NCBI RefSeq assembly: GCF_053078305.1
Contig: NZ_CP166879.1
DNA length: 64,000 nucleotides
Strand: one strand, 5' to 3'
Part shown: piece by piece, positions 1-64,000 of the stretch
Position numbering within the stretch: position 1 is the first letter of the stretch
How the letters are laid out: each line of letters begins with the position of its first letter
The notes under the pieces: model-generated
Seen by the model: the letters and a program-made list of their open reading frames with translations, nothing else
What the model was told of the DNA's origin: nothing
Database searches by the model: none
Program-made: the position numbers and the translations under genes

Positions 1-132
1 CTGCGCTCCGACACTGCGTGGGTCGGTTGCTGCCTTTGTCCCGACAGCAGCTGTACCCACCACAGCGGCAGCCACGCACCCCTGTAACAATAAGGCTGAA
101 GTAAGGACAACAGCAGAATATAATAAACGCAT
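1..132 (-). CDS. BON-domain lipoprotein, YraP/DolP-like; only the first 44 codons are in the window (gene runs off the left edge)
   Basis: Own translation of the minus strand from ATG 132-130: MRLLYSAVVLTSALLLQGCVAAAVVGTAAVGTKAATDPRSVGAQ. Lipobox LLQGC. Nearly identical to my memory of the E. coli YraP N-terminus. GGGGAGA upstream. Absent from the ORF track because it is truncated. Confidence 0.6.
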   Translation of the reverse strand, partial: MRLLYSAVVLTSALLLQGCVAAAVVGTAAVGTKAATDPRSVGAQ

Positions 133-439
133 ATCTCCCCCGGAATTGTTTTGATTTTTACTTCATATTCCCGGAATTTATCGTACAAAAAGTTTACCTT
201 CAGTGAAACAAAACAAGCTACAGACTGTTATTATCCTCCGGCACAGCCGGAAACAGCGGATGCGTTACGTGGCATATCTGTATCTGTCAGACGGAAAGAT
301 TTATATCGGATATGGATGTACTGGAATTTAATATTGATCATGTTTTTTGCACGAAAACTTTGATACCGTCGTAAAGATTCTTTTTTTAACTATCTGGTTC
401 GCTGAACAGGATCTCCTTTTCGTTATACACAGGCTGAAA

Positions 440-467
440 GGCACCGTGGAGCCCCCGGTGCCTTTTT
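440..467. terminator. GC-rich hairpin with a T-run, possibly a bidirectional terminator downstream of the ydcH-like gene
   Basis: GGCACCG (440-446) pairs with CGGTGCC (456-462). TTTTT at 463-467 on the + strand; AAAG precedes the stem. Confidence 0.45.
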
Positions 468-509
468 CATAAAACAGAGAAAACACGTCTTTGAATATAC
501 CGTTTATGA

Positions 510-737
510 TTACCGTTCGCCCTTTTCTGACTCATCTTCAAGGATTTTCTGGATTTCTCTTTTGATCTCAAGTTTTTCAAGCTTCAGCCTGACCACTTTC
601 GTCGAATACGCTGAACCAAATTCATCTTCAATTCTTTTTATTTCGTGATCAAGTTTATTATGCTTTTCAAATAAAGAATCAAAGCGTTTATGATTTCCTT
701 TCAATGCTGAAATCAGTTCTCTGTACTCCGGGAACAT
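510..737 (-). CDS. YdcH-like small coiled-coil protein (DUF465-type)
   Basis: 75-aa ORF MFPEYRELISALKGNHKRFDSLFEKHNKLDHEIKRIE... fits the remembered YdcH/DUF465 pattern. AAGGAG lies 9 nt upstream of the ATG. Confidence 0.55.
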   Translation of the reverse strand: MFPEYRELISALKGNHKRFDSLFEKHNKLDHEIKRIEDEFGSAYSTKVVRLKLEKLEIKREIQKILEDESEKGER

Positions 738-854
738 TGTTTTTATCTCCTTTCATCAACACTGTAACAATACATATAAACATTAATATTATTAAAGATT
801 CTCACCATCAATATTCGCAGTGAATAATGCAGCATCTCATATTCACATCCTGCA

Positions 855-877
855 GAGAAAACCCCTCCGGAGAGGGG
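855..877 (-). terminator. Orphan terminator-like hairpin with no supported gene upstream
   Basis: CCCCTC (862-867) CGGA GAGGGG (872-877). On the minus strand it is followed by TTTTCTC. There is no ORF of 60 aa or more to its right before 1100. Confidence 0.3.
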
Positions 878-1846
878 TGAGTGTAGCGTAATGGAGTGTT
901 ATGTAGCATGGTGCCGGGTGCCTCCCGGTGAGTTCAGTATCAGCACCTGAACCCGCACAGATAAGGGATGTGACCAAACACCTACGATACTGATATGCCC
1001 CGCCGCTCAGGGGGATTCACCATGCAGTATTTTTTTAACAAATATCCCGTAAGACCGACAATAATCCACTGACTGAACTGTGAGGTATTTAACATTTACA
1101 GATGACTGACTGTGGTGATCAGAGGTATTACAGTCATCCCCCTGTGGCTGCAGTCCGACCATACCATAACCAGCCATACGTCTTACCCGGAAAGCAAATG
1201 GAGCTTTTTGCCATAAACAACACTCTCCGGCTTCAACAAATGGAGCAGAGAATATCTTCAGAAAGTAACAATCAGTTAAAAACAGATCTTTTTTGTATTC
1301 CGTAAATTTTTCAGAAGAGAAAAAGAATTAATTGTCGCCAACGCCTTCAACAGATCGCATCATCAACGAATGATAACAACCTGAAGGATACCGCGATGGA
1401 GTTGACTGTAGACCTGCTAAAAAACCTTAACAACATCAGACAAAATGCTACTATATATGTTCACGCATACCACTATACTGATGATGAAAAATGCGTTATG
1501 GTGCCACGGATATCTTTACCATCACTGAAATTAACTCCGTTGCAATCAGAAATAATTATTCTGACATCTTCTTAATGGAGTCAATTATATAAGGCACGAC
1601 GGGTATGTTCAGGGATATGAAGAAAAAAATGTGGCAACTTTCACAATACAGGAGGAGGGACACCATCGTTTCAAAGCAGACTTATCACAAAATGGGGAAA
1701 GTGATATAGCCAGCAATGTACTAAATCACTGGCTACATCGTATACATAAAACAGATATCATTGTTCTGTCTGTTGTTCTTACAGAATAAATCCTGTTACC
1801 TCCTGAATGTTACAAGGTTTTATATTTATCCTATGAGCATACGTAC

Positions 1847-2128
1847 GTGAAAACTAATAAAAAAGGCACAACATGGCACATTTTTTACCGTGAAAATTCA
1901 GGCGCGGAAGTTTTGCTTGAAATACCATCATTTCGGGAATGTCTTTCAGTATCTAAAGAATTAATGACCCCATCAAATTACATGATATGCATAGAAAAAA
2001 ATGGCGAAAGAATAAAACGCCGGGACAGGGAAATCATCGCTGGCTCTAACAAATGGATTAACTGCCCACCTGATAACTTCGAAATATCAGGTGAGCTAAT
2101 AACCATTAACAGAATTATTAAAAAGTAA
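1847..2128 (+). CDS. hypothetical protein (93 aa)
   Basis: ORF only, in an AT-rich region. No motif recognised. Confidence 0.3.
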   Translation: MKTNKKGTTWHIFYRENSGAEVLLEIPSFRECLSVSKELMTPSNYMICIEKNGERIKRRDREIIAGSNKWINCPPDNFEISGELITINRIIKK

Positions 2129-2250
2129 CTCCGGATTCAGACAATGCATTAAGCAAGGCACTATAACAAGCAACGGGTTCATTTTTTGCGGGAGAATGCC
2201 TGTAAGATATCTCTGTGCCAGCACTACCCCTCTATTTTTATAAAACACCT

Positions 2251-2718
2251 TTAACAAACCTCGTCATTCTGATAAACAGAAGCATTCTCCTCATGATGTA
2301 ATTCACCACAGACAGCCCCTTTCCTGTTTAATTTTGCCTGATAGTGTAAATCTGGATATAACTTCACAATATATCGAAGAAACACGGAGTAAGATATATG
2401 ACTGAATAACGCCTCATGCACATTTTTCAGCAAACAACCGGAATTAACCATGAGAGCCATCTCAGAATGTTGTTTCTGCATAAATACAGCAACAGTACTG
2501 CGATTAAAAAGAGCATTTTCATGTAACTCACTTGCATCACGTCTCAGTGAAAATACAAAACCATTCTGTGAAAACGTCAGTTCCGGGTGTTTTTCCTTCA
2601 GTAATCTGTAAATATCTGGCAGTCTCATTCCATCCTTAATCCAGAGTGCAATGGCGTCACGCTCCTGGTTGATTAAGTTTTTTATCTTATTTTTTTCTGG
2701 TATAATCTTACCTTTCAT
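2251..2718 (-). CDS. hypothetical protein, divergent from mod; possible small DNA-binding protein
   Basis: Start moved to the internal ATG at 2718 (MKGKIIPEK...), which is preceded by GAGGGAGA. The segment RDAIALWIKDGMRLPDIYRLL looks HTH-like, but this is a weak judgement. Confidence 0.45.
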   Translation of the reverse strand: MKGKIIPEKNKIKNLINQERDAIALWIKDGMRLPDIYRLLKEKHPELTFSQNGFVFSLRRDASELHENALFNRSTVAVFMQKQHSEMALMVNSGCLLKNVHEALFSHISYSVFLRYIVKLYPDLHYQAKLNRKGAVCGELHHEENASVYQNDEVC

Positions 2719-2821
2719 ATTATCTCCCTCAGGAACAACAAAGAAGTTCACATATACAGAACCAGCTTTGTCTACATACCCGGAATTCAGTAAAGAAACA
2801 TAATCTATAAGACTTACTCAC

Positions 2822-2850
2822 TTTAACAAAACAACATTCCTGGATAAAAT
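2822..2850 (+). promoter_or_regulatory. Candidate sigma70 promoter for the mod leader
   Basis: TTTAAC (2822-2827), 17-nt spacer, TAAAAT (2845-2850). This would place the GCAAC tract inside the transcript. Confidence 0.3.
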
Positions 2851-2893
2851 AATATCCGATGAAATAATCTCCGCATAAATACATGAGGCTGCC

Positions 2894-3118
2894 ATGACAC
2901 GCAACGCAACGCAACGCAACGCAACGCAACGCAACGCAACGCAACGCAACGCAACGCAACGCAACGCAACGCAACGCAACGCAACGCAACGCAACGCAAC
3001 GCAACAATATGCTCGCCTGAACTCTCTCCGTCAAGTACCTCTACCTCCGTGCTTTCTGGAGGTACTGTATGAATATACGCAACAATCATCTACCGGGAAC
3101 AGAAACTCTTTTTTCTGA
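2894..3118 (+). promoter_or_regulatory. Upstream leader ORF (74 codons) that translates the GCAAC tract and overlaps the mod start
   Basis: ATG 2894 with GAGG at 2885-2888. It reads the tract as a repeating five-residue peptide (NATQR)n, crosses the mod SD and ATG in another frame, and stops at 3116-3118. Confidence 0.4.
2901..3005 (+). repeat. Simple sequence repeat: 21 perfect tandem copies of GCAAC
   Basis: Counted directly: 8 copies on line 2881, 12 on line 2941 and 1 on line 3001. No interruptions. Confidence 0.97.
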
Positions 3119-5105
3119 AACTGAAACTGCGAACAGTAAACAACTTGCTGTTTTGAAAACTAACTTTCCACAGTGTTTCGATAAAAACGGAGCTTTCATT
3201 CAGGAAAAGCTGCTTGAGATCATCAGAGCATCAAATGTTGAAATCTCTAAAGAGTCATACTGCTTAAACTGGCTTGGCAAATCCTATGCTCGCCTGCTGG
3301 CTAACCTACCACCAACGACATTGCTGTCAGAAGATAAAGACCATAACCGACGTGAAGAGAACAAGAACAGTCAAAATCTGTTAATCAAAGGGGATAACCT
3401 TGAGGTATTAAAGCATATGGTTAATGCTTATTCTGAAAAGGTTAAAATGATTTATATCGATCCGCCATATAACACGGGTTCTGATGGGTTCGCCTATAAT
3501 GATGATCGCAAATTTACACCAGAACAGCTTTCTGATCTGGCGGGTATCGATCTTGATGAGGCTAAACGTATACTTGAATTTACCACGAATGGTTCAAGCA
3601 GCCATAGCGCATGGTTAACGTTCATTTATCCTCGTTTATATATTGCTCGTGAGCTTCTACGTGAAGATGGTGTGATATTTATTTCGATTGACGAAAATGA
3701 ATTAAATCAACTTAAAACTATTTGTGATGAAATTTTTGGCGAAGCAAATTTCATAGAAAATATTGTATGGAATAAACGTATCCCTAAAAATGATAAGGGT
3801 ATTGGTAATATCCATGAGTACATCCTTGCTTATGCGAAGAATAACGAAATAAGTAAAGAATTTTTAATGCGGAAAGATGGTATTGATGATGTATATCAGT
3901 TTATTGAAAAGTTAAAAAAGGAAAAGGTGCCATTAGATAAAGCAGAGCAGCAACTCAAAAAATTCTACAGCTCCAACGGATATGATCGTGGAATTACTCT
4001 TTACAACGGTTTGAACGAGGATTATAGGCCATGGGGTAAAATTAATATGAGTTGGCCTAATGCAGATTCATTTGGACCCACGTATGAAGTATTGCACCCT
4101 TTGACTAATAACCCTGTCAAAATCCCAGACAGAGGCTGGCGTTGGAAAGAAGGCACTTTTAATCATATTGCAAAAAGAATAGATGGAAAGTATGCAGATA
4201 TCAAAAAACTACATGATGGTAGCGTTATTTGTGGTGGAATTTGGTTTGCCCGTACAGAAAAAACCCAACCCAGTTCGGTTAAATTTTTAGATGAAGTTGA
4301 AGAGTTTTTACTAAGATCAATTATTTCAACTAAAAGTGATGGTGGTGTTGAGGTTGAAAATCTTTTTGGTGGGAAAGGATATTTCTCCTACCCGAAGCCA
4401 ACAAGTTTAATAAAAACACTATTTGGTTCAGTAAGAACCGAAGATAAAGACATTTATCTTGACTTTTTTGCTGGCTCTGGAACTACAGCTCATGGTATTC
4501 TGGAGTTAAATATTGAAGACGGCAGGAAAAGAAACTTCATCTGTGTTCAATTAGATGAAGAAACAGATAAAAAGAAACAAGCCTATAAAGAAGGGTATAA
4601 ATCCATCTTCAATATAACAAAAGACAGAATTATTAAGGCAGGAAAAAAGCTGAAAAAAGATAATCCTAATTATAATGGAGATTTGGGATTTAAAATATTT
4701 GAAACAGTTCATGATTTTCGAGCGAAAGATGAGTCTGAACTTACGCTTTCTAATCTTAGTTTCTTTGACGATGCTGTATTGACACCAGAGCAGTATGACA
4801 CTCTATTGACGACATGGTGCGTGTATGATGGCAGCTTGCTAACAACACCAATTGAAGATATTGACCTTAATGGCTACAAAGCACACTTGTGCGATGGTCG
4901 GCTATATCTAATTGCGCCTAATTTCACAAGTGAGGCTTTGAAAGCTTTACTTCAAAAGCTGGATGCAGACAAAGACTTTGCCCCTAACAAAGTTGTATTT
5001 TATGGCAGCAACTTCGAAAGTGCGAAACAGATGGAACTCAATGAAGCACTAAAAAGTTATGCTAATAAAAAATCTATTGATTTAGATTTGGTGGTAAGGA
5101 ACTAA
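3069..5105 (+). CDS. mod: Type III restriction-modification methyltransferase (Mod), beta-class N6-adenine type
   Basis: 678 aa. DPPYNTG (motif IV) comes before FFAGSGTTAHG (motif I), the order seen in type III Mod. GGAGG SD at 3058-3062. The stop lies 2 nt before the res ATG. Confidence 0.9.
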   Translation: MNIRNNHLPGTETLFSETETANSKQLAVLKTNFPQCFDKNGAFIQEKLLEIIRASNVEISKESYCLNWLGKSYARLLANLPPTTLLSEDKDHNRREENKNSQNLLIKGDNLEVLKHMVNAYSEKVKMIYIDPPYNTGSDGFAYNDDRKFTPEQLSDLAGIDLDEAKRILEFTTNGSSSHSAWLTFIYPRLYIARELLREDGVIFISIDENELNQLKTICDEIFGEANFIENIVWNKRIPKNDKGIGNIHEYILAYAKNNEISKEFLMRKDGIDDVYQFIEKLKKEKVPLDKAEQQLKKFYSSNGYDRGITLYNGLNEDYRPWGKINMSWPNADSFGPTYEVLHPLTNNPVKIPDRGWRWKEGTFNHIAKRIDGKYADIKKLHDGSVICGGIWFARTEKTQPSSVKFLDEVEEFLLRSIISTKSDGGVEVENLFGGKGYFSYPKPTSLIKTLFGSVRTEDKDIYLDFFAGSGTTAHGILELNIEDGRKRNFICVQLDEETDKKKQAYKEGYKSIFNITKDRIIKAGKKLKKDNPNYNGDLGFKIFETVHDFRAKDESELTLSNLSFFDDAVLTPEQYDTLLTTWCVYDGSLLTTPIEDIDLNGYKAHLCDGRLYLIAPNFTSEALKALLQKLDADKDFAPNKVVFYGSNFESAKQMELNEALKSYANKKSIDLDLVVRN

Positions 5106-5107
5106 TC

Positions 5108-8020
5108 ATGTCTAAAGGGTTCACATTCGAAAAAAATTTACCTCATCAAAAGGCTGGCGTTGATTCGGTAATGAATGTCTTTGTATCCGCCATACCTCAT
5201 CAGACGGATCATGTTGCAATTCGCCTGTTAGCTAATCCAGAACTGAATCTATCTGAACAACAATACTACAACAACATAAAAAATGTTCAGGAGTTCAATG
5301 GTATTGAGCACTCAAAAGATAATTACGATGCTAAAAGCAACGTAATTGATGTTTCTATGGAGACAGGTACAGGTAAAACTTATACTTACACCAAAACAAT
5401 TTTTGACCTGAACAAATCATTTGGTATTAACAAATTTATCATCATTGTTCCTACCCTATCGATCAAAGCCGGAACCGTTAACTTTTTAAAAAGCGATGCT
5501 ATAAAAGAACACTTTCGAGATGATTACGAGCGTGAACTAAAGACTTACGTTGTTGAAAGTCAGAAAAGTTCGGGTAAAAATACAAAATCGTATATGCCTC
5601 AAGCTATCCATGATTTTGTTGAAGCAAGTAATTTCAATAAGAAATATATACACATTCTTGTGATCAACTCAGGGATGATTAACTCTAAGTCTTTAACTGA
5701 CACTTATGATGTTGGCTTGCTTGATAATCAGTTTGATACCCCATTTTCTGCACTTAGTGCGATAAAACCATTCATTATCATTGATGAGCCTCATAAATTT
5801 CCTACTGGTAAAAAGACATGGGAACATATTCAAAAATTTAATGCCCAATATATCATCCGCTATGGCGCAACCTTTAGTGAAGGCTATAAGAACTTAGTTT
5901 ATCGTCTTACAGCCGTAGATGCCTTCAATGAAGATCTTGTTAAAGGTATTGATGCATACATTGAGGATATAGTTGGTGATGGTAATGCCAACCTCAAGTT
6001 GGTCAAATCTGACGGAAAAGAAGCTACATTTGAACTGAACGAAAATAATAATAAAAAAATTTTTAAGTTAGCCAAAGGTGAATCACTATCTAAGACGCAT
6101 AGTGCGATCCATGATTTAACTCTTGATGCTTTAAATAAGAATACAGCAGTGTTGAGTAATGGTATTGAGCTAAAAATTGGTAGTTCGATAAACCCCTATT
6201 CTTACGATCAGACACTTGCTGATAACATGATGCGTAAAGCTGTCAAAGAACACTTTAAGTTAGAAAAAGAGTATCTGACACAAAGGCCACGCATAAAACC
6301 TCTTACTCTTTTCTTCATTGATGACATTGAAGGCTATCGTGATGGTAATGATATTGCAGGAAGCCTGAAAACTAAGTTCGAAGAATACGTTTTGGCAGAA
6401 GCAAATGAACTGTTAAAAACAGAGAAAGATGAGTTTTACAGAAACTACCTTGAAAAAACTGTTAAGGATATATCTTCTGTTCATGGTGGTTATTTTTCAA
6501 AAGATAATAGTGATAAAGATGATAAAATTGAGCAGGAAATCAACGAAATCCTTCATGATAAAGAGCTTCTATTGTCTTTAGAAAATCCTCGCCGTTTCAT
6601 TTTCTCTAAATGGACGTTGCGTGAGGGATGGGATAACCCAAATGTCTTTCAGATTTGTAAGCTCCGTTCGAGCGGTAGCACCACATCTAAACTTCAGGAG
6701 GTAGGGCGTGGTTTACGTCTTCCAGTGAATGAATACATGTGCCGTGTGAAAAACCGCGATTTTACTCTCAACTATTATGTTGATTTTACGGAAAAAGATT
6801 TTGTTGATTCTCTTGTAAAAGAGGTTAATGATAGTTCTTTCAAAGAAACTGTTCCAGGTAAGTTTACTCAAGAACTTAAGGATAAAATCTTATCTCAGTA
6901 TCCTGAGCTTTCATCCAGAACACTCATGAATGAGATCTTTGATGCTGAAATTATTGATGATAATGAAAACTTCAAAGATTCCGATGCCTATAGCCGTTTA
7001 AAAGCAAAATATCCGGCTGCATTCCCTACCGGGGTGAAACCAACAAAAATAAAAAAAGCCACGGATGGAAAAAAGCGTACTAAAATGCGTATTGGTAAGT
7101 TCAGTGAGTTGAAAGAACTATGGGATTTGATCAATCAAAAAGTAGTAATTGAGTATAAAATAAATAGTGAAAATGAATTCTTATCCATTTTCAAATCATT
7201 CATGATTGAAGAAACAGATAGATTTACTAAATCAGGTGTTCATACTCGCATTGATAGAATTTATATTCATAATGATACGGCGATGTCGAAAAGTATCGTC
7301 AGTGACGATGATAACTTTGCTAAACTAAACACAATGAGCTATCGGGAATTTCTTGATAACTTATCACAAACTATTTTTGCTAAACACGATACCTTACATA
7401 AGGTTTTTTGTGATATAAAAGACACTATCAATATCACCGACTACCTGAACATTCAGACAATCAGAAAGATTAAATCTGGGTTTAGCAAGTATTTGTTGAA
7501 CAATTCATTTAACAAATTCAGCCTTGGATATAATGTAATTTCAGGCTCAATTCATCCTACAAAATTCACTAATGCAGACGGTAATCACCTGCATGAGGTA
7601 TTATCAGGTGATCTTGGAGTATTACAGGATAATACAAAAGCCCCCCTAGACTCTTATCTTTTTGAAGAAGTTTTTTATGATTCAGAGCTTGAAAGACTCA
7701 ATATAACAGACGGAGAGATCCACTCTGTTGCTGTTTTTACAAAGATACCGAAAAACTCAATTAAAATTCCAGTGGCAGGTGGATACACATATTCTCCTGA
7801 CTTTGCTTATGTTGTAAAAACAACAAAGGGTGACTACCTTAACTTTATTATTGAAACAAAAAATGTCGAAGGTAAAGAAAGTTTACGTAAAGAAGAACTG
7901 GATAAAATAAAGCATGCACAAAAACTTTTCGAACAGGTAAGTAAATCTGTAAAAGTAACTTTTATAACTCAATTCTCAGGTGACAGAATCCATGATCTGA
8001 TAAAAAATGTGATTCAGTAA
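5108..8020 (+). CDS. res: Type III restriction enzyme, Res subunit (SF2 helicase plus PD-(D/E)xK nuclease)
   Basis: 970 aa. Contains GTGKT, IIIDEPHKF (DEPH box) and QEVGRGLRLP (motif VI). The C-terminal SPDFAY...IIETK is nuclease-like. Confidence 0.9.
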   Translation: MSKGFTFEKNLPHQKAGVDSVMNVFVSAIPHQTDHVAIRLLANPELNLSEQQYYNNIKNVQEFNGIEHSKDNYDAKSNVIDVSMETGTGKTYTYTKTIFDLNKSFGINKFIIIVPTLSIKAGTVNFLKSDAIKEHFRDDYERELKTYVVESQKSSGKNTKSYMPQAIHDFVEASNFNKKYIHILVINSGMINSKSLTDTYDVGLLDNQFDTPFSALSAIKPFIIIDEPHKFPTGKKTWEHIQKFNAQYIIRYGATFSEGYKNLVYRLTAVDAFNEDLVKGIDAYIEDIVGDGNANLKLVKSDGKEATFELNENNNKKIFKLAKGESLSKTHSAIHDLTLDALNKNTAVLSNGIELKIGSSINPYSYDQTLADNMMRKAVKEHFKLEKEYLTQRPRIKPLTLFFIDDIEGYRDGNDIAGSLKTKFEEYVLAEANELLKTEKDEFYRNYLEKTVKDISSVHGGYFSKDNSDKDDKIEQEINEILHDKELLLSLENPRRFIFSKWTLREGWDNPNVFQICKLRSSGSTTSKLQEVGRGLRLPVNEYMCRVKNRDFTLNYYVDFTEKDFVDSLVKEVNDSSFKETVPGKFTQELKDKILSQYPELSSRTLMNEIFDAEIIDDNENFKDSDAYSRLKAKYPAAFPTGVKPTKIKKATDGKKRTKMRIGKFSELKELWDLINQKVVIEYKINSENEFLSIFKSFMIEETDRFTKSGVHTRIDRIYIHNDTAMSKSIVSDDDNFAKLNTMSYREFLDNLSQTIFAKHDTLHKVFCDIKDTINITDYLNIQTIRKIKSGFSKYLLNNSFNKFSLGYNVISGSIHPTKFTNADGNHLHEVLSGDLGVLQDNTKAPLDSYLFEEVFYDSELERLNITDGEIHSVAVFTKIPKNSIKIPVAGGYTYSPDFAYVVKTTKGDYLNFIIETKNVEGKESLRKEELDKIKHAQKLFEQVSKSVKVTFITQFSGDRIHDLIKNVIQ

Positions 8021-8103
8021 ACACATGCATGATAACAAAGTGGAGGTGGTTTCACCCCCACTTTATAATTATACACACATCACAAAATTCGCAGGTGAGT
8101 TCA

Positions 8104-8802
8104 ATGACAACATGTTCTGAACTGAAGGAAAGAGCCCGTTTTGATGGTATGCATGATGCTTCTCTTGAAGTGGCATGGCAATTACTTATGACGAAAAGTG
8201 TATCCACTATTACTACTGAGATAATATCCGGTGCAGACATGTCCAATTTTTCAGTGATTATCAGGGAACGATATAAACATGCAATAGCAAAATCTCTTCT
8301 CAATCATTTATCTCCCGATGTTGTTTCTGACATCATCGGTTTATCTCATGATGAGTTCAATCAACAATATAAAGGCAATTTAACCAGACAACAACACCTG
8401 AGAGATATTGCTGTAAGTTTAACAGATAAAGGATTCACAGAATCATCTGCATGTAATATTGTCAACCTGGACCTAATGTTACTTCCTGAAGAAAACTGGT
8501 TACTTTATAAAGAAAATTACAATACAGGATATCAGGATGCACTTTATAAATCCGTATGGAGAATGCACACATACGAATATCCAACAGCAACCATCAGTTG
8601 TTTGACAAAATTAAATAATGAAAATATATTAAATATTATTACAGGTATAGAAGTAATACTCCTCGCAGCAAAAAAACCTGCATGTAAAGACAGAACAGAT
8701 AAAATTGCTGAAATGCTGAAAATACCATTCTCTGTCGTCAAAGAATTTATTGATGAACAGGCTTTATTGAACAAATCAAACATTCAGGGAACTGGCAGTT
8801 GA
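8104..8802 (+). CDS. hypothetical protein (232 aa) immediately downstream of res
   Basis: Start set at the ATG at 8104 (MTTCSELKER...), which follows AGGTGAG. Two HTH-like segments are present, but no family was recognised. Confidence 0.45.
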   Translation: MTTCSELKERARFDGMHDASLEVAWQLLMTKSVSTITTEIISGADMSNFSVIIRERYKHAIAKSLLNHLSPDVVSDIIGLSHDEFNQQYKGNLTRQQHLRDIAVSLTDKGFTESSACNIVNLDLMLLPEENWLLYKENYNTGYQDALYKSVWRMHTYEYPTATISCLTKLNNENILNIITGIEVILLAAKKPACKDRTDKIAEMLKIPFSVVKEFIDEQALLNKSNIQGTGS

Positions 8803-8828
8803 ACAAAACGCCAGTCCGAAGACTGGCG
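8803..8828 (-). terminator. Rho-independent terminator for the 8849-9535 gene (hairpin shared with the + strand unit)
   Basis: CGCCAGTC (8809-8816) CGAA GACTGGCG (8821-8828). On the minus strand it is followed by TTTTGT. Confidence 0.6.
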
Positions 8829-8848
8829 CAGTGATAAAACATTCTGCA

Positions 8849-9535
8849 TCATGCCACATTCTGCTCCTGAAGATGACGCAGACGATGGTCCCAGTTTCCC
8901 AGGTAATGCCCGGGCGTCAGCAGTACGCGGCGTCGCTCATTACAGAGCGAGTTACCAATCACCACTTCTCCGGCCACACCACACAACGACAGTTGTATAT
9001 ACGCCATGCCGGCTGCCAGCGGGTCAATATCCGTTGCCGACACCCACATCCTGCGATATGCCGGATACCCCGAACGGTTCAGGGTGTCAGCCATTGCCAG
9101 AATCATACTGCCGGCACCACAGGCAGGTTCACTGAGCGTGATAAAGGGTTTGTTCTCAAACAACGCCTTCACATCTCCCATCTGCATCTGTGCCATCATG
9201 CTGGCAACACTCCAGGGCGTGAAAAACTGACTCCGGTATTTATCCCCCAGTTCCAGTTGCATGAACACACTCCCCAGAAAATCACAGACTCCCTGCTCCA
9301 GTCCCTCAATGACATGAGCAAGCAAATGCGCAATGTGGATAACATCCTGCTTTTCATAACCACTGACGATCCGCAGATACTTCTGTTCCCGGGCCTCACT
9401 GAACTGAAGCCGGTTTTCCAAGGCAATCACACTACAGCTGACAAAGTCTTCAAACACCTTATGACGTTTGTGATAACAGGCTGTCCGGTTAAACAACGAA
9501 ATGAACTCCTTCTGATGGTCAGTCATGGTGGCCAT
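8849..9535 (-). CDS. N6-DNA-methyltransferase-like protein that ends before the catalytic motif IV
   Basis: 228 aa. Contains FFTP, EPACGAGS (motif I) and TDIDP (motif II). The ORF ends after VIGNSL with no (N/D)PP(F/Y/W) motif. GGAG SD. Confidence 0.6.
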   Translation of the reverse strand: MATMTDHQKEFISLFNRTACYHKRHKVFEDFVSCSVIALENRLQFSEAREQKYLRIVSGYEKQDVIHIAHLLAHVIEGLEQGVCDFLGSVFMQLELGDKYRSQFFTPWSVASMMAQMQMGDVKALFENKPFITLSEPACGAGSMILAMADTLNRSGYPAYRRMWVSATDIDPLAAGMAYIQLSLCGVAGEVVIGNSLCNERRRVLLTPGHYLGNWDHRLRHLQEQNVA

Positions 9536-9545
9536 GTTTTCTCCG

Positions 9546-9591
9546 TAAAAACAGGGAACACATGGCCCGGACAGGGGAACAGGTGTTCCCC
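9546..9591 (-). terminator. Terminator with two alternative stems downstream of the 9647-10594 gene
   Basis: GGGAACAC (9554-9561) pairs with GTGTTCCC (9583-9590); alternatively GGGGAACA (9574-9581) pairs with TGTTCCCC (9584-9591). TGTTTTTA follows on the minus strand. Confidence 0.55.
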
Positions 9592-9646
9592 TTCGGGTTG
9601 AAATGTTGATAAAACGGGCATCACGGACATGATACCCGGAGGTTAA

Positions 9647-10594
9647 TTACTGGGCTGAGACCAGAGGAACCGGTAAAGGTGCGGCTTTCGTCTGTTCTTC
9701 AGCGCACTCCTCCACCAGGTACAGTCGGGGCTGTGGAAGTGTTTCCCTGCCCGGCCATTCGGCCTGCAGATCACTGTCCGTATGCTCTCCGCCATCGTAA
9801 CAGTTGTAACCCTGTATACCGTGTACCGGCTCGCTGTACCAGTGTCGGACCTCGCAGTCAAACACCTTCGAGATCTCACCAACCAGTTCGCCTGAAGGCG
9901 GATACCAGGGCGTGTCGATCAGCAGCACCAGACTGCTCATCTCATCACGCGCATGGCGAACATTATTTCCTGACGGCCACTCCACACCGTATATCCGGCT
10001 GTAAAGGCTGGTCGTTGTGGAAATACCCTGCAGCAGTCCACCTGAACCATTCAGCTCTGTAGCCAGACGGGAGGGTATGACCATCAGCATGTCACAGGGC
10101 TGCGCCTGTTCCGGGTAATCCGACAACCAGCTCCAGCAGGCTTCTGCATCAATGTGTTCACTCAGCCCGGCCAGACCAAACCAGTCAGAATACTGACGGC
10201 TCATCAGCGTGGTGATGATCTCCCTGGCATTATCCGGCAGATTACCCCAGCGAACAGCGCCGATACATGACTGGTGATAAAGACGCTCAATGGTCTTTAT
10301 CGTTTCACCATCCAGAACGGCATTTTTTACCAGCAACCCCAGCCACTGCTCAAACGCCTGGTTAGCCGGAGATGACAACCCCGTTCCGTGACGAACCAGC
10401 GCCGGATATGGCGGATACTGCGTCGTCCGTGTGGGTTTTACCAGCCCTGCACAACCGGCCAGAAACAGCTGTATACTCTGCTGTATGGCATGACGGTAGC
10501 GCGGGGTCTCACGCCCTTCAATCCACTGTGTAAGTACATCAAGACAGACTGATTTACCGGTAATTTCAAAACGGTTTTTGCACCATTCAGACAT
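9647..10594 (-). CDS. hypothetical protein (315 aa), conjugative-element type; possibly DUF1281-like
   Basis: AGGAG SD. The N-terminus MSEWCKNRFEITGKS resembles my memory of DUF1281/Api92-like proteins (low certainty). Confidence 0.55.
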   Translation of the reverse strand: MSEWCKNRFEITGKSVCLDVLTQWIEGRETPRYRHAIQQSIQLFLAGCAGLVKPTRTTQYPPYPALVRHGTGLSSPANQAFEQWLGLLVKNAVLDGETIKTIERLYHQSCIGAVRWGNLPDNAREIITTLMSRQYSDWFGLAGLSEHIDAEACWSWLSDYPEQAQPCDMLMVIPSRLATELNGSGGLLQGISTTTSLYSRIYGVEWPSGNNVRHARDEMSSLVLLIDTPWYPPSGELVGEISKVFDCEVRHWYSEPVHGIQGYNCYDGGEHTDSDLQAEWPGRETLPQPRLYLVEECAEEQTKAAPLPVPLVSAQ

Positions 10595-10623
10595 TGTTTA
10601 CGCTCCTCTTTTTTATACAGATG

Positions 10624-10661
10624 TAAAAAGAGGGCATTGTCCCGTGAGGTACAATGCCCTC
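10624..10661 (-). terminator. Rho-independent terminator after the 10678-10992 gene
   Basis: GAGGGCATTGT (10630-10640) pairs with ACAATGCCCTC (10651-10661). TTTTT follows on the minus strand. Confidence 0.6.
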
Positions 10662-10666
10662 ACGGG
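10641..10666. repeat. GC-rich dyad, family 1 (CCCGTGAGG ... CCTCACGGG)
   Basis: 9-bp perfect inverted repeat that overlaps the terminator stem, so the two pairings are mutually exclusive. Lies ~47 nt upstream of start 10594. Confidence 0.8.
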
Positions 10667-10677
10667 AAAACGGGGTA

Positions 10678-10992
10678 TCACGCCCCGTTGTTGCGGATAA
10701 AACCCTGCAGCCAGGCAGTTCGCTCAGGGCCATACCGCCTGTTGACATTCATCAGTTCGTCTGCAGACGGATTGATGAAAAGGTTGTAGTACCAGAGCTC
10801 TTCCTTTAAATCCGCCAGGTTCCCCCTGCCGGTCCTGAGCCACTCCTGTACAACATCCCTGATTTCAGATGTGACATCTCCACGGTAATTTGACGTGATC
10901 GTAACATCTGCCAGTAATTCACTGATATTTCCTGCTATCAGACACGGTTCAGAGATCCCGTTACAGAACCAGACAAGGCATTTACCAGCCAT
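10678..10992 (-). CDS. hypothetical protein (104 aa)
   Basis: GGAGG SD 6 nt upstream. Packed 3 nt from the upstream gene. Confidence 0.55.
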   Translation of the reverse strand: MAGKCLVWFCNGISEPCLIAGNISELLADVTITSNYRGDVTSEIRDVVQEWLRTGRGNLADLKEELWYYNLFINPSADELMNVNRRYGPERTAWLQGFIRNNGA

Positions 10993-10995
10993 ACC

Positions 10996-11433
10996 TTACC
11001 TCCTGTATTTGCTGGTATTTATCCCGATCTCGTTTATGGCTACGGATATGTTGCCCGGAAAACGCGCTGTTTCAATCTTCTCCAGCTCGTTTTTCCGGTA
11101 ACGCTCCACGGTCACACTCAACGGGACGTTCCCCTGTCCGTACTCTTTACGAAGGCGATCAATACACTCCTGTACCAGTTCATCGCTGAAATAACGGGAT
11201 TCAAGCACAGACAGCAGCCCGTCTTTATTCTCAAACCCCTCTGTGACAGAGCGTACTTCGGCCTCCGTTGGACCATCCAGCCAGCTCACCCACACATTGT
11301 TGAAAACTTTCGGGAAAGATGGATCGCATTTCCGCACAGAAAATTTCTGTCCCGGAAATGTATACGCCAGCACATCCCTGATACGGGCCACAACAGCATC
11401 GTCAACATCAACCAGTGCGTTATCGTTCATCAC
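10996..11433 (-). CDS. hypothetical protein (145 aa)
   Basis: AGGAA SD. The composition looks coding. No motif recognised. Confidence 0.55.
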   Translation of the reverse strand: MMNDNALVDVDDAVVARIRDVLAYTFPGQKFSVRKCDPSFPKVFNNVWVSWLDGPTEAEVRSVTEGFENKDGLLSVLESRYFSDELVQECIDRLRKEYGQGNVPLSVTVERYRKNELEKIETARFPGNISVAINEIGINTSKYRR

Positions 11434-11472
11434 TCAGTTCCTCTGTAATCCTGAAATAACAGAGAGCACTGC

Positions 11473-11498
11473 CCCGTGAGGGACAATGCCCTCACGGG
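11473..11498. repeat. GC-rich dyad, family 1 (CCCGTGAGGG-N6-CCCTCACGGG)
   Basis: 10-bp perfect inverted repeat with the same loop ACAATG as the 10641 copy. Lies ~40 nt upstream of start 11433. Confidence 0.8.
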
Positions 11499-11539
11499 AT
11501 AAATGGCGGTCAGGTTATAACCGCCACCGGTAGTAAAAA

Positions 11540-12517
11540 TTATGCTGCGCACTCCTGCGAAGTTCGCCGCGTCAGTAAATACTCTGATGCTTCACGTGCC
11601 TGCCGGCAGGCGCGAAACAGCGCTTTTTTGTCAGACTTCAGAACCTTAAGCCATCCGTCAATATAACTTTCGTGCTGTACGTCACCGGCAATCCCGAGAT
11701 GTGCACACAGAAAAGCACTGCCCATCTCGGCAATCAGCTCTTCAAACGCATATTCCGGGCTTTTGCGACCGGTAAAGGTACTTATCCCCACCCGCCGCAG
11801 GCGCTTTTCATGACCGGTACTGTGTACCAGCTCATGCAGCAGGGTGGCCTGGTAATCAGCCACCTGGTCAAACTGCGACGACAGTGGCATCACGATACGG
11901 TCAAGATCAGGCCGGTAGAATGCCCTGTCCTGTGGAAGTGACGAGACGCTGACGCCGCTGCCATTCAGTACCTGCAGCACCCGCTCACTGAAGGTATCTG
12001 CCGGCAGTGCATCCGCGCTGCCTTCCGCCTTCACCATCAGATGTTCAGGTAAACCGTCACACTGCCCCACATTAAACAGAGGATTCGATTTCAGTACCGG
12101 TACGATTTCCATGAGAGGCTCCCCCTCACTGTCCGTCAGCCGGTTACCGTGTTCATCCACAGCCTGTTTTTTCCAGTCTTTGTAAATCACCGCCAGCGTG
12201 GCCACCTCCCCTTTACGGACGTGGCCACCCAGTTGTTGCGCCTGACGGTACGTCAGCCAGTCATTGCTGACATACCCGGCTTCATCCGCGGCCAGCCACA
12301 GCAACAGGACGTTCACCCCTGTATAAGGCTTCCCGGTCAGGGCATTTGCCGGCATCATCTCCGGAAGCCCCACGCCATTACGCGCAGAGCGCCAGGGACG
12401 TTTCCAGGGTGGCACACCATTTTCAATGGCCGTAACAACCCTGTCGGTCACAAGCTGATACAGGTCACGTTCCGGAGTTTTAATCGCGGTACGTGAAGTA
12501 TGTTTTTTCGTTTTCAT
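11540..12517 (-). CDS. ardC: ArdC-type antirestriction protein (ssDNA-binding N-domain plus zincin metalloprotease domain)
   Basis: VVTAIENGVPPWKRPW (ArdC-N pattern) and LLHELVHSTGH (HEXXH). Start moved to ATG 12517 (MKTKKHTSR...), giving 325 aa. Confidence 0.8.
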   Translation of the reverse strand: MKTKKHTSRTAIKTPERDLYQLVTDRVVTAIENGVPPWKRPWRSARNGVGLPEMMPANALTGKPYTGVNVLLLWLAADEAGYVSNDWLTYRQAQQLGGHVRKGEVATLAVIYKDWKKQAVDEHGNRLTDSEGEPLMEIVPVLKSNPLFNVGQCDGLPEHLMVKAEGSADALPADTFSERVLQVLNGSGVSVSSLPQDRAFYRPDLDRIVMPLSSQFDQVADYQATLLHELVHSTGHEKRLRRVGISTFTGRKSPEYAFEELIAEMGSAFLCAHLGIAGDVQHESYIDGWLKVLKSDKKALFRACRQAREASEYLLTRRTSQECAA

Positions 12518-12609
12518 AAGAGCATGCCCCCTGAAAAAGATGCACGCTCCCTGTACGGTGAGAGTGCACCGTACAGTTAAATTAATAACGAAAATCAGAC
12601 TGGCCAGAA

Positions 12610-12993
12610 TTACCACAACGCCAGCATCACCAGTGAACGACGCTCAAAATCAAACGTCTTCAGCGTATTGCTGACCCACGCTTTTACGTCATCCACGTCA
12701 TACCAGTAATCACCGGCATAATCTTCCCCCCGTAAACACGAGCCTGTGACATAAGGAAACAGCCTGTGGCAGTTCCCCGGTGTCAGCATACTGAGGTCGC
12801 GCAATAATGCAGCCAGTGAACTGCGGGTTACAGGGAAAGCATGCTGCTCATCTGAAGCACCGGTATGTTCACGAAACCATGTCAGAAGAGGTTTCACCTT
12901 ACGGAAAGCCCCCACCTCCTGATGTTCCTGTGTTCCCACAACGGCACCACTGTGATGGTTATCACGAGCCAGAAAGTAAATATCGAGTCCCAT
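12610..12993 (-). CDS. hypothetical protein (127 aa)
   Basis: Start at ATG 12993 (MGLDIYFLARD...), preceded by AGGAG. Confidence 0.5.
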   Translation of the reverse strand: MGLDIYFLARDNHHSGAVVGTQEHQEVGAFRKVKPLLTWFREHTGASDEQHAFPVTRSSLAALLRDLSMLTPGNCHRLFPYVTGSCLRGEDYAGDYWYDVDDVKAWVSNTLKTFDFERRSLVMLALW

Positions 12994-13108
12994 AACAATT
13001 CTCCTGAATAAAGCCGGGACTCTCCCCACAGGGATATGTCCCTGCCGGGTGATATAATGACGGAATACGTGATGACGTTATTCCGGATAAAGAAACTACG
13101 GCGTTCTG

Positions 13109-13738
13109 TTACCGCCCACCGGCAAGAGCCCGCAGCCAGTAAAGCTGATATTCGGCCTCTTCCAGTGCTGCCCAGTCATCCGGGGATAACTGTCGCCCCT
13201 GACCGGACAAAAACTGCAGCAGTAAGCTGTCAAACACATCTCCCCTTACCAGGGTGGTTAATACAGACTCCGGAGCAGAAAAATTCTCATGCCCCAGGTA
13301 CCGTTTTATCCATTTCAGCGGCAGCGACCAGCTGGCACCACCGACAGTGGAATGAATACGAAAACAGTCCGGACACAGATTGTGCAACAGCACAAAGACT
13401 GTACGGGCAAAGAAATCTCCCGGCTGACGTCCGAAATTCAGCTCATTAAGAGCCAGAATATTCCGGCTGTGCTCCCGCTCAATAGTGACATTCACCGACC
13501 ACAGCCCGTCGGCAGACCGGCAGTAAAACGCCAGCGTGTCCGTTACCGGAAACAACTCTGACGCCCGGGTCAGGGAGCCGAAATACGCATTCTGCGGCCG
13601 TAACGCCTCCGGCAACTGCCAGAAGGTTTCAGTGGCAGCCAGAACAAAAGCATGCCACTGCTTTTCCGGTATTGTGGAAACCTGCTCAAGGGTATATACC
13701 ACCGGCTCACGGGCCGGACGTGAAGATAACTCAGACAT
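13109..13738 (-). CDS. hypothetical protein (209 aa)
   Basis: Start at ATG 13738 (MSELSSRPAREP...), preceded by GAGGA. Confidence 0.5.
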   Translation of the reverse strand: MSELSSRPAREPVVYTLEQVSTIPEKQWHAFVLAATETFWQLPEALRPQNAYFGSLTRASELFPVTDTLAFYCRSADGLWSVNVTIEREHSRNILALNELNFGRQPGDFFARTVFVLLHNLCPDCFRIHSTVGGASWSLPLKWIKRYLGHENFSAPESVLTTLVRGDVFDSLLLQFLSGQGRQLSPDDWAALEEAEYQLYWLRALAGGR

Positions 13739-13780
13739 GGAACATTCCTCATGGTTAAAACGAAACAACGGGGAATGTCT

Positions 13781-13807
13781 CCCGGACGGAGAACTCCCCC
13801 GTCAGGG
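13781..13807. repeat. GC-rich dyad, family 2 (CCCGGACGG ... CCGTCAGGG)
   Basis: 8 of 9 positions pair. Lies upstream of start 13738. Confidence 0.6.
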
Positions 13808-13819
13808 TCAGGTCATGAA

Positions 13820-14197
13820 TTACATCATGTCGTGCCGGGCAAAATATTCATCCGCTCCGGCCACCATCTTTCCGGTACTGATACTGTCAGCCCAGATTTC
13901 ATGATTAATTTCACGCCCCAGAGCCATCAGACTGTCGAGTGCCTGACGGGCCTGAATTCCCGGTGCGGAAATCTCCTCCTGCTCCAGGTCATACAACAGC
14001 CAGCCCAGCGCCTCGCCGGTATCCCACAGATACACGTATACCAGTGAAGGCTCCGTCTCATCATCCGGCTCCGGGGTAATACCCAGCCGTTGCCAGGCTC
14101 GTAACCGCATCAGCTCGCCTTCCATCTGACTGATATGAGCCAGCAGAGCAGACTGCGTCTGAAGCGCTGAATAATGAGCAATTAAAGGTGAATACAT
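13820..14197 (-). CDS. hypothetical acidic protein (125 aa)
   Basis: GGAGG SD. Rich in D and E. Confidence 0.5.
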   Translation of the reverse strand: MYSPLIAHYSALQTQSALLAHISQMEGELMRLRAWQRLGITPEPDDETEPSLVYVYLWDTGEALGWLLYDLEQEEISAPGIQARQALDSLMALGREINHEIWADSISTGKMVAGADEYFARHDMM

Positions 14198-14228
14198 GAT
14201 GACCTCCGTCTCTTAAAGGAAGTCCTGT

Positions 14229-14256
14229 CCCTGACGGAACAAAACTCCCGTCAGGG
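14229..14256. repeat. GC-rich dyad, family 2 (CCCTGACGG-N10-CCGTCAGGG)
   Basis: 9-bp perfect inverted repeat with loop AACAAAACTC, followed by AAAACACC. Lies 32 nt upstream of start 14197. Confidence 0.8.
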
Positions 14257-14509
14257 AAAACACCGGCGCAAAAACACGGTGCAGTAAGTAAAAGAAAAAC
14301 CGTTACGGGAGCAAAACAGCCATCATTGCAAAATGGCAGTTGCATCGCTCACGATTTGACATCCTTCCTGTGACTGACTGGCATCCTGCCCGTCAGTCTG
14401 CGTCGGAAAATTCAATACAGGCCTGCTTCAGGAGCCCGGCTATACGTTGATTCAGACATTCCGTCCAGCCATCGTTCCATCCACGCTCCCATGGATTGCA
14501 GACATCCTC

Positions 14510-14872
14510 CTATGGATTGCAGACATCGTTACAGCCATTCTTCCATGTCTTCCATGCCTCCATCTCCATGACAGCCCCCAGCCTGTGGCCTTTCACACGT
14601 ATATGCCACAGAAACGGCCGGAAAAGTCCTGATTTCAGTTGGTCACCACCGCTTTTGTAGCCCAGATGACATGCAACACTTTCAGTATATTCAAATGCAT
14701 CATTCTGCATTCCAGCCGCCTTAGCCAGCGAGCTGTACGCATCACGAAGTATCGTCATACCTTCCAGTTGATACTCACACCACGCACGGACAGCCGACAC
14801 TGGTGCGATTACCCGAAGAATGGTGCAGGGACGCCATACAACAATGTAAAGGAGTATTAACAGACTATGCAT
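14510..14872 (-). CDS. hypothetical protein ending at an amber codon inside a 21-bp tandem duplication; the frame stays open to 14393
   Basis: TAG at 14510-14512 corresponds to TGG in the neighbouring repeat copy. See findings. Confidence 0.4.
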   Translation of the reverse strand: MHSLLILLYIVVWRPCTILRVIAPVSAVRAWCEYQLEGMTILRDAYSSLAKAAGMQNDAFEYTESVACHLGYKSGGDQLKSGLFRPFLWHIRVKGHRLGAVMEMEAWKTWKNGCNDVCNP

Positions 14873-14889
14873 GTGTTCACCTCAGATAC

Positions 14890-14933
14890 AAAAAATAACG
14901 GGAACACACCTGCCTTGCGGGAAGCGTGTTCCC
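14890..14933 (-). terminator. Rho-independent terminator after the 14955-15347 gene
   Basis: GGGAACAC (14900-14907) pairs with GTGTTCCC (14926-14933). GTTATTTTTT follows on the minus strand. Confidence 0.6.
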
Positions 14934-14954
14934 GACAGGGTAATAAATGATAAA

Positions 14955-15347
14955 TCAGCAGGGCTGTGCGACGATTCCATCACCCTGCAGACCAAACCGG
15001 TAACGCAGGGTGGTCAGTTGCTCCGCCATACGGCAGGCAGCATGCCATGTCCTGCGACGGGATATCCGTCCGGTAAACCGGTTCAGATAAATGACCTCAC
15101 GCGGTAACGGCTGATACCATCCTGTGTACTCGTTGCGATACATTCCCTGCCGGTAATACAGGCAGGGTGTCCAGACACCGCCACGACGGAACATACAGAC
15201 CCGCACGCTCAGATTGCCGGCCGGATTAGTGTACCAGCGACTGTAATATGACAGGTTATTGCGGGAAAAAAACACCCGCAACTGAGCCGTCATTCGCCGG
15301 AAAAAAGAAGAGATGCCCGGTTCAGGGCACAAAATAAACGTTGACAT
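14955..15347 (-). CDS. hypothetical protein (130 aa)
   Basis: Start moved to ATG 15347 (MSTFILCPEP...), preceded by AGGAG. The longer ORF-track version would run into the structured repeat. Confidence 0.5.
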   Translation of the reverse strand: MSTFILCPEPGISSFFRRMTAQLRVFFSRNNLSYYSRWYTNPAGNLSVRVCMFRRGGVWTPCLYYRQGMYRNEYTGWYQPLPREVIYLNRFTGRISRRRTWHAACRMAEQLTTLRYRFGLQGDGIVAQPC

Positions 15348-15378
15348 AAAGACTCCTGTAAAAAAACGGGAGCCTTCG

Positions 15379-15406
15379 CCCCGACGGACAAAAACTCCCG
15401 TCAGGG
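15379..15406. repeat. GC-rich dyad, family 2 (CCCCGACGG-N10-CCGTCAGGG)
   Basis: 8 of 9 positions pair. Same loop and same trailing AAAACACC as the 14229 copy. Lies 32 nt upstream of start 15347. Confidence 0.7.
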
Positions 15407-15442
15407 TTAAAACACCACCAGTACAGCATGGTGTTGCTGTCA

Positions 15443-15777
15443 GAAAAAGCCCGTTAATAAAGGGCGCAGTTATAAAGAAACCTTCATCGTCATGACTGAC
15501 GATATCTGCTCTCAAAGGTGGGCAGATTTACCACCACCAGAAACATCCTGGCTGCACATCCCCTTTCAGGTTACGGGGGTGTTGATCACCCGAAGGCGTT
15601 CCTCTCAGATCAACGGAACATTGGTGCCCACCGAAGCGGGATGTGGTCACCCGAAGGCGCTCCTCTCAGACCACTTATGGAGCATTGGTGGTCGCCGAAG
15701 CGACATGTAGCCACCCGAAGGCGCTCCTCTCAGGCCACTTGTGGAGCATTGGTGGTCGCCGGAGCGACATATAAGCC
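15443..15777 (-). ncRNA. STAXI-like structured element, locus A: three tandem ~64-nt pseudoknot modules plus a ~135-nt 3' part
   Basis: On the minus strand there are six UNCG tetraloop hairpins, two covarying stems per module, G.U pairs that exist only in the minus-strand reading, and a terminal GCCC/GGGC hairpin followed by U5. See findings. Confidence 0.55.
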
Positions 15778-15782
15778 TGTAT

Positions 15783-15811
15783 ATTTTTAAATCACAAAAG
15801 ATGAATGTCAA
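15783..15811 (-). promoter_or_regulatory. Candidate sigma70 promoter for locus A
   Basis: Minus strand: TTGACA (15811-15806), 17-nt spacer, AAAAAT (15788-15783). The predicted start falls just before the first hairpin. Confidence 0.4.
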
Positions 15812-15812
15812 G

Positions 15813-16136
15813 TTATTCAACATCAATCCAAAGAGGAATATTATGTATTCCCTTAACGGGTTCTCCCAGAGGAAAAACACAGGTCCCTTTAATCAGTATT
15901 TTTCTTCCCGACCATCTGACATCACAGTTAAAATCTCCCACCACATCAAAATAATCCGCAATGGATTCATAGATGTCCCATTCATCATAGATATCCCATT
16001 TATCTGCTGTTCCTTCACATTCAAACTCGGCCTGATATCCGGAATCAACATATCGCGCCAGATAGTGTGACCACAAAGGCGAATTTTTTGTAATCTCTTT
16101 TACAGAGATTATTTTCAGCAAAATAGTACAATCCAT
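15813..16136 (-). CDS. hypothetical acidic protein (107 aa) downstream of the recombinase
   Basis: ORF only. D/E/W-rich. No clear SD. Confidence 0.4.
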   Translation of the reverse strand: MDCTILLKIISVKEITKNSPLWSHYLARYVDSGYQAEFECEGTADKWDIYDEWDIYESIADYFDVVGDFNCDVRWSGRKILIKGTCVFPLGEPVKGIHNIPLWIDVE

Positions 16137-16168
16137 AATATTTACCCGTACGAAATCGCCATGAGTTA

Positions 16169-17071
16169 TTACTCATAGCCTAACAACTGACAATAAACCT
16201 GTTCAATATATCGTCCTCTGCCATCACCATGACCAAGATCAATTGATGTCAGTGCAAGTGCCTCCTTATAACTGTAACCGTTCATAATATGATATTTCAT
16301 GGCACTTGCAGCGTAACTGTACCGAAAACTGTGTGCAGTCTCATCTCTGCCTTTCAGTTCTCCATAACGACGTAATGTATTAAGATAATAATCCATTGCC
16401 GACTTAAGATTATCTCTGTCTATAAGACGTCCATTATGTTCACTGGCATATTTGAGTGCATAATTAACAGCATCAAGAACGTTATCCCGGTCAACAACCG
16501 TTGTCATTCTTTCCCGTCCCCCTTTCGTACCAAAAATCACTCTTATTTTTTCATCTCCCCGTTGTAACGCTTTTTTCCAGGTTCGTAATGATTTGGCCGA
16601 CTGGATAGCTTCTTCATTTCTCAGACCGAGGTAACGTGACAGTTTAACAACAGCAGCCACCCCTTTATCTTTTGCTTCCACACGCTGAAGAATCTCCCGA
16701 AAACGCTCATCCGTGATTAATTTTTTTGTTCCCTTACGACTGGAGCCGGAAATGCCTAACGCTTTATTGCTGAGACGAGGATGTTCGGGATCAGCCATCT
16801 TATATTTACCTGCCTGACGTAACATAACCCGTATTGCAGACATTTCATTTTCCCTTGTTCGCCCAGAAACATTATTCCGGCTTCTCATATATAGCTCAAT
16901 ATGCCGGACTTTTACCTGCGCGGCAGAACTGATCTGTACATTCATTTTTGCCAGACTTTCAGCAAAGCGGTGCATGATCCTGGTGTAATCACTCAGCTTC
17001 TTGAAGCTGCCTTTGTCTTTTCGAATGTGAGCAACCAGATCCTGTTTCAGTAATTTTTCACGTCTGGACAT
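16169..17071 (-). CDS. Tyrosine recombinase (XerC/D-like phage-integrase family)
   Basis: YLGLRNEEA (Arg I), AHSFRYSYA (HxxR) and LGHGDGRGRY (catalytic Tyr). Start set at ATG 17071, preceded by GGAG 6 nt upstream. The ORF-track start at 17086 is a GTG. Confidence 0.85.
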   Translation of the reverse strand: MSRREKLLKQDLVAHIRKDKGSFKKLSDYTRIMHRFAESLAKMNVQISSAAQVKVRHIELYMRSRNNVSGRTRENEMSAIRVMLRQAGKYKMADPEHPRLSNKALGISGSSRKGTKKLITDERFREILQRVEAKDKGVAAVVKLSRYLGLRNEEAIQSAKSLRTWKKALQRGDEKIRVIFGTKGGRERMTTVVDRDNVLDAVNYALKYASEHNGRLIDRDNLKSAMDYYLNTLRRYGELKGRDETAHSFRYSYAASAMKYHIMNGYSYKEALALTSIDLGHGDGRGRYIEQVYCQLLGYE

Positions 17072-17120
17072 CAACTTCTCCTGCACATAATAATTTTTAC
17101 CTTAAACAGCTGTACGTTCG

Positions 17121-17171
17121 GCAGATGAGTTTTTCTGTTGTGCCGTGAACACAACAGAAAAACTCATCTGC
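17121..17171. repeat. Perfect 22-bp inverted repeat (7-nt spacer), 50 nt upstream of the recombinase start
   Basis: GCAGATGAGTTTTTCTGTTGTG (17121-17142) pairs with CACAACAGAAAAACTCATCTGC (17150-17171). No T-run on either side. Confidence 0.9.
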
Positions 17172-17782
17172 ATTTCTCCCTGACGACACGGTTAAACGTT
17201 GCGATCCTTCGGGTAGTGACTGCCTGTGCGCCAGGGTAGCGCAGATTGTTTAGGTATTGAGGGGTAACAAATCGGTGTTGCACACCGACTGCAGCATTTG
17301 CTGTACCTGTCTCCAGGTCGCCCCCGACACCACCTCTAATAAGTGGTATCGCCGATTCGGCATCTCACTACATAAAACTCCTTAAAAAAACAATTGATTC
17401 TGCAAAAAACCATTTATGGACGTTATTCACAAAATCGTCCGTAAATTTGCAGAAGAGGTTGAAAAAACACTCTCACGCCGGGTCACTTCTTCAAATGTTA
17501 AAAAACATCACGTGAAACGGCAGTTCGTGCGGGTTCGTTAAGCAGACGCGCGTGCGTCACTTTGTCATCGTGACACGCTGACGAAAGTGACGCCGCGCAG
17601 CTTCAGACGCCAGATACACGCGTAAGCGACCAAATTTCAAATGGTCTTATACAGCGCGCACAGTCGCAGGAAGTGCTGGCAAACAAATGAAAAGAATAAA
17701 AGAAGTCAATACCGCCATTACGCAGTAAGAACATTCCGGCATCACCGGATGGATAAGGATCACACAACCACTGCTGTGTATT

Positions 17783-18050
17783 GCCCGTAATAAAGGGCGC
17801 GGTTAAAAGAAACCTTCATCGTCATGACTGACGATATCTGCTCTCAAAGGTGGGCAGATTTACCACCACCAGAAACATCCTGGCTGCACATCCCCTTTCA
17901 GGTTACGGGGGTGTTGATCACCCGAAGGCGTTCCTCTCAGATCAACGGAACATTGGTGCCCACCGAAGCGGGATGTGGTCACCCGAAGGCGCTCCTCTCA
18001 GACCACTTATGGAGCATTGGTGGTCGCCGAAACGACAGATAATGTATTCT
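17783..18050 (-). ncRNA. STAXI-like structured element, locus B: two tandem modules plus the same 3' part
   Basis: Identical to locus A over 15477-15699 / 17809-18031, at an offset of 2332. Confidence 0.5.
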
Positions 18051-18051
18051 G

Positions 18052-18080
18052 AGCATATCAGAGCGCATAAAAGGCGTCAA
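18052..18080 (-). promoter_or_regulatory. Candidate sigma70 promoter for locus B
   Basis: Minus strand: TTGACG (18080-18075), 17-nt spacer, TATGCT (18057-18052). It lies in sequence not shared with locus A. Confidence 0.4.
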
Positions 18081-18385
18081 TTATCCATGCTCCCTCACGA
18101 AACAGAAGCTGAACTCTTAACACCTGCTATCGGAACTCACTGAATAAACAACTAAAAAGGACATTGTGAAAATTAACATCAACAGTATGTAAAGTGATTT
18201 GTTTTGTCTTAAATGGGTGAATGTAAAAAAATATTCTATACAATCCACACATCCTTGTATCATATATCAAGTAAACATCCACAGAGATAACAGCTTATTT
18301 CAAATAAGCAGATTCTGTTTGATACTTCAGAAAAATAGTATATGCTCCTGATTTACTGATGTTATAAGTTATACAGGATAGTTAA

Positions 18386-19342
18386 ATGTGTGATTTTATA
18401 AAATCATGTTATGCAGCACCAAGAATTAACAAAATGGCTGATTTTTTCTCATCAACAGCATCTGGAGTAAAACATAAACCTTTGAAGCATGTAAAAATTG
18501 ATAACAGGCTTTTCCCATCTCCTGAGTATATAATTTTTTCTGACTATCTTACGAAAAACAGTGGTCCATTTGTTAACCACTACTTTTGCAGTATTCCATA
18601 CAGCAAAGAAGAAGAATGCAGGCTGGGTGTGACTATTATGAAATATGCAAGCCATCGAAATAAGCCATTGAGCTTATGGTGTCTTGGAATGGCAGAAGGA
18701 GCCATGGCCAGAACAATTTCTCAACTATCAAAAGGACAGGTTTTATCATTAACAACCAGCCCAACAAAAGAAAATGAACCTGTATTCTTTAGTCATGGTT
18801 CTCATATTCACTCTTACTTTATTTGCTCCCCATTCTTTCTTGTTCATGAAGAAATAAAAAATAACAACCCTGAACTATTTCCTCATGGTTTTGATATTAT
18901 AATAGAAGATACAACGTTTCAGATGTATTCTCCCGACAGAGAACAACAAATAAAACATGTAAAAAAAACATTAAAATACGATGGTATTTTCATTTTCACA
19001 GAGAAATTTTCCACCTCCACAAAAGAATATCAGATTAGAGAATATCAAAAAGATTTTTCATTTAAACAAAGATATTTTTCACAAGATGAAATAGACGCAA
19101 AAAAAGAAAACGTTCTTAATATCATGAATTTAAATGAAGTAACTCTCGAAAGAATGATTACAGCCATTAAGTCACATTTTAAATATTATTCTGTCTACTG
19201 GAATAGTGGTAATTTCTATTCAATAGCTGCCAGCAATTCGCAAAAAAACATTTCTGACTTTATAATGTTGCTTCCTGAGGCAGCCATACCTATGGAGTAT
19301 GTTTATTTTAAGGTTCCAACCAGAATAACAGGAGTTATATAA
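18386..19342 (+). CDS. Class I SAM-dependent methyltransferase-like protein (318 aa)
   Basis: Rossmann-like pattern LWCLGMAEGAMAR ... FDIIIEDTTFQMY ... LKYDGIFIFTE. AT-rich. The call is weak. Confidence 0.5.
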   Translation: MCDFIKSCYAAPRINKMADFFSSTASGVKHKPLKHVKIDNRLFPSPEYIIFSDYLTKNSGPFVNHYFCSIPYSKEEECRLGVTIMKYASHRNKPLSLWCLGMAEGAMARTISQLSKGQVLSLTTSPTKENEPVFFSHGSHIHSYFICSPFFLVHEEIKNNNPELFPHGFDIIIEDTTFQMYSPDREQQIKHVKKTLKYDGIFIFTEKFSTSTKEYQIREYQKDFSFKQRYFSQDEIDAKKENVLNIMNLNEVTLERMITAIKSHFKYYSVYWNSGNFYSIAASNSQKNISDFIMLLPEAAIPMEYVYFKVPTRITGVI

Positions 19343-19346
19343 TCCC

Positions 19347-19922
19347 ATGGACTTCTCAACATTAATAACATTCTCTATTATAACCTTATCACAAACAGTA
19401 TCGATTGGTCCGGGGGTGGCATTAATCATATCTGAAAGTCTGACATATGGTGCAAAAAAAGCAATAACGACAAGTATATATATAAGATTTGGCGAAATTG
19501 TTGTCATGCTAGTCACACTATTTTCTATAGCACTGGCAATCAATTTAGAAAAACATCTTGACACAATAAAAACTTGTGGTGGTGGATATCTGATTTTTCT
19601 TGGTATTACTCGTCTCATCAAGAGAAAAGGATCTAAAGGAAACAAAGCAAATATCCCTTTTTTAATACCGATGCTCAATCCAAAGGCCTTTTTGTTCTTT
19701 GCTGCATTTATGCCATCATTCATAAAAAACAACAGTAACTTTAATACTGACTTTTTGTTACTTTGTATCATTTTTATAATTGTGTCATTACTCACTGACT
19801 TAATATATATATGTATATGTTTAACTATAAGAGGGCGTATAAATTCATCATTTTCAAAATATGTTAATTTTATCAGCTCTTTATTTATACTTTTAACTGG
19901 CGCATATCTGGTTTTTTTATGA
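19347..19922 (+). CDS. LysE/RhtB-family amino-acid exporter (191 aa)
   Basis: Multi-pass membrane protein. N-terminal pattern ...LSQTVSIGPGVALIISESLTYG and the size fit the LysE family. Starts 4 nt after the upstream gene. Confidence 0.7.
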   Translation: MDFSTLITFSIITLSQTVSIGPGVALIISESLTYGAKKAITTSIYIRFGEIVVMLVTLFSIALAINLEKHLDTIKTCGGGYLIFLGITRLIKRKGSKGNKANIPFLIPMLNPKAFLFFAAFMPSFIKNNSNFNTDFLLLCIIFIIVSLLTDLIYICICLTIRGRINSSFSKYVNFISSLFILLTGAYLVFL

Positions 19923-20070
19923 TATGCCGTCAGGGTGTGCTTCCTTACATATCACGCCCTCTTCCAGACGTCGCTGGTCGTCGCCCTCTGCGTCCCTTAC
20001 TTTCAGCCCCTCTGAGCATAATCGCCCCTCCAGAGGAGCCCATCACAACGACAATGCCAGCGGGTTAATT

Positions 20071-20643
20071 TTATCTGACCCGGCCTTCAGCCACATCCTT
20101 CACACGTTTAACTAATGGCTCAATAAATTTATCTTTCAGATGCCCCGGTGCCGGAGATGCATACGTTATATATATCCGACTTCCTTTGCCATTTTTTTCA
20201 AGTTCAAGCGTCAGATGATCATCAAACTCGCCACCATCCCAGTCACTGCCCATTTTATAATAACTACCGGGCATGGCATCCCACATATGCCCGTTCTGAC
20301 TTATTGCTGCTGCGGCCCACTTCCCGTTCGCATGTCCGTTATTACGAATCGCATCGACTTCTTCATTTGAATAAAACTTATAGTACCGTTTCAGTCTTCC
20401 CGCAGCTGTATCCACATCAACAGGGACTTCTATGACATGATCACGTTTCTCTCTTTTTGCCCGGGGTGCCTGAGACAGATATTTGAGATCATCATCTGCC
20501 TGGTTTACACCTACGTTCAGTACTTTTGTCACAGCAAATGCACCGTCACTTATCTGCCTGTTCAGCTCTGCAATTTCCTGTGCAGAACAGGCACTCAGCG
20601 CAACACACGAAGCACAAACGAGTAACATTTTTTTAGTCAGCAT
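20071..20643 (-). CDS. lipoprotein of unknown function (190 aa)
   Basis: Signal peptide with lipobox VALSAC. Confidence 0.6.
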   Translation of the reverse strand: MLTKKMLLVCASCVALSACSAQEIAELNRQISDGAFAVTKVLNVGVNQADDDLKYLSQAPRAKREKRDHVIEVPVDVDTAAGRLKRYYKFYSNEEVDAIRNNGHANGKWAAAAISQNGHMWDAMPGSYYKMGSDWDGGEFDDHLTLELEKNGKGSRIYITYASPAPGHLKDKFIEPLVKRVKDVAEGRVR

Positions 20644-21595
20644 GTCTTCATCCTCATCAGCAGCTCTTCAGTGGATAACATCCACAGTTACACCTGCATT
20701 TACGCGCAACAAAAACACCAGATGAAGATTTTATTCATTCAGCTCCGCTAAAAATTAATCTTGCTGTGGAATATCGGGAAAACAGGAAGTTACGTTAAAA
20801 GCCGAAGGAAAAACTCACAATCCCTTCTTCAATCAGCCTCTGAAAATCGGCTTTTCAGCATGTCTTCCCCCATTGTTCGTATACCCTGTTCGATGGATTA
20901 TTATTGATCCATATGATCGCTTCACGTAAACACGATTCTGGCTCCACACCATTCTGGACGCGATTGTTACCAAAAAAGACAACCATCACAAGACGTCACA
21001 GACGGTGCGTGCGCTTACTCCTGTATATCTGGCGCAACAGAATCTACCAGTGTAAACTCTCTATGCTTTTGCGCAGAAGCAGTGGGCCTGGGTTCGCTTA
21101 TGTCCTGCATCTACAAGCGAATGACTGACCAGAGACTCCCATATCTGGTCAGTCGCCCATTTTTATTTTCCCTATACACTCAGACTACAATAGCCGTAAC
21201 AAACAGCATACCCCCAGTCATAGTGGCCCCTTTATCTTCTTATGGCTTGTCTGTGGTACTGGAGATAGAGCAACTGTGGGAGTACTGTTATGGCCCCCGG
21301 TAAGAAAAACTCTTGCTTAATGTACAGCAGAACTGTTCCCAGAAAGAAGCCTGTGCATATTTTCATAGAAGGAGATCACCCATAACGGCGTTTTTCACGG
21401 TAATACACGCCAGGTAAAGAATGCTGGATTATCAATCAAAGCTCCGCACAGGAAGCGCTTATGCCGTAGAGCGCCCTCTGGAGAAAAGTGCTACTTCTTG
21501 TCGATTCAGACTAGTTCAGGAAATTATACGAAAATATTACCTGAATGAGCTAAATGTTATTTACCTTCCTTTCTGTTCATTGTAAATTTTTTCTT

Positions 21596-21614
21596 GCTAA
21601 CGCAAATCATTATC
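21596..21614. promoter_or_regulatory. Fur box upstream of the TonB-dependent receptor
   Basis: GCTAACGCAAATCATTATC matches the GATAATGATAATCATTATC consensus at 15 of 19 positions. It overlaps a possible TTGCTA-N17-TACGAT promoter. Confidence 0.5.
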
Positions 21615-21640
21615 ATTACGATTTTAGAAAAGGGAAATTT

Positions 21641-23689
21641 ATGAAGAACAAATATATCATTGCTCCGGGCATTGCCGTGATATGTTCTGCAGTCATATCA
21701 TCAGGTTATGCCAGTTCTGATAAAAAAGAAGATACGCTTGTTGTTACTGCCTCCGGCTTCACTCAGCAACTCAGAAATGCACCGGCCAGTGTTTCAGTCA
21801 TTACTTCAGAGCAACTGCAAAAAAAACCGGTTTCAGACCTGGTCGATGCGGTAAAAGATGTTGAAGGGATTAGTATCACCGGTGGGAATGAAAAACCGGA
21901 TATCAGTATACGTGGGTTAAGTGGCGATTATACATTGATTCTGGTCGATGGACGACGTCAGAGTGGTCGGGAATCCAGACCAAACGGCAGCGGCGGTTTT
22001 GAAGCCGGATTTATCCCTCCTGTGGAAGCAATTGAGCGTATTGAAGTTATACGTGGCCCTATGTCTTCCCTGTATGGTTCCGATGCTATCGGAGGAGTTA
22101 TTAATATCATAACCAAACCTGTTAATAACCAGACATGGGATGGCGTACTTGGGCTTGGGGGAATTATTCAGGAACATGGGAAATTTGGTAACTCAACCAC
22201 GAATGACTTCTACCTGTCAGGCCCATTGGTTAAGGATAAACTTGGTCTTCAGTTATATGGAGGAATGAACTATCGCAAGGAAGATAGTATCTCTCAGGGA
22301 ACACCAGCAAAAGATAATAAGAATATAACGGCAACACTCCAGTTTACTCCGACTGAAAGCCAGAAGTTTGTTTTTGAATACGGAAAAAATAACCAGGAAC
22401 ATACATTAACACCTGGTGATTCTCTTGATGCCTGGACTATGCGGGGAAATCTTAAACAACCAAACAGTAAAAGAGAAACACATAACTCACGTAGTCACTG
22501 GGTAGCAGCATGGAATGCCCAGGGCGAAATACTGCATCCTGAAATTGCTGTTTATCAGGAGAAAGTTATTCGTGAGGTTAAATCTGGTAAAAAAGATAAA
22601 TATAATCATTGGGATCTTAATTACGAGTCAAGAAAACCGGAAATAACCAACACGATCATAGATGCAAAAGTGACGGCATTTCTGCCGGAAAATGTGCTGA
22701 CCATCGGAGGTCAATTTCAGCATGCAGAACTCCGTGATGACTCAGCCACAGGTAAAAAAACGACAGAAACACAGTCTGTTTCAGTTAAACAGAAAGCTGT
22801 TTTTATAGAAAATGAATATGCTGCAACGGATTCTCTCGCCCTGACTGGAGGGCTGCGCCTCGATAACCATGAAATCTATGGCAGTTACTGGAATCCAAGA
22901 TTGTATGCTGTTTATAACCTGACCGATAATCTCACTCTCAAAGGAGGGATCGCAAAAGCATTTCGGGCCCCTTCGATTCGTGAGGTCAGTCCTGGATTTG
23001 GAACACTGACGCAGGGTGGTGCCTCTATTATGTATGGAAACAGGGACCTGAAACCGGAGACCAGTGTAACCGAAGAGATCGGTATTATTTATAATAATGA
23101 CAGTGGTTTTTCAGCAAGCGCGACTCTGTTTAATACAGATTTTAAAAATAAGCTGACCAGTTACGATATAGGCACAAAAGATCCAGTCACTGGGCTAAAC
23201 ACTTTTATTTATGATAATGTGGGTGAGGCAAATATCAGAGGTGTGGAGCTTGCAACTCAGATTCCTGTGTATGATAAATGGCGTGTATCTGCAAACTATA
23301 CATTCACTGACTCCCGTCGAGAAAGCGATGACGAAAGTCTCAATGGCAAGTCGCTGAAAGGGGAACCTCTGGAAAGAACTCCCAGACATGCAGCCAATGC
23401 AAAACTGGAATGGGATTACACTCAGGATATTACATTTTATTCATCTCTGAATTATACAGGAAAACAAATCTGGGCAGCACAAAGAAATGGTGCCAAGGTT
23501 CCCCGTGTTCGTAATGGATTCACTTCTATGGATATTGGTATGAATTACCAGTTCCTGCCAGGCACGCTGATTAATTTTGCCGTACTTAACGTCACAGACA
23601 GAAAGAGCGAAGATATCGATACCATTGATGGTAACTGGCAGGTCGATGAAGGACGTCGTTACTGGGCTAATGTAAGAATATCCTTCTGA
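21641..23689 (+). CDS. ireA: TonB-dependent catecholate-siderophore receptor/adhesin of the IrgA family, IreA-like (682 aa)
   Basis: TonB box DTLVVTA, plug motifs (IRGLSGDYTLILVDGRRQ, IEVIRGPMSSLYGSDAIGGVINIIT) and a terminal F. Start at ATG 21641 (MKNKYIIAPG...). The length and N-terminus match my memory of IreA rather than Iha. Confidence 0.8.
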   Translation: MKNKYIIAPGIAVICSAVISSGYASSDKKEDTLVVTASGFTQQLRNAPASVSVITSEQLQKKPVSDLVDAVKDVEGISITGGNEKPDISIRGLSGDYTLILVDGRRQSGRESRPNGSGGFEAGFIPPVEAIERIEVIRGPMSSLYGSDAIGGVINIITKPVNNQTWDGVLGLGGIIQEHGKFGNSTTNDFYLSGPLVKDKLGLQLYGGMNYRKEDSISQGTPAKDNKNITATLQFTPTESQKFVFEYGKNNQEHTLTPGDSLDAWTMRGNLKQPNSKRETHNSRSHWVAAWNAQGEILHPEIAVYQEKVIREVKSGKKDKYNHWDLNYESRKPEITNTIIDAKVTAFLPENVLTIGGQFQHAELRDDSATGKKTTETQSVSVKQKAVFIENEYAATDSLALTGGLRLDNHEIYGSYWNPRLYAVYNLTDNLTLKGGIAKAFRAPSIREVSPGFGTLTQGGASIMYGNRDLKPETSVTEEIGIIYNNDSGFSASATLFNTDFKNKLTSYDIGTKDPVTGLNTFIYDNVGEANIRGVELATQIPVYDKWRVSANYTFTDSRRESDDESLNGKSLKGEPLERTPRHAANAKLEWDYTQDITFYSSLNYTGKQIWAAQRNGAKVPRVRNGFTSMDIGMNYQFLPGTLINFAVLNVTDRKSEDIDTIDGNWQVDEGRRYWANVRISF

Positions 23690-23703
23690 GAGAATATAGA
23701 TAA

Positions 23704-23724
23704 CCTGAGGCCGTGCGCCTCAGG
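23704..23724 (+). terminator. Hairpin after the receptor gene
   Basis: CCTGAGGC (23704-23711) pairs with GCCTCAGG (23717-23724). No strong T-run. Confidence 0.4.
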
Positions 23725-24362
23725 TACCAGTATAGTAATCAGTAACGTCAGCTTCCAGGTTGTAATGCTTTTAATTTTGATAAAAATAAACTTAATAAAT
23801 TACATTTGTTAAATATTGATAATTTTAATTTGGTTTTATTACTCCAGTTATACTCACACTCTATCTTTACACAATTCATCACCATTACACCTCCATAGCC
23901 TGTTGATTTAAAAGATTTAATTTCCTGTGAAACAATCAGGCCTGTATGAACCTGATTATACCACAGAATCTTTTAAGTTATTTAAATTTAACTCTCGGGC
24001 TTTTCTGTCAGTAAAATCAGAAAAATTGCAGGATTTCGTTTTTTTTGCTGCGAAGTGAAATGTATCTCATTTTTACTGCCTTCGCCAGTGCGTCAGGCAA
24101 TGGCAGGTAGTGTACCTGCATTCTGCTGTAACGCGTAATGTCGGGTAGTTTACTTAAACTTAATATGTTTTATGTTTGCATTATTATAAATCACTTTATT
24201 GCCTTTTGTCTGCTTTTTAATGGTTCCCGTTTTGTTCACTTCTGGCTTTATAAAAAATGGATGCTGAAGAAATGAAGGTAGTCCACCTTACATAATATTC
24301 ATGCATGATTTTTATGCTATTCCGACTGAGTGGAAGAAAATAAAGGAGAAAAGAGGGTATAT

Positions 24363-27300
24363 ATGAACCTCAGAAAAAAACATATCTGTATAGCCATATC
24401 ACTTGTTCTTAATCCGGCATCCATATCACAGGTCAGTGCTCAGGCAGATACAAATAAGTTAACTGTTGAAGTTGATGAAACCAGCCTTGGCCATGATGTC
24501 TATGGCGATGACTGGAAGAGCATTGAAATAGGTACAACGAAATTTACAGCAAAAGATGAATCAAAGGGAATTAATTTCGACCATAAATCACCGGTGGCTG
24601 AAGGACGTAACTCTATCGCGATTGGTACCAGTGCAGAGGCTGGAGGTGACATTAGCACGAAGGAAGGTTTGTACACAGGCGAGTCTATTGCGATAGGAGC
24701 GAAAACGAAAGCAACTAAAGAACAGTCAATTGCAATAGGTGGCGATACCAAAGCTACCGGATGGGGGGCTATTGTTATTGGTGGGGATGATTTAACTCCT
24801 TTGCATGGTAAGACTTATGGTCGGGAAAAAATAGAGAATGGCTATCTTGCATCGGAAGCGCAGGGGGATGGCAGTATTGCGCTGGGCAGCAGAACTTTTG
24901 CTAAAGGCGAATTGTCAGTATCGCTTGGTTCGGTGAGTTCTGCTGAGGGGATGGCCTCGAATGCAATTGGAGCCACGGCGGAAGCTAAAGGGGATATGGC
25001 GACTGCGGTTGGTTTTAATGCGCTGGCTAATGCCGGTAATGCTCTGGCCGTTGGTAGTCAGTCCTCTGCAAATAAAAACGATGCTCTTGCTGTTGGTTCA
25101 GAGGCAAATGCCGCTCAGAATGAAACGGTTGCCCTGGGGCATGGAGCAACCGTTACTGTCGCAAAGGGGAACGTGTCCATCGGCGCTGACTCCAGGGATA
25201 AGCAGGCACAAAAAGTAACAGAGGCTAAGGTCAGAACTAAAAGAGGCGCGGAAGTCACATATAGTGGCTTTGCCGGAAATAACGCAGCATCAGTAGTATC
25301 TGTTGGTGATGCGGGTAAAGAGCGTCAGATTGTTAACGTGGGGGCGGGTGCGATTTCTGACACAAGTACAGATGCCATTAACGGTAGTCAGTTATATGCG
25401 ATAGCGAAGACACTGAAAGATGACCTTGATGCCATTAATCCGACGTGGACGCTAAAGGATGATAAGGGAGGTTCTGCGACTATTAATGGTGGGAAGGATA
25501 ATAAGAATGGTAACACTTTAACTGTTAAAGGTGATGGAGATATTGCAGTTACTGTTAATGATAAAGGAATGACGATTGACGGAACAACGCTGAAAAATGA
25601 AATAAAAAATGATGCCATCAAAATTAAAGGTGGAGATGGTAAGACGCTGACGAAGAGTCTTGGTGACAATGTCGAAATCACTGGCAAAGGCCCAATAAAA
25701 ACCCAGGTGGCTGGAGATAAACTGGAGATTTCAGCAGAGACAGCTTCGTTGCCTGTAAATGGTGGTAACGGGAAGATTACAGTAAACAATGGTGATGGCG
25801 ATAAACTTGTTACTGCGAAAAACATTGCTGATGCCATAAACCAGTCTGGCTGGAAAATTAAAGCGGATAAAGATACCGGTGGTGTTATCGAGGGAAATGG
25901 TCAGGGAACAGAAACACTGATAAAACCCGGTGATATGGTTACGCTGAAAGCCGGTAAAAATCTCAGCGTGAAACAAAGTGGTGGTGATTTTACATTCTCT
26001 GTTATTGATACTCCGTCATTCAGCAGTGTTCAGCTGAATGGAAAAGGAAATAACGGAAGTGTAACGCTCTCATCCGAAGGTAATAAGCTGACATTGTCAG
26101 GCGGTAATGGTGCCGGACAAAATGGTGTTGTTATCAGTGGTGTGGCAAGTGGACTGGAAGGTAAGGAACTTTCGACGTTAACGAATACTGATAAAGAGAT
26201 GAAAAATGCCGCCAGTGTTGCAGACCTGAAAACGGCAATTGATGGTGTGTCCTCCAGTATGCAGGGTGCAGGTTTCGCACTGAAAGACTCTGATGATAAG
26301 GAAGTGAAACAGTCTCTTGGGCAGGCGATTAAAGTATCCGGGGACAGCAATATCACCACCACAGCCATCACCAATGGGGATAAGGGGTTAAAAATATCCC
26401 TGAATAATGACCTGAGCGTTGGGAGCAATAATACTCCCGGCAGCATCAAAGTTAACGGGGCTGATGGTAAGGAGGCTGTGAGTCTGAATGGTCAGGATGG
26501 CACGATTAAACTGACATCCTCGCCTGCTGCGGGTGGAAAGTCTGCGTCAGCAACCATTGCTGTTAATGCAGGCAAAGGTGGATTAACAGATGCTGCCGGT
26601 ACCACGAAGACACGTCTGACTTATACCCCGGATGGAAAATCACCGGCAGAAGAGCTGGCGACCATGAATGACGGTCTTTCTTTTGAGGGTGATGACGGAA
26701 AGGTTATTCATAAAAAACTGAATGAAAAACTGACCATCAAAGGTGGTGCAGAGAAGAATGCTGAAGTGACTGACGGCAATATCCGGGTTGATAATGATAA
26801 TGGCGGGCTTCTGGTGAGGATGACCAGAAACCTCCGTGATTTGGCCAGCGCGGTTTTTGGTACAGGTGGGCAGATAACAACAGTTAATGATAAAGGCATC
26901 ACAATCACAACACCTGCTGCGGGCGGTGGTCAGGGGAATACGGTTTCCCTTACCGGCTCCGGCCTGAATAACGGTGGAAATCAGATAACCAGTGTGGCCA
27001 GTGGTCTGAACGGCACTGCGCTTGCTGACGCCGGTGGAGATGTTCTGAATAATGCGGCCAATATCGGTGACCTGAAAAATGCTCTCCGTGACAGCAGTGC
27101 GGCACTGGTGAATACCGGCTTTGGTCTGCAGGCGGATGACGGAAGCAAGGTGAACACGTCTCTCGGGAAGCATATCACGGTTGGTGGTGACGGGCAGAAT
27201 ATCAGCACGACTGTTCAGAACGGGAGCCTGACGGTCAGACTCGCTGATAACATTCGCCTGGGAGATGACGGCAGTGTTTCTGTCGGCGGAACCCGGATGG

Positions 27301-28694
27301 ATAAAAACGGACTGACCATCAAGGATGGCCCGTCAGTGACTGTGAACGGTATTGATGCGGCTGGCCGGGTTATTTCCGGCGTGAAAGACGGGGTGAATGA
27401 CCAGGACGCCGTTAACGTTTCACAACTGAACCGTGAAATCAGTCAGGCAACGGCAGCAACGACCTGGGCACTGAAGACTGAATCCGGTGATGAGGCTGTT
27501 GCTGTTTCCTCCCAGACGGTTGAAGTCCGTCACGGACAGAATACCCGGGTTTCAGCCATCAGTAAGGATGATAAGGGAAATTACAGCTATGAGATTGATG
27601 TGACGGGGATTCCGGTGGAGTACACCGACAGCCAGGGGAACCCGCTTGTCAATATTGGTGGTCGTTTTTACACACAGACCGAAGATGCTGCGACCGGGAA
27701 ACTGACAATGACGCCGGCTGAGCCGGCCCGTGTCAGAATAAGCAGTGAGCAGCCTCTTGTTCTGACAAATGTGGCGGCCGGAAATGTGTCACCGGTATCC
27801 ACGGATGCGGTTAACGGGAGCCAGCTGGCATCTGCAGCCAGAATTGCTGGCGGTGATAATGTTGTCTGGAAAGACGGAAAAGCAGCGCTGGCTCCTGACA
27901 CCTTCAGTGAGCTGACAACTGCAGGTGGCGGTAAGACAACGGTGAATGGTGGTGTACATAAAACACCGGATAATGTGGCTGATGCAGTGAATATGCTGAA
28001 CCGTGAAGGCACGAAGTATTTTAAAGCTGCCTCTTCCGGTCAGGCAGCAAAAGCGGAAGGGCGTGACAGTATTGCTGTCGGACAGGGGGCCGTTTCCCGG
28101 GGACAAAACAGCATTGCCATGGGTAATGGTGCTGAAGTCACGCGTCAGGCTGCTGCCGGCTCTGTTGCAGTTGGCAGCCATGCCCGTGCTGGCCGCGCGA
28201 ATACCGGGACTTATGCCCTGAACGGTCAGGCTGTTGCGGGACGTACCGGAAGTGATACTGCGGTGGTTTCTTTTGGTCAGCCGGGACAGGAGCGTCAGCT
28301 GCAGTCAGTGGCACCGGGTGTGTTGTCTGCGAATTCAACGGATGCCGTCAATGGCAGTCAGTTGCATGCAACTAACCGTCAGGTTGCCGGAAATACACAG
28401 GCGATAAACACCCTCGGGAATAAATTCAGTCAGCTGAGCTACCGGGTGGAAGAGCTTAACCGGGATATCCGTGGTGTTGGTGCATCGGCTGCGGCCATGA
28501 GCGGGATACCTCAGGCCTATCTGCCGGGTAAAAGTCTGATGGGGCTGGGTGTCGGTGGATATGGTGGTGAAAGCGCCATTGCAATAGGGGTGTCCCGAAT
28601 CTCCGATAACGGTAAGATGATAATGAAACTGAATGCAGGTCAGAACACCCGGGGTAATTTCTCCGTCGGTGCCGGTGTGGGCTGGCAGTGGTAA
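24363..28694 (+). CDS. Trimeric autotransporter adhesin (YadA/Hia family, 1443 aa)
   Basis: Signal peptide. SIAIG/ALAVG head repeats. Repeated neck motifs (TDA(I/V)NGSQL). C-terminal YadA-type anchor ...GYGGESAIAIGVSRISDNGKMIMKLNAGQNTRGNFSVGAGVGWQW. Start set at ATG 24363. Confidence 0.9.
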   Translation: MNLRKKHICIAISLVLNPASISQVSAQADTNKLTVEVDETSLGHDVYGDDWKSIEIGTTKFTAKDESKGINFDHKSPVAEGRNSIAIGTSAEAGGDISTKEGLYTGESIAIGAKTKATKEQSIAIGGDTKATGWGAIVIGGDDLTPLHGKTYGREKIENGYLASEAQGDGSIALGSRTFAKGELSVSLGSVSSAEGMASNAIGATAEAKGDMATAVGFNALANAGNALAVGSQSSANKNDALAVGSEANAAQNETVALGHGATVTVAKGNVSIGADSRDKQAQKVTEAKVRTKRGAEVTYSGFAGNNAASVVSVGDAGKERQIVNVGAGAISDTSTDAINGSQLYAIAKTLKDDLDAINPTWTLKDDKGGSATINGGKDNKNGNTLTVKGDGDIAVTVNDKGMTIDGTTLKNEIKNDAIKIKGGDGKTLTKSLGDNVEITGKGPIKTQVAGDKLEISAETASLPVNGGNGKITVNNGDGDKLVTAKNIADAINQSGWKIKADKDTGGVIEGNGQGTETLIKPGDMVTLKAGKNLSVKQSGGDFTFSVIDTPSFSSVQLNGKGNNGSVTLSSEGNKLTLSGGNGAGQNGVVISGVASGLEGKELSTLTNTDKEMKNAASVADLKTAIDGVSSSMQGAGFALKDSDDKEVKQSLGQAIKVSGDSNITTTAITNGDKGLKISLNNDLSVGSNNTPGSIKVNGADGKEAVSLNGQDGTIKLTSSPAAGGKSASATIAVNAGKGGLTDAAGTTKTRLTYTPDGKSPAEELATMNDGLSFEGDDGKVIHKKLNEKLTIKGGAEKNAEVTDGNIRVDNDNGGLLVRMTRNLRDLASAVFGTGGQITTVNDKGITITTPAAGGGQGNTVSLTGSGLNNGGNQITSVASGLNGTALADAGGDVLNNAANIGDLKNALRDSSAALVNTGFGLQADDGSKVNTSLGKHITVGGDGQNISTTVQNGSLTVRLADNIRLGDDGSVSVGGTRMDKNGLTIKDGPSVTVNGIDAAGRVISGVKDGVNDQDAVNVSQLNREISQATAATTWALKTESGDEAVAVSSQTVEVRHGQNTRVSAISKDDKGNYSYEIDVTGIPVEYTDSQGNPLVNIGGRFYTQTEDAATGKLTMTPAEPARVRISSEQPLVLTNVAAGNVSPVSTDAVNGSQLASAARIAGGDNVVWKDGKAALAPDTFSELTTAGGGKTTVNGGVHKTPDNVADAVNMLNREGTKYFKAASSGQAAKAEGRDSIAVGQGAVSRGQNSIAMGNGAEVTRQAAAGSVAVGSHARAGRANTGTYALNGQAVAGRTGSDTAVVSFGQPGQERQLQSVAPGVLSANSTDAVNGSQLHATNRQVAGNTQAINTLGNKFSQLSYRVEELNRDIRGVGASAAAMSGIPQAYLPGKSLMGLGVGGYGGESAIAIGVSRISDNGKMIMKLNAGQNTRGNFSVGAGVGWQW

Positions 28695-28718
28695 CAGGGA
28701 AAAGCAAGGAGAAATGTA

Positions 28719-29498
28719 ATGTTATTTAGTCGAATGATGATGACGGGTGTGCTGTCCCTGATGCTTGCAGGATGTGGAAATCTGAGTCATGTCACGGATG
28801 AAGGAACGACGGAAGAAGTGGTATGGCCTTCTCCGGAGAAGGTGATGTTTAATCATGACGGAACACAGAAAGGTTCGTGGCCACTGCCAGAAAAGTTACG
28901 TCAGATAAAGGCGGGTATGAATAAGGACCAGATTTATCAGCTGGCGGGGAGACCACACTTTGCTGAAGGGATGTCTGGTGTAAGGGAATGGGATTACCTG
29001 TTCAACTTTACCGGACCGGAGGGGGATTATACCTGCCAGTACAAGATACTGTTTGACCGGAACATGGATGCCCGCTCTTTCTACTGGAAGCCGGAAAACT
29101 GTCTGCCGGAGGCAGAGACAGCAGAATACAGGGAGTCAGTCCCCGGTGATATATTATTTGATTTTGATTCATGGACTCTGACAGAGAGGGGGCGTGATGC
29201 GCTTTCCCGTGTGGCAGAGAAGTTTCAGGCGGGTCATGTTGTCGGGGTGAAGATAGAAGGATTTACGGACCATCTTGGCGGGCAGGCGTATAACCGGCTC
29301 CTGTCAGAGAAACGGGCGGAATCAGTCAGGGGGTGGTTTATTGCCCGGGGATTCAGGGCTGAAAGGATACATGCAACGGGCCGTGGATATGATGCACCAG
29401 TGGTGTTCTGCCCGGATGTGGAGGGCGAAGCACTGAAGGAATGTCTGCGCCCCAACCGCAGGGTTGAAATAACCGGGGAAACATCAGTGACTGATTAA
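28719..29498 (+). CDS. OmpA-family lipoprotein (BamE/SmpA-like N-domain plus OmpA_C peptidoglycan-binding domain)
   Basis: Lipobox LMLAGC, KAGMNKDQIYQLAGRPHF, FDFDSWTL...EGFTDHLGG..YN..LSEKRAESV, NRRVEI. Starts 24 nt after the adhesin gene. Confidence 0.85.
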   Translation: MLFSRMMMTGVLSLMLAGCGNLSHVTDEGTTEEVVWPSPEKVMFNHDGTQKGSWPLPEKLRQIKAGMNKDQIYQLAGRPHFAEGMSGVREWDYLFNFTGPEGDYTCQYKILFDRNMDARSFYWKPENCLPEAETAEYRESVPGDILFDFDSWTLTERGRDALSRVAEKFQAGHVVGVKIEGFTDHLGGQAYNRLLSEKRAESVRGWFIARGFRAERIHATGRGYDAPVVFCPDVEGEALKECLRPNRRVEITGETSVTD

Positions 29499-29522
29499 CA
29501 ATAAAGTGCCCCGGGAACTAAT

Positions 29523-29555
29523 GCCAGTCAGTTCAGCAACTGACTGGCTCTTTTT
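29523..29555 (+). terminator. Rho-independent terminator of the adhesin/OmpA-like unit
   Basis: GCCAGTCAGTT (29523-29533) pairs with AACTGACTGGC (29538-29548), followed by TCTTTTT. Confidence 0.8.
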
Positions 29556-29612
29556 CGGGGCTGTGGGGTATTTCCAGGGAGCCTGTTTAGGAATCTGTGT
29601 AAATGCCTTTTC

Positions 29613-30134
29613 TCAGAAGTGACCGTCCAGGCGGTCACCGAACTCGATAATAAAGCGGCTCATTGCCATTCGCCGGTTTTGCCATTCTACAACCTGCTCC
29701 ATCACGGCATCGGTGACCTTTGATATCAGTGCCGGTGAAACATCTGCGTCATACAGCTCTTTGAACGCAGCAGCGATCTCACGGGTGGTCATCCCTTTGG
29801 CATACAACGAGAAGATCTGGTTATCCATCCCAGTAATACGGGTCTGATTTTTCTTTACCAGTTGTGGTTCGAAGGTACCGTCACGATCGCGCGGAGTACG
29901 CAGTTCCAGTGGACCGTCGCCTGTGATAACGGTCTTTGTGGAATAACCGTTGCGGGAGTTAGTTCCCGGTTTGGACTGATTTTTCTCATACCCAAGATGG
30001 TGTGTCATCTCTGCATTGAGAGCGGCTTCAACGCTGATCTTTTTCAGTAGACGGTCAAACTGGCTGAGGTCTTCAGGGGTTTTGAGGTTTTTGGCCAGTT
30101 CGTTAGCCAGAGCCTGTAACTGTTTTTCGTCCAT
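29613..30134 (-). pseudogene. IS256-family (mutator-type) transposase, N-terminal fragment only
   Basis: MDEKQLQALANELAKNLKTPEDLSQFDRLLKK...GMTTREI... is the conserved N-terminal part. Similarity ends after VEWQNR and there is no DDE domain. Confidence 0.8.
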
Positions 30135-30149
30135 AAATTAACCTTCATT

Positions 30150-31560
30150 TGATGCTTGATTGAACATATCAAAATCAGGCAATTACACAAATCTATGTAC
30201 AGGCTCTTTCCAAGGCCTCTCCTTTACCACTCTCGGGAAGCCCCTTTCCCTTCTTGTCGGTAATTTCACAAGTTGTCCCATACTTGCAAGATCGCGCATC
30301 AGCCCCGGTATACGTCCCGGTGAAGCGCCCTGCAATGTCATCACCATTCCGCATGATTCTGAGAAACTCAGTTGATTCGGCCAGTAACCTTTCAGATGTT
30401 CCGCCATTTTAATCATCTGACATCTTACCAGATTATAAGCCAGTAAGACACCCCACAGCTCTTGCTCCACAAGCTCCGGCTTTTTACAGCGTCAGCCTGC
30501 TCAGTTGCATCGTCTGTTTTATCTCCCTGTATCCCAGTTCAATTTCCCGGCGATGACTGTACAGATCCGCCATTTCTCCCCCGGGGAAGCGCATGGCGTC
30601 CGTCATCGACGTCAGCAGATGGCAGACTTCTCCTTTGCGCGTCACGGTCAGCAGGCGGGCTGTCACCTCATTTCCCAGTCCCGGCCACTTTTTTCGTGCC
30701 TGCGGGCTGGTTTTCAGCTTCACCAGATGATCGCCTTTACCCAGTTTTCTGATCTCTTCATATTGCGCTCCCTTTCTGAGAGGGATCATCCAGTGGCGGT
30801 GTTCTCCCACCAGGCTCCAGGCATTTAACAGTCCCAGTGAGTAATAACCTTTATCCATTAACGTCAGGGTGTTATCGCCGGTTTGTTCTATAAGTTGCTC
30901 AGCAAGCTCATTTTCGCTGTTCTTCATCGTGCCGAAGGCTCAGCCGTAAGCAGATGGCTGGTCAGTTCCATCTGGCAGACTATTTTGACCTGCGGGTAGA
31001 GCGCCGGGTTGCCGGCATGTATCTGGCGGGGGAAGGCTGCATCGTTCTCTGGTGTATCCGGTGTGCGCCAGAACATACCATCGATGGCCAGCAGGGTCAG
31101 GCCGCATCAGTGCGGATGCGGCGTGGCGTTATGCCAGAGCTGCGCTGTTTTCGTGAACACGCGGCGGACAGCCTCACTTCCCAGGTGCTGGCGGGCCTGA
31201 ATAACGGCACTGGGGGCAACGAAGGGGCGATTGCCGGCAGCATGATGTCCAGGCGATTCACAATCTGGTGAAGGGGCTCTTTACGCTCAAGCGCCATGCC
31301 AACAATACACCAGACCATCATTTCGAGGGGAAGACGGCGCTTGCGTAGCGTTACCGTACCTGATTCGGCAAGGCAACGAGAGATGAGTTCGGGGTCGAGG
31401 TAATCCCCCAGAGAAGCCAGTGGGTTACGCAGAGAATCGTAACGGGATACCAGATCAAGGGCCTGTCCAGTGTGCATAAAAAATCCGGAAACGAGTGAGC
31501 GTTTCCGGATTCTTACACAACCACTGGATCGGTCAACTGATCCTTAACCGATCGGCATTA
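30150..31560 (-). mobile_element. IS4 copy with an inactivated transposase. Right terminus is at 31560; the left terminus is approximate.
   Basis: The terminal sequence ...CCGATCGGCATTA ends at 31560, which I remember as an IS4 end. The size is consistent with ~1.43 kb. Confidence 0.7.
30183..31477 (-). pseudogene. IS4 transposase (InsG-like) broken by frameshifts
   Basis: Three collinear ORF pieces (31477-31097, 30927-30484, 30470-30183) match the remembered InsG sequence (MHTGQALDLVSRYDSLRNPL..., ...MKNSENELAEQLIEQTGDNTLTLMDKGYY..., ...EQELWGVLLAYNLVR...). The middle third is readable only in another frame. Confidence 0.85.
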
Positions 31561-31590
31561 CGGCATTGCCGGGGTCAGACTAAGCATCTT

Positions 31591-32166
31591 TTAGACGTTG
31601 ACGCCGTGCTGGGAAGCAAGCGCTGACAGGCCACCGGAAAAACCCTGACCGACAGCTTTAAACTTCCACTCAGCGCCATGGCGATACAGTTCACCGAAGA
31701 CCATTGCGGTTTCAGTTGAGGCGTCTTCAGACAGATCGAAACGGGCAATTTCCGCGCCGTTATCGTTGTTGTAAACGCGCATGAAGCTGTTGCTCACCAT
31801 GCCGAAATTTTGTTTACGCGCTTCTGCATCATAGATGGTAACGGCAAATACCAGTTTTTTGACGTCAACTGAGACTTTTGCCAGATCGATTTTAATTTGC
31901 TCATCGTCACCATCGCCTTCACCGGTACGGTTGTCACCCTGGTGCTCTACTGCGCCATCAGGGCTGGTTTTATTATTGAAGAAAATGAAATGGGCATCTG
32001 ACAGCACTTTACCGTCTTCACCTACTGCGAATACGGAAGCGTCCAGATCAAAAGCCTGACCGTCAGTTACACGGGCATCCCAGCCAAGACCAACCATAGC
32101 AACATTCATGGTCGGTGCTTCTTTGGTCAGAGATATGTTGCCGCCTTTTACGAGAGAAACTGCCAT
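31591..32166 (-). CDS. terE: Tellurium resistance protein TerE (TerD-domain, 191 aa)
   Basis: [18 protein letters not shown]...[13 protein letters not shown]... Start set at ATG 32166 after AGGAG. Confidence 0.92.
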
Positions 32167-32233
32167 TTTTAACTCCTGCAAACAGTTGAATGAGGGCTGA
32201 ATCAACAGCCCGGAATGAAAAGTTAGTTTTCGA

Positions 32234-32812
32234 TCAAGACGCGTTAATGCCGTACTGAGCACATACAGATGCCAGCCCCCCCGCATAACCCTGACCTACA
32301 GCACGGAATTTCCACTCACCATTGTGACGATACAGTTCACCGAACAGCATGGCGGTTTCAGTGGACGCATCTTCAGTCAGATCGTAGCGAGCAACTTCAG
32401 TCTGGTTATCGTCATTAACCAGGCGAATAAACGCCCCGGAAACCTGACCAAAGTTCTGACGGCGAGCCTGAGCATCATGGATCGTCACAACGAAGATGAT
32501 CCTGTCGATGTCAGACGGGACAGTATCAAGTTTAATTTTCAGCGATTCATCATCACCATCCCCCTCACCAGTACGGTTATCGCCGGTGTGCGTTACAGAA
32601 CCGTCGGATGACGTCAGGTTGTTATAGAAGATGAAATCTGAATCGCCACGCACTTTGCCGTTTGCGGTCAGCAGGAATGCTGAAGCATCCAAGTCAAAGT
32701 CCTGACCGTCAGTTGAACGTGCATCCCAGCCAAGACCCACCAGGACGTTTTTCATTGACGGAGCTGCTTTACTCAGGGAGACGTTCCCGCCTTTGGAAAG
32801 AGAAACACTCAT
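32234..32812 (-). CDS. terD: Tellurium resistance protein TerD (192 aa)
   Basis: [32 protein letters not shown]...[13 protein letters not shown]. Start set at ATG 32812. Confidence 0.92.
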
Positions 32813-32860
32813 AAAATAACCTCTTCGATTAGTAATTGCTCCGGTTAACACTTAAGGGGA

Positions 32861-33901
32861 TCAGTTCCCCTTTTCCTCAGATTCAGGTTTGCCGGGGAAA
32901 ATAACGCTTGCGAGAATGCCCAGCACCAGAACCCCCAGTACAACATACAGGCTGGTTGTCGCAGCGATGCTGTAACCATGATGCCAGATGTGATCGGTCG
33001 CGTTCAGGCCCAGTTTTACCGCAATGAAGAACAACAACACGATAACAGCCTTTTCCAGATGAATCAGGTACTGTTTCAGTGCTTCAAGGACAAAGTACAG
33101 AGTACGCAGCCCCAGGATAGCAAACATCATGGCACTATAGACGATAAGCGGTTCACGACTGACAGCAATGATTGCCGGTACCGAGTCAAACGCAAACATA
33201 ACATCCGAGAGTTCAACCACGGCCACACACAGGAACAGAGGGGTCGCATACAGCGCCGCCTTTTTACCACGGTCAATGGTTACATCACTGTTTTCTGGTT
33301 TCGCCAGTTCAGCATCCACTTCCTTCTGGTTAAGCAGGAAGGCATGCCCACGTAGCTTCGGCCAGACAGGGAAGAAACGTTTAACCATGCGGTAAGCCAG
33401 ATGCTGGGAGTAATCTTCAATTTCATCATCATCATCACCGCTTTTAAGCATCATGACCGCTGTCCAGGCAACGATGATAGCGAAGACGACTTCAACGTAC
33501 GGCCCCAGACTCAGCAGGCTCGTACCGATGGCGACAAAGATTCCCCTGAAGACGATCGCTCCAATGATCCCCCAGTAAAGCACACGGTGCCGATAACGAT
33601 CCGGAACAGCGAACCAGGAAAAGATGGCCATCATGACAAACAGGTTGTCGACCGACAGTACTTTCTCCAGCGCATACCCCGTGACAAACAAACTGGCAAC
33701 TTCAGCACCGTGGTGGATATAGAGGAAACCGGCAAATGCCATCGCAACAACAACCCAGAATACGGACCAGAGCGCCGCACTCTTCAGGGAGATTGGCTTG
33801 TCATCACGGTGCATAAACAGGTCAATAAAGATGGCTCCGACTGAAAGAGCAATAAAAACAATGACCGTTTCAGTCGGGAAGCCGATGTGTGTGGAAACCA
33901 T
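32861..33901 (-). CDS. terC: Integral membrane protein TerC (346 aa)
   Basis: Multi-pass membrane protein with the TerC-family pattern ...YALEKVLSVDNLFVM... The position in the operon also fits. Confidence 0.92.
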   Translation of the reverse strand: MVSTHIGFPTETVIVFIALSVGAIFIDLFMHRDDKPISLKSAALWSVFWVVVAMAFAGFLYIHHGAEVASLFVTGYALEKVLSVDNLFVMMAIFSWFAVPDRYRHRVLYWGIIGAIVFRGIFVAIGTSLLSLGPYVEVVFAIIVAWTAVMMLKSGDDDDEIEDYSQHLAYRMVKRFFPVWPKLRGHAFLLNQKEVDAELAKPENSDVTIDRGKKAALYATPLFLCVAVVELSDVMFAFDSVPAIIAVSREPLIVYSAMMFAILGLRTLYFVLEALKQYLIHLEKAVIVLLFFIAVKLGLNATDHIWHHGYSIAATTSLYVVLGVLVLGILASVIFPGKPESEEKGN

Positions 33902-33919
33902 ATTTTACCCTTAGGGATG

Positions 33920-34375
33920 TCAGAGGCCAAATTCAGCCGGCTCGAAGCCCAACGCGATAGCGATCTCGCGGGAGGCCAGTTTCTCGTCCTGATCGAAGTT
34001 ACCGTCGCTTTTCGCAACAGCAATACCAACACGTAAGGCCAGTTGAGCGGCCTCAGGCTGATCTTTCAGCGCCAGGATGTATTTCATGGTCTCGCCCTTG
34101 CCGATTTCAACATCGAAATCGAAGCTTGAAACCAGTTTATTGAAGAACTCGATCACCTCATTGGTATCGAAGACCTTCAGCTCTTCTGAAGAGCGCAGAA
34201 AGCCCATCATTTTCTGCTTTTCTTCCGAACTCACGCCGTCACTCGATACGGCAATACGGGCACATACAGCAACGGTGCCCTGCATGAATTTTTTGTTTTT
34301 GAAACGACCAACCTGGCGGGTCAGTTCGTCACGACCAGAGTTAATGGCACCTTTAACTTTGTCGAAAAAGCTCAT
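33920..34375 (-). CDS. terB: Tellurium resistance protein TerB (151 aa)
   Basis: MSFFDKVKGAINSGRDELTRQVGRFKNKKF... Start set at ATG 34375. Confidence 0.9.
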   Translation of the reverse strand: MSFFDKVKGAINSGRDELTRQVGRFKNKKFMQGTVAVCARIAVSSDGVSSEEKQKMMGFLRSSEELKVFDTNEVIEFFNKLVSSFDFDVEIGKGETMKYILALKDQPEAAQLALRVGIAVAKSDGNFDQDEKLASREIAIALGFEPAEFGL

Positions 34376-34397
34376 ACCAGTTTCCTTTATTGCTGTG

Positions 34398-35555
34398 TTA
34401 TTTAGAACCGGCGCTCCAGCGAAATCCCCAGCCAAATGCCCGGTCCATTTCGTCCTGGCCTTTGAAGTACTGGTTGATACGCTCAACTTTAATCGCACCG
34501 TTTTCGTTTACGAGTCTGGCAATGGCGCACAATGTGCGACGGTTTTCACCTTCAGTCAGGCGGGTCTCAATGGGCGGTTGATCCGGCACATAAATGGTGA
34601 CCACTCCATCAGTCTTGTCCCAACTGGGAACACCTTCATAAATAAAGGCGTAAATCAGCACTTCGCGGATATGCTTCCATTCACGTCCATTGATATGCAG
34701 CCACTCGCCGTCTGATACATCACCCGTCCGGTCATCGCCCTTGAGCTGAACATAAGGTTCATCGCGATAATCACCGAATGCATTACCGAGCGCCTGAATG
34801 ACCGACTTATACCCGTCCTGAAGCTCAACAAAGGCTCCCAGATCCAGGTCGATGCCTTTGGAGCCGAACATGCCTGCAAAGCCGGATTTGCCGCTGCCCC
34901 GGTGCCAGTTCAGGTTGATCCTGATTTCACCGAAGTTATCCCGTTTGGTCAGACTGATTGCAGGCATCTCTTTTGTCAGAGATACTTTACTCAGGCTGAT
35001 TTTTGTCTCAGCTGGCAGAGGGGGTACAACCGGAGGAGTCGGGGCTGCGGGAGCCGGTTCGTCGGCAATATTTACGCCGAAATGCTCTGCCAGCGGTTTA
35101 AGTCCACCGTTGAACCCCTGCGCAACGAAGCGGAATTTCCAGCCATTATTACGACGGTAAAATTCACCCAGAATTAAGGCTGCTTCCTGACGGCCGCTCA
35201 GTTCGACACAGCCGCTCACCAGGCCGGTAGCCCCTTGCTCCACGTCGATGGAAAGATTACGAAGACCGGACACCGTCTGCCCACCGTCACAGGTCACGGT
35301 GAACGCAATTTTCTGGACATCAGGTTTCAGCCGGTTGAGCGCGACAGTAAAGGTTGAGTACTGACCTTCACTGACCAGGCTGACAGTACCATCATCGTTA
35401 CGTGGCTGACCATAAAACACCATGTCCGCATCCCCCTGCACCTTCCCGGCGGCATACAGGCGAAACGCTGAAGCATCCACCTGGACGCCCGAGGTTATCC
35501 GGACCCGCAACTCCTGGGCTGGAACGGGGGCATTGCCCCCCGGCATCAGGTTCAT
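34398..35555 (-). CDS. terA: Tellurium resistance protein TerA (385 aa, double TerD-like domain)
   Basis: Sequence, length and operon position fit. The ATG overlaps the terZ stop (TAATG). Confidence 0.9.
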   Translation of the reverse strand: MNLMPGGNAPVPAQELRVRITSGVQVDASAFRLYAAGKVQGDADMVFYGQPRNDDGTVSLVSEGQYSTFTVALNRLKPDVQKIAFTVTCDGGQTVSGLRNLSIDVEQGATGLVSGCVELSGRQEAALILGEFYRRNNGWKFRFVAQGFNGGLKPLAEHFGVNIADEPAPAAPTPPVVPPLPAETKISLSKVSLTKEMPAISLTKRDNFGEIRINLNWHRGSGKSGFAGMFGSKGIDLDLGAFVELQDGYKSVIQALGNAFGDYRDEPYVQLKGDDRTGDVSDGEWLHINGREWKHIREVLIYAFIYEGVPSWDKTDGVVTIYVPDQPPIETRLTEGENRRTLCAIARLVNENGAIKVERINQYFKGQDEMDRAFGWGFRWSAGSK

Positions 35556-36136
35556 TAGCGAATAACCGCAGAAACGATATCGGAGTGCATATCGTCAATT
35601 GTGCGACCGCGACAGGCATGACCAAGGGCGGTAAAGTCCCAGTTGCCGTTATTACGGCGCAGCGAAGAAATAACGATCCCGGTATGTGAGCCCTGCTCAG
35701 TCAGCTTGTAGCAAGCCAGCTCTTTGCCGGTTTGATCGACCACACGACAGAACGCATTTTCGACGTCATTGAACGACTGCCCACGGAAGCTGTTAACCGT
35801 AAACGCCAGGTATTCAACGTTTGCAGGCAGACGGGAGAGGTTGACCTTAATCACTTCATCGTCGCCGTCACCCTCACCAGTCAGGTTATCACCGCTATGC
35901 ACAACAGCTTTGCAGGTGGATTCCAGTTTGCGGAACCAGATGGTGTCAATTGTTTTACCGGTGCTGTCCATTAATACACAGCCAGCATCGAGATCGATTG
36001 AGTCGTTACCTCCAAACAATCCTCCAAGAAAACCTTTTTTCTTAACCGGATCCCAACCGAGACCGAAATGAAGCTGGCTTAATGCAGGTGATTCTTTGCT
36101 GAGTGATACCGTCTGATTCTTAACTAATGAAACCAT
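35555..36136 (-). CDS. terZ: Tellurium resistance protein TerZ (193 aa)
   Basis: MVSLVKNQTVSLSKESP...[13 protein letters not shown]. First gene of the operon. Confidence 0.9.
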   Translation of the reverse strand: MVSLVKNQTVSLSKESPALSQLHFGLGWDPVKKKGFLGGLFGGNDSIDLDAGCVLMDSTGKTIDTIWFRKLESTCKAVVHSGDNLTGEGDGDDEVIKVNLSRLPANVEYLAFTVNSFRGQSFNDVENAFCRVVDQTGKELACYKLTEQGSHTGIVISSLRRNNGNWDFTALGHACRGRTIDDMHSDIVSAVIR

Positions 36137-36455
36137 GTTTTATTCCTTAAAATGCTGATAACTGAGACAATCAAAAGTATATTTAGTAACTGGCGAAGAA
36201 AATCATATCATGATGAAGTTCTCTGACAAGGGAAATTTGGTAGCTTTCTGTAAAAACACAAAGAGAAATCCTTTTCATGATGTCCTTTCATCTAAATACC
36301 AATTAAATATCAACACATTAACAGGTAACACAAAAACACTGATACACTCCATAACCTCAGGTGTTATTAATCATATTATGATTGACATGTAGCATATACA
36401 CCCATAAACTCACTTCTCGACAATAAATTTTCTTGCCGTTCCGGATAATAAAAAA

Positions 36456-37514
36456 ATGAACAAAAAAATTTGGTTTATGGAAGGTTTGTCCTCTCAGAGA
36501 GATATTATTCAGGGGGTTAAATTATTTGCACAAAAAAATAATTTTGCCATTACCGTTTTTGCCTCCCACCGTAACGAAAGAAATGAAATCCTTTCCGTTG
36601 CCGATTATTCTTTGACTGAACCTGAAGATCCTCAAAAACGTCTTCAGTTTATTCAGGAAACCATTCAGACCTACGGCATCCACCATATTCATACTGGTCG
36701 TAACAACCAGTGGTTTGAAGAACACCGAACCGCCATTGAATCGACCGGTGCCACCCTTACTACCGGTGCAACGGGCATCGACTGGTTAACTCTGGCTGAC
36801 GAAAAAGTTACTTTTGCTCAGTTTATGGAGCAAAAGGGGCTCCCGGTCGTACCATCCTGGCGGGTGAATACGCTGGCAGAATTAAAGACACGCCTCGCGG
36901 CTCCGCCGTTCACTGACAGTCCGGTATGCGTGAAGCCGGTGACGGGTATCTACGGCATGGGATTCTGGCGCTTTGATGACAGTGCTTTGCCTATGGCCGT
37001 CTTTAATCACCCCGAACATCGTCTGGTCAGCCCGCAACTGTATATTGCTGCAGCGTCGGCTTCTGAGTCGTTTAAACCCCTTGTTTTGATGCCGTACCTG
37101 CCTGGCCCGGAATTTTCCGTCGATATCCTCGCGGATAAGGGCGAAATACTCGCAGCCGTGGGACGCCGTAAGGAAGGGGCTATCCAGTATCTGGTAAACC
37201 AAGGAAGCGCCTGGGAACTGGCGTGTGACTGCGCCCGGGTTATGAAGGCCGACGGGCTGGTGAATGTTCAGACGCGAAACGATGTGAATGGCAACCCGGT
37301 GCTGCTTGAAACCAACATGCGTCCGTCAGGCGGGGTGGGTTATACCCTTCACAGCGGGGTTAACCTTCCCGGGTTGTTTGCTGCTTTTAAGCTCGGTCTG
37401 ATGTCTGAAGATGCGGTGATCCAGAGCGCCAGAAATACCTTTTCTCCGGTTGCAGTGAGATCCATCACAGATGTCATCGTTTACCCGGAATCACTCTCTA
37501 ACCTTCTGAATTAA
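36456..37514 (+). CDS. ter-associated ATP-grasp enzyme (352 aa)
   Basis: First gene of the divergent ter-linked cluster. The gene order matches my memory of R478/O157-type ter islands. An ATP-grasp-like C-terminal half is present. Confidence 0.7.
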   Translation: MNKKIWFMEGLSSQRDIIQGVKLFAQKNNFAITVFASHRNERNEILSVADYSLTEPEDPQKRLQFIQETIQTYGIHHIHTGRNNQWFEEHRTAIESTGATLTTGATGIDWLTLADEKVTFAQFMEQKGLPVVPSWRVNTLAELKTRLAAPPFTDSPVCVKPVTGIYGMGFWRFDDSALPMAVFNHPEHRLVSPQLYIAAASASESFKPLVLMPYLPGPEFSVDILADKGEILAAVGRRKEGAIQYLVNQGSAWELACDCARVMKADGLVNVQTRNDVNGNPVLLETNMRPSGGVGYTLHSGVNLPGLFAAFKLGLMSEDAVIQSARNTFSPVAVRSITDVIVYPESLSNLLN

Positions 37515-37523
37515 GGCGTGTTT

Positions 37524-38666
37524 ATGTCTGATACCCTCGAAGATATGATTTATCGCCGTACCCTCTCATGCGGTACGATTCAGGTAACCCGCGACCAGGG
37601 TGAAGTTTCGCTCGATGACCTGTTTGATATCGCTGAAAGACGTAACCCGAAACGCGCCTTTCTGTTTGTCAGCAAAGTACTCGGCAGGCACATTCCCGTG
37701 CCACCCTCAGTCATGCGGCAGGCCTACAGACAGCTTGCCAGCCAGTTCCCCTCAACGCTGACAGGGCCCATACTGTTTATCGGTATGGCAGAAACCGCCG
37801 TTGGGCTTGGGGCTGGTGTGTTTGATGAAGTGCGCCACCAGCATCGTGAATCTGTCTATCTGACCTCTACCCGTCACCCGGTTGATGGCACATTGCTTTG
37901 CGAGTTCAAGGAAGAACACAGCCACGCCACCGATCATCTGATCTATCTGCCAGACGATGAAGAGAAAAGACGTCGTGTTACAAACGCGCGAACTCTGGTT
38001 TTGATTGATGACGAAGCAACCACCGGTAATACCTTTATTAACCTGCTTTCTGCCCTGCGTAATACCGGCAAGCTTCAACATATTGAACAGGTTATCGCTG
38101 TTACGCTTACGGACTGGAGCGAAAATGCCCTGTCCAGGCGCAGCACTTTACCCGTCACTTCGGTTTCTCTTGTAAGTGGTCAGTGGGGATGGACTCCATT
38201 ACCAGATGCACCTGTCCCGGACATGCCGAAGGTCAACGTAACTTCACGTGGAAAATGGGACATCCAGGGAAAACAGTCCTGGGGTCGACTGGGGATGCTC
38301 GCACCTGCGGCCGATCTCGGTCATGAGGTATCCTTCCGCAAGGGGGAGCGTGTTCTGGTTCTCGGGACAGGGGAATTCGTCTGGGAGCCGTTCCTGCTTG
38401 CTGAACGGCTCGAAGCTGCCGGAGCACAGGCATTTTATGGTGCGACCACCCGCTCCCCTATCGCCGTTGGTTATGCCATTAAGTCCGCAATTTCCTTTAC
38501 GGATAACTACGGCCTGGGCATCCCCAATTTTGTCTATAACGTCGCCCATCAGCAATTTGACCGCATTCTTGTGTGTACTGAGACACCTGCAGAAAGTATT
38601 GACACGCGGCTTCTTAAAGCGCTGGCTGAGGTTGCACCCGTCGTGGAGATTGTTACCTATGAATAA
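37524..38666 (+). CDS. ter-associated phosphoribosyltransferase-domain protein (380 aa)
   Basis: PRTase-type motif VLIDDEATTGNT. Start set at ATG 37524. Confidence 0.7.
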   Translation: MSDTLEDMIYRRTLSCGTIQVTRDQGEVSLDDLFDIAERRNPKRAFLFVSKVLGRHIPVPPSVMRQAYRQLASQFPSTLTGPILFIGMAETAVGLGAGVFDEVRHQHRESVYLTSTRHPVDGTLLCEFKEEHSHATDHLIYLPDDEEKRRRVTNARTLVLIDDEATTGNTFINLLSALRNTGKLQHIEQVIAVTLTDWSENALSRRSTLPVTSVSLVSGQWGWTPLPDAPVPDMPKVNVTSRGKWDIQGKQSWGRLGMLAPAADLGHEVSFRKGERVLVLGTGEFVWEPFLLAERLEAAGAQAFYGATTRSPIAVGYAIKSAISFTDNYGLGIPNFVYNVAHQQFDRILVCTETPAESIDTRLLKALAEVAPVVEIVTYE

Positions 38667-39432
38667 ACCCGTTGTTCTGAGCGACCTTGACGACACGCTC
38701 TTTCAGACCCGTCGTAAAATGGTAGACGAGCTGGCCCTGGAGCCATTCCGTACCGGTGCCGTTGATCGTACTCTGAATCCACGAAGCTTTATGACAGAAG
38801 AACAGTCCATGTTAGTGGACTGGCTCCTAGAGCAGGCTGAACTCATTCCCGTTACCGCACGGGGAACTGAAGAAATCAGCCGCGTAAGGATCCCTTTCCA
38901 CTCCTGGGCAATCACCACGCACGGGGCCGTCATTCTCACGCCTGAAGGCAAACCCGACGAGGAGTGGAAGGCCCATATGCTCGGCCAGCTAACTCCCTAC
39001 CAGGAAAAGCTGGCATCGATGCAGCGTCTGATCACTGAAATGATGGACGCAAAAGGGATCAATGCCTGGGCAAGACTGAACTTCGAATACGGTGAAACGG
39101 CGGTTTATATGGTGATGAAACACCGCGACAGCACTCGCCTTGACGAACTCAATGCCATTGCAGATGAGATAGAAACGGTATTTTCGACCGAGGGCTTCTA
39201 CATCCACCGCAACAGTAACAACGTAGCCTGGCTTCCCACCCCGGTTGAGAAAGGGCTGGCCGTCAGCTGGCTGCTTGAAAAACTTCGGGCTGAACGCGGA
39301 GTTTTCCCCGTAATTGGTCTGGGCGACAGCCTGAGCGATCATCGTTTTATGAAACTGTGCAGCTGGTTTGGCATCCCGCGTCAGAGTCAGTTTGCAGATG
39401 CCATTTCACAGCGAATTTTTGGAGAAAATTAA
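38659..39432 (+). CDS. ter-associated HAD-family phosphatase (257 aa)
   Basis: MNKPVVLSDLDDTLF (DxDxT). Its ATG at 38659 lies just before the upstream stop (ATGAATAA). The 394-aa ORF-track version is a 5' over-extension. Confidence 0.75.
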   Translation: MNKPVVLSDLDDTLFQTRRKMVDELALEPFRTGAVDRTLNPRSFMTEEQSMLVDWLLEQAELIPVTARGTEEISRVRIPFHSWAITTHGAVILTPEGKPDEEWKAHMLGQLTPYQEKLASMQRLITEMMDAKGINAWARLNFEYGETAVYMVMKHRDSTRLDELNAIADEIETVFSTEGFYIHRNSNNVAWLPTPVEKGLAVSWLLEKLRAERGVFPVIGLGDSLSDHRFMKLCSWFGIPRQSQFADAISQRIFGEN

Positions 39433-39433
39433 A

Positions 39434-40513
39434 ATGCAGCCACATGAAACATTTACCGGCTCATACCAGCCCGGTGACGTGGAATTTCTGCTAAAGCCGG
39501 TTGTCATTGAAATGACGCCAGTTGATCAAAAAGAAGAGCTGATTCAGTCCGGGAAGAAACATTATTCGGACATGCTCAGCCAGGAGCCAGCGCCGACACA
39601 ATGGCATCTTGATTTGTTTCACCGGGCGCTGGATCGGGGCGCAGAGAGACTTGCAAAAGAAGTCACACAGCTCGCTATTGCTCTGGCCGAACGCTTCGGT
39701 GATGAGCCCATAGTACTGGCCAGTCTTGTCAGGGCTGGCGTACCGCTCGGCGTTATGCTACACCAGGCTCTGCGTGACATGGGAAAAACCTCATGGCATT
39801 ACGGCATCAGCATCATCCGGGATCGTGGAATTGACGGTACAGCACTTGATATCATTGAAGAGCGGCATGGTACCAGCGGCATTGTCTTTGTTGACGGATG
39901 GACAGGTAAAGGCGCAATTACCGGAGAGCTTGTACGCGCACTGAGAGATCGCCCGGGCTATCCTGAGCAGCCGCGACTGGTTGTCCTGGCCGATCCCTGT
40001 GGCTGTTCCTGGCTTGCAGCAAGTGATGATGACTGGCTCATTCCTTTTGGCATCATGGGGGCTCCGGTGTCAGGCCTGCTCTCCCGGTCAGTATGGTCCT
40101 CTGAAGGATTACATGGGTGCATGGTTTGCGAGCATCTCAGTGAATTCGAATGCAGCCGGATGCTTGTCGATACCGTCGCTCATTTCCGTAAGAAGTTAAC
40201 ACCGTCATCCCTCGCTCCTCTGAGCTGGAATACGGAGTCAACCCGGGTCTTATGGCAGACAAGTCGCGACGTTATCGCGTTCCTGGCCGATGAATTTAAA
40301 GTGGACAGCGTCAACCGTATTAAACCCGGTATTGCTGAAGCAACCCGGGCTGTATTACGTCGGGTACCGGACCATGTATTTGTGCGTTCGATTGACGACC
40401 CGGACGTTGCCTTACTTGTGGGGCTTGCTCGTGAAAAGGGAATAATTGTTACAGAAATGGGGGGAACCCTCGGCCAGTATCGGGCTGTAACCATTATCAA
40501 AAAGGTATTCTAA
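39434..40513 (+). CDS. ter-associated PRTase-like / StiP-family protein (359 aa)
   Basis: Start at ATG 39434, 1 nt after the HAD gene stop. Family assigned from position and remembered annotation, not from a motif. Confidence 0.6.
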   Translation: MQPHETFTGSYQPGDVEFLLKPVVIEMTPVDQKEELIQSGKKHYSDMLSQEPAPTQWHLDLFHRALDRGAERLAKEVTQLAIALAERFGDEPIVLASLVRAGVPLGVMLHQALRDMGKTSWHYGISIIRDRGIDGTALDIIEERHGTSGIVFVDGWTGKGAITGELVRALRDRPGYPEQPRLVVLADPCGCSWLAASDDDWLIPFGIMGAPVSGLLSRSVWSSEGLHGCMVCEHLSEFECSRMLVDTVAHFRKKLTPSSLAPLSWNTESTRVLWQTSRDVIAFLADEFKVDSVNRIKPGIAEATRAVLRRVPDHVFVRSIDDPDVALLVGLAREKGIIVTEMGGTLGQYRAVTIIKKVF

Positions 40514-41469
40514 TGAAAAATCGTCTTTCTCCCTGGAATCTTGGTGCCACTCTATACATGCCTGCAACACGGGAAGATATTGCTGATGCCGTTCTGCACG
40601 AGAAAATCCCGGGTTTGCGCTCTCTGGTGATTTGCCTGGAGGATGCTGTCAGTGAAGCAGACATCCCCGTCGCCCTCAAAAATCTAGAGCACCTGCTGCA
40701 CGAACTCAGTAACAGCATGCGTAGCCTGGGTAAAAATAACTGGCCCCTGTTGTTCATTCGCCCCCGGCATGCCGAAATGGGCAAATGGTTAAAAGAACAT
40801 TATGATCTTTCCGCTGTCGACGGGTTTGTGTTACCGAAATTTACCCTAAGTTCGTTAGCTGAATGGTGGGATATCATGGGCGGAACTCACCTGAGCATGA
40901 TGCCAACGCTGGAAACAGAAAACGTCTTTGATGTGATTCAGATGCGCGAGCTGGCCACCCGGCTGTTGGAACATCCCTGCCACAAGCGCATTATTGCGCT
41001 TCGAATCGGCGGCAACGATCTTATGAACGTCGTGTCGCTTCGCCGTCCCCGAGCCCTGACGCTGTATGACAGTCCGATGGGCTACGTCATCAAAATGCTC
41101 GTTTCAGTCTTCAGCCCGCGTGATTTTGCCCTGACCGCGCCCGTATGTGAGCATATTGACGATCATGCCGTTATGGCCAGAGAGCTGGCTCTTGATATGG
41201 CACATGGACTTGTTGGAAAAACGGCCATTCATCCAGATCAGATAGAGGTCATTCAAAACGCGCTGATGGTCACTCAGGGTGAGTACTCTGACGCTCTGCG
41301 GATCCTGAACTCTACCCAGGCCGTGTTTAAGTCGCAGGGGGCGATGTGTGAACCTGCCACACATCGCCGCTGGGCGGCTGGCATTCTGGACAGAGCCCGG
41401 TTTTACGGGTTACATAACGAGCAAAGCGCTGATGGAATCAGATTACTTACTATAACCCAGCATCATTAA
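40513..41469 (+). CDS. HpcH/HpaI aldolase / citrate-lyase beta-like protein (318 aa)
   Basis: TAATG overlap with the upstream gene. ...RSLVICLEDAV... and ...GKTAIHPDQI... are CitE/HpcH-like motifs. Confidence 0.7.
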   Translation: MKNRLSPWNLGATLYMPATREDIADAVLHEKIPGLRSLVICLEDAVSEADIPVALKNLEHLLHELSNSMRSLGKNNWPLLFIRPRHAEMGKWLKEHYDLSAVDGFVLPKFTLSSLAEWWDIMGGTHLSMMPTLETENVFDVIQMRELATRLLEHPCHKRIIALRIGGNDLMNVVSLRRPRALTLYDSPMGYVIKMLVSVFSPRDFALTAPVCEHIDDHAVMARELALDMAHGLVGKTAIHPDQIEVIQNALMVTQGEYSDALRILNSTQAVFKSQGAMCEPATHRRWAAGILDRARFYGLHNEQSADGIRLLTITQHH

Positions 41470-41479
41470 GGAAATCATA

Positions 41480-42487
41480 ATGGGGTTCAGGTTCAGAGGT
41501 ACTTCCGTTTCTTTCTGTAGCCGGGGGGCCTATGCCAATCTGGGGTTACCCGGTACCGAGCTGAGTTACCGTACCCGGTTTGAGCTGGCCGCGCCTTCCG
41601 GAGGTGGAAACAGGACAGCAACCGTCCCGGATCTCAGACAGTCGCTTGAGCAGGAAGCAGTTGAACTCATGTCAGCGGTGACCGCAATTCGTAACATTCA
41701 CGAGTTGACGCTGGATCCAAAAACAGGCATCAATTGGGCAGAGCTGGAAGCAGTATACCTGCATAGCAGAACATCGCTTTTTCAGGTTCCGGCACCAGTG
41801 CGTCCTGAAAAACCAGAATACCATGCATTGTCGGAAAATCCTGCAGGGAACAAAGGCATTGTTTTTCTGGGTAAATGGTTTGAATCGGAATCAGCTAAAG
41901 CTGAGCGTCAAGCAGGGAATCTTCGCCGATGGCGGCAAGAACTGATTGATGTGAAGCGTGAGAATCCCCTTCGACAGCACCGGTACCAGCAACGGCAGAC
42001 GACCAGGGCCGAACAGTATTCAAACTGGAAGTGTGATGCTGAAGAACATGAAAAAAGGCTCGCCACGACTCAGGCAGATGCCCGGCAGTTGTTCCGGGCA
42101 GACGCAGCGTTTTTCGAATCATACCTTGCGGGTGTGCTTTCAGAAACTGAATGGCCGCGTGAAACGCTTGTTGCATTTGAAGTAAAGCCGGAGATATCAA
42201 CAGTCCTGCCGGATGTTGGTTTAGCTGAGATTGAAGATTTCCCTGATAAGATTTACGGCGTCAATGCCCGGGGCATGGAGCTGACGCAAAAAGCCATACG
42301 CGAAAACTATGCCCGCCACAGCCATGGCTGCTTGTTCCGACTGGTCGGTATCGTGTTACATACGCTACCTTTCGACAAGGTGATCGCATCAGGATTTACA
42401 CAACGAGTAAGCGGAACGACTATCTGGAGGATGTTTATATCCTGTCCTGCAAATGCACTCGCAGCCAGAAGGCATAGAACATATTGA
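41480..42487 (+). CDS. DUF4236-domain protein; the 3' end looks frameshifted
   Basis: N-terminus MGFRFRGTSVSF...LGLPGTELSYR fits DUF4236. Coding-like sequence continues in other frames to ~42577. Confidence 0.55.
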   Translation: MGFRFRGTSVSFCSRGAYANLGLPGTELSYRTRFELAAPSGGGNRTATVPDLRQSLEQEAVELMSAVTAIRNIHELTLDPKTGINWAELEAVYLHSRTSLFQVPAPVRPEKPEYHALSENPAGNKGIVFLGKWFESESAKAERQAGNLRRWRQELIDVKRENPLRQHRYQQRQTTRAEQYSNWKCDAEEHEKRLATTQADARQLFRADAAFFESYLAGVLSETEWPRETLVAFEVKPEISTVLPDVGLAEIEDFPDKIYGVNARGMELTQKAIRENYARHSHGCLFRLVGIVLHTLPFDKVIASGFTQRVSGTTIWRMFISCPANALAARRHRTY

Positions 42488-42592
42488 TCCGGTTGAAGCG
42501 TTAGGCTATCACCCTGTTATTCGAAAGATGAGAAACACATTCATTTTTCAGCCTATTGAACCACTAACCCTTTAAGCAAACTAAATATTACG

Positions 42593-43060
42593 ATGCAATT
42601 AAATACCAGACAGGCCAGAATTTTTAAGCTTGCCAACTTACTGGGCTCCGGCAAGCCTGTTTCCGCTACCGACATTATAACCTATCTGGACTGCTCAGAG
42701 CCGACATTAACACGGGCCCTCAAAGAGCTACGAAAGTCATATTCTGCAGAAATCAAATACAGTAAGGCAGGTCATTCCTATCATCTCGTTAATCCGGGTC
42801 AACTGGATAAAAAGACACTTCGCCGGATGAATGAGGCGCTTGCACAGAATGCTGATCTGAAAACCGGTGAGTCTACAGGAAAGGTCGTACTCGATAAGGA
42901 TAAAAAAACAGCCGTATCATTATCGCTACGCATGCGAATTTTAAGAAAAATTGACCGTCTGGCTGCACTGAGTGGATCGACCCGAAGTGAAGCTGTTGAA
43001 AAACTGGCACTGCATTCCGTTGACGAACTGATAAAAGAATACAGCGCTAAAAAATCCTGA
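42593..43060 (+). CDS. terW: TerW, HTH regulator of the ter island (155 aa)
   Basis: MQLNTRQARIFKLANLLGSGKPVSATDIITYLDCSEPTLTRALKELR... The length and position match remembered TerW. Confidence 0.8.
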   Translation: MQLNTRQARIFKLANLLGSGKPVSATDIITYLDCSEPTLTRALKELRKSYSAEIKYSKAGHSYHLVNPGQLDKKTLRRMNEALAQNADLKTGESTGKVVLDKDKKTAVSLSLRMRILRKIDRLAALSGSTRSEAVEKLALHSVDELIKEYSAKKS

Positions 43061-43075
43061 TGACAAATCTCAGCT

Positions 43076-43098
43076 CGGGGTGAATACCCCGGTTTTTT
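43076..43098 (+). terminator. Rho-independent terminator after terW
   Basis: CGGGGT (43076-43081) GAAT ACCCCG (43086-43091), followed by TTTTTT at 43093-43098. Confidence 0.8.
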
Positions 43099-43326
43099 CA
43101 TATTTCAACTCTGTCTTGGCGTGACGTATTTTTGATCTATTCTCCTCCCGCAATGCCAGCAGCTCCTTACAGCCTACAAAACCTAGCGTCTTGACATCCT
43201 CTTGTGCTACGCATCAATCTTTGGGCGATTTACACTCCACTCATGCAAATCTGTGATGTATGATGATTTTCAGTAAGTGTAAACTGACTGCCGTATGTAG
43301 CCATTAAGCCAGTATTGGTAACGTAG

Positions 43327-44082
43327 ATGCCCACCTTTTCACTTATTTGGTGGACACCACTTTGTCTAACTCGTCAGATTCTGACCAAACGTTTCAGGCT
43401 GTACGCTTACTCTGAAGGGGGGAGAATAGTAGCCCGTGATAGCATTGAGCTAACTGACAGCCAGATCGCAGCACTAAAGCGTAAAGCCAGTGATGACGAG
43501 GCCTGTGGCGAAAGCGAAACGGCTCATCCGGGATATCTGGGTTCGCAGGACACGTTCTATGTAGGCAACCTGAAAGGTGTCGGGCGTATTTATCAGCAGA
43601 CGTTCGTTGATACGTACTCGAAAGTGGCTCACTGTAAGCTTTACGTCACCAAAACACCGATTACCGCGGCTGACTTACTGAATGATCGTGTACTGCCGTT
43701 TTATACGTCTCAGGGCCTGCCGATGCTGAGAATACTGACCGACAGAGGCACGGAGTACTGTGGCAAAGTAGAGCAGCATGATTATCAGCTTTATCTGGCA
43801 ATAAACGATATAGAACACACGAAAACAAAGGCGATGTCCCCGCAGACCAACGGCATCTGCGAGCGGTTCCATAAAACAATCCTGAACGAATTTTATCAGG
43901 TAACGTTCCGTAAAAAACTGTACGGCGATCCTGATACATTACAGTCGGATCTTGATGAATGGCTGGCTCACTATAATAATGAGCGAAGCCATCAGAGAAA
44001 AATGTGCAATGGGCGGACGCCAATGGAAACGTTACTTGATGGAAAGCGCATCTGGGCCGAGAAAAATTTAAGCCAGATGTAA
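43327..44082 (+). pseudogene. IS481-family transposase, 5'-truncated (DDE/rve core only)
   Basis: ...FVDTYSKVAHCKLY...LTDRGTEYCG...SPQTNGICERFHKT...YNNERSHQ... is an rve-type core. The N-terminal HTH region is missing. Confidence 0.7.
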
Positions 44083-44142
44083 TCTGACAGATACCTGTAT
44101 AAATAACCGGTAACTGTCAGATCAGGTCTGAGCTAATACAAA

Positions 44143-45348
44143 TTAAGGTTTTAAATTCATTAAGTAATCAATATCAACTGGATGATTATAATCCACTGAC
44201 TCAAATCCAAAACCATTTAATTGTAAAAATTCTTTTTTGTATCCGATATAATCACCTACAGAAGTAAAGTTTTCATCATTCATTTTTGACATCAAATCAA
44301 TTACTTTTTGTTGCACATCCTCTCTTAATTCAAGATCGTCTATGCGAATTAGTCTTGATGAATCAACAACAACATTATCGACATTGTATAAATATTCAGT
44401 AAAAAGACGATGCATTTGTCCAATACATGTTTCATGCAATCCCATAGACTTCATTACCTTATATAAGCAGAGTATATAAGGAGAGAAACAGGGAATATAC
44501 ACACTAGCCTTCGTAACTAAAGCTTTACAAACTACTACATAAGCGCCACTATGTTTATCTGTGGAAATTAATTTATTTAGACGATCAGATGTTTCGTGTA
44601 AATGTTGTTTGGCTTTTCCTAATGTCCCTGTATGATAAATCGGATAAGTCATTTCTGGACCGATATATGAAAAAGCAATTGTTTTGGTCTTCTTAGTAAG
44701 AACATTATTTTCCTTTAACCAAAGTATCCATGACTCCCAGTCATCCCCCCCCATAACTTTTATAGTATCTGCAATTTCAGCCTCTGAAGCAACATCAATA
44801 ATTGTTGATTCAAGTTTATTATCTTCGATATTAACCGTTTTCCCTGTAAAAGCACTGCCAGTCGTTTTTAAACAGGAACGCCAAATGTTACCTGTTGCTG
44901 GATCTGACCTTTGCCCTGTGGCCAGACTATATATAATAAGATCGACCTCGCCATCAAAATCCTTATTTATTAAGTTAAGAACTTTATTTTTTACATCATC
45001 AGAGAAAGCATCGCCAATAACATTATGAGCAATTCTGCCTTCAGCTTCAGCAAATTCCTTAAAGAATATATTATTATACCATCCTGCAGTTCCTATAGAT
45101 TTCTCAGAGGGACCTTTTTCAAACGAAACTCCGATAGAATCGCACTTTGCGCCGCCAAAAGTGAGAGAAATTCTTGCAGCAAGACCAAATCCTGAAGATG
45201 CACCGAGAATCAGAACTCGTTTCGGGCCATTATTAATTTGCTGAAGATGGGACTGGCAATACTTAATCTGTTCCATTATCGCATGACGACATCCCTCTGG
45301 ATGAGCACTTTTCGAGACAACACCTTTAATTACAGGTTTTATAATCAT
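44143..45348 (-). CDS. trans-2-enoyl-CoA reductase (TER/FabV family, 401 aa)
   Basis: N-terminus MIIKPVIKGVVSKSAHPEGC is the hallmark FabV/TER start. GASSGFG nucleotide-binding motif. Confidence 0.8.
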   Translation of the reverse strand: MIIKPVIKGVVSKSAHPEGCRHAIMEQIKYCQSHLQQINNGPKRVLILGASSGFGLAARISLTFGGAKCDSIGVSFEKGPSEKSIGTAGWYNNIFFKEFAEAEGRIAHNVIGDAFSDDVKNKVLNLINKDFDGEVDLIIYSLATGQRSDPATGNIWRSCLKTTGSAFTGKTVNIEDNKLESTIIDVASEAEIADTIKVMGGDDWESWILWLKENNVLTKKTKTIAFSYIGPEMTYPIYHTGTLGKAKQHLHETSDRLNKLISTDKHSGAYVVVCKALVTKASVYIPCFSPYILCLYKVMKSMGLHETCIGQMHRLFTEYLYNVDNVVVDSSRLIRIDDLELREDVQQKVIDLMSKMNDENFTSVGDYIGYKKEFLQLNGFGFESVDYNHPVDIDYLMNLKP

Positions 45349-45373
45349 ATAAGGTCCTTGATAGTTAAATAAA

Positions 45374-45790
45374 TTAAGATTTTGGAGCCATGACTACTGC
45401 AATGCCTTCGATTACAACCTCATCATTTTGATTTGTTGTGATTGTTGAAAGCTTTACAATATTTTTTTCTTTATTAATATCAACTACCTCGCAAGTTGCT
45501 TTAACAGTGTCACCAATAAAAACAGGTTTGCGAAAATTGTTTTCCTGACGAAGATATATTGTGCCTTCACCTGGGAGTTTCATACCTAATACTGCTGATG
45601 TTAGAGATGATACAAGAACACCATGAGCTACTCGTTTCTTGAAAATACTCTTCTTTGCAGCTTCCTCATTAATATGAACAGAATTAATATCGCCAGAAAT
45701 ACCAGAAAAAATTAAAACATCTGCCTCTGTTATTGTTTTTTCAAAGCTCGCCTTCTGACCTAAGTGTAGTTTATCAATAGTGTATACCAT
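45374..45790 (-). CDS. MaoC/PhaJ-type (R)-specific enoyl-CoA hydratase (138 aa)
   Basis: Hot-dog fold hydratase-2 motif SGISGDINSVHIN. Confidence 0.8.
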   Translation of the reverse strand: MVYTIDKLHLGQKASFEKTITEADVLIFSGISGDINSVHINEEAAKKSIFKKRVAHGVLVSSLTSAVLGMKLPGEGTIYLRQENNFRKPVFIGDTVKATCEVVDINKEKNIVKLSTITTNQNDEVVIEGIAVVMAPKS

Positions 45791-45792
45791 GA

Positions 45793-47358
45793 TTAATCCT
45801 TTAGTTCTAATCCCATCGGTTGTTCCAAAAAAATACGCTCATCCATAATTTTCAAAGACGGAGAAATTTCTGGAACAAACTCCATGCATTCAATAATATT
45901 TTTTTGCAAATCGACTCCGGGCGCTATTTCAATCAACTCAATGGATTTTTGAGAAAGTCTAAAAACAGCACGCTCTGTAATATAAAACACTTCTTTATTA
46001 TTTTTCCTTGCAGTATCTGACGAGAAAGTGATTTGTTGAACCTTCTTAATGAATTTTTTTACACTCCCATCCTCTTTTATATGCAATTTCCCATTGCTGA
46101 CATAAATCTTATTTTTTCCAGCAGTGAAAGAACCGCAGAAATATACTTTTTTAGCATTTTGAGTTATGTTAATAAATCCTCCGCACCCTGCAATTTTTGT
46201 TCCAAATTTAGAAACATTTAAATCTCCTTTTTCATCTGTTTCAGCTAATCCAAGAAACGCTTGATCAAGCCCACCACCGTCATAGAAATCAAACATCTGA
46301 TCCTGAGTAATTATCGCCTGAGGGAACGAAGAAGCTCCAAATGACAGACCTCCAGCAGGCGTTCCTCCAATTGCACCTGGTTCAACAGTTGCGATAAGTT
46401 CGGAGGTAATCCCCTCTTCATCTGTTACTTCAGCTATAACTTCAGGTGCCCCTATGCCATAATTTACAACTGCATTTTTTTTCAGTTCCATTGCGGCTCG
46501 TCGAGCTATAATTTTTTTTATATCAAGAGGGCGTGTTTCTTTGTCTTTTACCTCTTTTACACCTTTCCCGACATAGCTGAAGTTCATATACTCCGCAAAA
46601 GTTTGCATATGATATTCATCTTCAGAAACAACAACAGCATCAACATAAATACCTGGAATTCTGACTTGTAAAGGATCTAATGTACCGTCACGTACTATTT
46701 GTTTTACCTGAACAATAACTTTCCCTCCATTATTATGGACTAACTGGGCTGCAGCTAGGTTTTCAAGAATCAAACATTCATCCTCCATTGTTATATTCCC
46801 ACTCTGATCAGATGTAGTACCTCTGAGGATTGCTATGTTAGCATCAATCTTCTTATAAAATAGGTTTTCCACACCATTAATTTCTGTGACGGACACAATA
46901 TCCTCTTGTGTTTTATCATTAATTTTCCCGCCCTCTACGCGGGGATCAACAAATGTACCTAAACCAACATGAGTTAATGTCCCTAACTTCCCAGCAGCAC
47001 AATCTCGGAATAAATGGCAAATAACCCCTTGAGGAAGATTATAACCCGTAATTTTTCCCTCATTAGCTAACTTCTGCAATTTAGGTATTAGTCCCCAATG
47101 CCCGCCAATGGCACTAGTGACAAGCCCCTCATGAGATAAATGATTGACAGCTTTTGTTCCTGCATCCCCTTGACCAGCAGCAAAAATAATCTTGAGATTT
47201 CTTGGTTTTCCCGTTTTCAAAAAACGATCTTCTATGCCTTTTTCTATACACTCAGGAACAACTGCACCAATAAATCCGCCAAGAATAACACAATCATTAT
47301 CATGAATCATATTTACGGCATCTTCTAGTGTACATTGTTTTCTTGAATAAATAGACAT
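45793..47358 (-). CDS. Fused family-I acyl-CoA:acetate CoA-transferase, YdiF-like (521 aa)
   Basis: Long stretches resemble remembered E. coli YdiF (...YNLPQG...GLGTFVDPR..GGK.N..., ...ITERAVF.L....L.LIEIAPGVDLQK.I...M.F.P.IS..LK.MDERIF). Confidence 0.8.
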   Translation of the reverse strand: MSIYSRKQCTLEDAVNMIHDNDCVILGGFIGAVVPECIEKGIEDRFLKTGKPRNLKIIFAAGQGDAGTKAVNHLSHEGLVTSAIGGHWGLIPKLQKLANEGKITGYNLPQGVICHLFRDCAAGKLGTLTHVGLGTFVDPRVEGGKINDKTQEDIVSVTEINGVENLFYKKIDANIAILRGTTSDQSGNITMEDECLILENLAAAQLVHNNGGKVIVQVKQIVRDGTLDPLQVRIPGIYVDAVVVSEDEYHMQTFAEYMNFSYVGKGVKEVKDKETRPLDIKKIIARRAAMELKKNAVVNYGIGAPEVIAEVTDEEGITSELIATVEPGAIGGTPAGGLSFGASSFPQAIITQDQMFDFYDGGGLDQAFLGLAETDEKGDLNVSKFGTKIAGCGGFINITQNAKKVYFCGSFTAGKNKIYVSNGKLHIKEDGSVKKFIKKVQQITFSSDTARKNNKEVFYITERAVFRLSQKSIELIEIAPGVDLQKNIIECMEFVPEISPSLKIMDERIFLEQPMGLELKD

Positions 47359-47370
47359 ATTAAACCTCTT

Positions 47371-48708
47371 TTAAATTAAAAATAAGAATGCATATACCAA
47401 CATGGAGAGAACCGCAAATGCGGGAAACACACAAGTAACAATAAAAAGCTCTTTATAACTTTGCTTATGAGATAAGCCACAAACTCCTAGCAATGTGATA
47501 ATAAAGCCAGAATGAGGAAGCGTATCCAGCGTTGATGCACTAAAAACAATAATACGATGCATTAAACCTGGCGAAATATTCTGAGCTTGAGATAGTTCTA
47601 ATAAGTCTTGACCAAACGTTACCATAACTAATCCCACCCCTCCTGATGTTGAGCCCACTATTCCCGAAAGAATTGCTGTACCTATAATTGCAGGAAATAA
47701 TGCTACTCCAGGAATAGAAAAAATTGTTGTTTGAATAAGGGTAAACACAGGAAGGACTTTAATTACCCCACCATAACCAACTTGGGTAGATGTATTAAAT
47801 ATTGGTAAAAGAGACTCTGTAGCACCTAATGTAAGTGTTTTCTTTATATCACTTTTAAAAGTATTCCAGTAAATACAAATAGTGACGACAATAGCAATTG
47901 CTATGGAAATTAAAATTGCCCATGTTCCCTGAACACCTCCAAAATCTCTGTAATAATCAACCACTTCGTCAATCTGGAAAAAATATGTTAAAAATGCATT
48001 TCCTATAATAACTATCAGTATAGGTATAAATGCCAAAGTAACTTTTCCAGTCTCAAGATTACAGTCATTACTTACTTCTGTACCATATCCTTCTCCTTTT
48101 ATCTTAGCATTTTTAATTTTTGCAGACATATACCATACAGCGAACAATAACCATACAGCAGTGCCAACGATACCAATTACTAAACCTGAATATATGGTTG
48201 TATTGAACACAGGAATTGGTATTGCATTTATAAACTGGGCAGAACCAGGAGCCACATATGCTGGTAAGCAACCAGCACAGATAGCACTGGGTAATAATCT
48301 TTGAGGGTAATTACTTTTTATAAATATAGTTCTCGCAATAGGTAAAACTGCAAAAACCACAACAAAAACTGATATTCCTCCATAAGTTAATAAAAATGAT
48401 GCAATAATAACTGCAATAATAGCCCTCTTCTCACCCATTTTATCTGATATAAAATGGGCAATAGTTAATGCTGCACCACTTGCATTCATTAATGTTCCAA
48501 AAACAGCACCAACAAGAAATATAGGGAAGTATGCGGATATAAAACTCACAACCGAGTCCATAAATGGACCGGTCCATGAATAAAAAACAGGAATATCACT
48601 TCCCATAAAGACAGCCAGCATTGCCATCAAAGGGGATACTATCAGAACTGGAAAACCACGATATATGAGATATATTAGTAAAATAAGTGAAATTATCAAG
48701 CCTATCAT
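47371..48708 (-). CDS. GntP-family organic-acid:H+ symporter (445 aa)
   Basis: Polytopic membrane protein with a GntP-like N-terminus. Start set at ATG 48708; the ORF-track start at 48759 is a TTG. Confidence 0.65.
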   Translation of the reverse strand: MIGLIISLILLIYLIYRGFPVLIVSPLMAMLAVFMGSDIPVFYSWTGPFMDSVVSFISAYFPIFLVGAVFGTLMNASGAALTIAHFISDKMGEKRAIIAVIIASFLLTYGGISVFVVVFAVLPIARTIFIKSNYPQRLLPSAICAGCLPAYVAPGSAQFINAIPIPVFNTTIYSGLVIGIVGTAVWLLFAVWYMSAKIKNAKIKGEGYGTEVSNDCNLETGKVTLAFIPILIVIIGNAFLTYFFQIDEVVDYYRDFGGVQGTWAILISIAIAIVVTICIYWNTFKSDIKKTLTLGATESLLPIFNTSTQVGYGGVIKVLPVFTLIQTTIFSIPGVALFPAIIGTAILSGIVGSTSGGVGLVMVTFGQDLLELSQAQNISPGLMHRIIVFSASTLDTLPHSGFIITLLGVCGLSHKQSYKELFIVTCVFPAFAVLSMLVYAFLFLI

Positions 48709-48777
48709 ATTATAACTCTCAATATTAATATTATTATTTAAGTATCTCCTGACAAGCAAGAGATACTTATTTCAAAG

Positions 48778-49986
48778 TTAACTGCACAATTCGATAATAA
48801 CAGCTGTCCCCATTCCTCCACCAATACAAAGGGAGGCGAGACCTCTTTTTTTATTATTTTTTATCATTTGATATAATAAAGAAACAACAATTCTTGAGCC
48901 AGATGCTCCCAAAGGATGGCCTAGAGCTATCGCCCCTCCATTAACATTTGTTCTTTGATTTAGCCAATCAATACTAACTGAGTGATTTTCAGAAATACTT
49001 TTTAAGACCCCTATTGCCTGAGCCGCAAACGCCTCGTTAATTTCAAAAAGATCAATATCTTTAATATCCAGTTTTGCTTTTTTTAATGCATTATCTATTG
49101 CTGGAACAGGCCCCAGCCCCATCACTGATGCATCAACGCCTCCTTGTCCAAATGAGCGAATTTCAGCCAAAGGTTGTAATTCCAATGTCTGAATTGCTTT
49201 CTCTGAAGTAAGAATAAGAGCTGCTGCACCATCGTTTATTCCAGATGAATTTCCTGCAGTCACGGTACCATTTTTTTCAAATGCTGGACGTAACACAGAA
49301 AGTTTCTCTAATGAGGAGTCTCTACGAGGATACTCATCTGTAGTAACTTCAATATTTCCTTTTCGGGTATGTACTTGTACCGGAGTAATTTCATCCTCAA
49401 ATTCTCCATTGTCAATGGCCTTTAAGGCTCTCTTCTGACTTTCAAGCGCAAATGTATCCTGTTCATATCTTGTAATATTGAACTGTCGGGCTATATTTTC
49501 TGCTGTAATCCCCATATGATAGTGATTAAAAGCATCAGTAAGACCATCTGTAATAAGAGAGTCACTCATTACCTGATTACCCATTCGTACACCACTTCTT
49601 GCATGATGATCAATCAAGTAAGGTGCCTGACTCATATTCTCTATGCCTGCCGTAACAACAACATCCATATCTCCACTACGAATTTTCATTGCAGCATCGA
49701 TAATAGTTTTCATACCACTACCACAAATCATATTCAAAGTCAGAGCCGGAGTTTTCCATGGTATACCGGCTTTAACAGCAGCTTGTCTACCTGGCCCCAT
49801 TCCTTGTCCAGCAGACAAAACATTCCCGACAATAACTTCATCAATACATTCAACGTTTATTCTGCTCTGTTTAATTGCTGCAGATATCGCAATTGCTCCA
49901 AGATCTGAAGCTGACACTGTTGATAACGAACCGCCAAAACATCCTATAGGCGTTCTTTTTGCCCCTGTAATATATACTTTTTCCAT
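48778..49986 (-). CDS. Acetyl-CoA C-acetyltransferase (thiolase II, 402 aa)
   Basis: Contains ...NMICGSGMK... (active-site Cys), ...NVNGGAIALGHPLGASG... and ...CIGGGMG... GGAGGAGG SD. Confidence 0.9.
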   Translation of the reverse strand: MEKVYITGAKRTPIGCFGGSLSTVSASDLGAIAISAAIKQSRINVECIDEVIVGNVLSAGQGMGPGRQAAVKAGIPWKTPALTLNMICGSGMKTIIDAAMKIRSGDMDVVVTAGIENMSQAPYLIDHHARSGVRMGNQVMSDSLITDGLTDAFNHYHMGITAENIARQFNITRYEQDTFALESQKRALKAIDNGEFEDEITPVQVHTRKGNIEVTTDEYPRRDSSLEKLSVLRPAFEKNGTVTAGNSSGINDGAAALILTSEKAIQTLELQPLAEIRSFGQGGVDASVMGLGPVPAIDNALKKAKLDIKDIDLFEINEAFAAQAIGVLKSISENHSVSIDWLNQRTNVNGGAIALGHPLGASGSRIVVSLLYQMIKNNKKRGLASLCIGGGMGTAVIIELCS

Positions 49987-49995
49987 TCCTCCTCC

Positions 49996-50715
49996 TTAAA
50001 TAACTAATCCACCATCAATTTTTAATGTTTGACCAGTAATAAAAGATGATTTCTCACTAGCTAAAAAAAGAACACCATTCGAAATATCCTCAGGTGTTGC
50101 CATTCGCCCTAAAGGGGTTTTAGCTATCATATGGTTAATGACTTTCTCTGGCAGATTTTCTGTCATCGGGGTAATAACGAATCCTGGAGCTACACAATTC
50201 ACGCGTACTTTAGCACCTTTTCGGGAAAATTCTTTAGCCCAACCTTTAGACATTGCAATAACACCACCTTTAGTTGCGGCATAATTACTCTGACCTATAT
50301 TACCATCAGTTCCTACAACAGAAGACATTGTTATGATTGCCCCATGATTTTGTTCCATCATAATAGGTGCAACTGCCTGAGTTATATTAAAAACACCTTT
50401 AAGGTTTATATCAATTACAATATCCCAGTCTTGCTCTGTCATATTATTGATCAGATTATCTCTTGTAACTCCTGCGTTATTAACTAAAACATCTATTCTA
50501 CCTTCATCAGAATATATCTTACTAATTACTGTATTAATCGAATCCCGATCGCAAACATCAAGAATTACCGGAGTGACATTCTCTGGATAGGATTTATCAG
50601 TATGTTTTATATCACATGCATATACTCTTTTTACCTCTGATTTAGAAAAATCCTCCACAATTTTTCTTCCTATACCTTGTGCTGCTCCAGTAACTATACA
50701 TACTTTATTACGCAT
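49996..50715 (-). CDS. 3-oxoacyl-CoA/ACP reductase (SDR, FabG/PhaB-like, 239 aa)
   Basis: TGAAQGIG, NNAG and YAATK motifs. Start set at ATG 50715 after GAGGG. Confidence 0.85.
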   Translation of the reverse strand: MRNKVCIVTGAAQGIGRKIVEDFSKSEVKRVYACDIKHTDKSYPENVTPVILDVCDRDSINTVISKIYSDEGRIDVLVNNAGVTRDNLINNMTEQDWDIVIDINLKGVFNITQAVAPIMMEQNHGAIITMSSVVGTDGNIGQSNYAATKGGVIAMSKGWAKEFSRKGAKVRVNCVAPGFVITPMTENLPEKVINHMIAKTPLGRMATPEDISNGVLFLASEKSSFITGQTLKIDGGLVI

Positions 50716-51088
50716 TTTTATTCCCTCATTTTTGAATATAGAACAGGATGCCTTTCGTTTTGCAACAAAACATCTTTTAACCATTCTCGTTCATAAAGTA
50801 AAACCTTAAAAATACAGAATCACAAAAAAAAAACACTTATAACACTCACGCAACAATCAAAAAATACATTATTTCCCAATGAGTTATCTGTTAATGAAAA
50901 AACAACCACTATATAAAGTGCAATAATCATCACAAACACCTCTTCAAAAATGAAAAACTGTACTTTATAAATAAAACACAAACCACATTACTTCACATTT
51001 ATCAGAAAAATTAAAAACAAAACTTGTTTGATAAATTTAATATGATATTTTCATATTGCATTGAAGTTTTGTTTGCTTGGGTTGATTC

Positions 51089-52003
51089 ATGATACTTGAT
51101 AAACTTTTATTCTTTACTGAAATCATAAATTCCGGTTCTATATCCGGCGCATCTAATTGCTTTAACATAAGCACTGCAACAGGTAGTCGTTGGGTAAAAG
51201 ATCTTGAAGATAAACTAAATGTTAAATTACTAAGAATCTCCAACAGAGGTATTGAACCTACAGAAGCAGGTATGGTTTTATTCAAAGAGTTTTCTTCTAT
51301 TAATGAAGACATAAATCAATTATATAAAAAGATAAATACCATAAACAATTCCAACAGTGGGGTTATTTCGATATCATCGACCCCATTATTTACAATGAAT
51401 TTTCTATCTACTATTATTGGTGAATATCTTTATAAATATCCTGACATACGTTTTCGCGTAGAGGAGTCACCAATTATTAATGAAAACAATAAAAATATTG
51501 ATTTTTATATAAAAGCATCGTCCACATATAAAGGACATATAGAAAATAATAGCGACTTAGTAAAAAAAGTGTTGTTCAGCTATCCATTGATACTATGCTG
51601 TTCTCCTGACTATATAAATAAATATGGAATACCCTCCAATCCATTCAGTTTAAAGCATCATAACTGTTTATACGCATCTTCTCTTGTTGGAGGGAATTGT
51701 TGGCATTTCTATATTCGTGATGAAATAACAACATTGGAAATAGCTAAAACAGTAAACATTGAAAATAGTGAGTTTTTAAAAGCAGTTGCACTAATGGGTG
51801 GGGGGATAGCATACTTACCATATCCTCTTGTTCAATCAGAAATACTGTCAGGAAAACTAGTATCAATAATGAATGATTATATTAAAACTCGTTTTGAAGT
51901 AAGTCTGTGGTTTAGGAAGCCCCTATCCTTGCGTTGTGTTACATTTAGGAATTTCCTAGTAGAAAGAGCCTCACAACTCAAGGATACTGTACAATTCAGA
52001 TAA
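51089..52003 (+). CDS. LysR-family transcriptional regulator (304 aa), divergent from the acyl-CoA cluster
   Basis: N-terminal wHTH (...SGSISGASNCFNISTATGSRWVKDLEDKLNVKLL) followed by a substrate-binding domain. Confidence 0.85.
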   Translation: MILDKLLFFTEIINSGSISGASNCFNISTATGSRWVKDLEDKLNVKLLRISNRGIEPTEAGMVLFKEFSSINEDINQLYKKINTINNSNSGVISISSTPLFTMNFLSTIIGEYLYKYPDIRFRVEESPIINENNKNIDFYIKASSTYKGHIENNSDLVKKVLFSYPLILCCSPDYINKYGIPSNPFSLKHHNCLYASSLVGGNCWHFYIRDEITTLEIAKTVNIENSEFLKAVALMGGGIAYLPYPLVQSEILSGKLVSIMNDYIKTRFEVSLWFRKPLSLRCVTFRNFLVERASQLKDTVQFR

Positions 52004-52176
52004 ATCACTTAACTTGATGCATCAATCACCCAGCGACCAGTTATGCTCATCATAATCATTATTCAGGTGTGAGCATAATGAGCATAACCCAGCGATCCAG
52101 ACAGGTTCCCTGAATCTCCAGACAACCAATATCAATTAAATAAGTGATAGTCTAAAAACTAGTCATTAGAGAACAG

Positions 52177-52442
52177 ATGATTGATGTCTTAGGGCCGGAG
52201 AAACGCGGACGGCGTACCACACAGGAAAAGATCGCTATTGTTCAGCAGAACTTTGAACCGGGAATAACTGTCTCCCTCGTTGCACGGCAACACGGTGTGA
52301 CAGCCAGTTATTTCTCTGGCGTAAGCAATACCAGGAAGGAAATCTCACTGCTGTGGCTGCTGGAGAACAGGTTGTTCTGGCCTCTGAGCTTGCTGCCGCC
52401 ATGAAGCACATTAAAGAACTCCAGCGCCTGCCCGGCAAGAAA
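52177..52442 (+). pseudogene. IS2 orfA (InsC), frameshifted and interrupted at 52442/52443
   Basis: [29 protein letters not shown]... The remainder is readable in a second frame ([15 protein letters not shown]). Confidence 0.8.
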
Positions 52443-53792
52443 TCTATGGTCCCCACCATTTTTGCAACACTGATTTTGATTGATGTTGGCTTGCCTAAAT
52501 CTATCCGGCGTCATTATGGGCATGGATGCCCGCGCCTCGATGAGTTCCGCACCTGATGAGCCCAAAAAACCATCCGGCTTCAGTGAGCCATTTTCTTGCT
52601 GAGGCTTTTCATCAGGCCGATATGCCGTTCATGTCATCAATAATCAGTCTTCGCAAAACCAGATTGGGAACTACTTTAATTCATGATTAACCTGCCAGCC
52701 AGATTGGCGCCATCGTTACCTTTCGAACACAGTCTGCTGTGTTGTGATTGCCCACGCTATCCGGGCTAATTTGTTGGCCAGTGCGCAACATACTACGCTG
52801 GAGTGTTTTCTTGCCAACAACGCCCTGACCCAATCCGCCAACCTTCCTGACTGATTCTCGATTCTCTGAATAAAGGATCTTGCGCACTGAACGAGTAACC
52901 GTCGCAGATTTTTATCTCCACGTTTACTTATCCCTAAAAGTGTATTTTTACCACCTGTGCTGTACTGCCGGGGTACCAGACCGGTTGAAGCAGCAAAGTC
53001 CCGACTGCAGCTATATTGTTTACCGTCTCCCAGCTGCGATGACAGTACGCTGGCGGTTATCGGACCAATACCGGGTATTGTCTGAAGACGTTGTCCTACC
53101 TCATCACGACTCAGTTCCTGCTCCAGTGCGATTTCAAGCTCGGTGATCTGTCCGACAAGATAAATATAATGGGCATGTAAGCGCATCAGTAACTGCGCCA
53201 GATAGGGAGGAAGTTCGTTCTCTGCAAGTACTGTTGAAAGTCGTTTTACCACTGCGACTCCTGTCGGCATACTGATGCCAAATTCCAGCAAAAAAGCATG
53301 CATCTGATTGGTCGTTTTGACTTTATCACTGACCAATGATTCCCTGGCCCGGTGAAGCGCCCGCATGGCCTGCTGAGCTTCTGTTCGTGGTTGCACAAAT
53401 CGCATGGAGGGACGAGATGCCGCTTCGCATATGGCTTCTGCATCGACAAAATCGTTCTTGTTGCTCTTAACAAAAGGGCGAACGAACTGCGGAGAAATCA
53501 ATTTTGCTTCATGACCTAAATCAGCAATCCGGCGAGCCATAAAATGAGCTCCGGCGCAGGCTTCCATCACAACGGTAGACGAGGCACAGCCTGCCAGAAA
53601 CTCAATAAGTTTGGTACGGGTAAACTTTTTACGCAGCAATACCTTGCCTGACTTATCTTGGCAGTGAATGTGAAAGGAATGCTTGCCAAGATCTATACCA
53701 ATAAGCGTAATGTTTTGCATGATGGTCTTCTCCATGAAAGAAAAACACTCTACTAGGGTACAGCTCACAGGGTGGTGGGGACCATCTCATTA
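52443..53792 (-). mobile_element. IS110-family element of the IS1111 type (~1350 bp) inserted in IS2 orfA
   Basis: The IS2 sequence resumes exactly at 53793. Subterminal 12-bp inverted repeats ATGGTCCCCACC (52446-52457) and GGTGGGGACCAT (53774-53785). 77 nt of non-coding sequence lies 5' of the transposase and 270 nt lies 3' of it. Confidence 0.75.
52716..53720 (-). CDS. IS110-family DEDD transposase/recombinase (334 aa)
   Basis: MQNITLIGIDLGKHSFHIHCQD... (N-terminal RuvC-like DEDD domain) and a C-terminal ...GLVPRQYSTGGK...LGISKRGDKNLRRLL... Start set at ATG 53720. Confidence 0.85.
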   Translation of the reverse strand: MQNITLIGIDLGKHSFHIHCQDKSGKVLLRKKFTRTKLIEFLAGCASSTVVMEACAGAHFMARRIADLGHEAKLISPQFVRPFVKSNKNDFVDAEAICEAASRPSMRFVQPRTEAQQAMRALHRARESLVSDKVKTTNQMHAFLLEFGISMPTGVAVVKRLSTVLAENELPPYLAQLLMRLHAHYIYLVGQITELEIALEQELSRDEVGQRLQTIPGIGPITASVLSSQLGDGKQYSCSRDFAASTGLVPRQYSTGGKNTLLGISKRGDKNLRRLLVQCARSFIQRIENQSGRLADWVRALLARKHSSVVCCALANKLARIAWAITTQQTVFER

Positions 53793-54428
53793 ACGATGGA
53801 AAATTAACTCATTAGAGAAGCCGTTGAATATTGGCGTGCAAAAAAGTGGATAGCGCACGCCCAATATTGCCCGGGAATGGGGAGTAAGTTTCGTCAGCCG
53901 TTATCTCCGTGTGTTGCGTGCGCAGTTGCACGTCATTCTCAGACGAACCGATGACTGGAAGGATGGCCGCCGCATGATACGGATGTTTATCTCCGTAATA
54001 ACATGGTGTACACCATGTTATCGGAGAGCTGCCCACGTATGGTTATCGTCGGCTGTGAAACAGTACAGGACGTCATGCTGGGAGCGGTAGAACACCGCTT
54101 CGGCAGCGACCTTCCTGCGTCTCCAGTGGAGTGCCTGACGGATAATAGTTCATGCTATCAGGCTAATGAAACACGCCAGTTCGCCCGGATGTTGGAACTT
54201 GAACCGAAGAACACGGCGGTGCGGTATCCGGAGAGTAACGGCATAGCAGAGAGCTTCGTGAAAACGATAAAGCGTGACTACATCAGTATCATGCCCAAAC
54301 CAGACGGGTTAACGGCAGCAAAGAACCTTGCAGAGGCGTTCGAGCATTATAACGAATGGCATCCACATAGTGCGCTGGGTTATCGCTCTCCACGGGAATA
54401 TCTGCGGCGGCGGGCAGTAATGGGTTAA
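53793..54428 (+). pseudogene. Remainder of IS2 orfA/orfB with a large internal deletion
   Basis: Sequence jumps from ...GGTTATCGTCGG directly to CTGTGAAACAGTACAGG... compared with remembered IS2. Only the C-terminal 141 codons of InsD are intact (54003-54428). Confidence 0.75.
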
Positions 54429-54499
54429 GTGATACCAGATGTCTGGAAATATAGGAGCAAATCCACCACGCATGGAGCCTGTTAAGACTCTCACTCTCA

Positions 54500-54763
54500 T
54501 CATTCTCCCTTCTGAGTCCCAACGAAACGACCAAAACGCTGAGTAAAGCGGGCAACATTGCCTTCTGATGCCACCGTTCTGAGTTTACCGGTATAGAACG
54601 GATGCGATTTGGAGGAAACGTCAATCGTCACATACGGATACGTCACACCATCCAGTTCAATCTCGCGATCTGTTTTGATGGTAGAACCTATTTTAAAGTA
54701 CTCATCCACACTCGTGTCATGGAACACTACTGTGCGGTATTCAGGATGGATATTTGGTTTCAT
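54500..54763 (-). CDS. ykgM: 50S ribosomal protein L31 type B (zinc-independent paralogue)
   Basis: [60 protein letters not shown]... This is an L31 sequence that lacks the CxxC zinc ribbon. Confidence 0.9.
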
Positions 54764-54776
54764 CTCTCTTCACTCA

Positions 54777-54791
54777 TGTTATAACATAACA
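54777..54791. promoter_or_regulatory. Zur box upstream of ykgM
   Basis: TGTTATAACATAACA matches the palindromic core TGTTATAwTATAACA at 14 of 15 positions. It lies 14-28 nt upstream of the ATG. Confidence 0.65.
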
Positions 54792-54952
54792 ATAAGATAC
54801 ATTCTCAGCTAGATCATTTCAACAGAATCCCCGAGCCCAAGGGTAATGTGGCATCGCAGCCTCTCATCAAATGGAAGACATGTGATTGCACATTTATCAT
54901 ACAAGACGTATGATAACACTGTGTTATTTATCCTGCTGCCGAGGGTATAGAT

Positions 54953-55195
54953 ATGAATAACGAATCTGAAAAAGCAATGTGGCGTTGTAAGCCTGTGGAT
55001 AATCCATGGACGTTGGATTCATTACTAAAAAAGACTATTTCTGCTGTTTTACCTGCATCAGACAAAGTTTCACACCAAAATAAAAACAAATTACGTAATA
55101 ATGAATTCATTAAAATTGAGCATCCATGCTCAAAGTCTGAATCCAGAATCGATGGTGACTACATCATTAGTGGAGGAACAGAATACCGTTTGTAA
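54953..55195 (+). CDS. hypothetical protein (80 aa)
   Basis: GAGGG SD and its own strong terminator. No motif recognised. Confidence 0.45.
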   Translation: MNNESEKAMWRCKPVDNPWTLDSLLKKTISAVLPASDKVSHQNKNKLRNNEFIKIEHPCSKSESRIDGDYIISGGTEYRL

Positions 55196-55201
55196 TTAAG
55201 C

Positions 55202-55237
55202 AGGAGAATTTTCTGTAAATTCTCCTGTAACTTTTTT
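55202..55237 (+). terminator. Rho-independent terminator
   Basis: AGGAGAATTT (55202-55211) pairs with AAATTCTCCT (55217-55226). TTTTTT at 55232-55237. Confidence 0.7.
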
Positions 55238-55242
55238 ACTTC

Positions 55243-56748
55243 CTATTTTATACCTCGATTAGCAATACTTCCTGCACTCGAAGCTGCACCTTTCGCTTCC
55301 GAAATACCATTCGGTAATCCTCGACTGATTCCATCGCCAATATGAACACCAGCCCAGGACAACGCTCCCAGCCACACTGCCGGCAAGACGAGAAACATCG
55401 TCCCCATCACCAGATTCATTATCAGATCATCCGATGTGTTCTGGAATCCCATCATATTGAACCGGGTATGTGTATCCGAACTGTACAGCGCCGTCAGCAT
55501 CCAGCTGTCAAGCCACCGTGCAAGCTCCCACCAGAACGTCAGAAAGTGTACCGCAAACACCACAAACGTCAGTGTGATTAACGTCGACAGTTCATATGCC
55601 GCAAACGCCAGAATCAGCGGTATCATGATGTAAATCGCCATCAGTATTATCGACTGTACCATCGGCAGTGCCTGCCGCATTGCATCCAGTGCCGGAAACG
55701 CACCCAGTGCTGCTACCGCACTGCCCGCCGTTCCCGCAATCCGGGCCACCGCATTCATGGTCGTCATATCTGCATTGCCACCATAGCCACGATACACCTC
55801 TCCCCCCTGAGAGAGCGTCAGGTTTGCCGGACTCACCAGACGCTTGATCACCTCCTCCTTATAATCCACCTGACTACTGCCAATCATCTTCATTGCAGCT
55901 GACAGACGTAACCAGTAATGGTCACTGACCTCCTCCATGACCCGTTTTTTCAGCCCCACACTACTGTCACTCCACCACTCCCGGCATGTCGGATAGCCTC
56001 CCCGCCCCGTATCCGGTCGTCCGCTGTCACGTGCTGTATTCCACGGGAACGCAGCCCGCGGCATCTTTGACTGCAGCGTCCCGTAATCCCCCTGCATGAA
56101 TGTGGCGCTCCCTATCCAGGAGATATCATCAAGCACTTTTTTATCTTTACTCTGCCCCTGATCACGCTGTTTCCACATATACAGTGCCAGTGAATAACAG
56201 TCGTTCATAAAGTCCTGCAGCTCATCAGCAAGTGCCCTGTTTTCTATAAACGTTCGCTGGATCTCAAAACGCAACTGGCGCAAATCAGGCCGGCACGGAA
56301 TCGAAGCCACTGCCGCCTGGGTGACACCTTTCGACAATTTATGAACCACCACCCACCATACCGGGGCTGCAGCAGTCTGATCCCCTATACTGCTGATCAC
56401 CCCACTGTACCCCGTCTCTCCGGGCTCTTCAGGTGTCCATACCCCACAGGTCTGTGCCCTGGATTTATCGAATGACAGCGTATCCAGCGTCACCTGTACC
56501 AGAGGAACACAGCAGGATATCATCACAAAAAAAGCACCATAGAGAACATGCTCAATACGCGGCAGGGAAAGCATCCCTTTGTTTCCCTCATCCGCACCTT
56601 CTTCCCTGACTTTCAGCCAGATCCCGATGATCCTGAATGCCAGTGGCAGGGCAAACAGTCCTGTGCTGATCAACACATTCCACAGACCGTTATTCACCAC
56701 CCAGCCCAGCAGAGTCAGAAAATATTCCAGATAGTTATTTGTGGTCAT
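55243..56748 (-). CDS. ICE conjugal-transfer membrane protein with a TraG N-terminal-type domain (501 aa)
   Basis: Polytopic protein. The sequence is typical of the last large gene of MPF-G (ICEclc/pKLC102-type) T4SS operons as I remember them. Confidence 0.65.
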   Translation of the reverse strand: MTTNNYLEYFLTLLGWVVNNGLWNVLISTGLFALPLAFRIIGIWLKVREEGADEGNKGMLSLPRIEHVLYGAFFVMISCCVPLVQVTLDTLSFDKSRAQTCGVWTPEEPGETGYSGVISSIGDQTAAAPVWWVVVHKLSKGVTQAAVASIPCRPDLRQLRFEIQRTFIENRALADELQDFMNDCYSLALYMWKQRDQGQSKDKKVLDDISWIGSATFMQGDYGTLQSKMPRAAFPWNTARDSGRPDTGRGGYPTCREWWSDSSVGLKKRVMEEVSDHYWLRLSAAMKMIGSSQVDYKEEVIKRLVSPANLTLSQGGEVYRGYGGNADMTTMNAVARIAGTAGSAVAALGAFPALDAMRQALPMVQSIILMAIYIMIPLILAFAAYELSTLITLTFVVFAVHFLTFWWELARWLDSWMLTALYSSDTHTRFNMMGFQNTSDDLIMNLVMGTMFLVLPAVWLGALSWAGVHIGDGISRGLPNGISEAKGAASSAGSIANRGIK

Positions 56749-56754
56749 GATTGC

Positions 56755-57096
56755 TCAACGCCCCGGCTCAGCAAAAATGGCGTATTCACACAGCAGGATA
56801 AACAGAACACTGACTGTGGCCATACGCAGAAAAGAAGCCCGGTATTCTGCCCTGAACCCCGGCGCATGCCAGATCCTCCACCCCAGCCATCCGATCGCAC
56901 TGTAAAGACACAGACGCCATCCCAGCCAGCCATAACGTGTCTCATACATCCACTCCCGCAGGGCCGCAAATCCTTCTGCGTGACGTATACCGGTATCGGC
57001 CAGCCAGAGGGAAAACACGGTAATCCCTGTCAGCAACAGCGTATACAGGGCGAATACCTTCATCCTCTTTTTCACCCGGCCATAAATTCTGCTCAT
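56755..57096 (-). CDS. small ICE membrane protein (113 aa)
   Basis: Start moved to ATG 57096 after AGGAG. Three predicted transmembrane segments. Confidence 0.5.
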   Translation of the reverse strand: MSRIYGRVKKRMKVFALYTLLLTGITVFSLWLADTGIRHAEGFAALREWMYETRYGWLGWRLCLYSAIGWLGWRIWHAPGFRAEYRASFLRMATVSVLFILLCEYAIFAEPGR

Positions 57097-57100
57097 CCTC

Positions 57101-58525
57101 TCACTCCTTATCCGGGGCATCGAGAGAATGGATACGGCTGTCAGCATTGTCAGCCTGCTGGATCATCGGGTTATTCCCCACACGCTCGTTATCCCGTTCA
57201 ATGATGGTCAGAACACTGTTACGCGCCAGATCCCGCTTCAGCTCCATCTCGTTTTTCAGCGCCATAATTTCCCGATCCAGCGCCTCAATACGGCGTTCCC
57301 CCTCTTCCAGTGCAGCAGGCTGAGCTGCAGCATACGGCTCGGCCATCCCCGTGAGCAGCATCCTGCGCATCAGCAGCGCCGTTTCAACGGTATCCGCCAT
57401 GGCCAGTTCTCCCGCCAGACGCGACGTCAGGGCACCATTGTCCGGATCACGCTGCAGGGCACGGATCACTCCCGCTGTCACAGACAGACTCCCGGCTTTC
57501 AGTTTTGCCAGATTCCCGGCTGTCGGCTTGTCACGACCATTGACCATACCTGCCAGCAGTTCCGTGTTAACCCGCGTCGCTTCTTCAAGCATCGGCGCAA
57601 ACCCCGTGCCGGCAATACTGGTCCCCGGCTGCTGATCAGCATCCCCGCTGGTACATGCCTTTGCATCACCACAGGTCCGCATGGATTTATCCCCCAGAAC
57701 CTTCACCACCGCCCGGGCAGCTTCCTCTGCATTACGGTATTTCATGCAGGCACTCCCGTTACAGTTCCCGGGACTGACACTGGATGTACTGGTCGAAGGC
57801 AGACTGTTCATCATATTGAAACCGGCAGCTGTCAGATCATGTGTCGGCCGGATAGCAGACTGTCCCGCTCCACCACGCTGCTGCCCTCCGATCCAGCGTT
57901 GCCCCTCCTCCCCGGTAACCTGACGACCTGCTTCATCCCCTTTGATCGCATCACCGTCCCCCGTATTCACAATTTTTTTGTACTCCTCGAGCATGGCCGC
58001 CTGCGTCCACTTATTGCTGTCCGTGAACTCCATCATGCGTTTCGCCATGTTCTGACAATTGAGCTGCGCTTTGTCGAATGCCACATTCGCCTGCAGTACA
58101 CCGTTGGTCAGCATGTCATACAGCCCCGGATTAGCCCGCTGTATCACCATTGCCGGCAGACTCGCCACGGCTCCGCTCGCCCCCTGAATCACATCCCCCA
58201 TCAGGTTTTTGAAACCATCAGTGATCCCGTTCAGCTGGTTACCCACTGTTGTTTTCAGGTCAAAATTGCCACACATCAGATCACTGCTCCACCCGAGATC
58301 CACCCCAAGTTTCTGCATATTGCTGCGCGTTGCCGGCTGCGATATCACCGAGCCCCCTCCCAGGGTATAAAACAGTTTGTCTGATACTGCGCCGTCCACG
58401 GATTTACCGTAGCCAAACGCACTGTCATTCACTTTCGGCAGGGACAAAAAGTTTCCGTCAGCCTGTACCGTACCCGCACAAAGCACCACAGCCAGAACAG
58501 GTATCGTCATTTTCTGTTTCATCAC
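57101..58525 (-). CDS. ICE T4SS periplasmic protein (474 aa; 'integrating conjugative element protein, PFL_47xx' type; family number not verified)
   Basis: Signal peptide MMKQKMTIPVLAVVLCAGTVQA. Position next to the TraU-like gene. Confidence 0.6.
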   Translation of the reverse strand: MMKQKMTIPVLAVVLCAGTVQADGNFLSLPKVNDSAFGYGKSVDGAVSDKLFYTLGGGSVISQPATRSNMQKLGVDLGWSSDLMCGNFDLKTTVGNQLNGITDGFKNLMGDVIQGASGAVASLPAMVIQRANPGLYDMLTNGVLQANVAFDKAQLNCQNMAKRMMEFTDSNKWTQAAMLEEYKKIVNTGDGDAIKGDEAGRQVTGEEGQRWIGGQQRGGAGQSAIRPTHDLTAAGFNMMNSLPSTSTSSVSPGNCNGSACMKYRNAEEAARAVVKVLGDKSMRTCGDAKACTSGDADQQPGTSIAGTGFAPMLEEATRVNTELLAGMVNGRDKPTAGNLAKLKAGSLSVTAGVIRALQRDPDNGALTSRLAGELAMADTVETALLMRRMLLTGMAEPYAAAQPAALEEGERRIEALDREIMALKNEMELKRDLARNSVLTIIERDNERVGNNPMIQQADNADSRIHSLDAPDKE

Positions 58526-58535
58526 TTCCCCTTAC

Positions 58536-59510
58536 TTAAAAATTCGTACTGCCCAGGAATGTCTGTCCCCGTTTCTTGCAGCAACTGTAGGGCTGCCACA
58601 GGGCAAAGGCAGCATTACCTGTTTCAGCCGCTTCATGCTCTCCGTCAGGGAAGACTGCGCAGGACGTGGAGACTGAAGGCGTCAGTCTCTGCCATTTATG
58701 GTTCCGGGTACCCGTATTTTCCTCCACCGGATCCGGTGGCCAGTAACCGTCCTTCTTCCCTGCTTTCACCGCCTGATAGACATGTGGCTCACCGGTGCGG
58801 GTGATAATGTCAGCCACCCGCTGGGCCACCACCGCAGCAGCTTTATCATCATCTGTCTGGGTCACGAACCCGGAGCGGGGATACACATTGCCCCACATAT
58901 TCTCTTCTTCCTGGCTGCCTATTTCGCGTTTACCGGGGATCAGGGCCTCCGGGTACAGTGACTCCGGTAGTCCTGTACGCCAGGCAATACTGTCAAGCGT
59001 ACTGAGAAAATAAGGAACAAAAGGTGTCACCGGTGACTCACAGGAATATCCCGGCACCATCCCTCCGATAAGCGTGGTGGCCGGGTGCCCTGTTGCATCG
59101 GCATATTTAAAACGGATTGACGAACGACGTTCCCCCTGTACCTTCATGTCTGCGGGGTTCCCTCCTCCTGCTGACAGACCGGCAATACCTTTGCTTATGG
59201 CATTCTCCGGACCACCGGCTGTACTGCTGACCGCCGACATTTCACGCCAGGGATTTCCGCCAGGTGCGGTATAGGTGGAAACAACCACTTCCGGGATATA
59301 ATGGGAAACTTTCACTGATGTTCTGACCTTGCAACTGAATTTGGTGCAGAACAGCCAGTAGCAAATCCCGCTGACCCGCCAGCTGATACAGCTCTGTGAG
59401 GCTGCACTGGCCACTATCTGCGCGGTGTTCAGCGATGCCTCTGCCACCGGCAATACCGCCATACTTAACAGCAGAACACCGGCGCGATGACGTGATGTGC
59501 AGGAAATCAT
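58536..59510 (-). CDS. TraU-like T4SS protein (324 aa)
   Basis: Signal peptide and the Cys/Trp-rich segment CISWRVSGICYWLFCTKFSC, typical of the TraU family. ATGA overlap with the upstream gene. Confidence 0.7.
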   Translation of the reverse strand: MISCTSRHRAGVLLLSMAVLPVAEASLNTAQIVASAASQSCISWRVSGICYWLFCTKFSCKVRTSVKVSHYIPEVVVSTYTAPGGNPWREMSAVSSTAGGPENAISKGIAGLSAGGGNPADMKVQGERRSSIRFKYADATGHPATTLIGGMVPGYSCESPVTPFVPYFLSTLDSIAWRTGLPESLYPEALIPGKREIGSQEEENMWGNVYPRSGFVTQTDDDKAAAVVAQRVADIITRTGEPHVYQAVKAGKKDGYWPPDPVEENTGTRNHKWQRLTPSVSTSCAVFPDGEHEAAETGNAAFALWQPYSCCKKRGQTFLGSTNF

Positions 59511-59902
59511 GGCTGCCCTCCCCCTGTACGCAGTTGTTCTGCCAGCACCACGTCTGTGGTTCCGTAGACCACTTCACTGTCATCAAAAACCACAGCCGGA
59601 TATTTTTTCAGTCCAAGGGACCAGGCATGTGCTAATGCACGGTAGTGTTCAGCAAGCCCTGCCTGAAACGACTGCCATTCAGGCGACTGCATCCGTTCCA
59701 TGACACGGGCAGATGCTTCTGCAGGCTCTGCGGGAAGTACCCCGAAAAATGTATCCTGCGTCTGCTCAGGAGCATCAAGCAGGACAACACGAACACCTGC
59801 TGGCGGGTTCATGGGGCGCTGGTGCGAATCGGTATAAATTGTTGTACCGGCAGATGCAGCCACCGGTAGTATCAGGAAGGAATACAGTAACAGTCGGTAC
59901 AT
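59507..59902 (-). CDS. small secreted ICE T4SS protein (131 aa)
   Basis: Signal peptide MYRLLLYSFLILPVAASA. Translationally coupled to the TraU-like gene. Confidence 0.55.
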   Translation of the reverse strand: MYRLLLYSFLILPVAASAGTTIYTDSHQRPMNPPAGVRVVLLDAPEQTQDTFFGVLPAEPAEASARVMERMQSPEWQSFQAGLAEHYRALAHAWSLGLKKYPAVVFDDSEVVYGTTDVVLAEQLRTGGGQP

Positions 59903-60037
59903 GATGCGACTCCGTCAGACAACTGGTATCTGACAGCGTGCGCAAAGGCAAAGGGACAATCAGCAATAAATTCAAAACCGGATGATAAAAATTAAGCCTC
60001 TTCCTCTGAATAACGCACACTCTGCATCTGAATCAAA

Positions 60038-60757
60038 TTAATCCGGTTGCATCACAGGAAGCCACTGATTCGGGGTAATACCATAATAACGCCTGAACAC
60101 AGAAATAAAATAAGAAGCACTGGCATAGCCACACAACTCTGCCACCCGGGAAATACGGTTTTCTCCCGCAGACAAAAGCTGAACGGCATACTGCATTCTC
60201 TCTTTCAGAAGAAGCTCACTGAAGGTCGTCAGCTCTTCCTGAAGCTTTTTCTTCAGTAAACTCTCACTTATATATAACAGACTGGCCACTTCACCCAGCA
60301 TCCATGGACGGGACAAATCAGCACTGATAATATTCTTCACCCGGACAGTGCAGCTCCGGATACACCCCGTGAGCAGGGCATGGAAATCCGGATGTTCCTC
60401 AAACAGCGCCAGACTGGAAAAAGCCACCGCATCCCTGAAGTACACCGGCGATGGTTCATCTGTAATAAGTTGTCTGATCAGACATTCCGCCAGCACGGAC
60501 ATCTGTGGCCGGATCTGTAAAAGCAAAGACGACGGGCTGACTGCCATACCGGATAATGGCGTGCAGAACCGCAGATACCGCCTCACCACCTCCTCACTGA
60601 GGTCAGCGATAAGGAAACGTCCGGTATGAGCCTGAAAAGCAGGGCGCAGATGCCCGGCAATCAGAAGCATTGTGCCGGCAGGTATGACAGAGTTCCTGTG
60701 CTCCAGACAAAGCATTGTCTGTTTGAGAGCCATAATGACAGCGCAGGTACAGGGCAT
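60038..60757 (-). CDS. AraC-family transcriptional regulator (239 aa or slightly shorter)
   Basis: C-terminal double HTH ...RISRVAELCGYASASYFISVFRRYYGITPNQW. Confidence 0.8.
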   Translation of the reverse strand: MPCTCAVIMALKQTMLCLEHRNSVIPAGTMLLIAGHLRPAFQAHTGRFLIADLSEEVVRRYLRFCTPLSGMAVSPSSLLLQIRPQMSVLAECLIRQLITDEPSPVYFRDAVAFSSLALFEEHPDFHALLTGCIRSCTVRVKNIISADLSRPWMLGEVASLLYISESLLKKKLQEELTTFSELLLKERMQYAVQLLSAGENRISRVAELCGYASASYFISVFRRYYGITPNQWLPVMQPD

Positions 60758-60861
60758 CGGATATCCGGTAAATATGCTGATTTATTAAAGAGACAGACAT
60801 GCCCCGTATATAAAATTCCGTGTCACCGGGTGCTGAAAAAAACTGCACCGGCGGCGCTCTT

Positions 60862-61311
60862 TTACTCCTCCGTTACGGATATTTCAGCTCCCTTTTCAGG
60901 AGCGGTATCCTTCACATCACTGAGACCGGACTGAGTCGCTTCAGAGACCTCTGCCACCTTTCCGGCTGCCTGTGTTTTTACTTCCTCCACGGCATCCTTC
61001 ACCTCGCTGAGCCCGGACTGAGCCGCTTCAGAGACCTCTGCCATCTTTCCGGCTGCCTGTGTTTTCACTTCCTCCACGGCATCCTTCACCTCGCTGAGCC
61101 CGGACTGAGCCGCTTCAGAAACCTCTGCCACTTTTCCGGCAGCCTGCATTTTCACGTCCTCCGCGGCATCCTTCACATCACTGAGTTGAGTCTGCGCAGC
61201 TTCCTTTATATCTGCCGCCTTCTTACTTACATTCTCCTTTGTCGCATCATCACAGCCCGCAACCAGAAATGGTGCGGAAATACATAACGCCAGAATTGTT
61301 TTTTTCAGCAT
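60862..61311 (-). CDS. Repetitive lipoprotein (149 aa) with 29-residue amphipathic repeats
   Basis: Start at ATG 61311 (MLKKTILALCISAPFLVAGC, a lipobox). AAQSGLSEVKDAVEEVKTQAAGK(M/V)AEVSE is repeated. Confidence 0.7.
   Translation of the reverse strand: MLKKTILALCISAPFLVAGCDDATKENVSKKAADIKEAAQTQLSDVKDAAEDVKMQAAGKVAEVSEAAQSGLSEVKDAVEEVKTQAAGKMAEVSEAAQSGLSEVKDAVEEVKTQAAGKVAEVSEATQSGLSDVKDTAPEKGAEISVTEE
60895..61215. repeat. About 3.5 tandem copies of an 87-bp unit inside the lipoprotein gene
   Basis: Unit boundaries at 60919, 61006, 61093 and 61180. The two central copies are nearly identical. Confidence 0.9.
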
Positions 61312-61694
61312 ACAATCTCTCATTATTAAGTGTTAACGCAGAACAGCTTATATTTCGTCCCCGGAAAATGGTCAAAAGACAACCAGAACATCACAGTGTC
61401 AGGGCACACTCCCGGTATATGCTTTTATAACCATAACATGCTGTTCCTGATATTACCGGAAATGTGCCCACTACATTTAACCTGTTTTCAGCACCGGGTC
61501 ATCGGCTGTGCTGTATTTTTTATTCCCGTCACAGAAACACACTATTACCGTTGATTTCATGACGAATAAAATGAATAAATTCTCCCGTGGTCTTTACCAC
61601 CATTATTATACCAATAACACCATTTACACAGATACACTCCGGGACTATCTGTTTTTGCCCCCTCCGACTCCACCGGAGGTTTTTATTTTCATAC

Positions 61695-61940
61695 TCAGGC
61701 CTTCACCACTTCACACCGGAAGTCCTCCACCCTGACGCCAATATACCGTCCCGGCTCTTTTGCGGGCGCAAACAGTTTTTCACATTCATCCTGAGTCATT
61801 TTTTCATCCTGGTAACGCAGCCACTGAACCGGCATATTGCCTGGTTTGATTATTGTCGCAGTTATTTTATATCGCTTTCCCATACTGGCTCTCATCTCAA
61901 CACCAAAATCACCGGCTGAGCCATCACTCCGGTAATGCAT
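61695..61940 (-). CDS. hypothetical protein (81 aa)
   Basis: ORF only. Confidence 0.35.
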   Translation of the reverse strand: MHYRSDGSAGDFGVEMRASMGKRYKITATIIKPGNMPVQWLRYQDEKMTQDECEKLFAPAKEPGRYIGVRVEDFRCEVVKA

Positions 61941-62064
61941 GCGAAAAAAAGTGAGCGTCTCAGCAATGGCTCATGCGGTGATTCTGTACGGTACCCGCAC
62001 AAAATACGGACACCAACAGCGTCGCAGAATACAACGAAGGCATCAGGGCAGCACCTCTCTCCCG

Positions 62065-62259
62065 CTATTTTTCAGAGTTCTTTACCCTCCTCCTGACACG
62101 GGAGTACAACCCTGACAGCATCCGGGCCAGTACATTCGCAAGCACCCATGAAAACACAGCCACACCCACAGCTCCCGCCAGAAACAGCACAGGTTCACTG
62201 GCAATTTGATCTGACAGCGATGGATACAGTGGTCCCGGAAAATCGATATCGCTCCTCAT
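62065..62259 (-). CDS. small membrane protein (64 aa)
   Basis: Start moved to ATG 62259 after GGAGAGGGG. TGATATG junction with the upstream gene. One transmembrane segment. Confidence 0.45.
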   Translation of the reverse strand: MRSDIDFPGPLYPSLSDQIASEPVLFLAGAVGVAVFSWVLANVLARMLSGLYSRVRRRVKNSEK

Positions 62260-62260
62260 A

Positions 62261-62638
62261 TCACCCCTCTCCCAGCCACAACAGCAGATAGAACAAATCC
62301 GCCGCATCAGTCACTGATATATACCAGCGGGGATGAATATACTCCTCCTCCGACGGCCAGCTCTCATGCCCACTCACAGTAAGCAGAATATGCACATACT
62401 GACCCTGCTGACCTTCCAGCATCACCGCCACACTGCTGTTCAGACCCACCCTCTGTGGCTGGCAACGGATACACTCCACCCGCCCCAGTTGCGCCGCCAG
62501 ATGCCCGCGAAGACGTTCAAGATTATCCCGTGTGGTGCAACTTATCCCCGGCGCACCCTGTGGCGGCAGAACAAACACACTTCCGGCGGGGTGAACAGCA
62601 GACACCACTTCCGGTTCCGGATACTTCAGACACAGCAT
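62261..62638 (-). CDS. hypothetical ICE protein (125 aa)
   Basis: Start moved to ATG 62638 after GGGAG, 4 nt downstream of the ATPase stop. Confidence 0.5.
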   Translation of the reverse strand: MLCLKYPEPEVVSAVHPAGSVFVLPPQGAPGISCTTRDNLERLRGHLAAQLGRVECIRCQPQRVGLNSSVAVMLEGQQGQYVHILLTVSGHESWPSEEEYIHPRWYISVTDAADLFYLLLWLGEG

Positions 62639-62642
62639 AGTC

Positions 62643-64000
62643 TCACTCCCTGCCAGCCAGACCACGTAGCCCGTCCAGCTTTCGTGCCACATGAAACGCT
62701 GCTTCCAGTTCGCTGCACTGGTGCACCTTCATCAGGGCGCGGCGTTCAGCCTTCTCTTCTTTCTCCGTCATCCCCAGAGCCAGATACAGACTCGGTGGCA
62801 CAACCCGGAACAACGCTTCTGTGCGCTTCGCCAGTACCACCCCCTCCGTATAACAGCCGGACAGTTTACTGGCTGACAGCAGTACCGCCTTCTGCTCCTC
62901 CGTCAGGGATTTAAAACGGGCAATATTGTTCACTTCCTCCGGCGGCATGGTCAGGCACACCCACCACTCTGCCATATTCAGCATCTTCTCCGAGACATCC
63001 GGATAATCCTTCAGGTTCTGCGTGGCCAGCCACAGCCAGGCCCCCAGCTTGCGCCACATTTTCACCACTTTGGTCATATACGGGGACAAAAGCGGGTTTA
63101 CCGTCACGATATGCGCCTCATCCACCACAAACAGAATATCCCGTCCCAGATACTGATCGCGCTCGGCAATGTTGTTAATCATATTGGTCATTGACACCAT
63201 GGTCAGTGCCATCTGGGCTTCATAACCTTCACGGGCAAGATGCCCCAGATCAATCAGGGTCACATCCGCTTCCGGCCACAGTTTTCCTTCCCGGTTAAAC
63301 AGCTCCGCTTCAAAACTGCCCGGCTGGGTGAACATCCCCAGCGACTCTGCCATCTCTGCGGCTTTAGCACGGCGAACATCATTACGCTGAGTGTCCCGCG
63401 AAATTTCCCACAACGCACTCTGCAGATCCACCGGCAGCATCTGACGCCCCTCCCGGTACGTGGTGTGCGTGGCCATCAGCAGTGCCTCACGGATCATCGC
63501 CCTGTCCGCACGTTTGAGCGCTGCTTCTTCTTTCGGATCCCCTCCGGTGATCATCATGCGGGCAGAGATTTCCATCTCCCCCAGAATGTCGCGTTTCTCT
63601 TCCTCTTCATCCCCCTCATCTTCATCAAGATCGGGCAGTGAATGCTCATCCACACTCTGCAGCGTCTCTCCCTGCTCCACCAGTTGATGAGCATCCGCAA
63701 ATGGAGGAAGACACACCCCCGTTCCCGGTTTGACACTGATTTTATTAACCGAAAGCCCGAGACTCTCAAAATAATCCGCCAGCAGACCAAACGAGTTCCC
63801 GGCCTCAGCGATAAACAGACGGGGACGATGAACTGCCATTATCTGCGACAACGAACCACACAGCGTGGCCGATTTACCGGCTCCGGTAGGCCCGAAAAGC
63901 AGCAGATGTGCATTCTGGGTCCGGTCCAGCTTGTTCAGCGGATCAAAGGTCAGCACATCCCCGCCACGGTTAAAGAAACTGAATCCGGGATGCCCCGTAC
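62643..64000 (-). CDS. Conjugative transfer ATPase (VirB4/TraC-like), C-terminal ~450 codons; the gene continues off the right edge
   Basis: Walker A LLFGPTGAGKS and Walker B ILFVVDEAH. The frame stays open from 63956 to the window edge. Confidence 0.85.
   Translation of the reverse strand, partial: TGHPGFSFFNRGGDVLTFDPLNKLDRTQNAHLLLFGPTGAGKSATLCGSLSQIMAVHRPRLFIAEAGNSFGLLADYFESLGLSVNKISVKPGTGVCLPPFADAHQLVEQGETLQSVDEHSLPDLDEDEGDEEEEKRDILGEMEISARMMITGGDPKEEAALKRADRAMIREALLMATHTTYREGRQMLPVDLQSALWEISRDTQRNDVRRAKAAEMAESLGMFTQPGSFEAELFNREGKLWPEADVTLIDLGHLAREGYEAQMALTMVSMTNMINNIAERDQYLGRDILFVVDEAHIVTVNPLLSPYMTKVVKMWRKLGAWLWLATQNLKDYPDVSEKMLNMAEWWVCLTMPPEEVNNIARFKSLTEEQKAVLLSASKLSGCYTEGVVLAKRTEALFRVVPPSLYLALGMTEKEEKAERRALMKVHQCSELEAAFHVARKLDGLRGLAGRE

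What the first reader, a model, noticed from the sequence alone, without database searches (positions are those of the whole stretch)
2822..3118. 21 x GCAAC tract translated as a leader ORF in front of a type III mod gene: candidate phase switch acting through translational coupling, not through a mod frameshift
Seen in the sequence: 21 uninterrupted GCAAC units occupy 2901-3005. An ATG at 2894 (GAGG at 2885-2888) opens an ORF that reads straight through the tract, which has no stop codon in any + frame. mod has its own strong SD (GGAGG at 3058-3062) and ATG at 3069. Because the unit is 5 nt, gaining or losing one unit moves the leader ORF into a different downstream frame. With 21 units (as sequenced) it runs across the mod SD and ATG and stops at 3116-3118, inside mod. 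With 20 or 23 units it would stop at TGA 3070-3072, overlapping the mod start as ATGA, the classic termination-reinitiation arrangement. With 19 or 22 units it would stop at TGA 3018-3020, 48 nt upstream. That same TGA at 3018 lies in the mod frame, so the tract cannot work by the usual in-ORF on/off frameshift. Established knowledge: simple repeats make type III mod genes phase-variable (phasevarions) in Haemophilus, Neisseria (including the pentanucleotides CCCAA and ACCGA), Moraxella (CAAC) and Helicobacter, but in those cases the repeats lie inside the mod ORF. Inference: this is a three-state, repeat-length-dependent control of Mod (and possibly Res) translation in an enterobacterial island, an arrangement I do not recall being described.
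Basis: partly seen in the sequence, partly recalled or inferred. Interest (0 to 1): 0.8.

Follow-up and report, generated by a model that had tools for sequence, protein, structure and literature searches.

The report
Repeat-gated leader ORF controlling E. coli mod
A hypermutable run of GCAAC repeats sits inside a short translated leader in front of an E. coli type III restriction-modification operon, and its length probably decides whether ribosomes open a hairpin that hides the methylase start site, a layout that recurs in Pasteurella relatives but is not the textbook "frameshift inside the gene".

Summary
There are 21 perfect GCAAC units at 2901-3005, a leader ATG at 2894, and three frame outcomes: stops at 3018, 3070 (ATGA) or 3116. 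The locus is an intact EcoP15I-like type III mod-res operon in an E. coli island.

- **Hypermutable tract.** E. coli genomes with identical Mod or identical flanks carry 13 to 47 units, and all three frames occur.
- **Conserved logic.** A second E. coli lineage has a largely rewritten spacer but keeps the same three outcomes.
- **Sequestered start site.** It is predicted to sit in a 9-10 bp hairpin with an upstream anti-SD, at any repeat number. Only leader ribosomes in two of the three frames would cross it.
- **Recurrence.** Leader ATG, repeat tract, mod frame closed by a stop, one frame ending in ATGA and an occluded start site also appear in Pasteurella multocida and P. atlantica (CACAG) and Bisgaardia (ACAAGCCT). 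Relatives without repeats have no such hairpin.

Best reading: a phase switch working by translational coupling. Mechanism and expression states are inferred, not shown. It is a new variant of a known kind (phase-variable type III mod).

The parts
2823..2850 (+). Sigma-70-like promoter candidate, TTAACA-16 nt-TAAAAT. It would start the leader-mod-res mRNA near 2857.
   Evidence: Consensus scan scores 10 of 12. A promoter-like site, TTCAGA-17-TAGAAT, lies at the aligned position in E. coli lineage 2. It has not been mapped experimentally.
2885..2888 (+). Shine-Dalgarno (GAGG) of the leader ORF
   Evidence: It lies 5 nt before ATG 2894. GAGGCT is kept in lineage 2, 7 nt before its leader ATG, although the surrounding upstream sequence is only about 41% identical.
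2894..3118 (+). Leader ORF of 74 aa as sequenced. It reads M-T-(RNATQ)n and then a frame-dependent tail.
   Evidence: PGAP annotates the equivalent ORF as a hypothetical protein in three of the eight lineage-2 genomes whose annotation was read: CM2, GF43 and 2013C-3033. It also annotates a small ORF upstream of mod in FDAARGOS_1300, whose mod is frameshifted.
2901..3005 (+). (GCAAC)21 simple sequence repeat, the hypermutable element
   Evidence: Copy number is 13 to 47 in related E. coli genomes.
3018..3020 (+). TGA in the mod frame. It closes the mod frame and is the leader stop when n mod 3 = 1. It lies 16 nt before the hairpin base.
   Evidence: Lineage 2 has TAA at the same codon position inside an otherwise rewritten 16-nt block.
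3034..3066 (+). Predicted hairpin that sequesters the mod SD. The 5' arm is AGUACCUCUA (3034-3043) and the 3' arm is UGGAGGUACU (3057-3066). A second anti-SD copy, TACCTCC, lies at 3042-3048.
   Evidence: Free energy is -12.7 kcal/mol with z -2.6. The probability that the SD is unpaired is at most 0.02 for n = 0 to 40. The homologous hairpin in lineage 2 scores -14.9 kcal/mol with z -2.4. No such structure exists in relatives without repeats.
3058..3062 (+). mod Shine-Dalgarno GGAGG, inside the 3' arm of the hairpin
3069..3072 (+). ATGA: the mod start codon overlapping the leader stop TGA, used when n mod 3 = 2
   Evidence: The same ATGA overlap is found in E. coli lineage 2, P. multocida, P. 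atlantica and Bisgaardia.
3116..3118 (+). Leader stop TGA inside mod, 47 nt after the mod ATG. It is used when n mod 3 = 0, which is the state of this window.
   Evidence: The same +47 stop occurs in lineage 2.
3069..5105 (+). mod, a type III N6-adenine DNA methyltransferase of 678 aa. About the first 11 codons are a lineage-specific extension ahead of the conserved EcoP15I-like body.
   Evidence: The alignment to EcoP15I Mod begins at residue 12. The N-termini are compared.
5108..8020 (+). res, the type III restriction endonuclease of 970 aa. Its start lies 2 nt after the mod stop, preceded by AAGGA.

Best explanation
The GCAAC tract is a slipped-strand hypermutable switch inside a short, genuinely translated leader ORF. 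That ORF lies at the 5' end of the mRNA of an intact EcoP15I-like type III mod-res operon in an E. coli genomic island.

The mod ribosome-binding site is locked in a hairpin with an upstream anti-SD, so on its own it initiates poorly. Each gain or loss of one 5-nt unit moves leader-translating ribosomes into another frame, with three outcomes:
- **n mod 3 = 1.** Ribosomes stop at TGA 3018, 16 nt short of the hairpin. The hairpin stays closed and Mod is off or basal. Res should follow, because it is coupled 2 nt downstream.
- **n mod 3 = 2.** Ribosomes melt the hairpin and terminate at the TGA that overlaps the mod ATG (ATGA). Termination-reinitiation then turns Mod on.
- **n mod 3 = 0 (this window, n = 21).** Ribosomes cross the hairpin and the start codon and stop 47 nt inside mod. 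The result is probably intermediate, with the start site unmasked but also occluded by traffic.

Shown here: the anatomy, the frame arithmetic, the copy-number hypervariability and the recurrence of the design.

Inferred: that the leader is translated, that the hairpin limits initiation, and the expression level of each state.
For: 1. **Hypermutability.**
   - Genomes with the identical Mod protein carry n = 21, 15 and 14.
   - Seven complete E. coli genomes have flanks 99.9-100% identical over 1101 nt. They carry 13, 25, 25, 29, 30, 33 and 47 units.
   - Four more distant genomes carry 19, 34, 37 and 37.
   - All differences are multiples of 5 nt. Only one tract carries an interrupted unit.

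2. **The classical in-ORF mechanism is excluded.** A stop closes the mod frame five codons after the tract in both lineages.

3. **The logic survives sequence turnover.** Lineage 2 shares only about 41% identity upstream and 69% downstream. It has a fully rewritten 16-nt block after the tract and a 6-nt indel. It still keeps the leader SD and ATG, the stop position in the mod frame, the open ATGA frame, the +47 frame and the hairpin.

4. **The start site is occluded.**
   - The hairpin is predicted in both lineages, at -12.7 and -14.9 kcal/mol with z -2.6 and -2.4.
   - SD pairing probability is at least 0.98 whatever the value of n. Length alone should therefore not matter; frame should.

5. 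**Independent recurrences.**
   - The cases are P. multocida (CACAG; n = 10, 15, 20, 21, 21, 24, 24, 28, 33 and at least 133, all with the identical Mod), P. atlantica (CACAG) and Bisgaardia hudsonensis (ACAAGCCT).
   - Each has a leader ATG just 5' of the tract, a mod frame closed right after it, and one frame ending in TGA overlapping the mod ATG.
   - Each also has a start-site hairpin, with z -3.8, -6.9 and -2.7.
   - In P. multocida, six of the nine fully resolved tracts are in the ATGA frame.

6. **Negative control.** Close Mod relatives without repeats (LF82, plasmid p-F219b) have no structure at the mod start, with z +0.9 and +0.4.

7. **Promoter.** A promoter-like site lies upstream of the leader at homologous positions in both lineages. 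The tract would therefore be transcribed and the leader would be the first ORF.
Against: - There are no expression, methylome or within-population data.
- Promoter, hairpin and leader translation are all predictions.
- Hairpin support from covariation is thin. Only one-sided changes were seen (U-A to U-G, and G-U to G-C in L095), with no double compensatory change within E. coli.
- Across 14 E. coli tracts the putative OFF frame is the most common (7, against 3 for ATGA and 4 for +47). This neither supports nor contradicts the assignment of states.
- One variant (L088) has a mutated leader SD, a premature stop and degenerate 5' units. The leader can therefore decay.
- A conserved promoter-like site on the minus strand points into the tract. 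It could contribute a different kind of control.
Confidence: 0.6

Rival explanations
1. The effect depends on length, not frame. The transcribed tract would change mRNA level, stability, processing or Rho access in proportion to repeat number, as with the ATCTTTC repeats in the H. influenzae hmw1A 5'-UTR. The leader ORF would then be irrelevant.
For: There is a precedent for a transcribed 5'-UTR repeat acting through RNA structure and RNase III (PMC12721329). The tract is C-rich, G-poor and predicted to be unstructured, which is Rho-loading-like in composition (my inference). Copy number ranges very widely, from 13 to 47.
Against: Predicted SD accessibility does not change with n from 0 to 40. 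A length model does not explain several recurring features. These are a leader SD and ATG abutting the tract, a closed mod frame, an open frame ending exactly at ATGA, and an occluded start site. They recur in four unrelated spacer designs.
Confidence: 0.15
2. The tract is a neutral hypermutable relic. It may once have been part of an N-terminally extended, in-frame phase-variable mod. A nonsense mutation uncoupled it, Mod is now made constitutively from its own SD and ATG, and tract length has no consequence.
For: The early stop lies in the mod frame, so removing it would fuse the leader to Mod. mod has a consensus SD and a 6-nt spacing to its ATG. Some carriers have a frameshifted mod or res, which points to decay.
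Against: Long, almost perfectly pure tracts are maintained in two E. coli lineages and three Pasteurellaceae. The stop that closes the mod frame is present in all five designs, with different codons and contexts. The SD is predicted to be sequestered only in the repeat-bearing systems. The leader SD and ATG are conserved amid diverged flanks.
Confidence: 0.13
3. Control is by antisense or convergent transcription. A minus-strand promoter just downstream of the tract (TTGACG-17-CATATT, 3034 to 3006) would fire into the repeats. The resulting antisense RNA, or collision with the sense promoter, would have an effect that depends on tract length.
For: The two hexamers are identical in both E. coli lineages while the 17 nt between them are almost completely different. 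The scan reports the site in both lineages. In lineage 2 a terminator-like hairpin on the minus strand lies just beyond the leader start.
Against: The match is only 9 of 12 to the consensus. The same conserved blocks also have sense-strand roles, as the tract border and the base of the hairpin. No terminator-like site was found on the minus strand in the window. It was not checked whether the Pasteurellaceae designs have an equivalent site. No such RNA family is known in Rfam.
Confidence: 0.07
4. The repetitive leader peptide itself, M-T-(RNATQ)n, is the functional product.
For: The ORF has a good SD, and PGAP calls it as a protein in three of the eight lineage-2 genomes whose annotation was read.
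Against: Its length varies 3.5-fold between near-identical strains. Its C-terminal tail changes with frame. The Pasteurellaceae leaders encode unrelated repeat peptides.
Confidence: 0.02

Closest known systems
Phase-variable type III mod genes (phasevarions): modA of H. influenzae and Neisseria, modB, modD, modM, modH, modP and modQ, modS
   Same: A type III Mod methyltransferase is associated with a 5' simple sequence repeat. Copy number varies between strains by slipped-strand mispairing, and the reading frame changes with a period of three (PMC5909438, PMC10123105).
   Different: In the published model the repeat lies inside the mod ORF, and out-of-frame lengths truncate Mod (PMC10123105). 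Here a stop closes the mod frame after the tract. Mod has its own start downstream, so no repeat number can put the tract in frame with Mod. Whether a regulon is controlled is unknown, and res is intact.
M.Eco131I, the CAGCGAC[n] mod of Shiga-toxigenic E. coli (Atack et al. 2018, PMC5909438)
   Same: It is a phase-variable type III mod in E. coli with a long repeat near the 5' end and an SD-preceded ATG immediately upstream of the tract. Tract length varies between strains.
   Different: The repeat unit is different (7 nt). The tract is reported inside the annotated ORF. That paper calls it the single and first E. coli example, and the GCAAC system is not mentioned. I could not inspect its sequence here.
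Pasteurellaceae CACAG / GCACA[n] type III systems (P. haemolytica PhaBI, Ryan and Lo 1999; the GCACA[n] group of Atack 2018)
   Same: The P. multocida and P. atlantica loci fetched here have the same build as the window. This is a leader ATG, a pentanucleotide tract, a stop closing the mod frame, one frame ending in ATGA on the mod start, a start site in a hairpin, and very variable n.
   Different: The repeat unit and spacer are unrelated, and the Mod proteins are only distantly related to the window's. Bisgaardia Mod, the closest of that group compared directly, is 43% identical. In Pasteurellaceae two frames stop early and only one crosses the start site. In E. coli a second frame also crosses it and stops at +47. 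The literature I could read lists these as repeats 'of mod' (PMC5149525, PMC3874151). The original 1999 paper was not available, so I cannot say whether it described the leader ORF.
Leader-peptide translational coupling with a sequestered downstream RBS (tap-repA of IncFII R1, repY-repZ of IncI/IncB plasmids, mok-hok, MS2 coat-replicase). This comparison rests on my own knowledge.
   Same: A short upstream ORF must be translated to open a structure that hides the SD or start codon of the downstream gene. The leader stop lies at or next to the downstream start.
   Different: In those systems the leader is controlled by antisense RNA or by protein. Here a hypermutable DNA repeat inside the leader would set the frame and so decide whether ribosomes arrive at all.
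H. influenzae lex2A(GCAA)n-lex2B and the lic1 multiple-ATG arrangement
   Same: lex2A carries a GCAA tract and is scored ON or OFF by repeat number (PMC6479036). From memory, it is a small ORF upstream of the transferase gene lex2B, and lic1 gives graded expression from alternative starts in different frames.
   Different: It is a different gene class. I could not verify from the held papers that lex2B depends on lex2A through coupling or a sequestered RBS.
hmw1A 5'-UTR ATCTTTC repeats of H. influenzae (PMC12721329)
   Same: A repeat tract is transcribed in the 5' leader of the regulated gene and acts post-transcriptionally.
   Different: The effect there is length-graded and works through a long repeat-containing hairpin cut by RNase III. 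There is no translated leader and no frame dependence. The GCAAC tract is predicted to be unstructured.

Membership tests
Type III restriction-modification system (EcoP15I-like) | Mod subunit with an N6/N4 methyltransferase domain and the EcoP15I-type C-terminal domain | tested here: met
   Pfam PF01555 (E 1.5e-35) and PF18273 (E 1.1e-34). PADLOC MTase_III E 1e-233. EcoP15I Mod 4zcf E 7.7e-240 over residues 12-678.
Type III restriction-modification system (EcoP15I-like) | Res subunit with a helicase-like ATPase and a C-terminal endonuclease, encoded immediately downstream of mod | tested here: met
   Pfam ResIII plus RE_endonuc. NCBIfam equivalog NF012027 at 1073 bits against a cutoff of 564. 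The res ATG lies 2 nt after the mod stop.
Type III restriction-modification system (EcoP15I-like) | Methylation of a specific asymmetric site and ATP-dependent cleavage | not testable with these tools
   This needs methylome and restriction assays.
SSR-mediated phase-variable mod (phasevarion-type switch) | A simple sequence repeat of hypermutable length associated with the 5' end of mod | tested here: met
   (GCAAC)21 lies 64 nt upstream of the mod ATG.
SSR-mediated phase-variable mod (phasevarion-type switch) | Repeat number differs between closely related strains | tested here: met
   n = 14, 15 and 21 with the identical Mod. n = 13 to 47 in lineage 2, seven of whose genomes have flanks 99.9-100% identical.
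SSR-mediated phase-variable mod (phasevarion-type switch) | The repeat lies within the mod ORF, so out-of-frame lengths truncate Mod | tested here: not met
   The mod frame is closed by TGA 3018, and by TAA in lineage 2. No repeat number fuses the tract to Mod.
SSR-mediated phase-variable mod (phasevarion-type switch) | Mixed tract lengths within one population and ON/OFF Mod protein or methylation | not testable with these tools
   This needs fragment-length PCR, Western blots or SMRT sequencing. Short-read contigs simply break at the tract.
SSR-mediated phase-variable mod (phasevarion-type switch) | A regulon whose expression follows Mod state | not testable with these tools
   There are no transcriptome data.
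Leader-ORF translational coupling with a sequestered RBS | An upstream short ORF with its own SD and start codon | tested here: met
   GAGG, 5 nt, then ATG 2894. This is conserved in lineage 2 as GAGGCT, 7 nt, ATG.
Leader-ORF translational coupling with a sequestered RBS | The leader stop overlaps or abuts the downstream start codon | tested here: met
   ATGA at 3069-3072 is reached in one of the three frames. The same holds in four other designs.
Leader-ORF translational coupling with a sequestered RBS | The downstream SD or start is occluded by a structure that leader ribosomes must traverse | tested here: inconclusive
   The structure is predicted consistently and is absent in relatives without repeats. 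This is thermodynamic prediction only, and covariation within E. coli is one-sided.
Leader-ORF translational coupling with a sequestered RBS | Downstream translation depends on leader translation | not testable with these tools
   This needs reporter fusions with leader start and stop mutants.

The most novel reading that the evidence does not exclude
A general class of contingency switch may exist that has not been recognised as such. In it the repeat tract is not in the regulated gene. It lies in a translated leader ORF whose frame decides whether ribosomes reach an ATGA overlap and unmask a hairpin-occluded start site.

This design would have arisen repeatedly in type III R-M operons: the E. 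coli GCAAC, Pasteurella CACAG and Bisgaardia ACAAGCCT systems. It may underlie systems now described as having repeats 'in mod'. In E. coli a second hairpin-crossing frame would add a third, intermediate expression state of an intact restriction system.
Probability: 0.5. Interest if true: 0.75.

Novelty: new variant of a known kind. Interest (0 to 1): 0.62.

Why it matters
- **Rare in E. coli.** Repeat-driven phase variation is well known in Haemophilus, Neisseria and Helicobacter but rare in E. coli. The one published E. coli mod example uses a different repeat, reported inside the ORF.
- **A different wiring.** Here an intact type III restriction system in a mobile defence island appears to be switched by a different route. 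A repeat in a leader ORF would control translation initiation of mod, and by polarity res.
- **Consequences if true.**
  - It changes how phase-variable methylases should be searched for. Surveys that look only inside annotated mod ORFs would miss them.
  - It predicts on, off and possibly intermediate restriction and methylation states. These would affect phage resistance, DNA uptake and perhaps gene expression in avian-pathogenic and Shiga-toxigenic E. coli lineages.
  - It gives a compact, easily testable model of stochastic control by translational coupling.

Tried and rejected
- **Megablast of 2600-3400 against E. coli genomes.** It found nothing, presumably through low-complexity masking and the short flanks. 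A 12-kb query and a lineage-2 query recovered the homologues.
- **Phage collection.** No match.
- **Plasmid homologues.** They share mod and res only from about codon 11 onward. They have no repeat, and a 94-aa ORF sits upstream of mod instead.
- **Species-representative genomes.**
  - None of the 80 loci carries GCAAC.
  - Only one has a repeat upstream of mod (Bisgaardia).
  - Two have ordinary in-ORF repeats, L024 and L080.
- **Metagenome and viral scans for (GCAAC)6.** They returned 123 loci, none encoding a Mod or Res relative. GCAAC tracts elsewhere are therefore unrelated.
- **Short-read contigs for Mod variants.** They end inside the tract and give no counts. The Bisgaardia protein was not on record.
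- **Rfam.** Nothing in 2600-3300.
- **N-terminal fusion of leader to Mod.** Rejected, because there is an in-frame stop in every design. I first misread Bisgaardia as having an open mod frame and corrected this. The stop is TAA, formed by the last repeat base plus AA.
- **Repeat-length-dependent refolding of the SD.** Rejected at the level of prediction.
- **Literature.** No paper with GCAAC plus a phase-variable methylase was found, and none describing repeat tracts in a coupling leader ORF. Ryan and Lo 1999 could not be read.
Full report
**1. The observation**

- The tract is 21 perfect GCAAC units at 2901-3005 (TRF: 100% matches; regex). It is the only one in the window.
- GAGG lies at 2885-2888 and the leader ATG at 2894. 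The ORF 2894..3118 is listed.
- mod is 3069..5105 and res is 5108..8020.
- I rebuilt the region with 15 to 27 units. n mod 3 = 0 stops at TGA 3116. n mod 3 = 1 stops at TGA 3018. n mod 3 = 2 stops at TGA 3070, which overlaps the mod ATG as ATGA.
- TGA 3018 is in the mod frame, so the tract can never be read into Mod.

**2. What the genes are and where they sit**

Mod is a close EcoP15I-type type III methyltransferase.
- It matches Pfam N6_N4_Mtase plus T3RM_EcoP15I_C and PADLOC MTase_III at E 1e-233.
- It matches EcoP15I Mod (4zcf) at E 8e-240 from residue 12 onward.

Res passes the NCBIfam equivalog cutoff for the type III endonuclease. Its start lies 2 nt after the mod stop.

The organism is E. 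coli.
- Public sources name the Mod sequence as E. coli.
- Window 30000-44000 is 99.9% identical to an E. coli chromosome.

The operon lies in an island next to DUF1281, ArdC and PilI-type genes. In other strains the same flanks hold a KwaB-like protein and an N6-methylase instead. This looks like a defence-swap site.

**3. The tract is hypermutable**

| Group | Repeat numbers | Source |
|---|---|---|
| Genomes encoding exactly the window's Mod | 21, 15, 14 | |
| Lineage 2, flanks 99.9-100% identical over 1101 nt | 13, 25, 25, 29, 30, 33, 47 | |
| Lineage 2, more distant members | 19, 34, 37, 37 | |

- Lineage 2 is a second E. coli lineage whose mod and res are about 93% identical to the window's.
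- All differences are multiples of 5 nt.
- Only one tract has an interrupted unit (GAAAC in L094).
- All three frames occur: four tracts with n mod 3 = 0, seven with 1, and three with 2.

**4. The logic is conserved while the sequence is not**

I aligned the two E. coli lineages. They are about 41% identical upstream of the tract and 69% identical downstream. A 16-nt block just after the tract is almost completely different, and there is a 6-nt indel. The following features are nevertheless kept:
- a promoter-like site at the aligned position: TTAACA-16-TAAAAT in the window and TTCAGA-17-TAGAAT in lineage 2;
- the leader SD (GAGGCT) and an ATG four nucleotides before the tract;
- a stop in the mod frame at the fifth codon after the tract, TGA in one lineage and TAA in the other;
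- an open frame that ends exactly in ATGA;
- a third frame that ends 47 nt inside mod.

**5.

- In the window, AGUACCUCUA (3034-3043) pairs with UGGAGGUACU (3057-3066), which contains the SD GGAGG. The hairpin scores -12.7 kcal/mol with z -2.6.
- Lineage 2 has the homologous 9-bp hairpin at -14.9 kcal/mol with z -2.4.
- I folded the whole predicted leader with 0 to 40 units. The probability that the SD is unpaired stays at or below 0.02 throughout.
- Length alone should therefore not change accessibility. What changes is whether translating ribosomes reach the hairpin.
- The early stop lies 16-17 nt before the hairpin base in both lineages. That should be too far for a terminating ribosome to open it (my inference from ribosome footprint size).

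**6. The same design in unrelated systems**

Among the species-representative relatives, Bisgaardia hudsonensis has (ACAAGCCT)n upstream of mod. Starting from its Mod, I found two further systems.
- Pasteurella multocida loci all encode the identical Mod and carry (CACAG)n with n = 10, 15, 20, 21, 21, 24, 24, 28, 33 and at least 133.
- P. atlantica loci carry (CACAG)25.

All three have the following features.
- A leader ATG sits just 5' of the tract.
- The mod frame is closed immediately after the tract.
- One frame runs open to a TGA overlapping the mod ATG.
- The start site is buried in a hairpin, with z -2.7, -3.8 and -6.9.

The spacers and repeat units are unrelated to each other and to E. 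coli.

Gene callers in public assemblies list the small ORFs ending 4 nt into mod. Six of the nine fully resolved P. multocida tracts are in the ATGA frame.

As a control, Mod relatives without repeats (LF82 and a Salmonella plasmid) have no structure at the mod start, with z +0.9 and +0.4. They carry a conserved 94-aa ORF that ends 11 nt before mod.

**7. Mechanism proposed**

Slipped-strand changes in the tract set the frame of leader translation.
- **n mod 3 = 1.** Ribosomes stop early, the hairpin stays closed and Mod is off or basal.
- **n mod 3 = 2.** Ribosomes open the hairpin and terminate on ATGA, so Mod is on through termination-reinitiation.
- **n mod 3 = 0 (the window).** Ribosomes cross the start and stop at +47. 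The outcome is uncertain and may be intermediate.

In Pasteurellaceae only the ATGA frame crosses the start site, which gives one ON frame and two OFF frames.

Shown here: the anatomy, the frame arithmetic, the hypervariability and the recurrence. Inferred: leader translation, the strength of the hairpin block, the expression level of each state, and polarity on res.

**8. Rivals**

- **Length-graded 5'-UTR effect, as in hmw1A (PMC12721329).** Possible, but it does not explain the conserved frame logic.
- **Neutral relic with constitutive Mod.** Disfavoured by tract purity, by the stop that recurs in five designs, and by the link between repeats and start-site occlusion.
- **Minus-strand promoter.**
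  - A promoter-like site (TTGACG-17-CATATT, 3034 to 3006) points into the tract.
  - Its hexamers are conserved around a rewritten spacer.
  - It is unexplained and could add antisense or convergent-transcription control.
- **Functional leader peptide.** Unlikely.

**9. Comparison with what is known**

- The published model for phase-variable type III mods places the repeat inside the ORF (PMC10123105).
- The only E. coli case I found is the CAGCGAC[n] mod of STEC. It is called the first such example, and its tract is reported in the annotated ORF (PMC5909438).
- P. haemolytica CACAG repeats are listed as repeats of mod (PMC5149525, PMC3874151). The 1999 paper itself was not available, so prior description of the leader ORF cannot be excluded.
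- Coupling through leader peptides and sequestered start sites is classical in plasmid replication control (tap-repA, repY-repZ; my own knowledge). There it is not driven by a DNA repeat.
- I found no paper describing the GCAAC system, or repeat tracts in a coupling leader.

**10. Verdict**

It is not experimentally proven.

The system is a new variant of a known kind. [quoted passage not shown] That wiring appears to be shared with Pasteurellaceae systems.

Interest is moderately high, because the hypothesis is specific, general and cheap to test.

Noticed in passing
window 3006-3034, minus strand: A promoter-like site, TTGACG-17 nt-CATATT, points leftward into the repeat tract. Both hexamers are identical in E. 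coli lineage 2, while the 17-nt spacer between them is almost entirely different. It could drive an antisense RNA across the tract and the leader start.
   Followed up: partly
window 2842-2879: An inverted repeat, GGATAAAATAATATCC, overlaps the -10 of the candidate sense promoter. It is followed by 15-nt direct repeats (TRF 2843-2879, 2.4 copies). Lineage 2 has a different palindrome, CAGGTTAGAATAAAAACCTG, at the aligned position. The scan scores that one as a minus-strand terminator-like hairpin. It could be an operator or an antisense terminator.
   Followed up: partly
window 3117-3128: A second small in-frame repeat lies inside mod. It is (GAAACT)2 here and three copies in variant P0128, which adds Glu-Thr to the Mod N-terminus.
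   Followed up: no
window 3069-3101, compared with L083, L097 and L001: About the first 11 codons of mod are lineage-specific: MNIRNNHLPGT here, MNTQPQFQLKK in lineage 2, and only MDMQK in Mods without repeats. They lie outside the EcoP15I alignment. The promoter, leader, repeat, hairpin and first codons look like a cassette. It appears to have replaced the 94-aa upstream ORF of relatives without repeats.
   Followed up: partly
L001 2691-2975; L097 1120-1482; also upstream of mod in L003, L008, L009, L011, L012, L016, L022, L023: A conserved small ORF of about 94 aa (...SRQPYEAR.FKS.DGA..EL.R.G...) ends about 11 nt before mod in relatives without repeats, from Enterobacterales to Vibrio and Pseudoalteromonas. 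It has no Pfam, NCBIfam or PADLOC family. It may be an uncharacterised partner or regulator of this type III family.
   Followed up: partly
window 8029-8802 and 8831-9601: Two ORFs of 257 and 256 aa start 9 nt after res. They have no hit in Pfam, NCBIfam or PADLOC. They are absent from lineage-2 loci, where DUF1281 follows res directly.
   Followed up: partly
window 1-12000 compared with L225 (E. coli OkiPb01677): The same island flanks (PilI, DUF1281, ArdC) carry a KwaB-like protein and an N6-methylase in place of the type III operon. This looks like a hotspot where defence genes are exchanged.
   Followed up: partly
L088 1320-1440: A variant with the identical Mod has a mutated leader SD (GAGTCT). 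Its first ATG runs into a TAA after four codons. Five degenerate 5-nt units follow (GCTAC TAAAA GCAAC GCAAT GAAAC), creating a new ATGAAAC start before 14 perfect units. It is either a decaying leader or a short-read assembly artefact.
   Followed up: no
L233 1-665; L237 289-413 and 515-639: One P. multocida locus has at least 133 CACAG units, running off the fetched stretch. One P. atlantica contig shows the 25-unit tract twice, about 100 nt apart. Either could be real or an assembly artefact.
   Followed up: no
L102, L108, L109, L138, L142 (termite-gut metagenome Ga0209755): Several contigs carry (GCAAC)15-22 followed by a shared motif, GCAAATATTATAC...CTAGC...CGCATTTTTT. Some contigs have more than one tract. 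None is near a mod or res gene. This may be a family of contingency loci in another organism.
   Followed up: no
window 15587-15770 and 60903-61185: Two other tandem arrays are present in the window: a 64-nt unit in 2.9 copies and an 87-nt unit in 3.3 copies.
   Followed up: no
L085 (TUM1886) and L095 (FDAARGOS_1300): Some carriers of the GCAAC cassette have a frameshifted res (TUM1886) or a frameshifted mod (FDAARGOS_1300). STEC2018-553 has an IS1 within the matched region. The system is therefore sometimes inactivated permanently.
   Followed up: no

Follow-up and report, generated by a model that had tools for sequence, protein, structure and literature searches.

A co-oriented array of small genes around ardC as a probable establishment module, fixed in position and variable in content, of a PFGI-1/SPI-7-class ICE

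Our analysis of a 64,000-nucleotide stretch of DNA (the window) showed that the genes around ardC form a real one-directional block comprising ArdC, a DUF1281 protein, a degenerate methylase-like protein, and several orphans. We consider it probable, at roughly 0.6, that this array is an establishment and anti-restriction operon and a backbone module of an ICE, conserved in position, variable in content, and interspersed with internal terminator-like hairpins. It looks like the ICE's counterpart of the establishment and anti-defense set in plasmid leading regions, a type of gene set that is already known. While ArdC is the one array gene with an experimentally backed anti-defense homolog, we infer the timing of expression, the action in the recipient, and an anti-defense role for any of the other genes.

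The source DNA is the chromosome of a Shiga-toxin-type E. coli, not a plasmid, and the element bearing the array is identified from its sequence as a PFGI-1/SPI-7/SGI-4-class ICE with an MPF_G T4SS and a TraI-domain relaxase. The window contains a TraG homolog (55246-56748), and its part from 26431 to 64000 shares about 99% identity with a relative annotated with a TIGR037xx-type T4SS, a TraG N-terminal-domain protein, and TraD; by this measure, the T4SS, TraG, and TraD genes of a PFGI-1/SPI-7-class ICE are present. A homolog search of the 64,000-nt window found no relaxase gene, as the original prediction had stated, and no UvrD or tRNA-Phe integrase homolog. The TraI-domain relaxase and the tyrosine integrase beside a tRNA gene are found in all complete relatives and are absent from the window here. 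In the relatives, where the ICE is inserted at tRNA-Phe, the wider backbone runs ParA, DnaB, ParB, TopoIII, ssb, pil, TIGR037xx T4SS, TraG, array, UvrD, TraI, and Int at tRNA-Phe. Between TraG and Int, the order is cargo, STAXI-EFASI-small integrase-STAXI, array, cargo hotspot, UvrD helicase, and TraI relaxase, and the hotspot past the array is occupied here by a type III R-M system. This context and gene order are seen in 99%-identical relatives and also in SGI-4, Salmonella, Rosenbergiella, and Erwinia. UvrD-TraI-Int lie downstream of the array and point the same way, the interval measuring 0.15 kb in one relative, from Erwinia, and 8 to 27 kb where cargo intervenes. SGI-4, which we take to be, like ICEEc2 and YAPI, a member of the SPI-7/PAPI-1/ICEclc family (PFGI-1 class), has the same block of STAXI, integrase, ArdC, DUF1281, and MTase. 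Across genera, the array has a fixed position, with the STAXI-integrase module on one side and the helicase-relaxase genes on the other, and in PAPI-1 the TraG-to-helicase interval has been described as a defense/anti-defense hotspot (PMC12629846).

All array genes are co-oriented, and their order in the transcript is o10, o9, o8, o7, o6, ArdC, LPD29, o3, DUF1281, and the MTase-like gene; these genes, and the elements at the head and in the spacers of the array located below by window coordinates, lie on the minus strand. The nine reading frames originally predicted are all present, with the same genes called by RefSeq in 99%-identical E. coli chromosomes, and each has the expected Shine-Dalgarno site, of the GGAG/GAGG type, 5 to 9 nt upstream of its start. 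The tenth gene, o9 (14510-14872), had been given an uncertain start; both its start and its Shine-Dalgarno site are good, but the frame is shortened by a TGG>TAG change. Known anti-restriction genes and MTase-like genes are represented once each in the array, alongside orphans. The view that only these two have recognizable functions needs correction, as Pfam identifies four genes: N6_Mtase (weak), DUF1281 with DUF1281_C, LPD29, and ArdcN with MPTase-PolyVal. For the orphan reading frames, Pfam, NCBIfam, PADLOC, and the PDB returned no function-suggesting entry and no structural clue. The description of several products as small and acidic fits o8, o3, and the LPD29 and DUF1281 proteins and fails for o10 (pI 10.5) and o9 (pI 8.65).

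The array's ArdC (11540-12517) has an N-terminal ArdC-N ssDNA-binding domain (PF08401; E 1.7e-36, residues 18-148) and a C-terminal zincin metallopeptidase domain (PF18818; E 2.5e-38), with HELVH (HExxH) and the EELIAEM glutamate helix in the translation, and it matches R388 ArdC (PDB 6i89) through both domains (E 6e-60, residues 16-315). The gene is intact and encodes a full-length R388 ArdC homolog with both domains of the family. It shares the two-domain architecture, HExxH, and the glutamate helix with the IncW R388/pSa ArdC (PDB 6i89/6sna; PMC7213743), and its activity here is predicted. R388 ArdC is required in recipients against HsdRMS (PMC7213743). ArdC is an optional component of the ICE family and is missing from a Salmonella relative. 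The ArdC-N, MPTase, and LPD29 domains belong to polyvalent proteins and have been tied to the early phase of invasion; with the N6-adenine-methylase-like domain, they make up the repertoire that the array has in common with these proteins (Iyer et al. 2017, PMC5512222). A polyvalent protein proper was rejected, since the array's domains reside on separate small open reading frames and not on one giant polypeptide.

The original prediction regarded both recognized genes as restriction related, which holds for ArdC. The other product is a short gamma-class N6-MTase-like protein (8849-9535) from a conserved family of 227-aa half-methylases. Among 24 aligned members, the SAM-binding motifs X, I, and II (QFFTP, EPACGAG, and D169) are conserved, and the catalytic motif IV, (N/D)PP(Y/F/W), is missing, with GN[AS]L in its place in 24 of 24 (GNSL here). 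The structure model (pLDDT 92) has four beta-strands and ends about 30 residues past motif IV; the seven-stranded class I MTase fold and the target-recognition domain are absent from it. Its query-normalized TM-scores against HsdM and PacII are about 0.4 to 0.47, and the Pfam N6_Mtase match (PF02384) is weak, covering profile positions 24 to 118 of 311. As the protein lacks NPPY and half of the fold, the label "restriction related" denotes its ancestry only. Homologs are found on 2199 plasmids, of which 69% are conjugative, and one lies between psiA and oriT/traM of an IncFII(K) plasmid, on the strand that carries ssb and psiB. The DUF1281 protein (9647-10594; Pfam DUF1281 and DUF1281_C) is a close homolog of Api92 (PDB 2ijr), with homologs on at least 5000 plasmids; the pO157 homolog is located upstream of ssb, where it adjoins a small MTase gene and an antirestriction gene. 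These two are the array's most conserved members, retained in every relative, and both families are represented in true F-type leading regions, where their homologs lie on the same strand as ssb and psiB.

The promoter-bearing structured element foreseen at the start of the array proved to be a sigma-70-like promoter (TTGACA-17-AAAAAT; 15783-15811) followed by tandem STAXI units (15455-15780; Rfam RF01728 match at 15476-15641, 75.7 bits; 64-nt units). A distal STAXI copy (17788-18042; match at 17872-18037, 91 bits), within a 232-nt direct repeat of 100% identity, is preceded by a second sigma-70-like promoter (TTGACG-17-TATGCT with TG; 18052-18080) in the same placement as before STAXI in other loci. 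Both copies score above the Rfam gathering threshold of 40.5 bits and have tandem pseudoknot units and UUCG loops, which identifies the structured element, on sequence and predicted structure, as STAXI. Between the copies lie an EFASI motif (RF02957; 17214-17371, 53.2 bits), a small tyrosine-recombinase-like gene annotated "integrase domain protein" (16169-17086; Pfam Integrase_1 and Phage_int_SAM_2), conserved in Salmonella, Rosenbergiella, and SGI-4, and, downstream of it, the acidic 107-aa orphan o11 (15813-16136). STAXI and EFASI were described as RNA motifs by Weinberg et al. 2010 (PMC2864571), who assigned them no function, and the order of STAXI, EFASI, integrase gene, STAXI, and antirestriction genes agrees with the published descriptions. 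Relative to those descriptions, each copy here has a sigma-70-like promoter before it and a terminator-like hairpin after it, and three operons of one ICE each have a copy at their head: ssb, small integrase, and array. The promoter-STAXI unit heads the STY4534-ssb operon in a relative's ICE.

In the model that we favor, a sigma-70 promoter would give rise to a transcript that starts with the STAXI tandem-pseudoknot leader and continues through about ten small genes, from o10 to the MTase-like gene, past terminator-like and Shine-Dalgarno-occluding hairpins between the genes. In a newly entered host, the products would act on the arriving ICE DNA or in its vicinity, and ArdC would bind ssDNA and blunt type I restriction; the conserved anchors, common to F-plasmid leading regions, are DUF1281 and the degenerate half-methylase, and the orphans would be exchangeable accessories. 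The leading- or early-region reading of the original prediction is supported in part, by ArdC, the ICE context, the F leading-region homologs, and the variable content, and not with respect to the promoter. Folding of the template-strand DNA revealed no Frpo/ssi-type ssDNA promoter, the promoter being unpaired and STAXI forming short hairpins; very early expression from ssDNA is therefore not indicated. Like the leading-region islands of plasmids (Samuel et al. 2024, PMC11541004), the array has one-directional small genes, anti-restriction, MTase-like, and orphan functions, and variable content. Unlike them, it resides in a chromosomal MOB_H/MPF_G ICE, has no Frpo/ssi-type promoter, and has its ssb about 70 kb away in a separate STAXI-headed operon. 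The oriT, relaxase, and MPF of a MOB_H system may lie scattered, and leading regions are hard to define in such systems; ICEclc has two oriTs, and we found no mapped oriT location for the present ICE family in the literature that we read.

The same arrangement could also serve the donor, with the genes expressed in transfer-competent cells together with helicase and relaxase and their products processing or coating ICE ssDNA, or leaving with it through the T4SS as a polyvalent protein would, instead of being made anew in the recipient. In lean relatives the array is contiguous with the co-directional UvrD-TraI genes, its promoters are ordinary sigma-70-like double-stranded-DNA sites, ArdC-N has been termed a "header" domain of proteins cotransferred with DNA (PMC5512222), and pSa ArdC and TraC1 are reportedly transferred (PMC7213743, PMC5512222). 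R388 ArdC, however, is effective when produced in the recipient and ineffective when overproduced in the donor (PMC7213743), and the F leading-region genes to which DUF1281 and the MTase-like gene are related are classically expressed upon entry (PMC11541004). We regard a donor-side function as rather unlikely.

The remaining genes might instead be dispensable hitchhiking cargo or decaying genes, with only ArdC playing a role in transfer or establishment. As shortened here, o9 is evidently a pseudogene, cut to 120 aa by a nonsense mutation within a 21-nt repeat (152 to 159 aa in intact relatives), and two orphans come from very narrow families: o8 (13820-14197; 125 aa, pI 4.4) is almost confined to E. 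coli, with a weak match to PHROG 22073, and o7 (13109-13738; 209 aa) has 40 clusters among 1.84 billion representatives, with all homologs at or below 342 aa and none a fusion. The other orphans are the basic o10 (14955-15347; 130 aa), o6 (12610-12993; 127 aa; PHROG 7971), and o3 (10678-10992; 104 aa; PHROGs 10958 and 32750); the adjacent Pfam-identified protein (10996-11430) carries LPD29, a domain associated with polyvalent proteins. Content also differs among relatives: o3, o6 to o10, and the LPD29 module are lineage specific within the SPI-7/YAPI/SGI-4/ICEEc2/PAPI-1/ICEclc family, and the full gene set occurs in only 1 of 5426 complete E. coli genomes. These differences arise through whole-gene gains and losses, the pattern that an arms-race region would be expected to show, and we count them in favor of the establishment reading. 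The constancy of location, the presence of DUF1281 and the MTase-like gene in every relative and on thousands of plasmids, and a spacer element (10626-10670; about 95% identical in distant relatives) that is better conserved than the surrounding coding DNA speak against mere cargo, a reading to which we give little credence.

As predicted, every spacer contains a GC-rich hairpin. Folding z-scores against shuffled sequences range from -1.7 to -6.65, and for 7 of 10 folded stretches none of 200 shuffles folded equally well. Terminator-like sites number 29 (9.3 +/- 3.0 expected), and the stem motif CCCTGACGGG, with at most one mismatch, is found at 17 sites in the window (2.4 expected), 12 of them within 10657-15406. 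The array closes with a terminator-like hairpin with a UUCG loop (8808-8829). Just before the o10 Shine-Dalgarno site (15365-15406), a CCCTGACGG hairpin overlaps a terminator-like one of 17 bp that has T7 after it, and the conserved element at 10626-10670 can form two mutually exclusive hairpins, one with a T-run after it. The edges of the o3-LPD29 indel coincide exactly with two copies of a 45-nt hairpin (upstream copy, 11458-11502). An integron-like platform, in which the conserved small recombinase upstream would swap modules at such hairpins, could draw on these edges and on the enriched stem motif, yet it is highly improbable: the Salmonella ArdC indel, one of the two resolved, has no hairpins at its borders, homologous recombination between the 45-bp repeats can explain the other, the recombinase is of the Integrase_1 family and co-directional with the array, attI/attC-like R/L-box architecture is absent, and the conserved hairpin, judged by its G.U pairs, belongs to the mRNA-sense strand, where it carries a U-run, hence its terminator-like appearance. 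An integron cassette array as such, with IntI and attI and with attC carrying R/L boxes, was rejected on the same features.

The conserved hairpin (stem CCCTGACGGG or CCCGTGAGGG) overlaps a terminator hairpin, an arrangement comparable to the RAT element in Bgl/Sac-type antitermination.

Within the establishment operon that we propose, the spacer elements may conceivably be RNA switches instead of plain terminators and, together with the promoter-STAXI leaders, form an antitermination regulon that gates the establishment genes, a suggestion that we make only tentatively and think doubtful. In pLS20-family plasmids, establishment genes are regulated by processive antitermination through internal terminators. 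Papers on these plasmids concern such genes, ArdC included, and their dedicated regulation; the array has no sequence relationship to those operons, and antitermination here is hypothetical, suggested by the overlapping hairpin pairs. If true, an RNA-level regulon that takes in the array and the operons of ssb and the small integrase would supply a function for the orphan STAXI motif.

The array is real and ordered. All nine minus-strand ORFs of the original prediction were found, in gene-strand order o10 (14955-15347), o8 (13820-14197), o7 (13109-13738), o6 (12610-12993), ArdC (11540-12517), LPD29 (10996-11433), o3 (10678-10992), DUF1281 (9647-10594), and the methyltransferase (MTase)-like gene (8849-9535), and they are also annotated by RefSeq in chromosomes with 99% identity. 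Each of the nine is preceded, as had been proposed, by a well-spaced Shine-Dalgarno site of the GGAG/GAGG type. The start of the tenth gene, o9 (14510-14872, minus strand), had been considered uncertain; it is in fact sound, with GAGGTG followed by ATG, and it is the end of the gene that is premature. A TGG-to-TAG change within a 21-nt repeat truncates o9, for which intact relatives encode 152 to 159 aa, and this early end explains the odd 312-nt "spacer" downstream. The repeat, GATGTCTGCAATCCATGGGAG (14510-14530), encodes a Trp-rich motif and varies in copy number, with one or two copies in relatives and two in the window, where the stop codon lies within the first. The expectation that several products are small and acidic holds for o8, o3, LPD29, and DUF1281 but not for o10, which is strongly basic (pI 10.5), or for o9 (pI 8.65). 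In a single E. coli protein, P0144, the N-terminal part of o9 is fused to the C-terminal part of o8, which shows recombination between neighboring array genes.

The array is part of a known family of integrative conjugative elements (ICEs), and we believe that it is best read as this family's establishment/anti-restriction operon. The region has no plasmid match at the DNA level and resides on the chromosomes of 117 of 5,426 complete E. coli genomes. The whole query is covered in just one of these, and most lack 10678-11433. In close relatives, it lies within an ICE adjoining tRNA-Phe, whose backbone genes, all on one strand, follow the order Int, TraI-domain relaxase, UvrD-like helicase, variable cargo, MTase-like gene, DUF1281, ArdC, small orphans, a small "integrase domain" gene, cargo (ireA, ter), TraG, TIGR037xx type IV secretion genes, TraD, pilL2, ssb, STY4534, topoisomerase III, STY4528, ParB, DnaB, and ParA. 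The element thus belongs to the PFGI-1/SPI-7 class. DNA resembling the Rfam RNA motif STAXI in "plasmid" records represents circular ICE forms, such as pSGI4, in which sil/pco cargo, UvrD, TraI, Int, and ParA come after the same array block.

As originally noted, the window contains no relaxase gene; helicase and tRNA-Phe integrase genes are also missing from it. The counterpart of window positions 1-2219 in strain NCCP 13963 lies 3.6 kb from UvrD, and if the source genome is organized like that of NCCP 13963, the relaxase genes would be found just past the left edge of the window. The dolP/DUF465 segment common to relatives carries an STnc100 sRNA (RF02076, 138.7 bits) at 852-1054 on the minus strand. 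ICEclc has two oriTs, and an oriT adjoining a helicase ORF has been reported for its family; no oriT coordinates for ICEclc or PAPI-1 were found in the open literature. Just upstream of the UvrD start in two relatives' loci (L013 33540-33590 and L008 about 16000-16060) is an inverted repeat, GTGACAG...CTGTCAC, which alignment of the regions upstream of UvrD showed to be common to SGI-4 and Rosenbergiella. This alignment yielded nothing strong enough to call oriT, and we consider the repeat a candidate operator or oriT-related site.

Immediately downstream of the array is a complete type III restriction-modification system on the plus strand (3069-8020; Mod with an EcoP15I C-terminal domain, and Res), which converges on the array and is followed by a 257-aa ORF (8029-8802, plus strand) without a family match. 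In relatives, this slot holds a KwaB-like gene or subAB and nan genes, and the interval corresponds to the TraG-to-helicase defense hotspot of PAPI-1 (PMC12629846).

Elements differ from one another in the presence or absence of whole genes. In most E. coli relatives, o3 and LPD29 are missing, with the junction located exactly at a 45-nt hairpin repeat, and a Salmonella element also lacks ArdC and carries an extra o9 paralog. The hairpin-bounded junction would fit an integron-like cassette system, but the ArdC junction in the Salmonella element is not at a hairpin, and we rejected this as the main reading. In Rosenbergiella, STAXI is followed only by ArdC, DUF1281, and the MTase-like gene, and on an Erwinia contig, UvrD-TraI begins 155 bp after the MTase-like gene. 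Two anchors are constant across elements, DUF1281 and the MTase-like gene.

The reading of the array as an anti-defense or establishment operon is partly supported: homology, context, variability, and the presence of homologs in plasmid leading regions favor it, while experimental precedent exists only for ArdC. The ArdC encoded here is complete, comprising ArdC-N and a zincin peptidase domain with HELVH, and matches R388 ArdC with an E value of 6e-60; the R388 protein is needed in recipients to overcome HsdRMS, its protease activity being dispensable there (PMC7213743). ArdC-N and MPTase are hub domains of polyvalent proteins in conjugative elements, and LPD29 is a domain associated with such proteins (PMC5512222). 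The DUF1281 protein is a close homolog of "Api92" (PDB 2ijr; E value of 2e-117), and a scan of genome contigs with DUF1281 returned five loci only.

The "N6-MTase" Pfam match of the MTase-like protein amounts to only 23 bits and spans profile positions 24-118 of 311. The protein is a member of a well-conserved family of ~227 aa in Enterobacterales that keeps motifs X (QFFTP), I (EPACGAG), and II (D169); motif IV reads GN[AS]L in place of the expected NPPY/F, and the C terminus follows ~30 residues beyond. The predicted structure (pLDDT 92) has a helical N-domain and four beta-strands only, and among solved folds, N6-adenine MTases such as HsdM come closest, with query-normalized TM-scores of ~0.4 to 0.47. 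We do not class it as a functional methyltransferase. Identity with the single-stranded DNA (ssDNA) methylase M.EcoGIX was rejected, as M.EcoGIX is a beta-class enzyme with DPPY; the 227-aa methylase beside DUF1281 on plasmid pO157 is likewise beta-class with DPPY.

Both anchor families are widespread on plasmids, the MTase-like family in 2,199 plasmid records (69% conjugative) and DUF1281 in at least 5,000 (79% conjugative). The MTase-like gene of the IncFII(K) plasmid pIT-01C22 is located between psiA and oriT/traM and shares its strand with ssb and psiB, and on pO157, DUF1281 is followed by the small methylase, a KlcA-type antirestriction gene, and ssb; such contexts are classic for leading regions (PMC11541004). 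On F-type plasmids, DUF1281 is accompanied by a small orphan beta-class methylase (pO157, L015 11025-12996), and the gamma-like half-methylase family, to which the MTase-like protein belongs, occurs apart from DUF1281 near oriT (pIT-01C22, L014 11866-12699). Since DUF1281 recurs together with a small MTase, the two may be functionally linked.

The remaining products are orphans. In Pfam, NCBIfam, PHROGs, and PADLOC, o3, o6, and o8 matched only PHROG families without a name, and there was no match for o7, o9, o10, or o11, a 107-aa ORF (15813-16136, minus strand) upstream of the array. Against PDB sequences, o3, o6, o8 (as a profile), o10, and LPD29 showed chance-level matches only; a STING match of o10 (E value of 0.003) was disregarded, no stretch being significant by itself. 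A profile search of 1.84 billion representatives with o7 returned 40 clusters, among which there was no domain fusion.

The structured, promoter-bearing element postulated ahead of the array is STAXI (RF01728), which Rfam places on the minus strand at 15476-15641 and 17872-18037; a sigma-70-like promoter precedes each copy, and the distance between them is conserved despite diverged sequence. Together with EFASI (RF02957; 17214-17371, minus strand) and a small integrase gene (16169-17086; Pfam Integrase_1 and Phage_int_SAM_2), the gene-strand order is STAXI, EFASI, small integrase, o11, STAXI, array, which agrees with published descriptions of STAXI and EFASI. STAXI is named after nearby genes (Ssbp, Topoisomerase, Antirestriction, XerDC Integrase; PMC2864571) and has been described without an assigned function (PMC2864571; Rfam text quoted in PMC12370729); RT-qPCR detection of RNA of both motifs in STEC vesicle preparations has been reported in one paper. 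Between EFASI and the small integrase start is a perfect inverted repeat of 22 nt, interrupted by a 7-nt spacer (17121-17171), which could be an operator or terminator.

The STAXI copies form a direct repeat that is 100% identical over 232 nt (15474-15705 and 17806-18037), which suggests gene conversion or recent duplication. The repeat brackets EFASI, the integrase gene, and o11, and recombination between its copies would delete the integrase module. The STAXI module is also found in Salmonella and Rosenbergiella, and in the ICE of the relative JNEC-KY171, the STY4534-hyp-ssb operon is headed by a third promoter and STAXI unit (L004 10878-11260), which is located after topB and has a CCCTGACGGG hairpin behind it. 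It is therefore possible that the array and the ssb operon are coregulated; a CCCTGACGG hairpin follows STAXI at both. A Frpo-like ssDNA promoter at the array head was rejected because, when template-strand DNA was folded, the promoter lay outside any long hairpin.

The spacer hairpins of the original prediction are likewise present, one or two GC-rich hairpins in every spacer. Folding z-scores against dinucleotide shuffles (200 per stretch) ranged from -1.7 to -6.65, with none of the 200 shuffles folding as well in 7 of 10 stretches, and 29 terminator-like sites were observed (9.3 ± 3.0 expected). The hairpins are alike in sequence and not in shape alone: when one mismatch was allowed, 17 occurrences of CCCTGACGGG were counted in the window (2.4 ± 1.5 expected), 12 of them within 10657-15406. 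In at least five spacers (14198-14228, 13739-13780, 12518-12560, 11431-11470, and 10595-10640), an additional hairpin forms between a pyrimidine tract and the downstream Shine-Dalgarno site of the gene that follows, suggesting translational coupling or repression. The element directly upstream of DUF1281, TCCCGTGAGGGCATTGTWCCTCACGGGACRATGCCCTCTTTTT, shows just 2 differences in 43 positions when the window is compared with loci that have flanking proteins of 55 to 65% identity and is thus better conserved than the adjacent coding DNA. Two alternative hairpins that exclude each other can form in it. One of them, GAGGGCATTG...CAATGCCCTC, precedes a U-run and accommodates U.G pairs on the mRNA-sense strand; this pattern points to termination at the RNA level, in competition with an upstream hairpin. 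A comparable hairpin overlap is seen in the element after STAXI, and read-through across these spacer elements may be regulated. That STAXI and the spacer hairpins constitute an antitermination regulon seems rather unlikely. Since STAXI and EFASI are placed directly after promoters, ahead of three ICE operons, their function is testable.

In conclusion, ICEs of this family spread subtilase toxin, tellurite and copper/silver resistance, and defense systems through Enterobacterales, and the array provides concrete candidates, namely o3, o6, o7, o8, o10, LPD29, DUF1281, and the half-methylase, that may bear on how these elements survive restriction in a new host. Two of these candidate families are also carried by thousands of F-type plasmids, where their function is unassigned.

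What the first reader, a model, noticed from the sequence alone, without database searches (positions are those of the whole stretch)
15443..15811. Tandem pseudoknot modules with UUCG tetraloops, readable only on the minus strand (STAXI-like element) upstream of the ardC gene array
Seen in the sequence, read on the minus strand: three ~64-nt modules lie in tandem at 15775-15587. (1) Each module starts with a hairpin closed by a UNCG tetraloop (GUCGC-UCCG-GCGAC, GUCGC-UUCG-GCGAC, CCCGC-UUCG-GUGGG) and contains a second one (CGCC-UUCG-GGUG), giving six UNCG loops in ~200 nt. (2) Each module has two further stems in the order a, b, a', b' (pseudoknot topology), and both covary between modules. 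Stem a is GUUCC/GGAAC versus GCUCC/GGAGC. Stem b is GUUGAUC/GAUCAAC, GUGGUC/GACCAC and GUGGCC/GGCUAC. (3) Two of these helices contain a G.U pair on the minus strand that would be an A.C mismatch on the plus strand (15630/15637 and 15709/15736), which argues for a minus-strand RNA or minus-strand ssDNA. (4) A TTGACA-N17-AAAAAT promoter sits just upstream (15811-15783). (5) The 3' part ends in GCCC-N9-GGGC followed by UUUUU (15465-15443) and contains CCAGGAUGU in a small hairpin (15551-15543), which resembles the CsrB CAGGAUG repeat. Established knowledge, from memory: the STAXI motif (Weinberg et al. 2010) is described as a simple pseudoknot repeated two or more times, often with UNCG tetraloops, next to Ssb, Topoisomerase, Antirestriction and XerDC-Integrase genes, and its function is unknown. 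This locus has an antirestriction gene array on one side and a XerC/D-like integrase on the other. The 72-aa ORFs in the ORF track (15492-15710 and 17824-18042) are therefore probably not genes.
Basis: partly seen in the sequence, partly recalled or inferred. Interest (0 to 1): 0.75.

Follow-up and report, generated by a model that had tools for sequence, protein, structure and literature searches.

The report
STAXI leader RNA of an ICE
The region is a typical copy of the known STAXI RNA (tandem pseudoknots with UUCG loops), transcribed from its own promoter as the start of a roughly 420-nt leader that ends in a terminator just before an anti-restriction operon of an E. coli conjugative island; what the RNA does is still unknown.

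Summary
Rfam's STAXI model (RF01728) hits the minus strand at 15641-15476 (75.7 bits) and 18037-17872 (91 bits); the gathering score is 40.5. EFASI lies at 17371-17214. The window is an E. coli chromosomal MPF_G conjugative element, the known habitat of STAXI.

In 62 distinct modules from 81 Enterobacterales loci, both pseudoknot stems covary: 98.6% of cells pair, against 31-50% in slid controls. G.U pairs outnumber A.C pairs 98 to 5, which fixes the strand as the sense strand of the downstream genes. 76 of 81 arrays have a sigma-70-type promoter at a fixed distance, against 0.2% of random positions, so STAXI is the 5' end of a transcript.

Copy 1 has five modules, not three. The GCCC-N9-GGGC-U5 "terminator" is weak and not conserved. 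The CsrA-like CCAGGAUGU sits in a variable insert (9 of 80 arrays).

The conserved 3' end is a strong terminator at 15402-15360, 13 nt before the start codon. It competes with a conserved hairpin, and one arm carries an anti-Shine-Dalgarno segment.

Best reading: a cis-acting leader/attenuator RNA. Novelty: already known; the mechanism is inferred.

The parts
15783..15811 (-). Promoter of STAXI copy 1: -35 TTGACA (15811-15806), 17-nt spacer, -10 AAAAAT (15788-15783). The start of transcription is inferred at about 15778-15776.
   Evidence: One search found the site. In homologues, 76 of 81 distinct arrays have a TTGAxx-N16-18-xAxxxT promoter whose -10 ends 28-35 nt before CACCAAUG, against 9 of 5000 random positions. 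The start site itself is inferred, not mapped.
15704..15769 (-). STAXI module 1. P1 hairpin GUCGC-UCCG-GCGAC (15768-15755). Pseudoknot core 15754-15707: stem a 15747-15743 with 15727-15723, stem b 15738-15733 with 15712-15707, inner GCC-UUCG-GGU hairpin.
   Evidence: Sequence; own module model, 60.1 bits; TRF 64-nt period.
15640..15705 (-). STAXI module 2: P1 15704-15691, core 15690-15640.
   Evidence: 61.5 bits.
15579..15641 (-). STAXI module 3: P1 15640-15627, core 15626-15579. The Rfam hit begins here.
   Evidence: 66.2 bits.
15529..15579 (-). Divergent module X. Stem a is CCCC/GGGG; the loop is UGAAA. A variable insert holds CCAGGAUGU (15551-15543).
   Evidence: Rfam alignment. Covariation in 77 homologous segments: helix 1 is 89.6% paired and all 6 of its pairs show double changes. 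The insert differs in every lineage. An AGGAUG-like motif occurs in 9 of 80 arrays.
15480..15527 (-). Divergent module Y. Stem a is AUCUGC (15527-15522) with GCAGAU (15509-15504). Stem b is ACCUU (15519-15515) with AAGGU (15484-15480). Inner hairpin 15503-15486.
   Evidence: helices 3, 4 and 5 are 97.6%, 93.3% and 94.0% paired, with 13 pairs showing changes on both sides.
15444..15465 (-). It is weak and specific to this lineage.
   Evidence: Present in the sequence. Not reported by the terminator scan. Copy 2 has the hairpin without a U-run. Absent from homologues.
15379..15406 (-). Conserved hairpin H2: CCCUGACGG (15406-15398) with CCGUCGGGG (15387-15379). It is mutually exclusive with the terminator helix.
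   Evidence: The same hairpin (CCCCGACGGGA...UCCCGUCNGGG) occurs in 29 distinct leaders from other genera. Folded alone it gives -17.1 kcal/mol.
15360..15402 (-). Intrinsic-terminator-like helix T: a 17-bp stem (15402-15365) running into a U-run that ends at 15360. Its 3' arm (GGCUCC, 15374-15369) can instead pair with the Shine-Dalgarno region (GGAGUC, 15356-15351).
   Evidence: (-27.7 kcal/mol). In homologues the T helix abuts a U-run in 12 of 29 leaders, and the SD pairs with an upstream segment in 28 of the 28 leaders with a recognisable SD.
8849..15357 (-). Downstream operon. SD AGGAG (15357-15353), then a 130-aa protein (15347-14955), several hypothetical proteins, ArdC (12616-11540), LPD29 (11433-10996), DUF1281 (10594-9647) and an N6 DNA methylase (9535-8849).
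   Evidence: No sigma-70-like promoter lies on this strand between 15783 and 8700.
18052..18080 (-). Promoter of STAXI copy 2: TTGACG-N17-TATGCT, with TG upstream of the -10.
17806..18037 (-). STAXI copy 2: two canonical modules plus X and Y. It is 100% identical to 15474-15705.
   Evidence: (91 bits, 18037-17872).
17214..17371 (-). EFASI RNA, about 500 nt downstream of STAXI copy 2 and upstream of the integrase gene.
   Evidence: 53.2 bits; gathering score 51.2. The same order (STAXI, EFASI, STAXI) on one strand occurs in 18 of 18 two-array loci.
15813..17086 (-). Integrase-domain protein (PF12835/PF12834; 17086-16169) and a 107-aa ORF (16136-15813), lying between the two STAXI copies.
15492..15710 (+). 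72-aa ORF antisense to STAXI, with a twin at 17824-18042. Not a gene.

Best explanation
The element is a member of the known STAXI RNA family. It is made as RNA from the minus strand, starting a few nucleotides after its own sigma-70-type promoter. It forms the 5' part of a leader of about 420 nt that precedes the anti-restriction/DNA-processing operon (15347-8849) of an MPF_G integrative conjugative element.

The leader has five tandem H-type pseudoknot modules. It ends in an expression platform with three competing pairings:
- a conserved hairpin H2;
- a terminator helix T followed by a U-run;
- an anti-SD:SD helix.

I infer that most transcripts stop at T and give a stable, structured RNA of about 415 nt. 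I also infer that transcription into the first gene, and its translation, depend on which pairing forms. The tandem pseudoknots would then be the binding platform for a still unidentified trans-acting factor, most likely a protein, that biases this choice or protects the leader.

Shown: family membership, strand, structure, promoter position, and the terminator and anti-SD elements. Inferred: the start site, termination in vivo, any link between the modules and the platform, and the identity of the factor.
For: - Membership: Rfam hits above the gathering score, minus strand only.
- Structure: pseudoknot stems a and b are 98.6% paired, with 160 double-change cells in 62 distinct modules; slid controls give 31-50%. 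Modules X and Y are 91.4% paired, with 21 pairs showing changes on both sides.
- Strand: 98 G.U cells against 5 A.C cells.
- Promoter: at a fixed distance in 76 of 81 distinct arrays, against 9 of 5000 random positions.
- No other promoter-like site lies between 15783 and the ATG at 15347.
- Terminator: a 17-bp stem running into a U-run that ends 13 nt before the ATG.
- Platform: H2, T and the anti-SD recur with compensatory changes in 29 distinct leaders of other genera.
- Different first genes follow STAXI: DUF3577/STY4534 ICE replication protein (22 arrays), EFASI plus integrase (14), and the family of the window's 130-aa protein (11). This fits a shared leader rather than a partner-specific RNA.
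- Published data: strand-specific RNA-seq in Pectobacterium atrosepticum detected STAXI transcripts as two abutting 228-nt segments, about 450 nt in all, next to topB (PMC4710047). STAXI was detected by RT-qPCR in E. coli vesicle RNA (PMC12370729). STAXI is typical of MPF_G ICEs (PMC5587801).
Against: - No transcript ends are mapped for this locus.
- In EDL933 grown in the laboratory, STAXI had only 2-6 RNA-seq reads (PMC5331693), so the promoter may be silent or repressed.
- There is no obvious base-pairing overlap between the pseudoknot modules and H2/T. About 70 nt lie between them in the window. The link between 'sensor' and 'platform' is therefore conjecture.
- Only 12 of 29 homologous leaders have the T helix directly against a U-run. 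In the DUF3577 class the U-run is 4-7 nt away or missing, so termination may not be the common output.
- Copy 2 is followed by EFASI and not by this platform.
- Single-module folding energies are not better than shuffles.
Confidence: 0.55

Rival explanations
1. A trans-acting small RNA or protein sponge. The terminated leader of about 415 nt is itself the product. Its repeated, sequence-invariant pseudoknots (CCAAUG, CUGAGAG, CGCCUUCGGGUG) would titrate a host or ICE RNA-binding protein, as CsrB or 6S RNA do, and the downstream operon would be expressed only by leakage.
For: - There are 2-5 modules per array with nearly invariant loop sequences.
- A strong terminator follows the array.
- A genome carries several arrays: up to 8 places per E. 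coli genome matched the 3-kb query that spans both copies.
- Rfam classes STAXI as 'Gene; sRNA'.
- Discrete transcripts were detected in Pectobacterium (PMC4710047), and the RNA was abundant in vesicle preparations (PMC12370729).
Against: - Every array is co-oriented with a gene that starts within a few hundred nucleotides and has no promoter of its own.
- The conserved anti-SD:SD pairing only makes sense in cis.
- The one CsrA-like GGA motif is not conserved, and Rfam gives no CsrB/RsmZ hit.
- This rival is compatible with the cis model rather than exclusive of it.
Confidence: 0.2
2. A processive antitermination RNA, working like HK022 put or the EAR element. The nascent pseudoknots would modify the transcribing RNA polymerase so that it reads through T and the later terminators of a long operon.
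For: - The array sits immediately downstream of the promoter in 76 of 81 cases.
- Several arrays per ICE each head a different operon.
- A strong terminator lies between STAXI and the first gene.
- Further terminator-like hairpins lie on the sense strand inside the 6.5-kb operon (11493-11462 and 9638-9615) and at its end (8829-8808), with no internal promoter.
Against: - The internal hairpins have poor U-runs and could be mRNA-stabilising structures.
- No sequence or structural similarity to put, EAR or nut was tested or seen.
- Constitutive antitermination would make the conserved T and anti-SD switch pointless.
- All the evidence is positional.
Confidence: 0.12
3. A single-stranded DNA structure formed by the minus strand during conjugative transfer or rolling-circle replication, for example a priming or loading site or an ssDNA promoter. 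This is the alternative raised by Weinberg et al. 2010.
For: - The neighbouring genes act on DNA or ssDNA: ArdC, integrase and, in homologues, DUF3577/STY4534, ssb and topB (PMC2864571).
- The element lies in a conjugative island.
Against: - The invariant inner hairpin is C(UUCG)G, which is extra-stable in RNA but not in DNA (PMC2864571).
- G.U pairs are frequent (98 cells).
- DNA folding energies are about half the RNA values and no better than shuffles.
- A promoter at a fixed distance is conserved.
- The folded strand is the sense strand of the downstream genes. A transferred strand that served as template for early transcription would be the opposite strand (inference).
- RNA has been detected (PMC4710047).
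- Which strand this ICE transfers was not determined here.
Confidence: 0.05
4. A type III toxin-antitoxin-like arrangement: tandem pseudoknot repeats acting as RNA antitoxin, then a terminator, then a toxin gene, as in toxIN.
For: The layout (promoter, tandem pseudoknot repeats, terminator, RBS, small gene) is the same as at toxIN. The toxIN layout is from my own knowledge; the window's layout is.
Against: - The repeats are not near-identical (86%) and their stems covary from one module to the next.
- Across arrays the downstream gene belongs to at least three unrelated families, including an integrase.
- The 130-aa protein has no Pfam or NCBIfam match, so none to ToxN/AbiQ-type families.
Confidence: 0.03
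5. The plus-strand 72-aa ORFs (15492-15710 and 17824-18042) are real genes, and the conservation is at the protein level.
For: An antisense ORF of 60 aa or more overlaps the array in 43 of 77 homologous arrays.
Against: - The 64-nt period places the conserved modules in different frames.
- Substitutions are compensatory and contiguous rather than at every third position.
- ORF length ranges from 0 to more than 100 aa.
- PGAP calls no CDS there.
- The four STAXI loci in EDL933 had zero or one ribosome-footprint reads per replicate, at low RNA coverage (PMC5331693).
Confidence: 0.01

Closest known systems
STAXI RNA motif (Rfam RF01728; Weinberg et al. 2010, PMC2864571)
   Same: It is a member. 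It scores above the gathering threshold, has tandem pseudoknot modules with UUCG tetraloops, occurs in Enterobacterales, lies next to antirestriction and XerC/D-like integrase genes, and sits in an MPF_G ICE (PMC5587801).
   Different: There is no categorical difference. Copy 1 has an extra canonical module, giving 3 canonical plus 2 divergent modules where the Rfam model has three repeats. It also carries a lineage-specific insert in module X. The Rfam hit on copy 1 (15641-15476) covers only the last canonical module and modules X and Y.
EFASI RNA motif (Rfam RF02957)
   Same: The window's EFASI lies about 500 nt downstream of STAXI copy 2 and upstream of an integrase gene. This is how Rfam describes the family (quoted in PMC12370729). 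The same order recurs in 18 of 18 two-array loci.
   Different: The score is only just above the gathering threshold (53.2 against 51.2). Its function is unknown.
STAXI-EFASI-integrase-STAXI-ArdC-DUF1281-methylase block of Salmonella genomic island SGI4 (record named pSGI4, NZ_CP061051.1)
   Same: Gene order and orientation are the same, and MPF_G transfer genes lie nearby.
   Different: The STAXI sequence is only about 76% identical. The cargo differs: metal resistance there, against a siderophore receptor, an adhesin and a type III R-M system here.
Classical leader-attenuators and riboswitch expression platforms (terminator versus alternative hairpin, anti-SD:SD)
   Same: The last 50 nt of the leader have mutually exclusive H2 and T helices, a U-run, and an anti-SD segment that pairs with the SD.
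   Different: There is no leader peptide. No ligand or protein is known. No pairing overlap between the pseudoknot modules and the platform was found.
HK022 put RNA and lambda nut sites (promoter-proximal RNA elements that make RNA polymerase resistant to terminators)
   Same: The position is promoter-proximal, there are several copies per element with each heading an operon, and terminators lie downstream.
   Different: There is no sequence or structural homology, and the activity is untested. This is a resemblance in layout only, recalled from my own knowledge.
ToxI-type type III antitoxin RNAs
   Same: Tandem pseudoknot repeats are followed by a terminator and a small gene.
   Different: The repeats are diverged, the downstream genes are unrelated between arrays, and no ToxN-like protein is present.

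Membership tests
STAXI (RF01728) | Covariance-model score at or above the curated gathering score (40.5 bits) | tested here: met
   75.7 bits (15641-15476) and 91.0 bits (18037-17872), both on the minus strand with full-length model matches.
STAXI (RF01728) | A pseudoknot module repeated at least two, usually three, times in tandem | tested here: met
   Copy 1 has three canonical modules (TRF period 64) plus modules X and Y. Copy 2 has two canonical modules plus X and Y.
STAXI (RF01728) | Pseudoknot stems supported by compensatory changes | tested here: met
   A1: 98.6% paired, 7 pairs and 160 cells with double changes, 0 of 500 shuffles reaching the observed values, slid controls 31-50%. A2: 91.4% paired, 21 pairs with double changes. 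Caveat: the A1 modules were collected with a pattern that fixes the loop and inner-hairpin bases, so only the free positions count as evidence.
STAXI (RF01728) | UUCG/UNCG tetraloops frequent within the repeats | tested here: met
   Six in 15594-15763 and four in copy 2, against a background of 0.14 per 200 nt.
STAXI (RF01728) | Neighbourhood of Ssb, topoisomerase, antirestriction or XerDC-type integrase genes; Enterobacterales | tested here: met
   ArdC (PF08401 and PF18818) lies downstream and an integrase (PF12835) lies between the copies. The host is E. coli. No ssb or topB gene was identified in the window. Only ORFs near the element and the largest ORFs elsewhere were scanned.
EFASI (RF02957) | Score above the gathering threshold; several hundred bp downstream of STAXI and upstream of an integrase gene | tested here: met
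   53.2 bits against 51.2. It lies 501 nt after the end of STAXI copy 2 and 128 nt before the integrase ORF.
CsrB/RsmZ-type CsrA sponge | Many GGA motifs presented in hairpin loops, conserved among homologues | tested here: not met
   The window has one CCAGGAUGU per copy. It lies in a variable insert, and an AGGAUG-like motif occurs in 9 of 80 arrays. Rfam gives no CsrB-family hit. The GGAG of each module is buried in pseudoknot stem a'.
Type III toxin-antitoxin (ToxIN-like) | Near-identical tandem RNA repeats followed by a terminator and a ToxN/AbiQ-family endoribonuclease gene | tested here: not met
   The repeats are 86% alike. The downstream protein has no Pfam or NCBIfam match. The downstream gene family differs between arrays.
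ssDNA promoters and single-strand initiation sites of conjugative leading regions (Frpo/ssi type) | The structure forms on the transferred strand, which is the template strand of the early genes it drives | tested here: inconclusive
   The STAXI structure is specific to the sense strand of the downstream genes (98 G.U against 5 A.C), which is the wrong strand for a template-strand ssDNA promoter. However, the transferred strand of this ICE was not determined.
Processive antitermination RNAs (put, EAR) | The cis-acting nascent RNA makes RNA polymerase read through terminators | not testable with these tools
   Only the layout could be checked: promoter-proximal position and downstream terminator-like hairpins.

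The most novel reading that the evidence does not exclude
The STAXI pseudoknots are sensor modules that set the H2/terminator/anti-SD switch at the end of the leader. On this reading STAXI is a multi-module riboregulator that times the ICE's establishment genes (anti-restriction, SSB-like replication protein, recombinase).

One concrete version is autogenous control by an ICE single-strand-binding protein, as with the pseudoknot operator of phage T4 gene 32. The operons would be derepressed only when ssDNA appears during transfer and titrates the protein away. A put-like antitermination role would be comparably new.
Probability: 0.15. Interest if true: 0.65.

Novelty: already known. Interest (0 to 1): 0.3.

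Why it matters
STAXI has had no known function since 2010. Together with radC RNAs, it makes up 80% of the RNA genes detected in MPF_G conjugative elements (PMC5587801). These elements spread virulence, metal-resistance and antibiotic-resistance cargo in Enterobacterales.

This window adds no new kind of element. It does provide a clean instance with two copies, and the comparison made here turns a vague "sRNA near DNA genes" into a testable layout:

- a promoter at a fixed distance;
- five pseudoknots;
- a conserved hairpin/terminator/anti-SD switch;
- then the anti-restriction or replication genes.

If the leader does gate these genes, it would be a control point for how well an ICE establishes itself in a new host that carries restriction systems.

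Tried and rejected
- **Folding energies.** I folded the whole leader and single modules as RNA and as DNA on both strands. The z-scores do not separate the strands (-2.9 against -3.3 for the whole region; about -0.9 for single modules). Nested folding cannot represent the pseudoknot, so I dropped this as evidence.
- **Degenerate modules.** My strict single-module covariance model did not find modules X and Y in the window. They were recovered from the Rfam alignment and from a separate alignment.
- **CsrA-sponge idea.** Rejected because the motif is not conserved.
Rejected as the functional 3' end.
- **Type III antitoxin idea.** Rejected because the downstream genes are unrelated between arrays.
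- **Coding potential of the antisense ORF.** ORF openness alone does not decide it, since an ORF of 60 aa or more is open in 43 of 77 homologues. It was rejected on the frame and substitution-pattern arguments.
- **Phage records.** No STAXI-like match.
- **Plasmid records.** 53 matches. The best-covered one I looked at is the record named pSGI4 (ICE SGI4). The other is only a 66-nt fragment among IS elements on an IncK2/Z plasmid. Neither told me which strand is transferred.
- **First automated terminator count.** It mis-assigned U-runs that lie inside the anti-SD segment. I redid it. Five DUF3577-class leaders still lack a clear U-run.
- **Literature.** I found no functional study of STAXI or EFASI.
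- **oriT polarity of the ICE.** Not pursued: the relaxase gene was not found among the window ORFs scanned, and the ICEclc papers concern Pseudomonas elements that were not checked for STAXI.
Full report
**1. What is there**

Read on the minus strand, 15811-15345 has the following layout.

- A sigma-70-type promoter: TTGACA at 15811-15806, a 17-nt spacer, and AAAAAT at 15788-15783.
- Three 64-nt modules at 15769-15579.
- Two further, more divergent modules at 15579-15529 and 15527-15480.
- A stretch of about 70 nt with small hairpins.
- A conserved hairpin H2 at 15406-15379.
- A 17-bp terminator-like helix at 15402-15365, running into a U-run that ends at 15360.
- A Shine-Dalgarno sequence AGGAG at 15357-15353.
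- The ATG at 15347 of a 130-aa ORF.

Each canonical module has four parts. The first is a P1 hairpin closed on UCCG or UUCG. The second is the single-stranded CACCAAUG. The third is an H-type pseudoknot, in which stem a (GCUCC or GUUCC) pairs with GGAGC or GGAAC and stem b (6-7 bp) encloses the loop CUGAGAG. The fourth is an inner GCC-UUCG-GGU hairpin.

Tandem Repeats Finder reports a 64-nt period with 2.9 copies. The six UNCG-closed hairpins compare with a background of 0.14 per 200 nt in the rest of the window.

**2. Family membership**

Rfam's STAXI model (RF01728) matches the minus strand at 15641-15476 (75.7 bits, E = 4e-14) and at 18037-17872 (91 bits, E = 6e-18). The gathering score is 40.5. 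EFASI (RF02957) matches at 17371-17214.

The window is nearly identical (99.9%) to an E. coli chromosome in which PGAP annotates no CDS under either STAXI copy. It carries MPF_G-type conjugation genes, including a TIGR03744 ATPase and TIGR03756/03757-family genes in the matching genome.

Cury et al. reported that STAXI and radC RNAs make up 80% of the RNA genes in MPF_G ICEs (PMC5587801). Weinberg et al. defined STAXI as a pseudoknot repeated two or three times, often with UUCG loops, near Ssb, topoisomerase, antirestriction and XerDC-integrase genes (PMC2864571).

Here ArdC lies downstream and a PF12835 integrase lies between the two copies. The element is therefore a typical member in its typical place.

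**3. Is the structure real?**

The window alone cannot say much, because its two copies share a 232-nt block that is 100% identical. I therefore collected 81 loci from many Enterobacterales genera with a degenerate pattern.

In 62 distinct modules, stems a and b pair in 98.6% of cells, with 160 double-change cells. No shuffle out of 500 reaches the observed values. Sliding the partners by 1-3 columns drops pairing to 31-50%. The pattern used for collection fixes the loops and the inner hairpin, so only the free stem positions count. They are the ones that covary.

The two divergent modules also hold. In 77 homologous segments, 91.4% of cells pair and 21 of 28 pairs show changes on both sides. 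Copy 1 therefore has five pseudoknot modules and copy 2 has four.

Thermodynamic z-scores were uninformative.

**4. Which strand, and RNA or DNA?**

In the paired columns there are 98 G.U cells (36 without the invariant one) against 5 A.C cells. The structure therefore belongs to the minus strand, which is also the sense strand of all the downstream genes.

76 of 81 distinct arrays have a TTGAxx-N16-18-xAxxxT promoter whose -10 hexamer ends 28-35 nt before CACCAAUG. That places it about 8-13 nt before the P1 hairpin. Only 9 of 5000 random positions in the same loci meet this test. The promoter sequences themselves differ widely between lineages, so what is conserved is the function and the spacing.

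Several lines together favour RNA over the ssDNA alternative:
- the RNA-specific C(UUCG)G loops (an argument already made in PMC2864571);
- strand-specific RNA-seq detection in Pectobacterium atrosepticum (PMC4710047);
- RT-qPCR detection in E. coli vesicle RNA (PMC12370729).

The alternative is not formally excluded, because I could not determine which strand this ICE transfers.

**5. The 3' end and the link to the genes**

It is not picked up by the terminator scan, it has no U-run in copy 2, and it is absent from homologues.

The conserved features lie further on. In 29 distinct leaders from other genera the same three elements recur.

- A hairpin H2 with nearly invariant arms (CCCCGACGGGA...UCCCGUCNGGG).
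- An alternative helix T, in which the 5' arm and loop of H2 pair with a downstream segment. This pairing shows clear compensatory changes, for example AAACAC/GUGUUU, AAUACUUC/GAAGUUUU and ACAUACAC/GUGUAUUU. A U-run follows: it directly abuts the helix in 12 of 29 leaders and lies within 9 nt in 27 of 29. About five of those 27 rest on a U-run internal to the anti-SD segment.
- An anti-SD (UUUCUCC-like) in that same downstream segment. It can pair with the SD of the first gene, and the SD was paired in all 28 leaders with a recognisable SD.

In the window, T folds at -25 to -28 kcal/mol against -17 for H2 alone, and its U-run ends 13 nt before the ATG. No promoter-like site lies between 15783 and 15347, so the 130-aa gene and the operon behind it can only be reached by read-through.

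The two abutting 228-nt STAXI segments reported in Pectobacterium (PMC4710047) add up to about 450 nt. This fits a leader of that length.

**6. Wider context**

In 18 of 18 loci with two arrays, the order is STAXI, then about 500 nt, then EFASI, then the second STAXI, all on one strand. A PF12835-type integrase ORF follows EFASI in the window, in SGI4 and in the 14 arrays of the integrase cluster.

The Salmonella ICE SGI4 has the same block, down to ArdC, DUF1281 and the methylase.

The first genes after the arrays fall into at least three unrelated families:
- DUF3577/STY4534 'ICE replication protein' (22 arrays);
- integrase, after EFASI (14 arrays);
- the family of the window's 130-aa protein (11 arrays).

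This argues for a shared leader that heads several ICE operons. It argues against a partner-specific RNA such as a type III antitoxin.

**7. Mechanism**

What is shown:
- the RNA family, its strand and its structure;
- a promoter-proximal position;
- a terminator and an anti-SD switch directly before the gene.

What is inferred:
- transcription starts near 15776;
- most transcripts end at T;
- the pseudoknots recruit a factor that biases the switch or stabilises the RNA.

I put about 0.9 on 'transcribed STAXI leader RNA' and about 0.45 on the specific leader/attenuator reading. The overall figure is 0.55.

Rivals:
- a trans-acting sponge RNA (0.2), which is compatible with the cis model;
- put-like processive antitermination (0.12), supported only by layout and by terminator-like hairpins at 11493-11462 and 9638-9615 inside an operon with no internal promoter, and at 8829-8808 at its end;
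- ssDNA (0.05);
- a type III antitoxin (0.03);
- a coding antisense ORF (0.01).

**8. The 72-aa ORFs**

Four arguments speak against these being genes.
- The 64-nt period puts nucleotide-conserved modules in different frames.
- Variation comes in blocks of five adjacent columns that are compensated in the partner arm.
- Among homologues the ORF ranges from absent to more than 100 aa.
- PGAP does not call it.

In EDL933 the STAXI loci had almost no ribosome footprints, though also very few RNA reads (PMC5331693).

**9. Verdict**

It needs two corrections (the terminator and the CsrA motif) and two additions (five modules rather than three, and a conserved attenuator-like end).

The element is already known as a family and sits in its known context. 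Its function remains open, and the layout described here makes that function directly testable. Interest is modest (0.3).

Noticed in passing
window 17368-17383 (-): EFASI begins inside a minimal start-stop ORF: AAGGAG (17383-17378), 4 nt, AUG (17373-17371), then UAG immediately (17370-17368).
   Followed up: no
window 17122-17170 (-): A hairpin with a perfect stem of about 21 bp (CAGAUGAGUUUUUCUGUUGUG...) lies between EFASI and the integrase start codon. No U-run follows it.
   Followed up: no
window 15474-15705 and 17806-18037: The two STAXI copies share 232 nt at 100% identity, while their promoters and flanks differ. This suggests recent gene conversion between the two leaders of one ICE.
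   Followed up: partly
window 11462-11493, 9615-9638, 8808-8829 (-): Terminator-like hairpins lie on the sense strand between genes of the ArdC operon and at its end. No sigma-70-like promoter lies on that strand in 8700-15450.
   Followed up: partly
window 3069-8020 (+): A complete type III restriction-modification system (EcoP15I-like mod and res) sits about 0.8 kb beyond the end of the anti-restriction operon. It was not checked whether it lies inside the island.
   Followed up: no
window 852-1054 (-): STnc100 sRNA (RF02076), 138.7 bits.
   Followed up: no
L014 851-1037 (-), Brenneria bubanii: A C4 antisense RNA and an isrK RNA lie about 0.5-0.7 kb downstream of one STAXI array of this locus (at 173-328). 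This matches Weinberg's remark that STAXI is occasionally found near c4 RNAs.
   Followed up: no
window 14955-15347 (-): The first gene after STAXI copy 1 encodes a 130-aa protein with no Pfam or NCBIfam match. Relatives of 30-39% identity occupy the same position after STAXI in Kluyvera, Serratia, Edwardsiella, Pantoea and Erwinia.
   Followed up: partly
window 52716-53768 (-): An IS110-family transposase lies just upstream of the conjugation genes at 55-64 kb.
   Followed up: no
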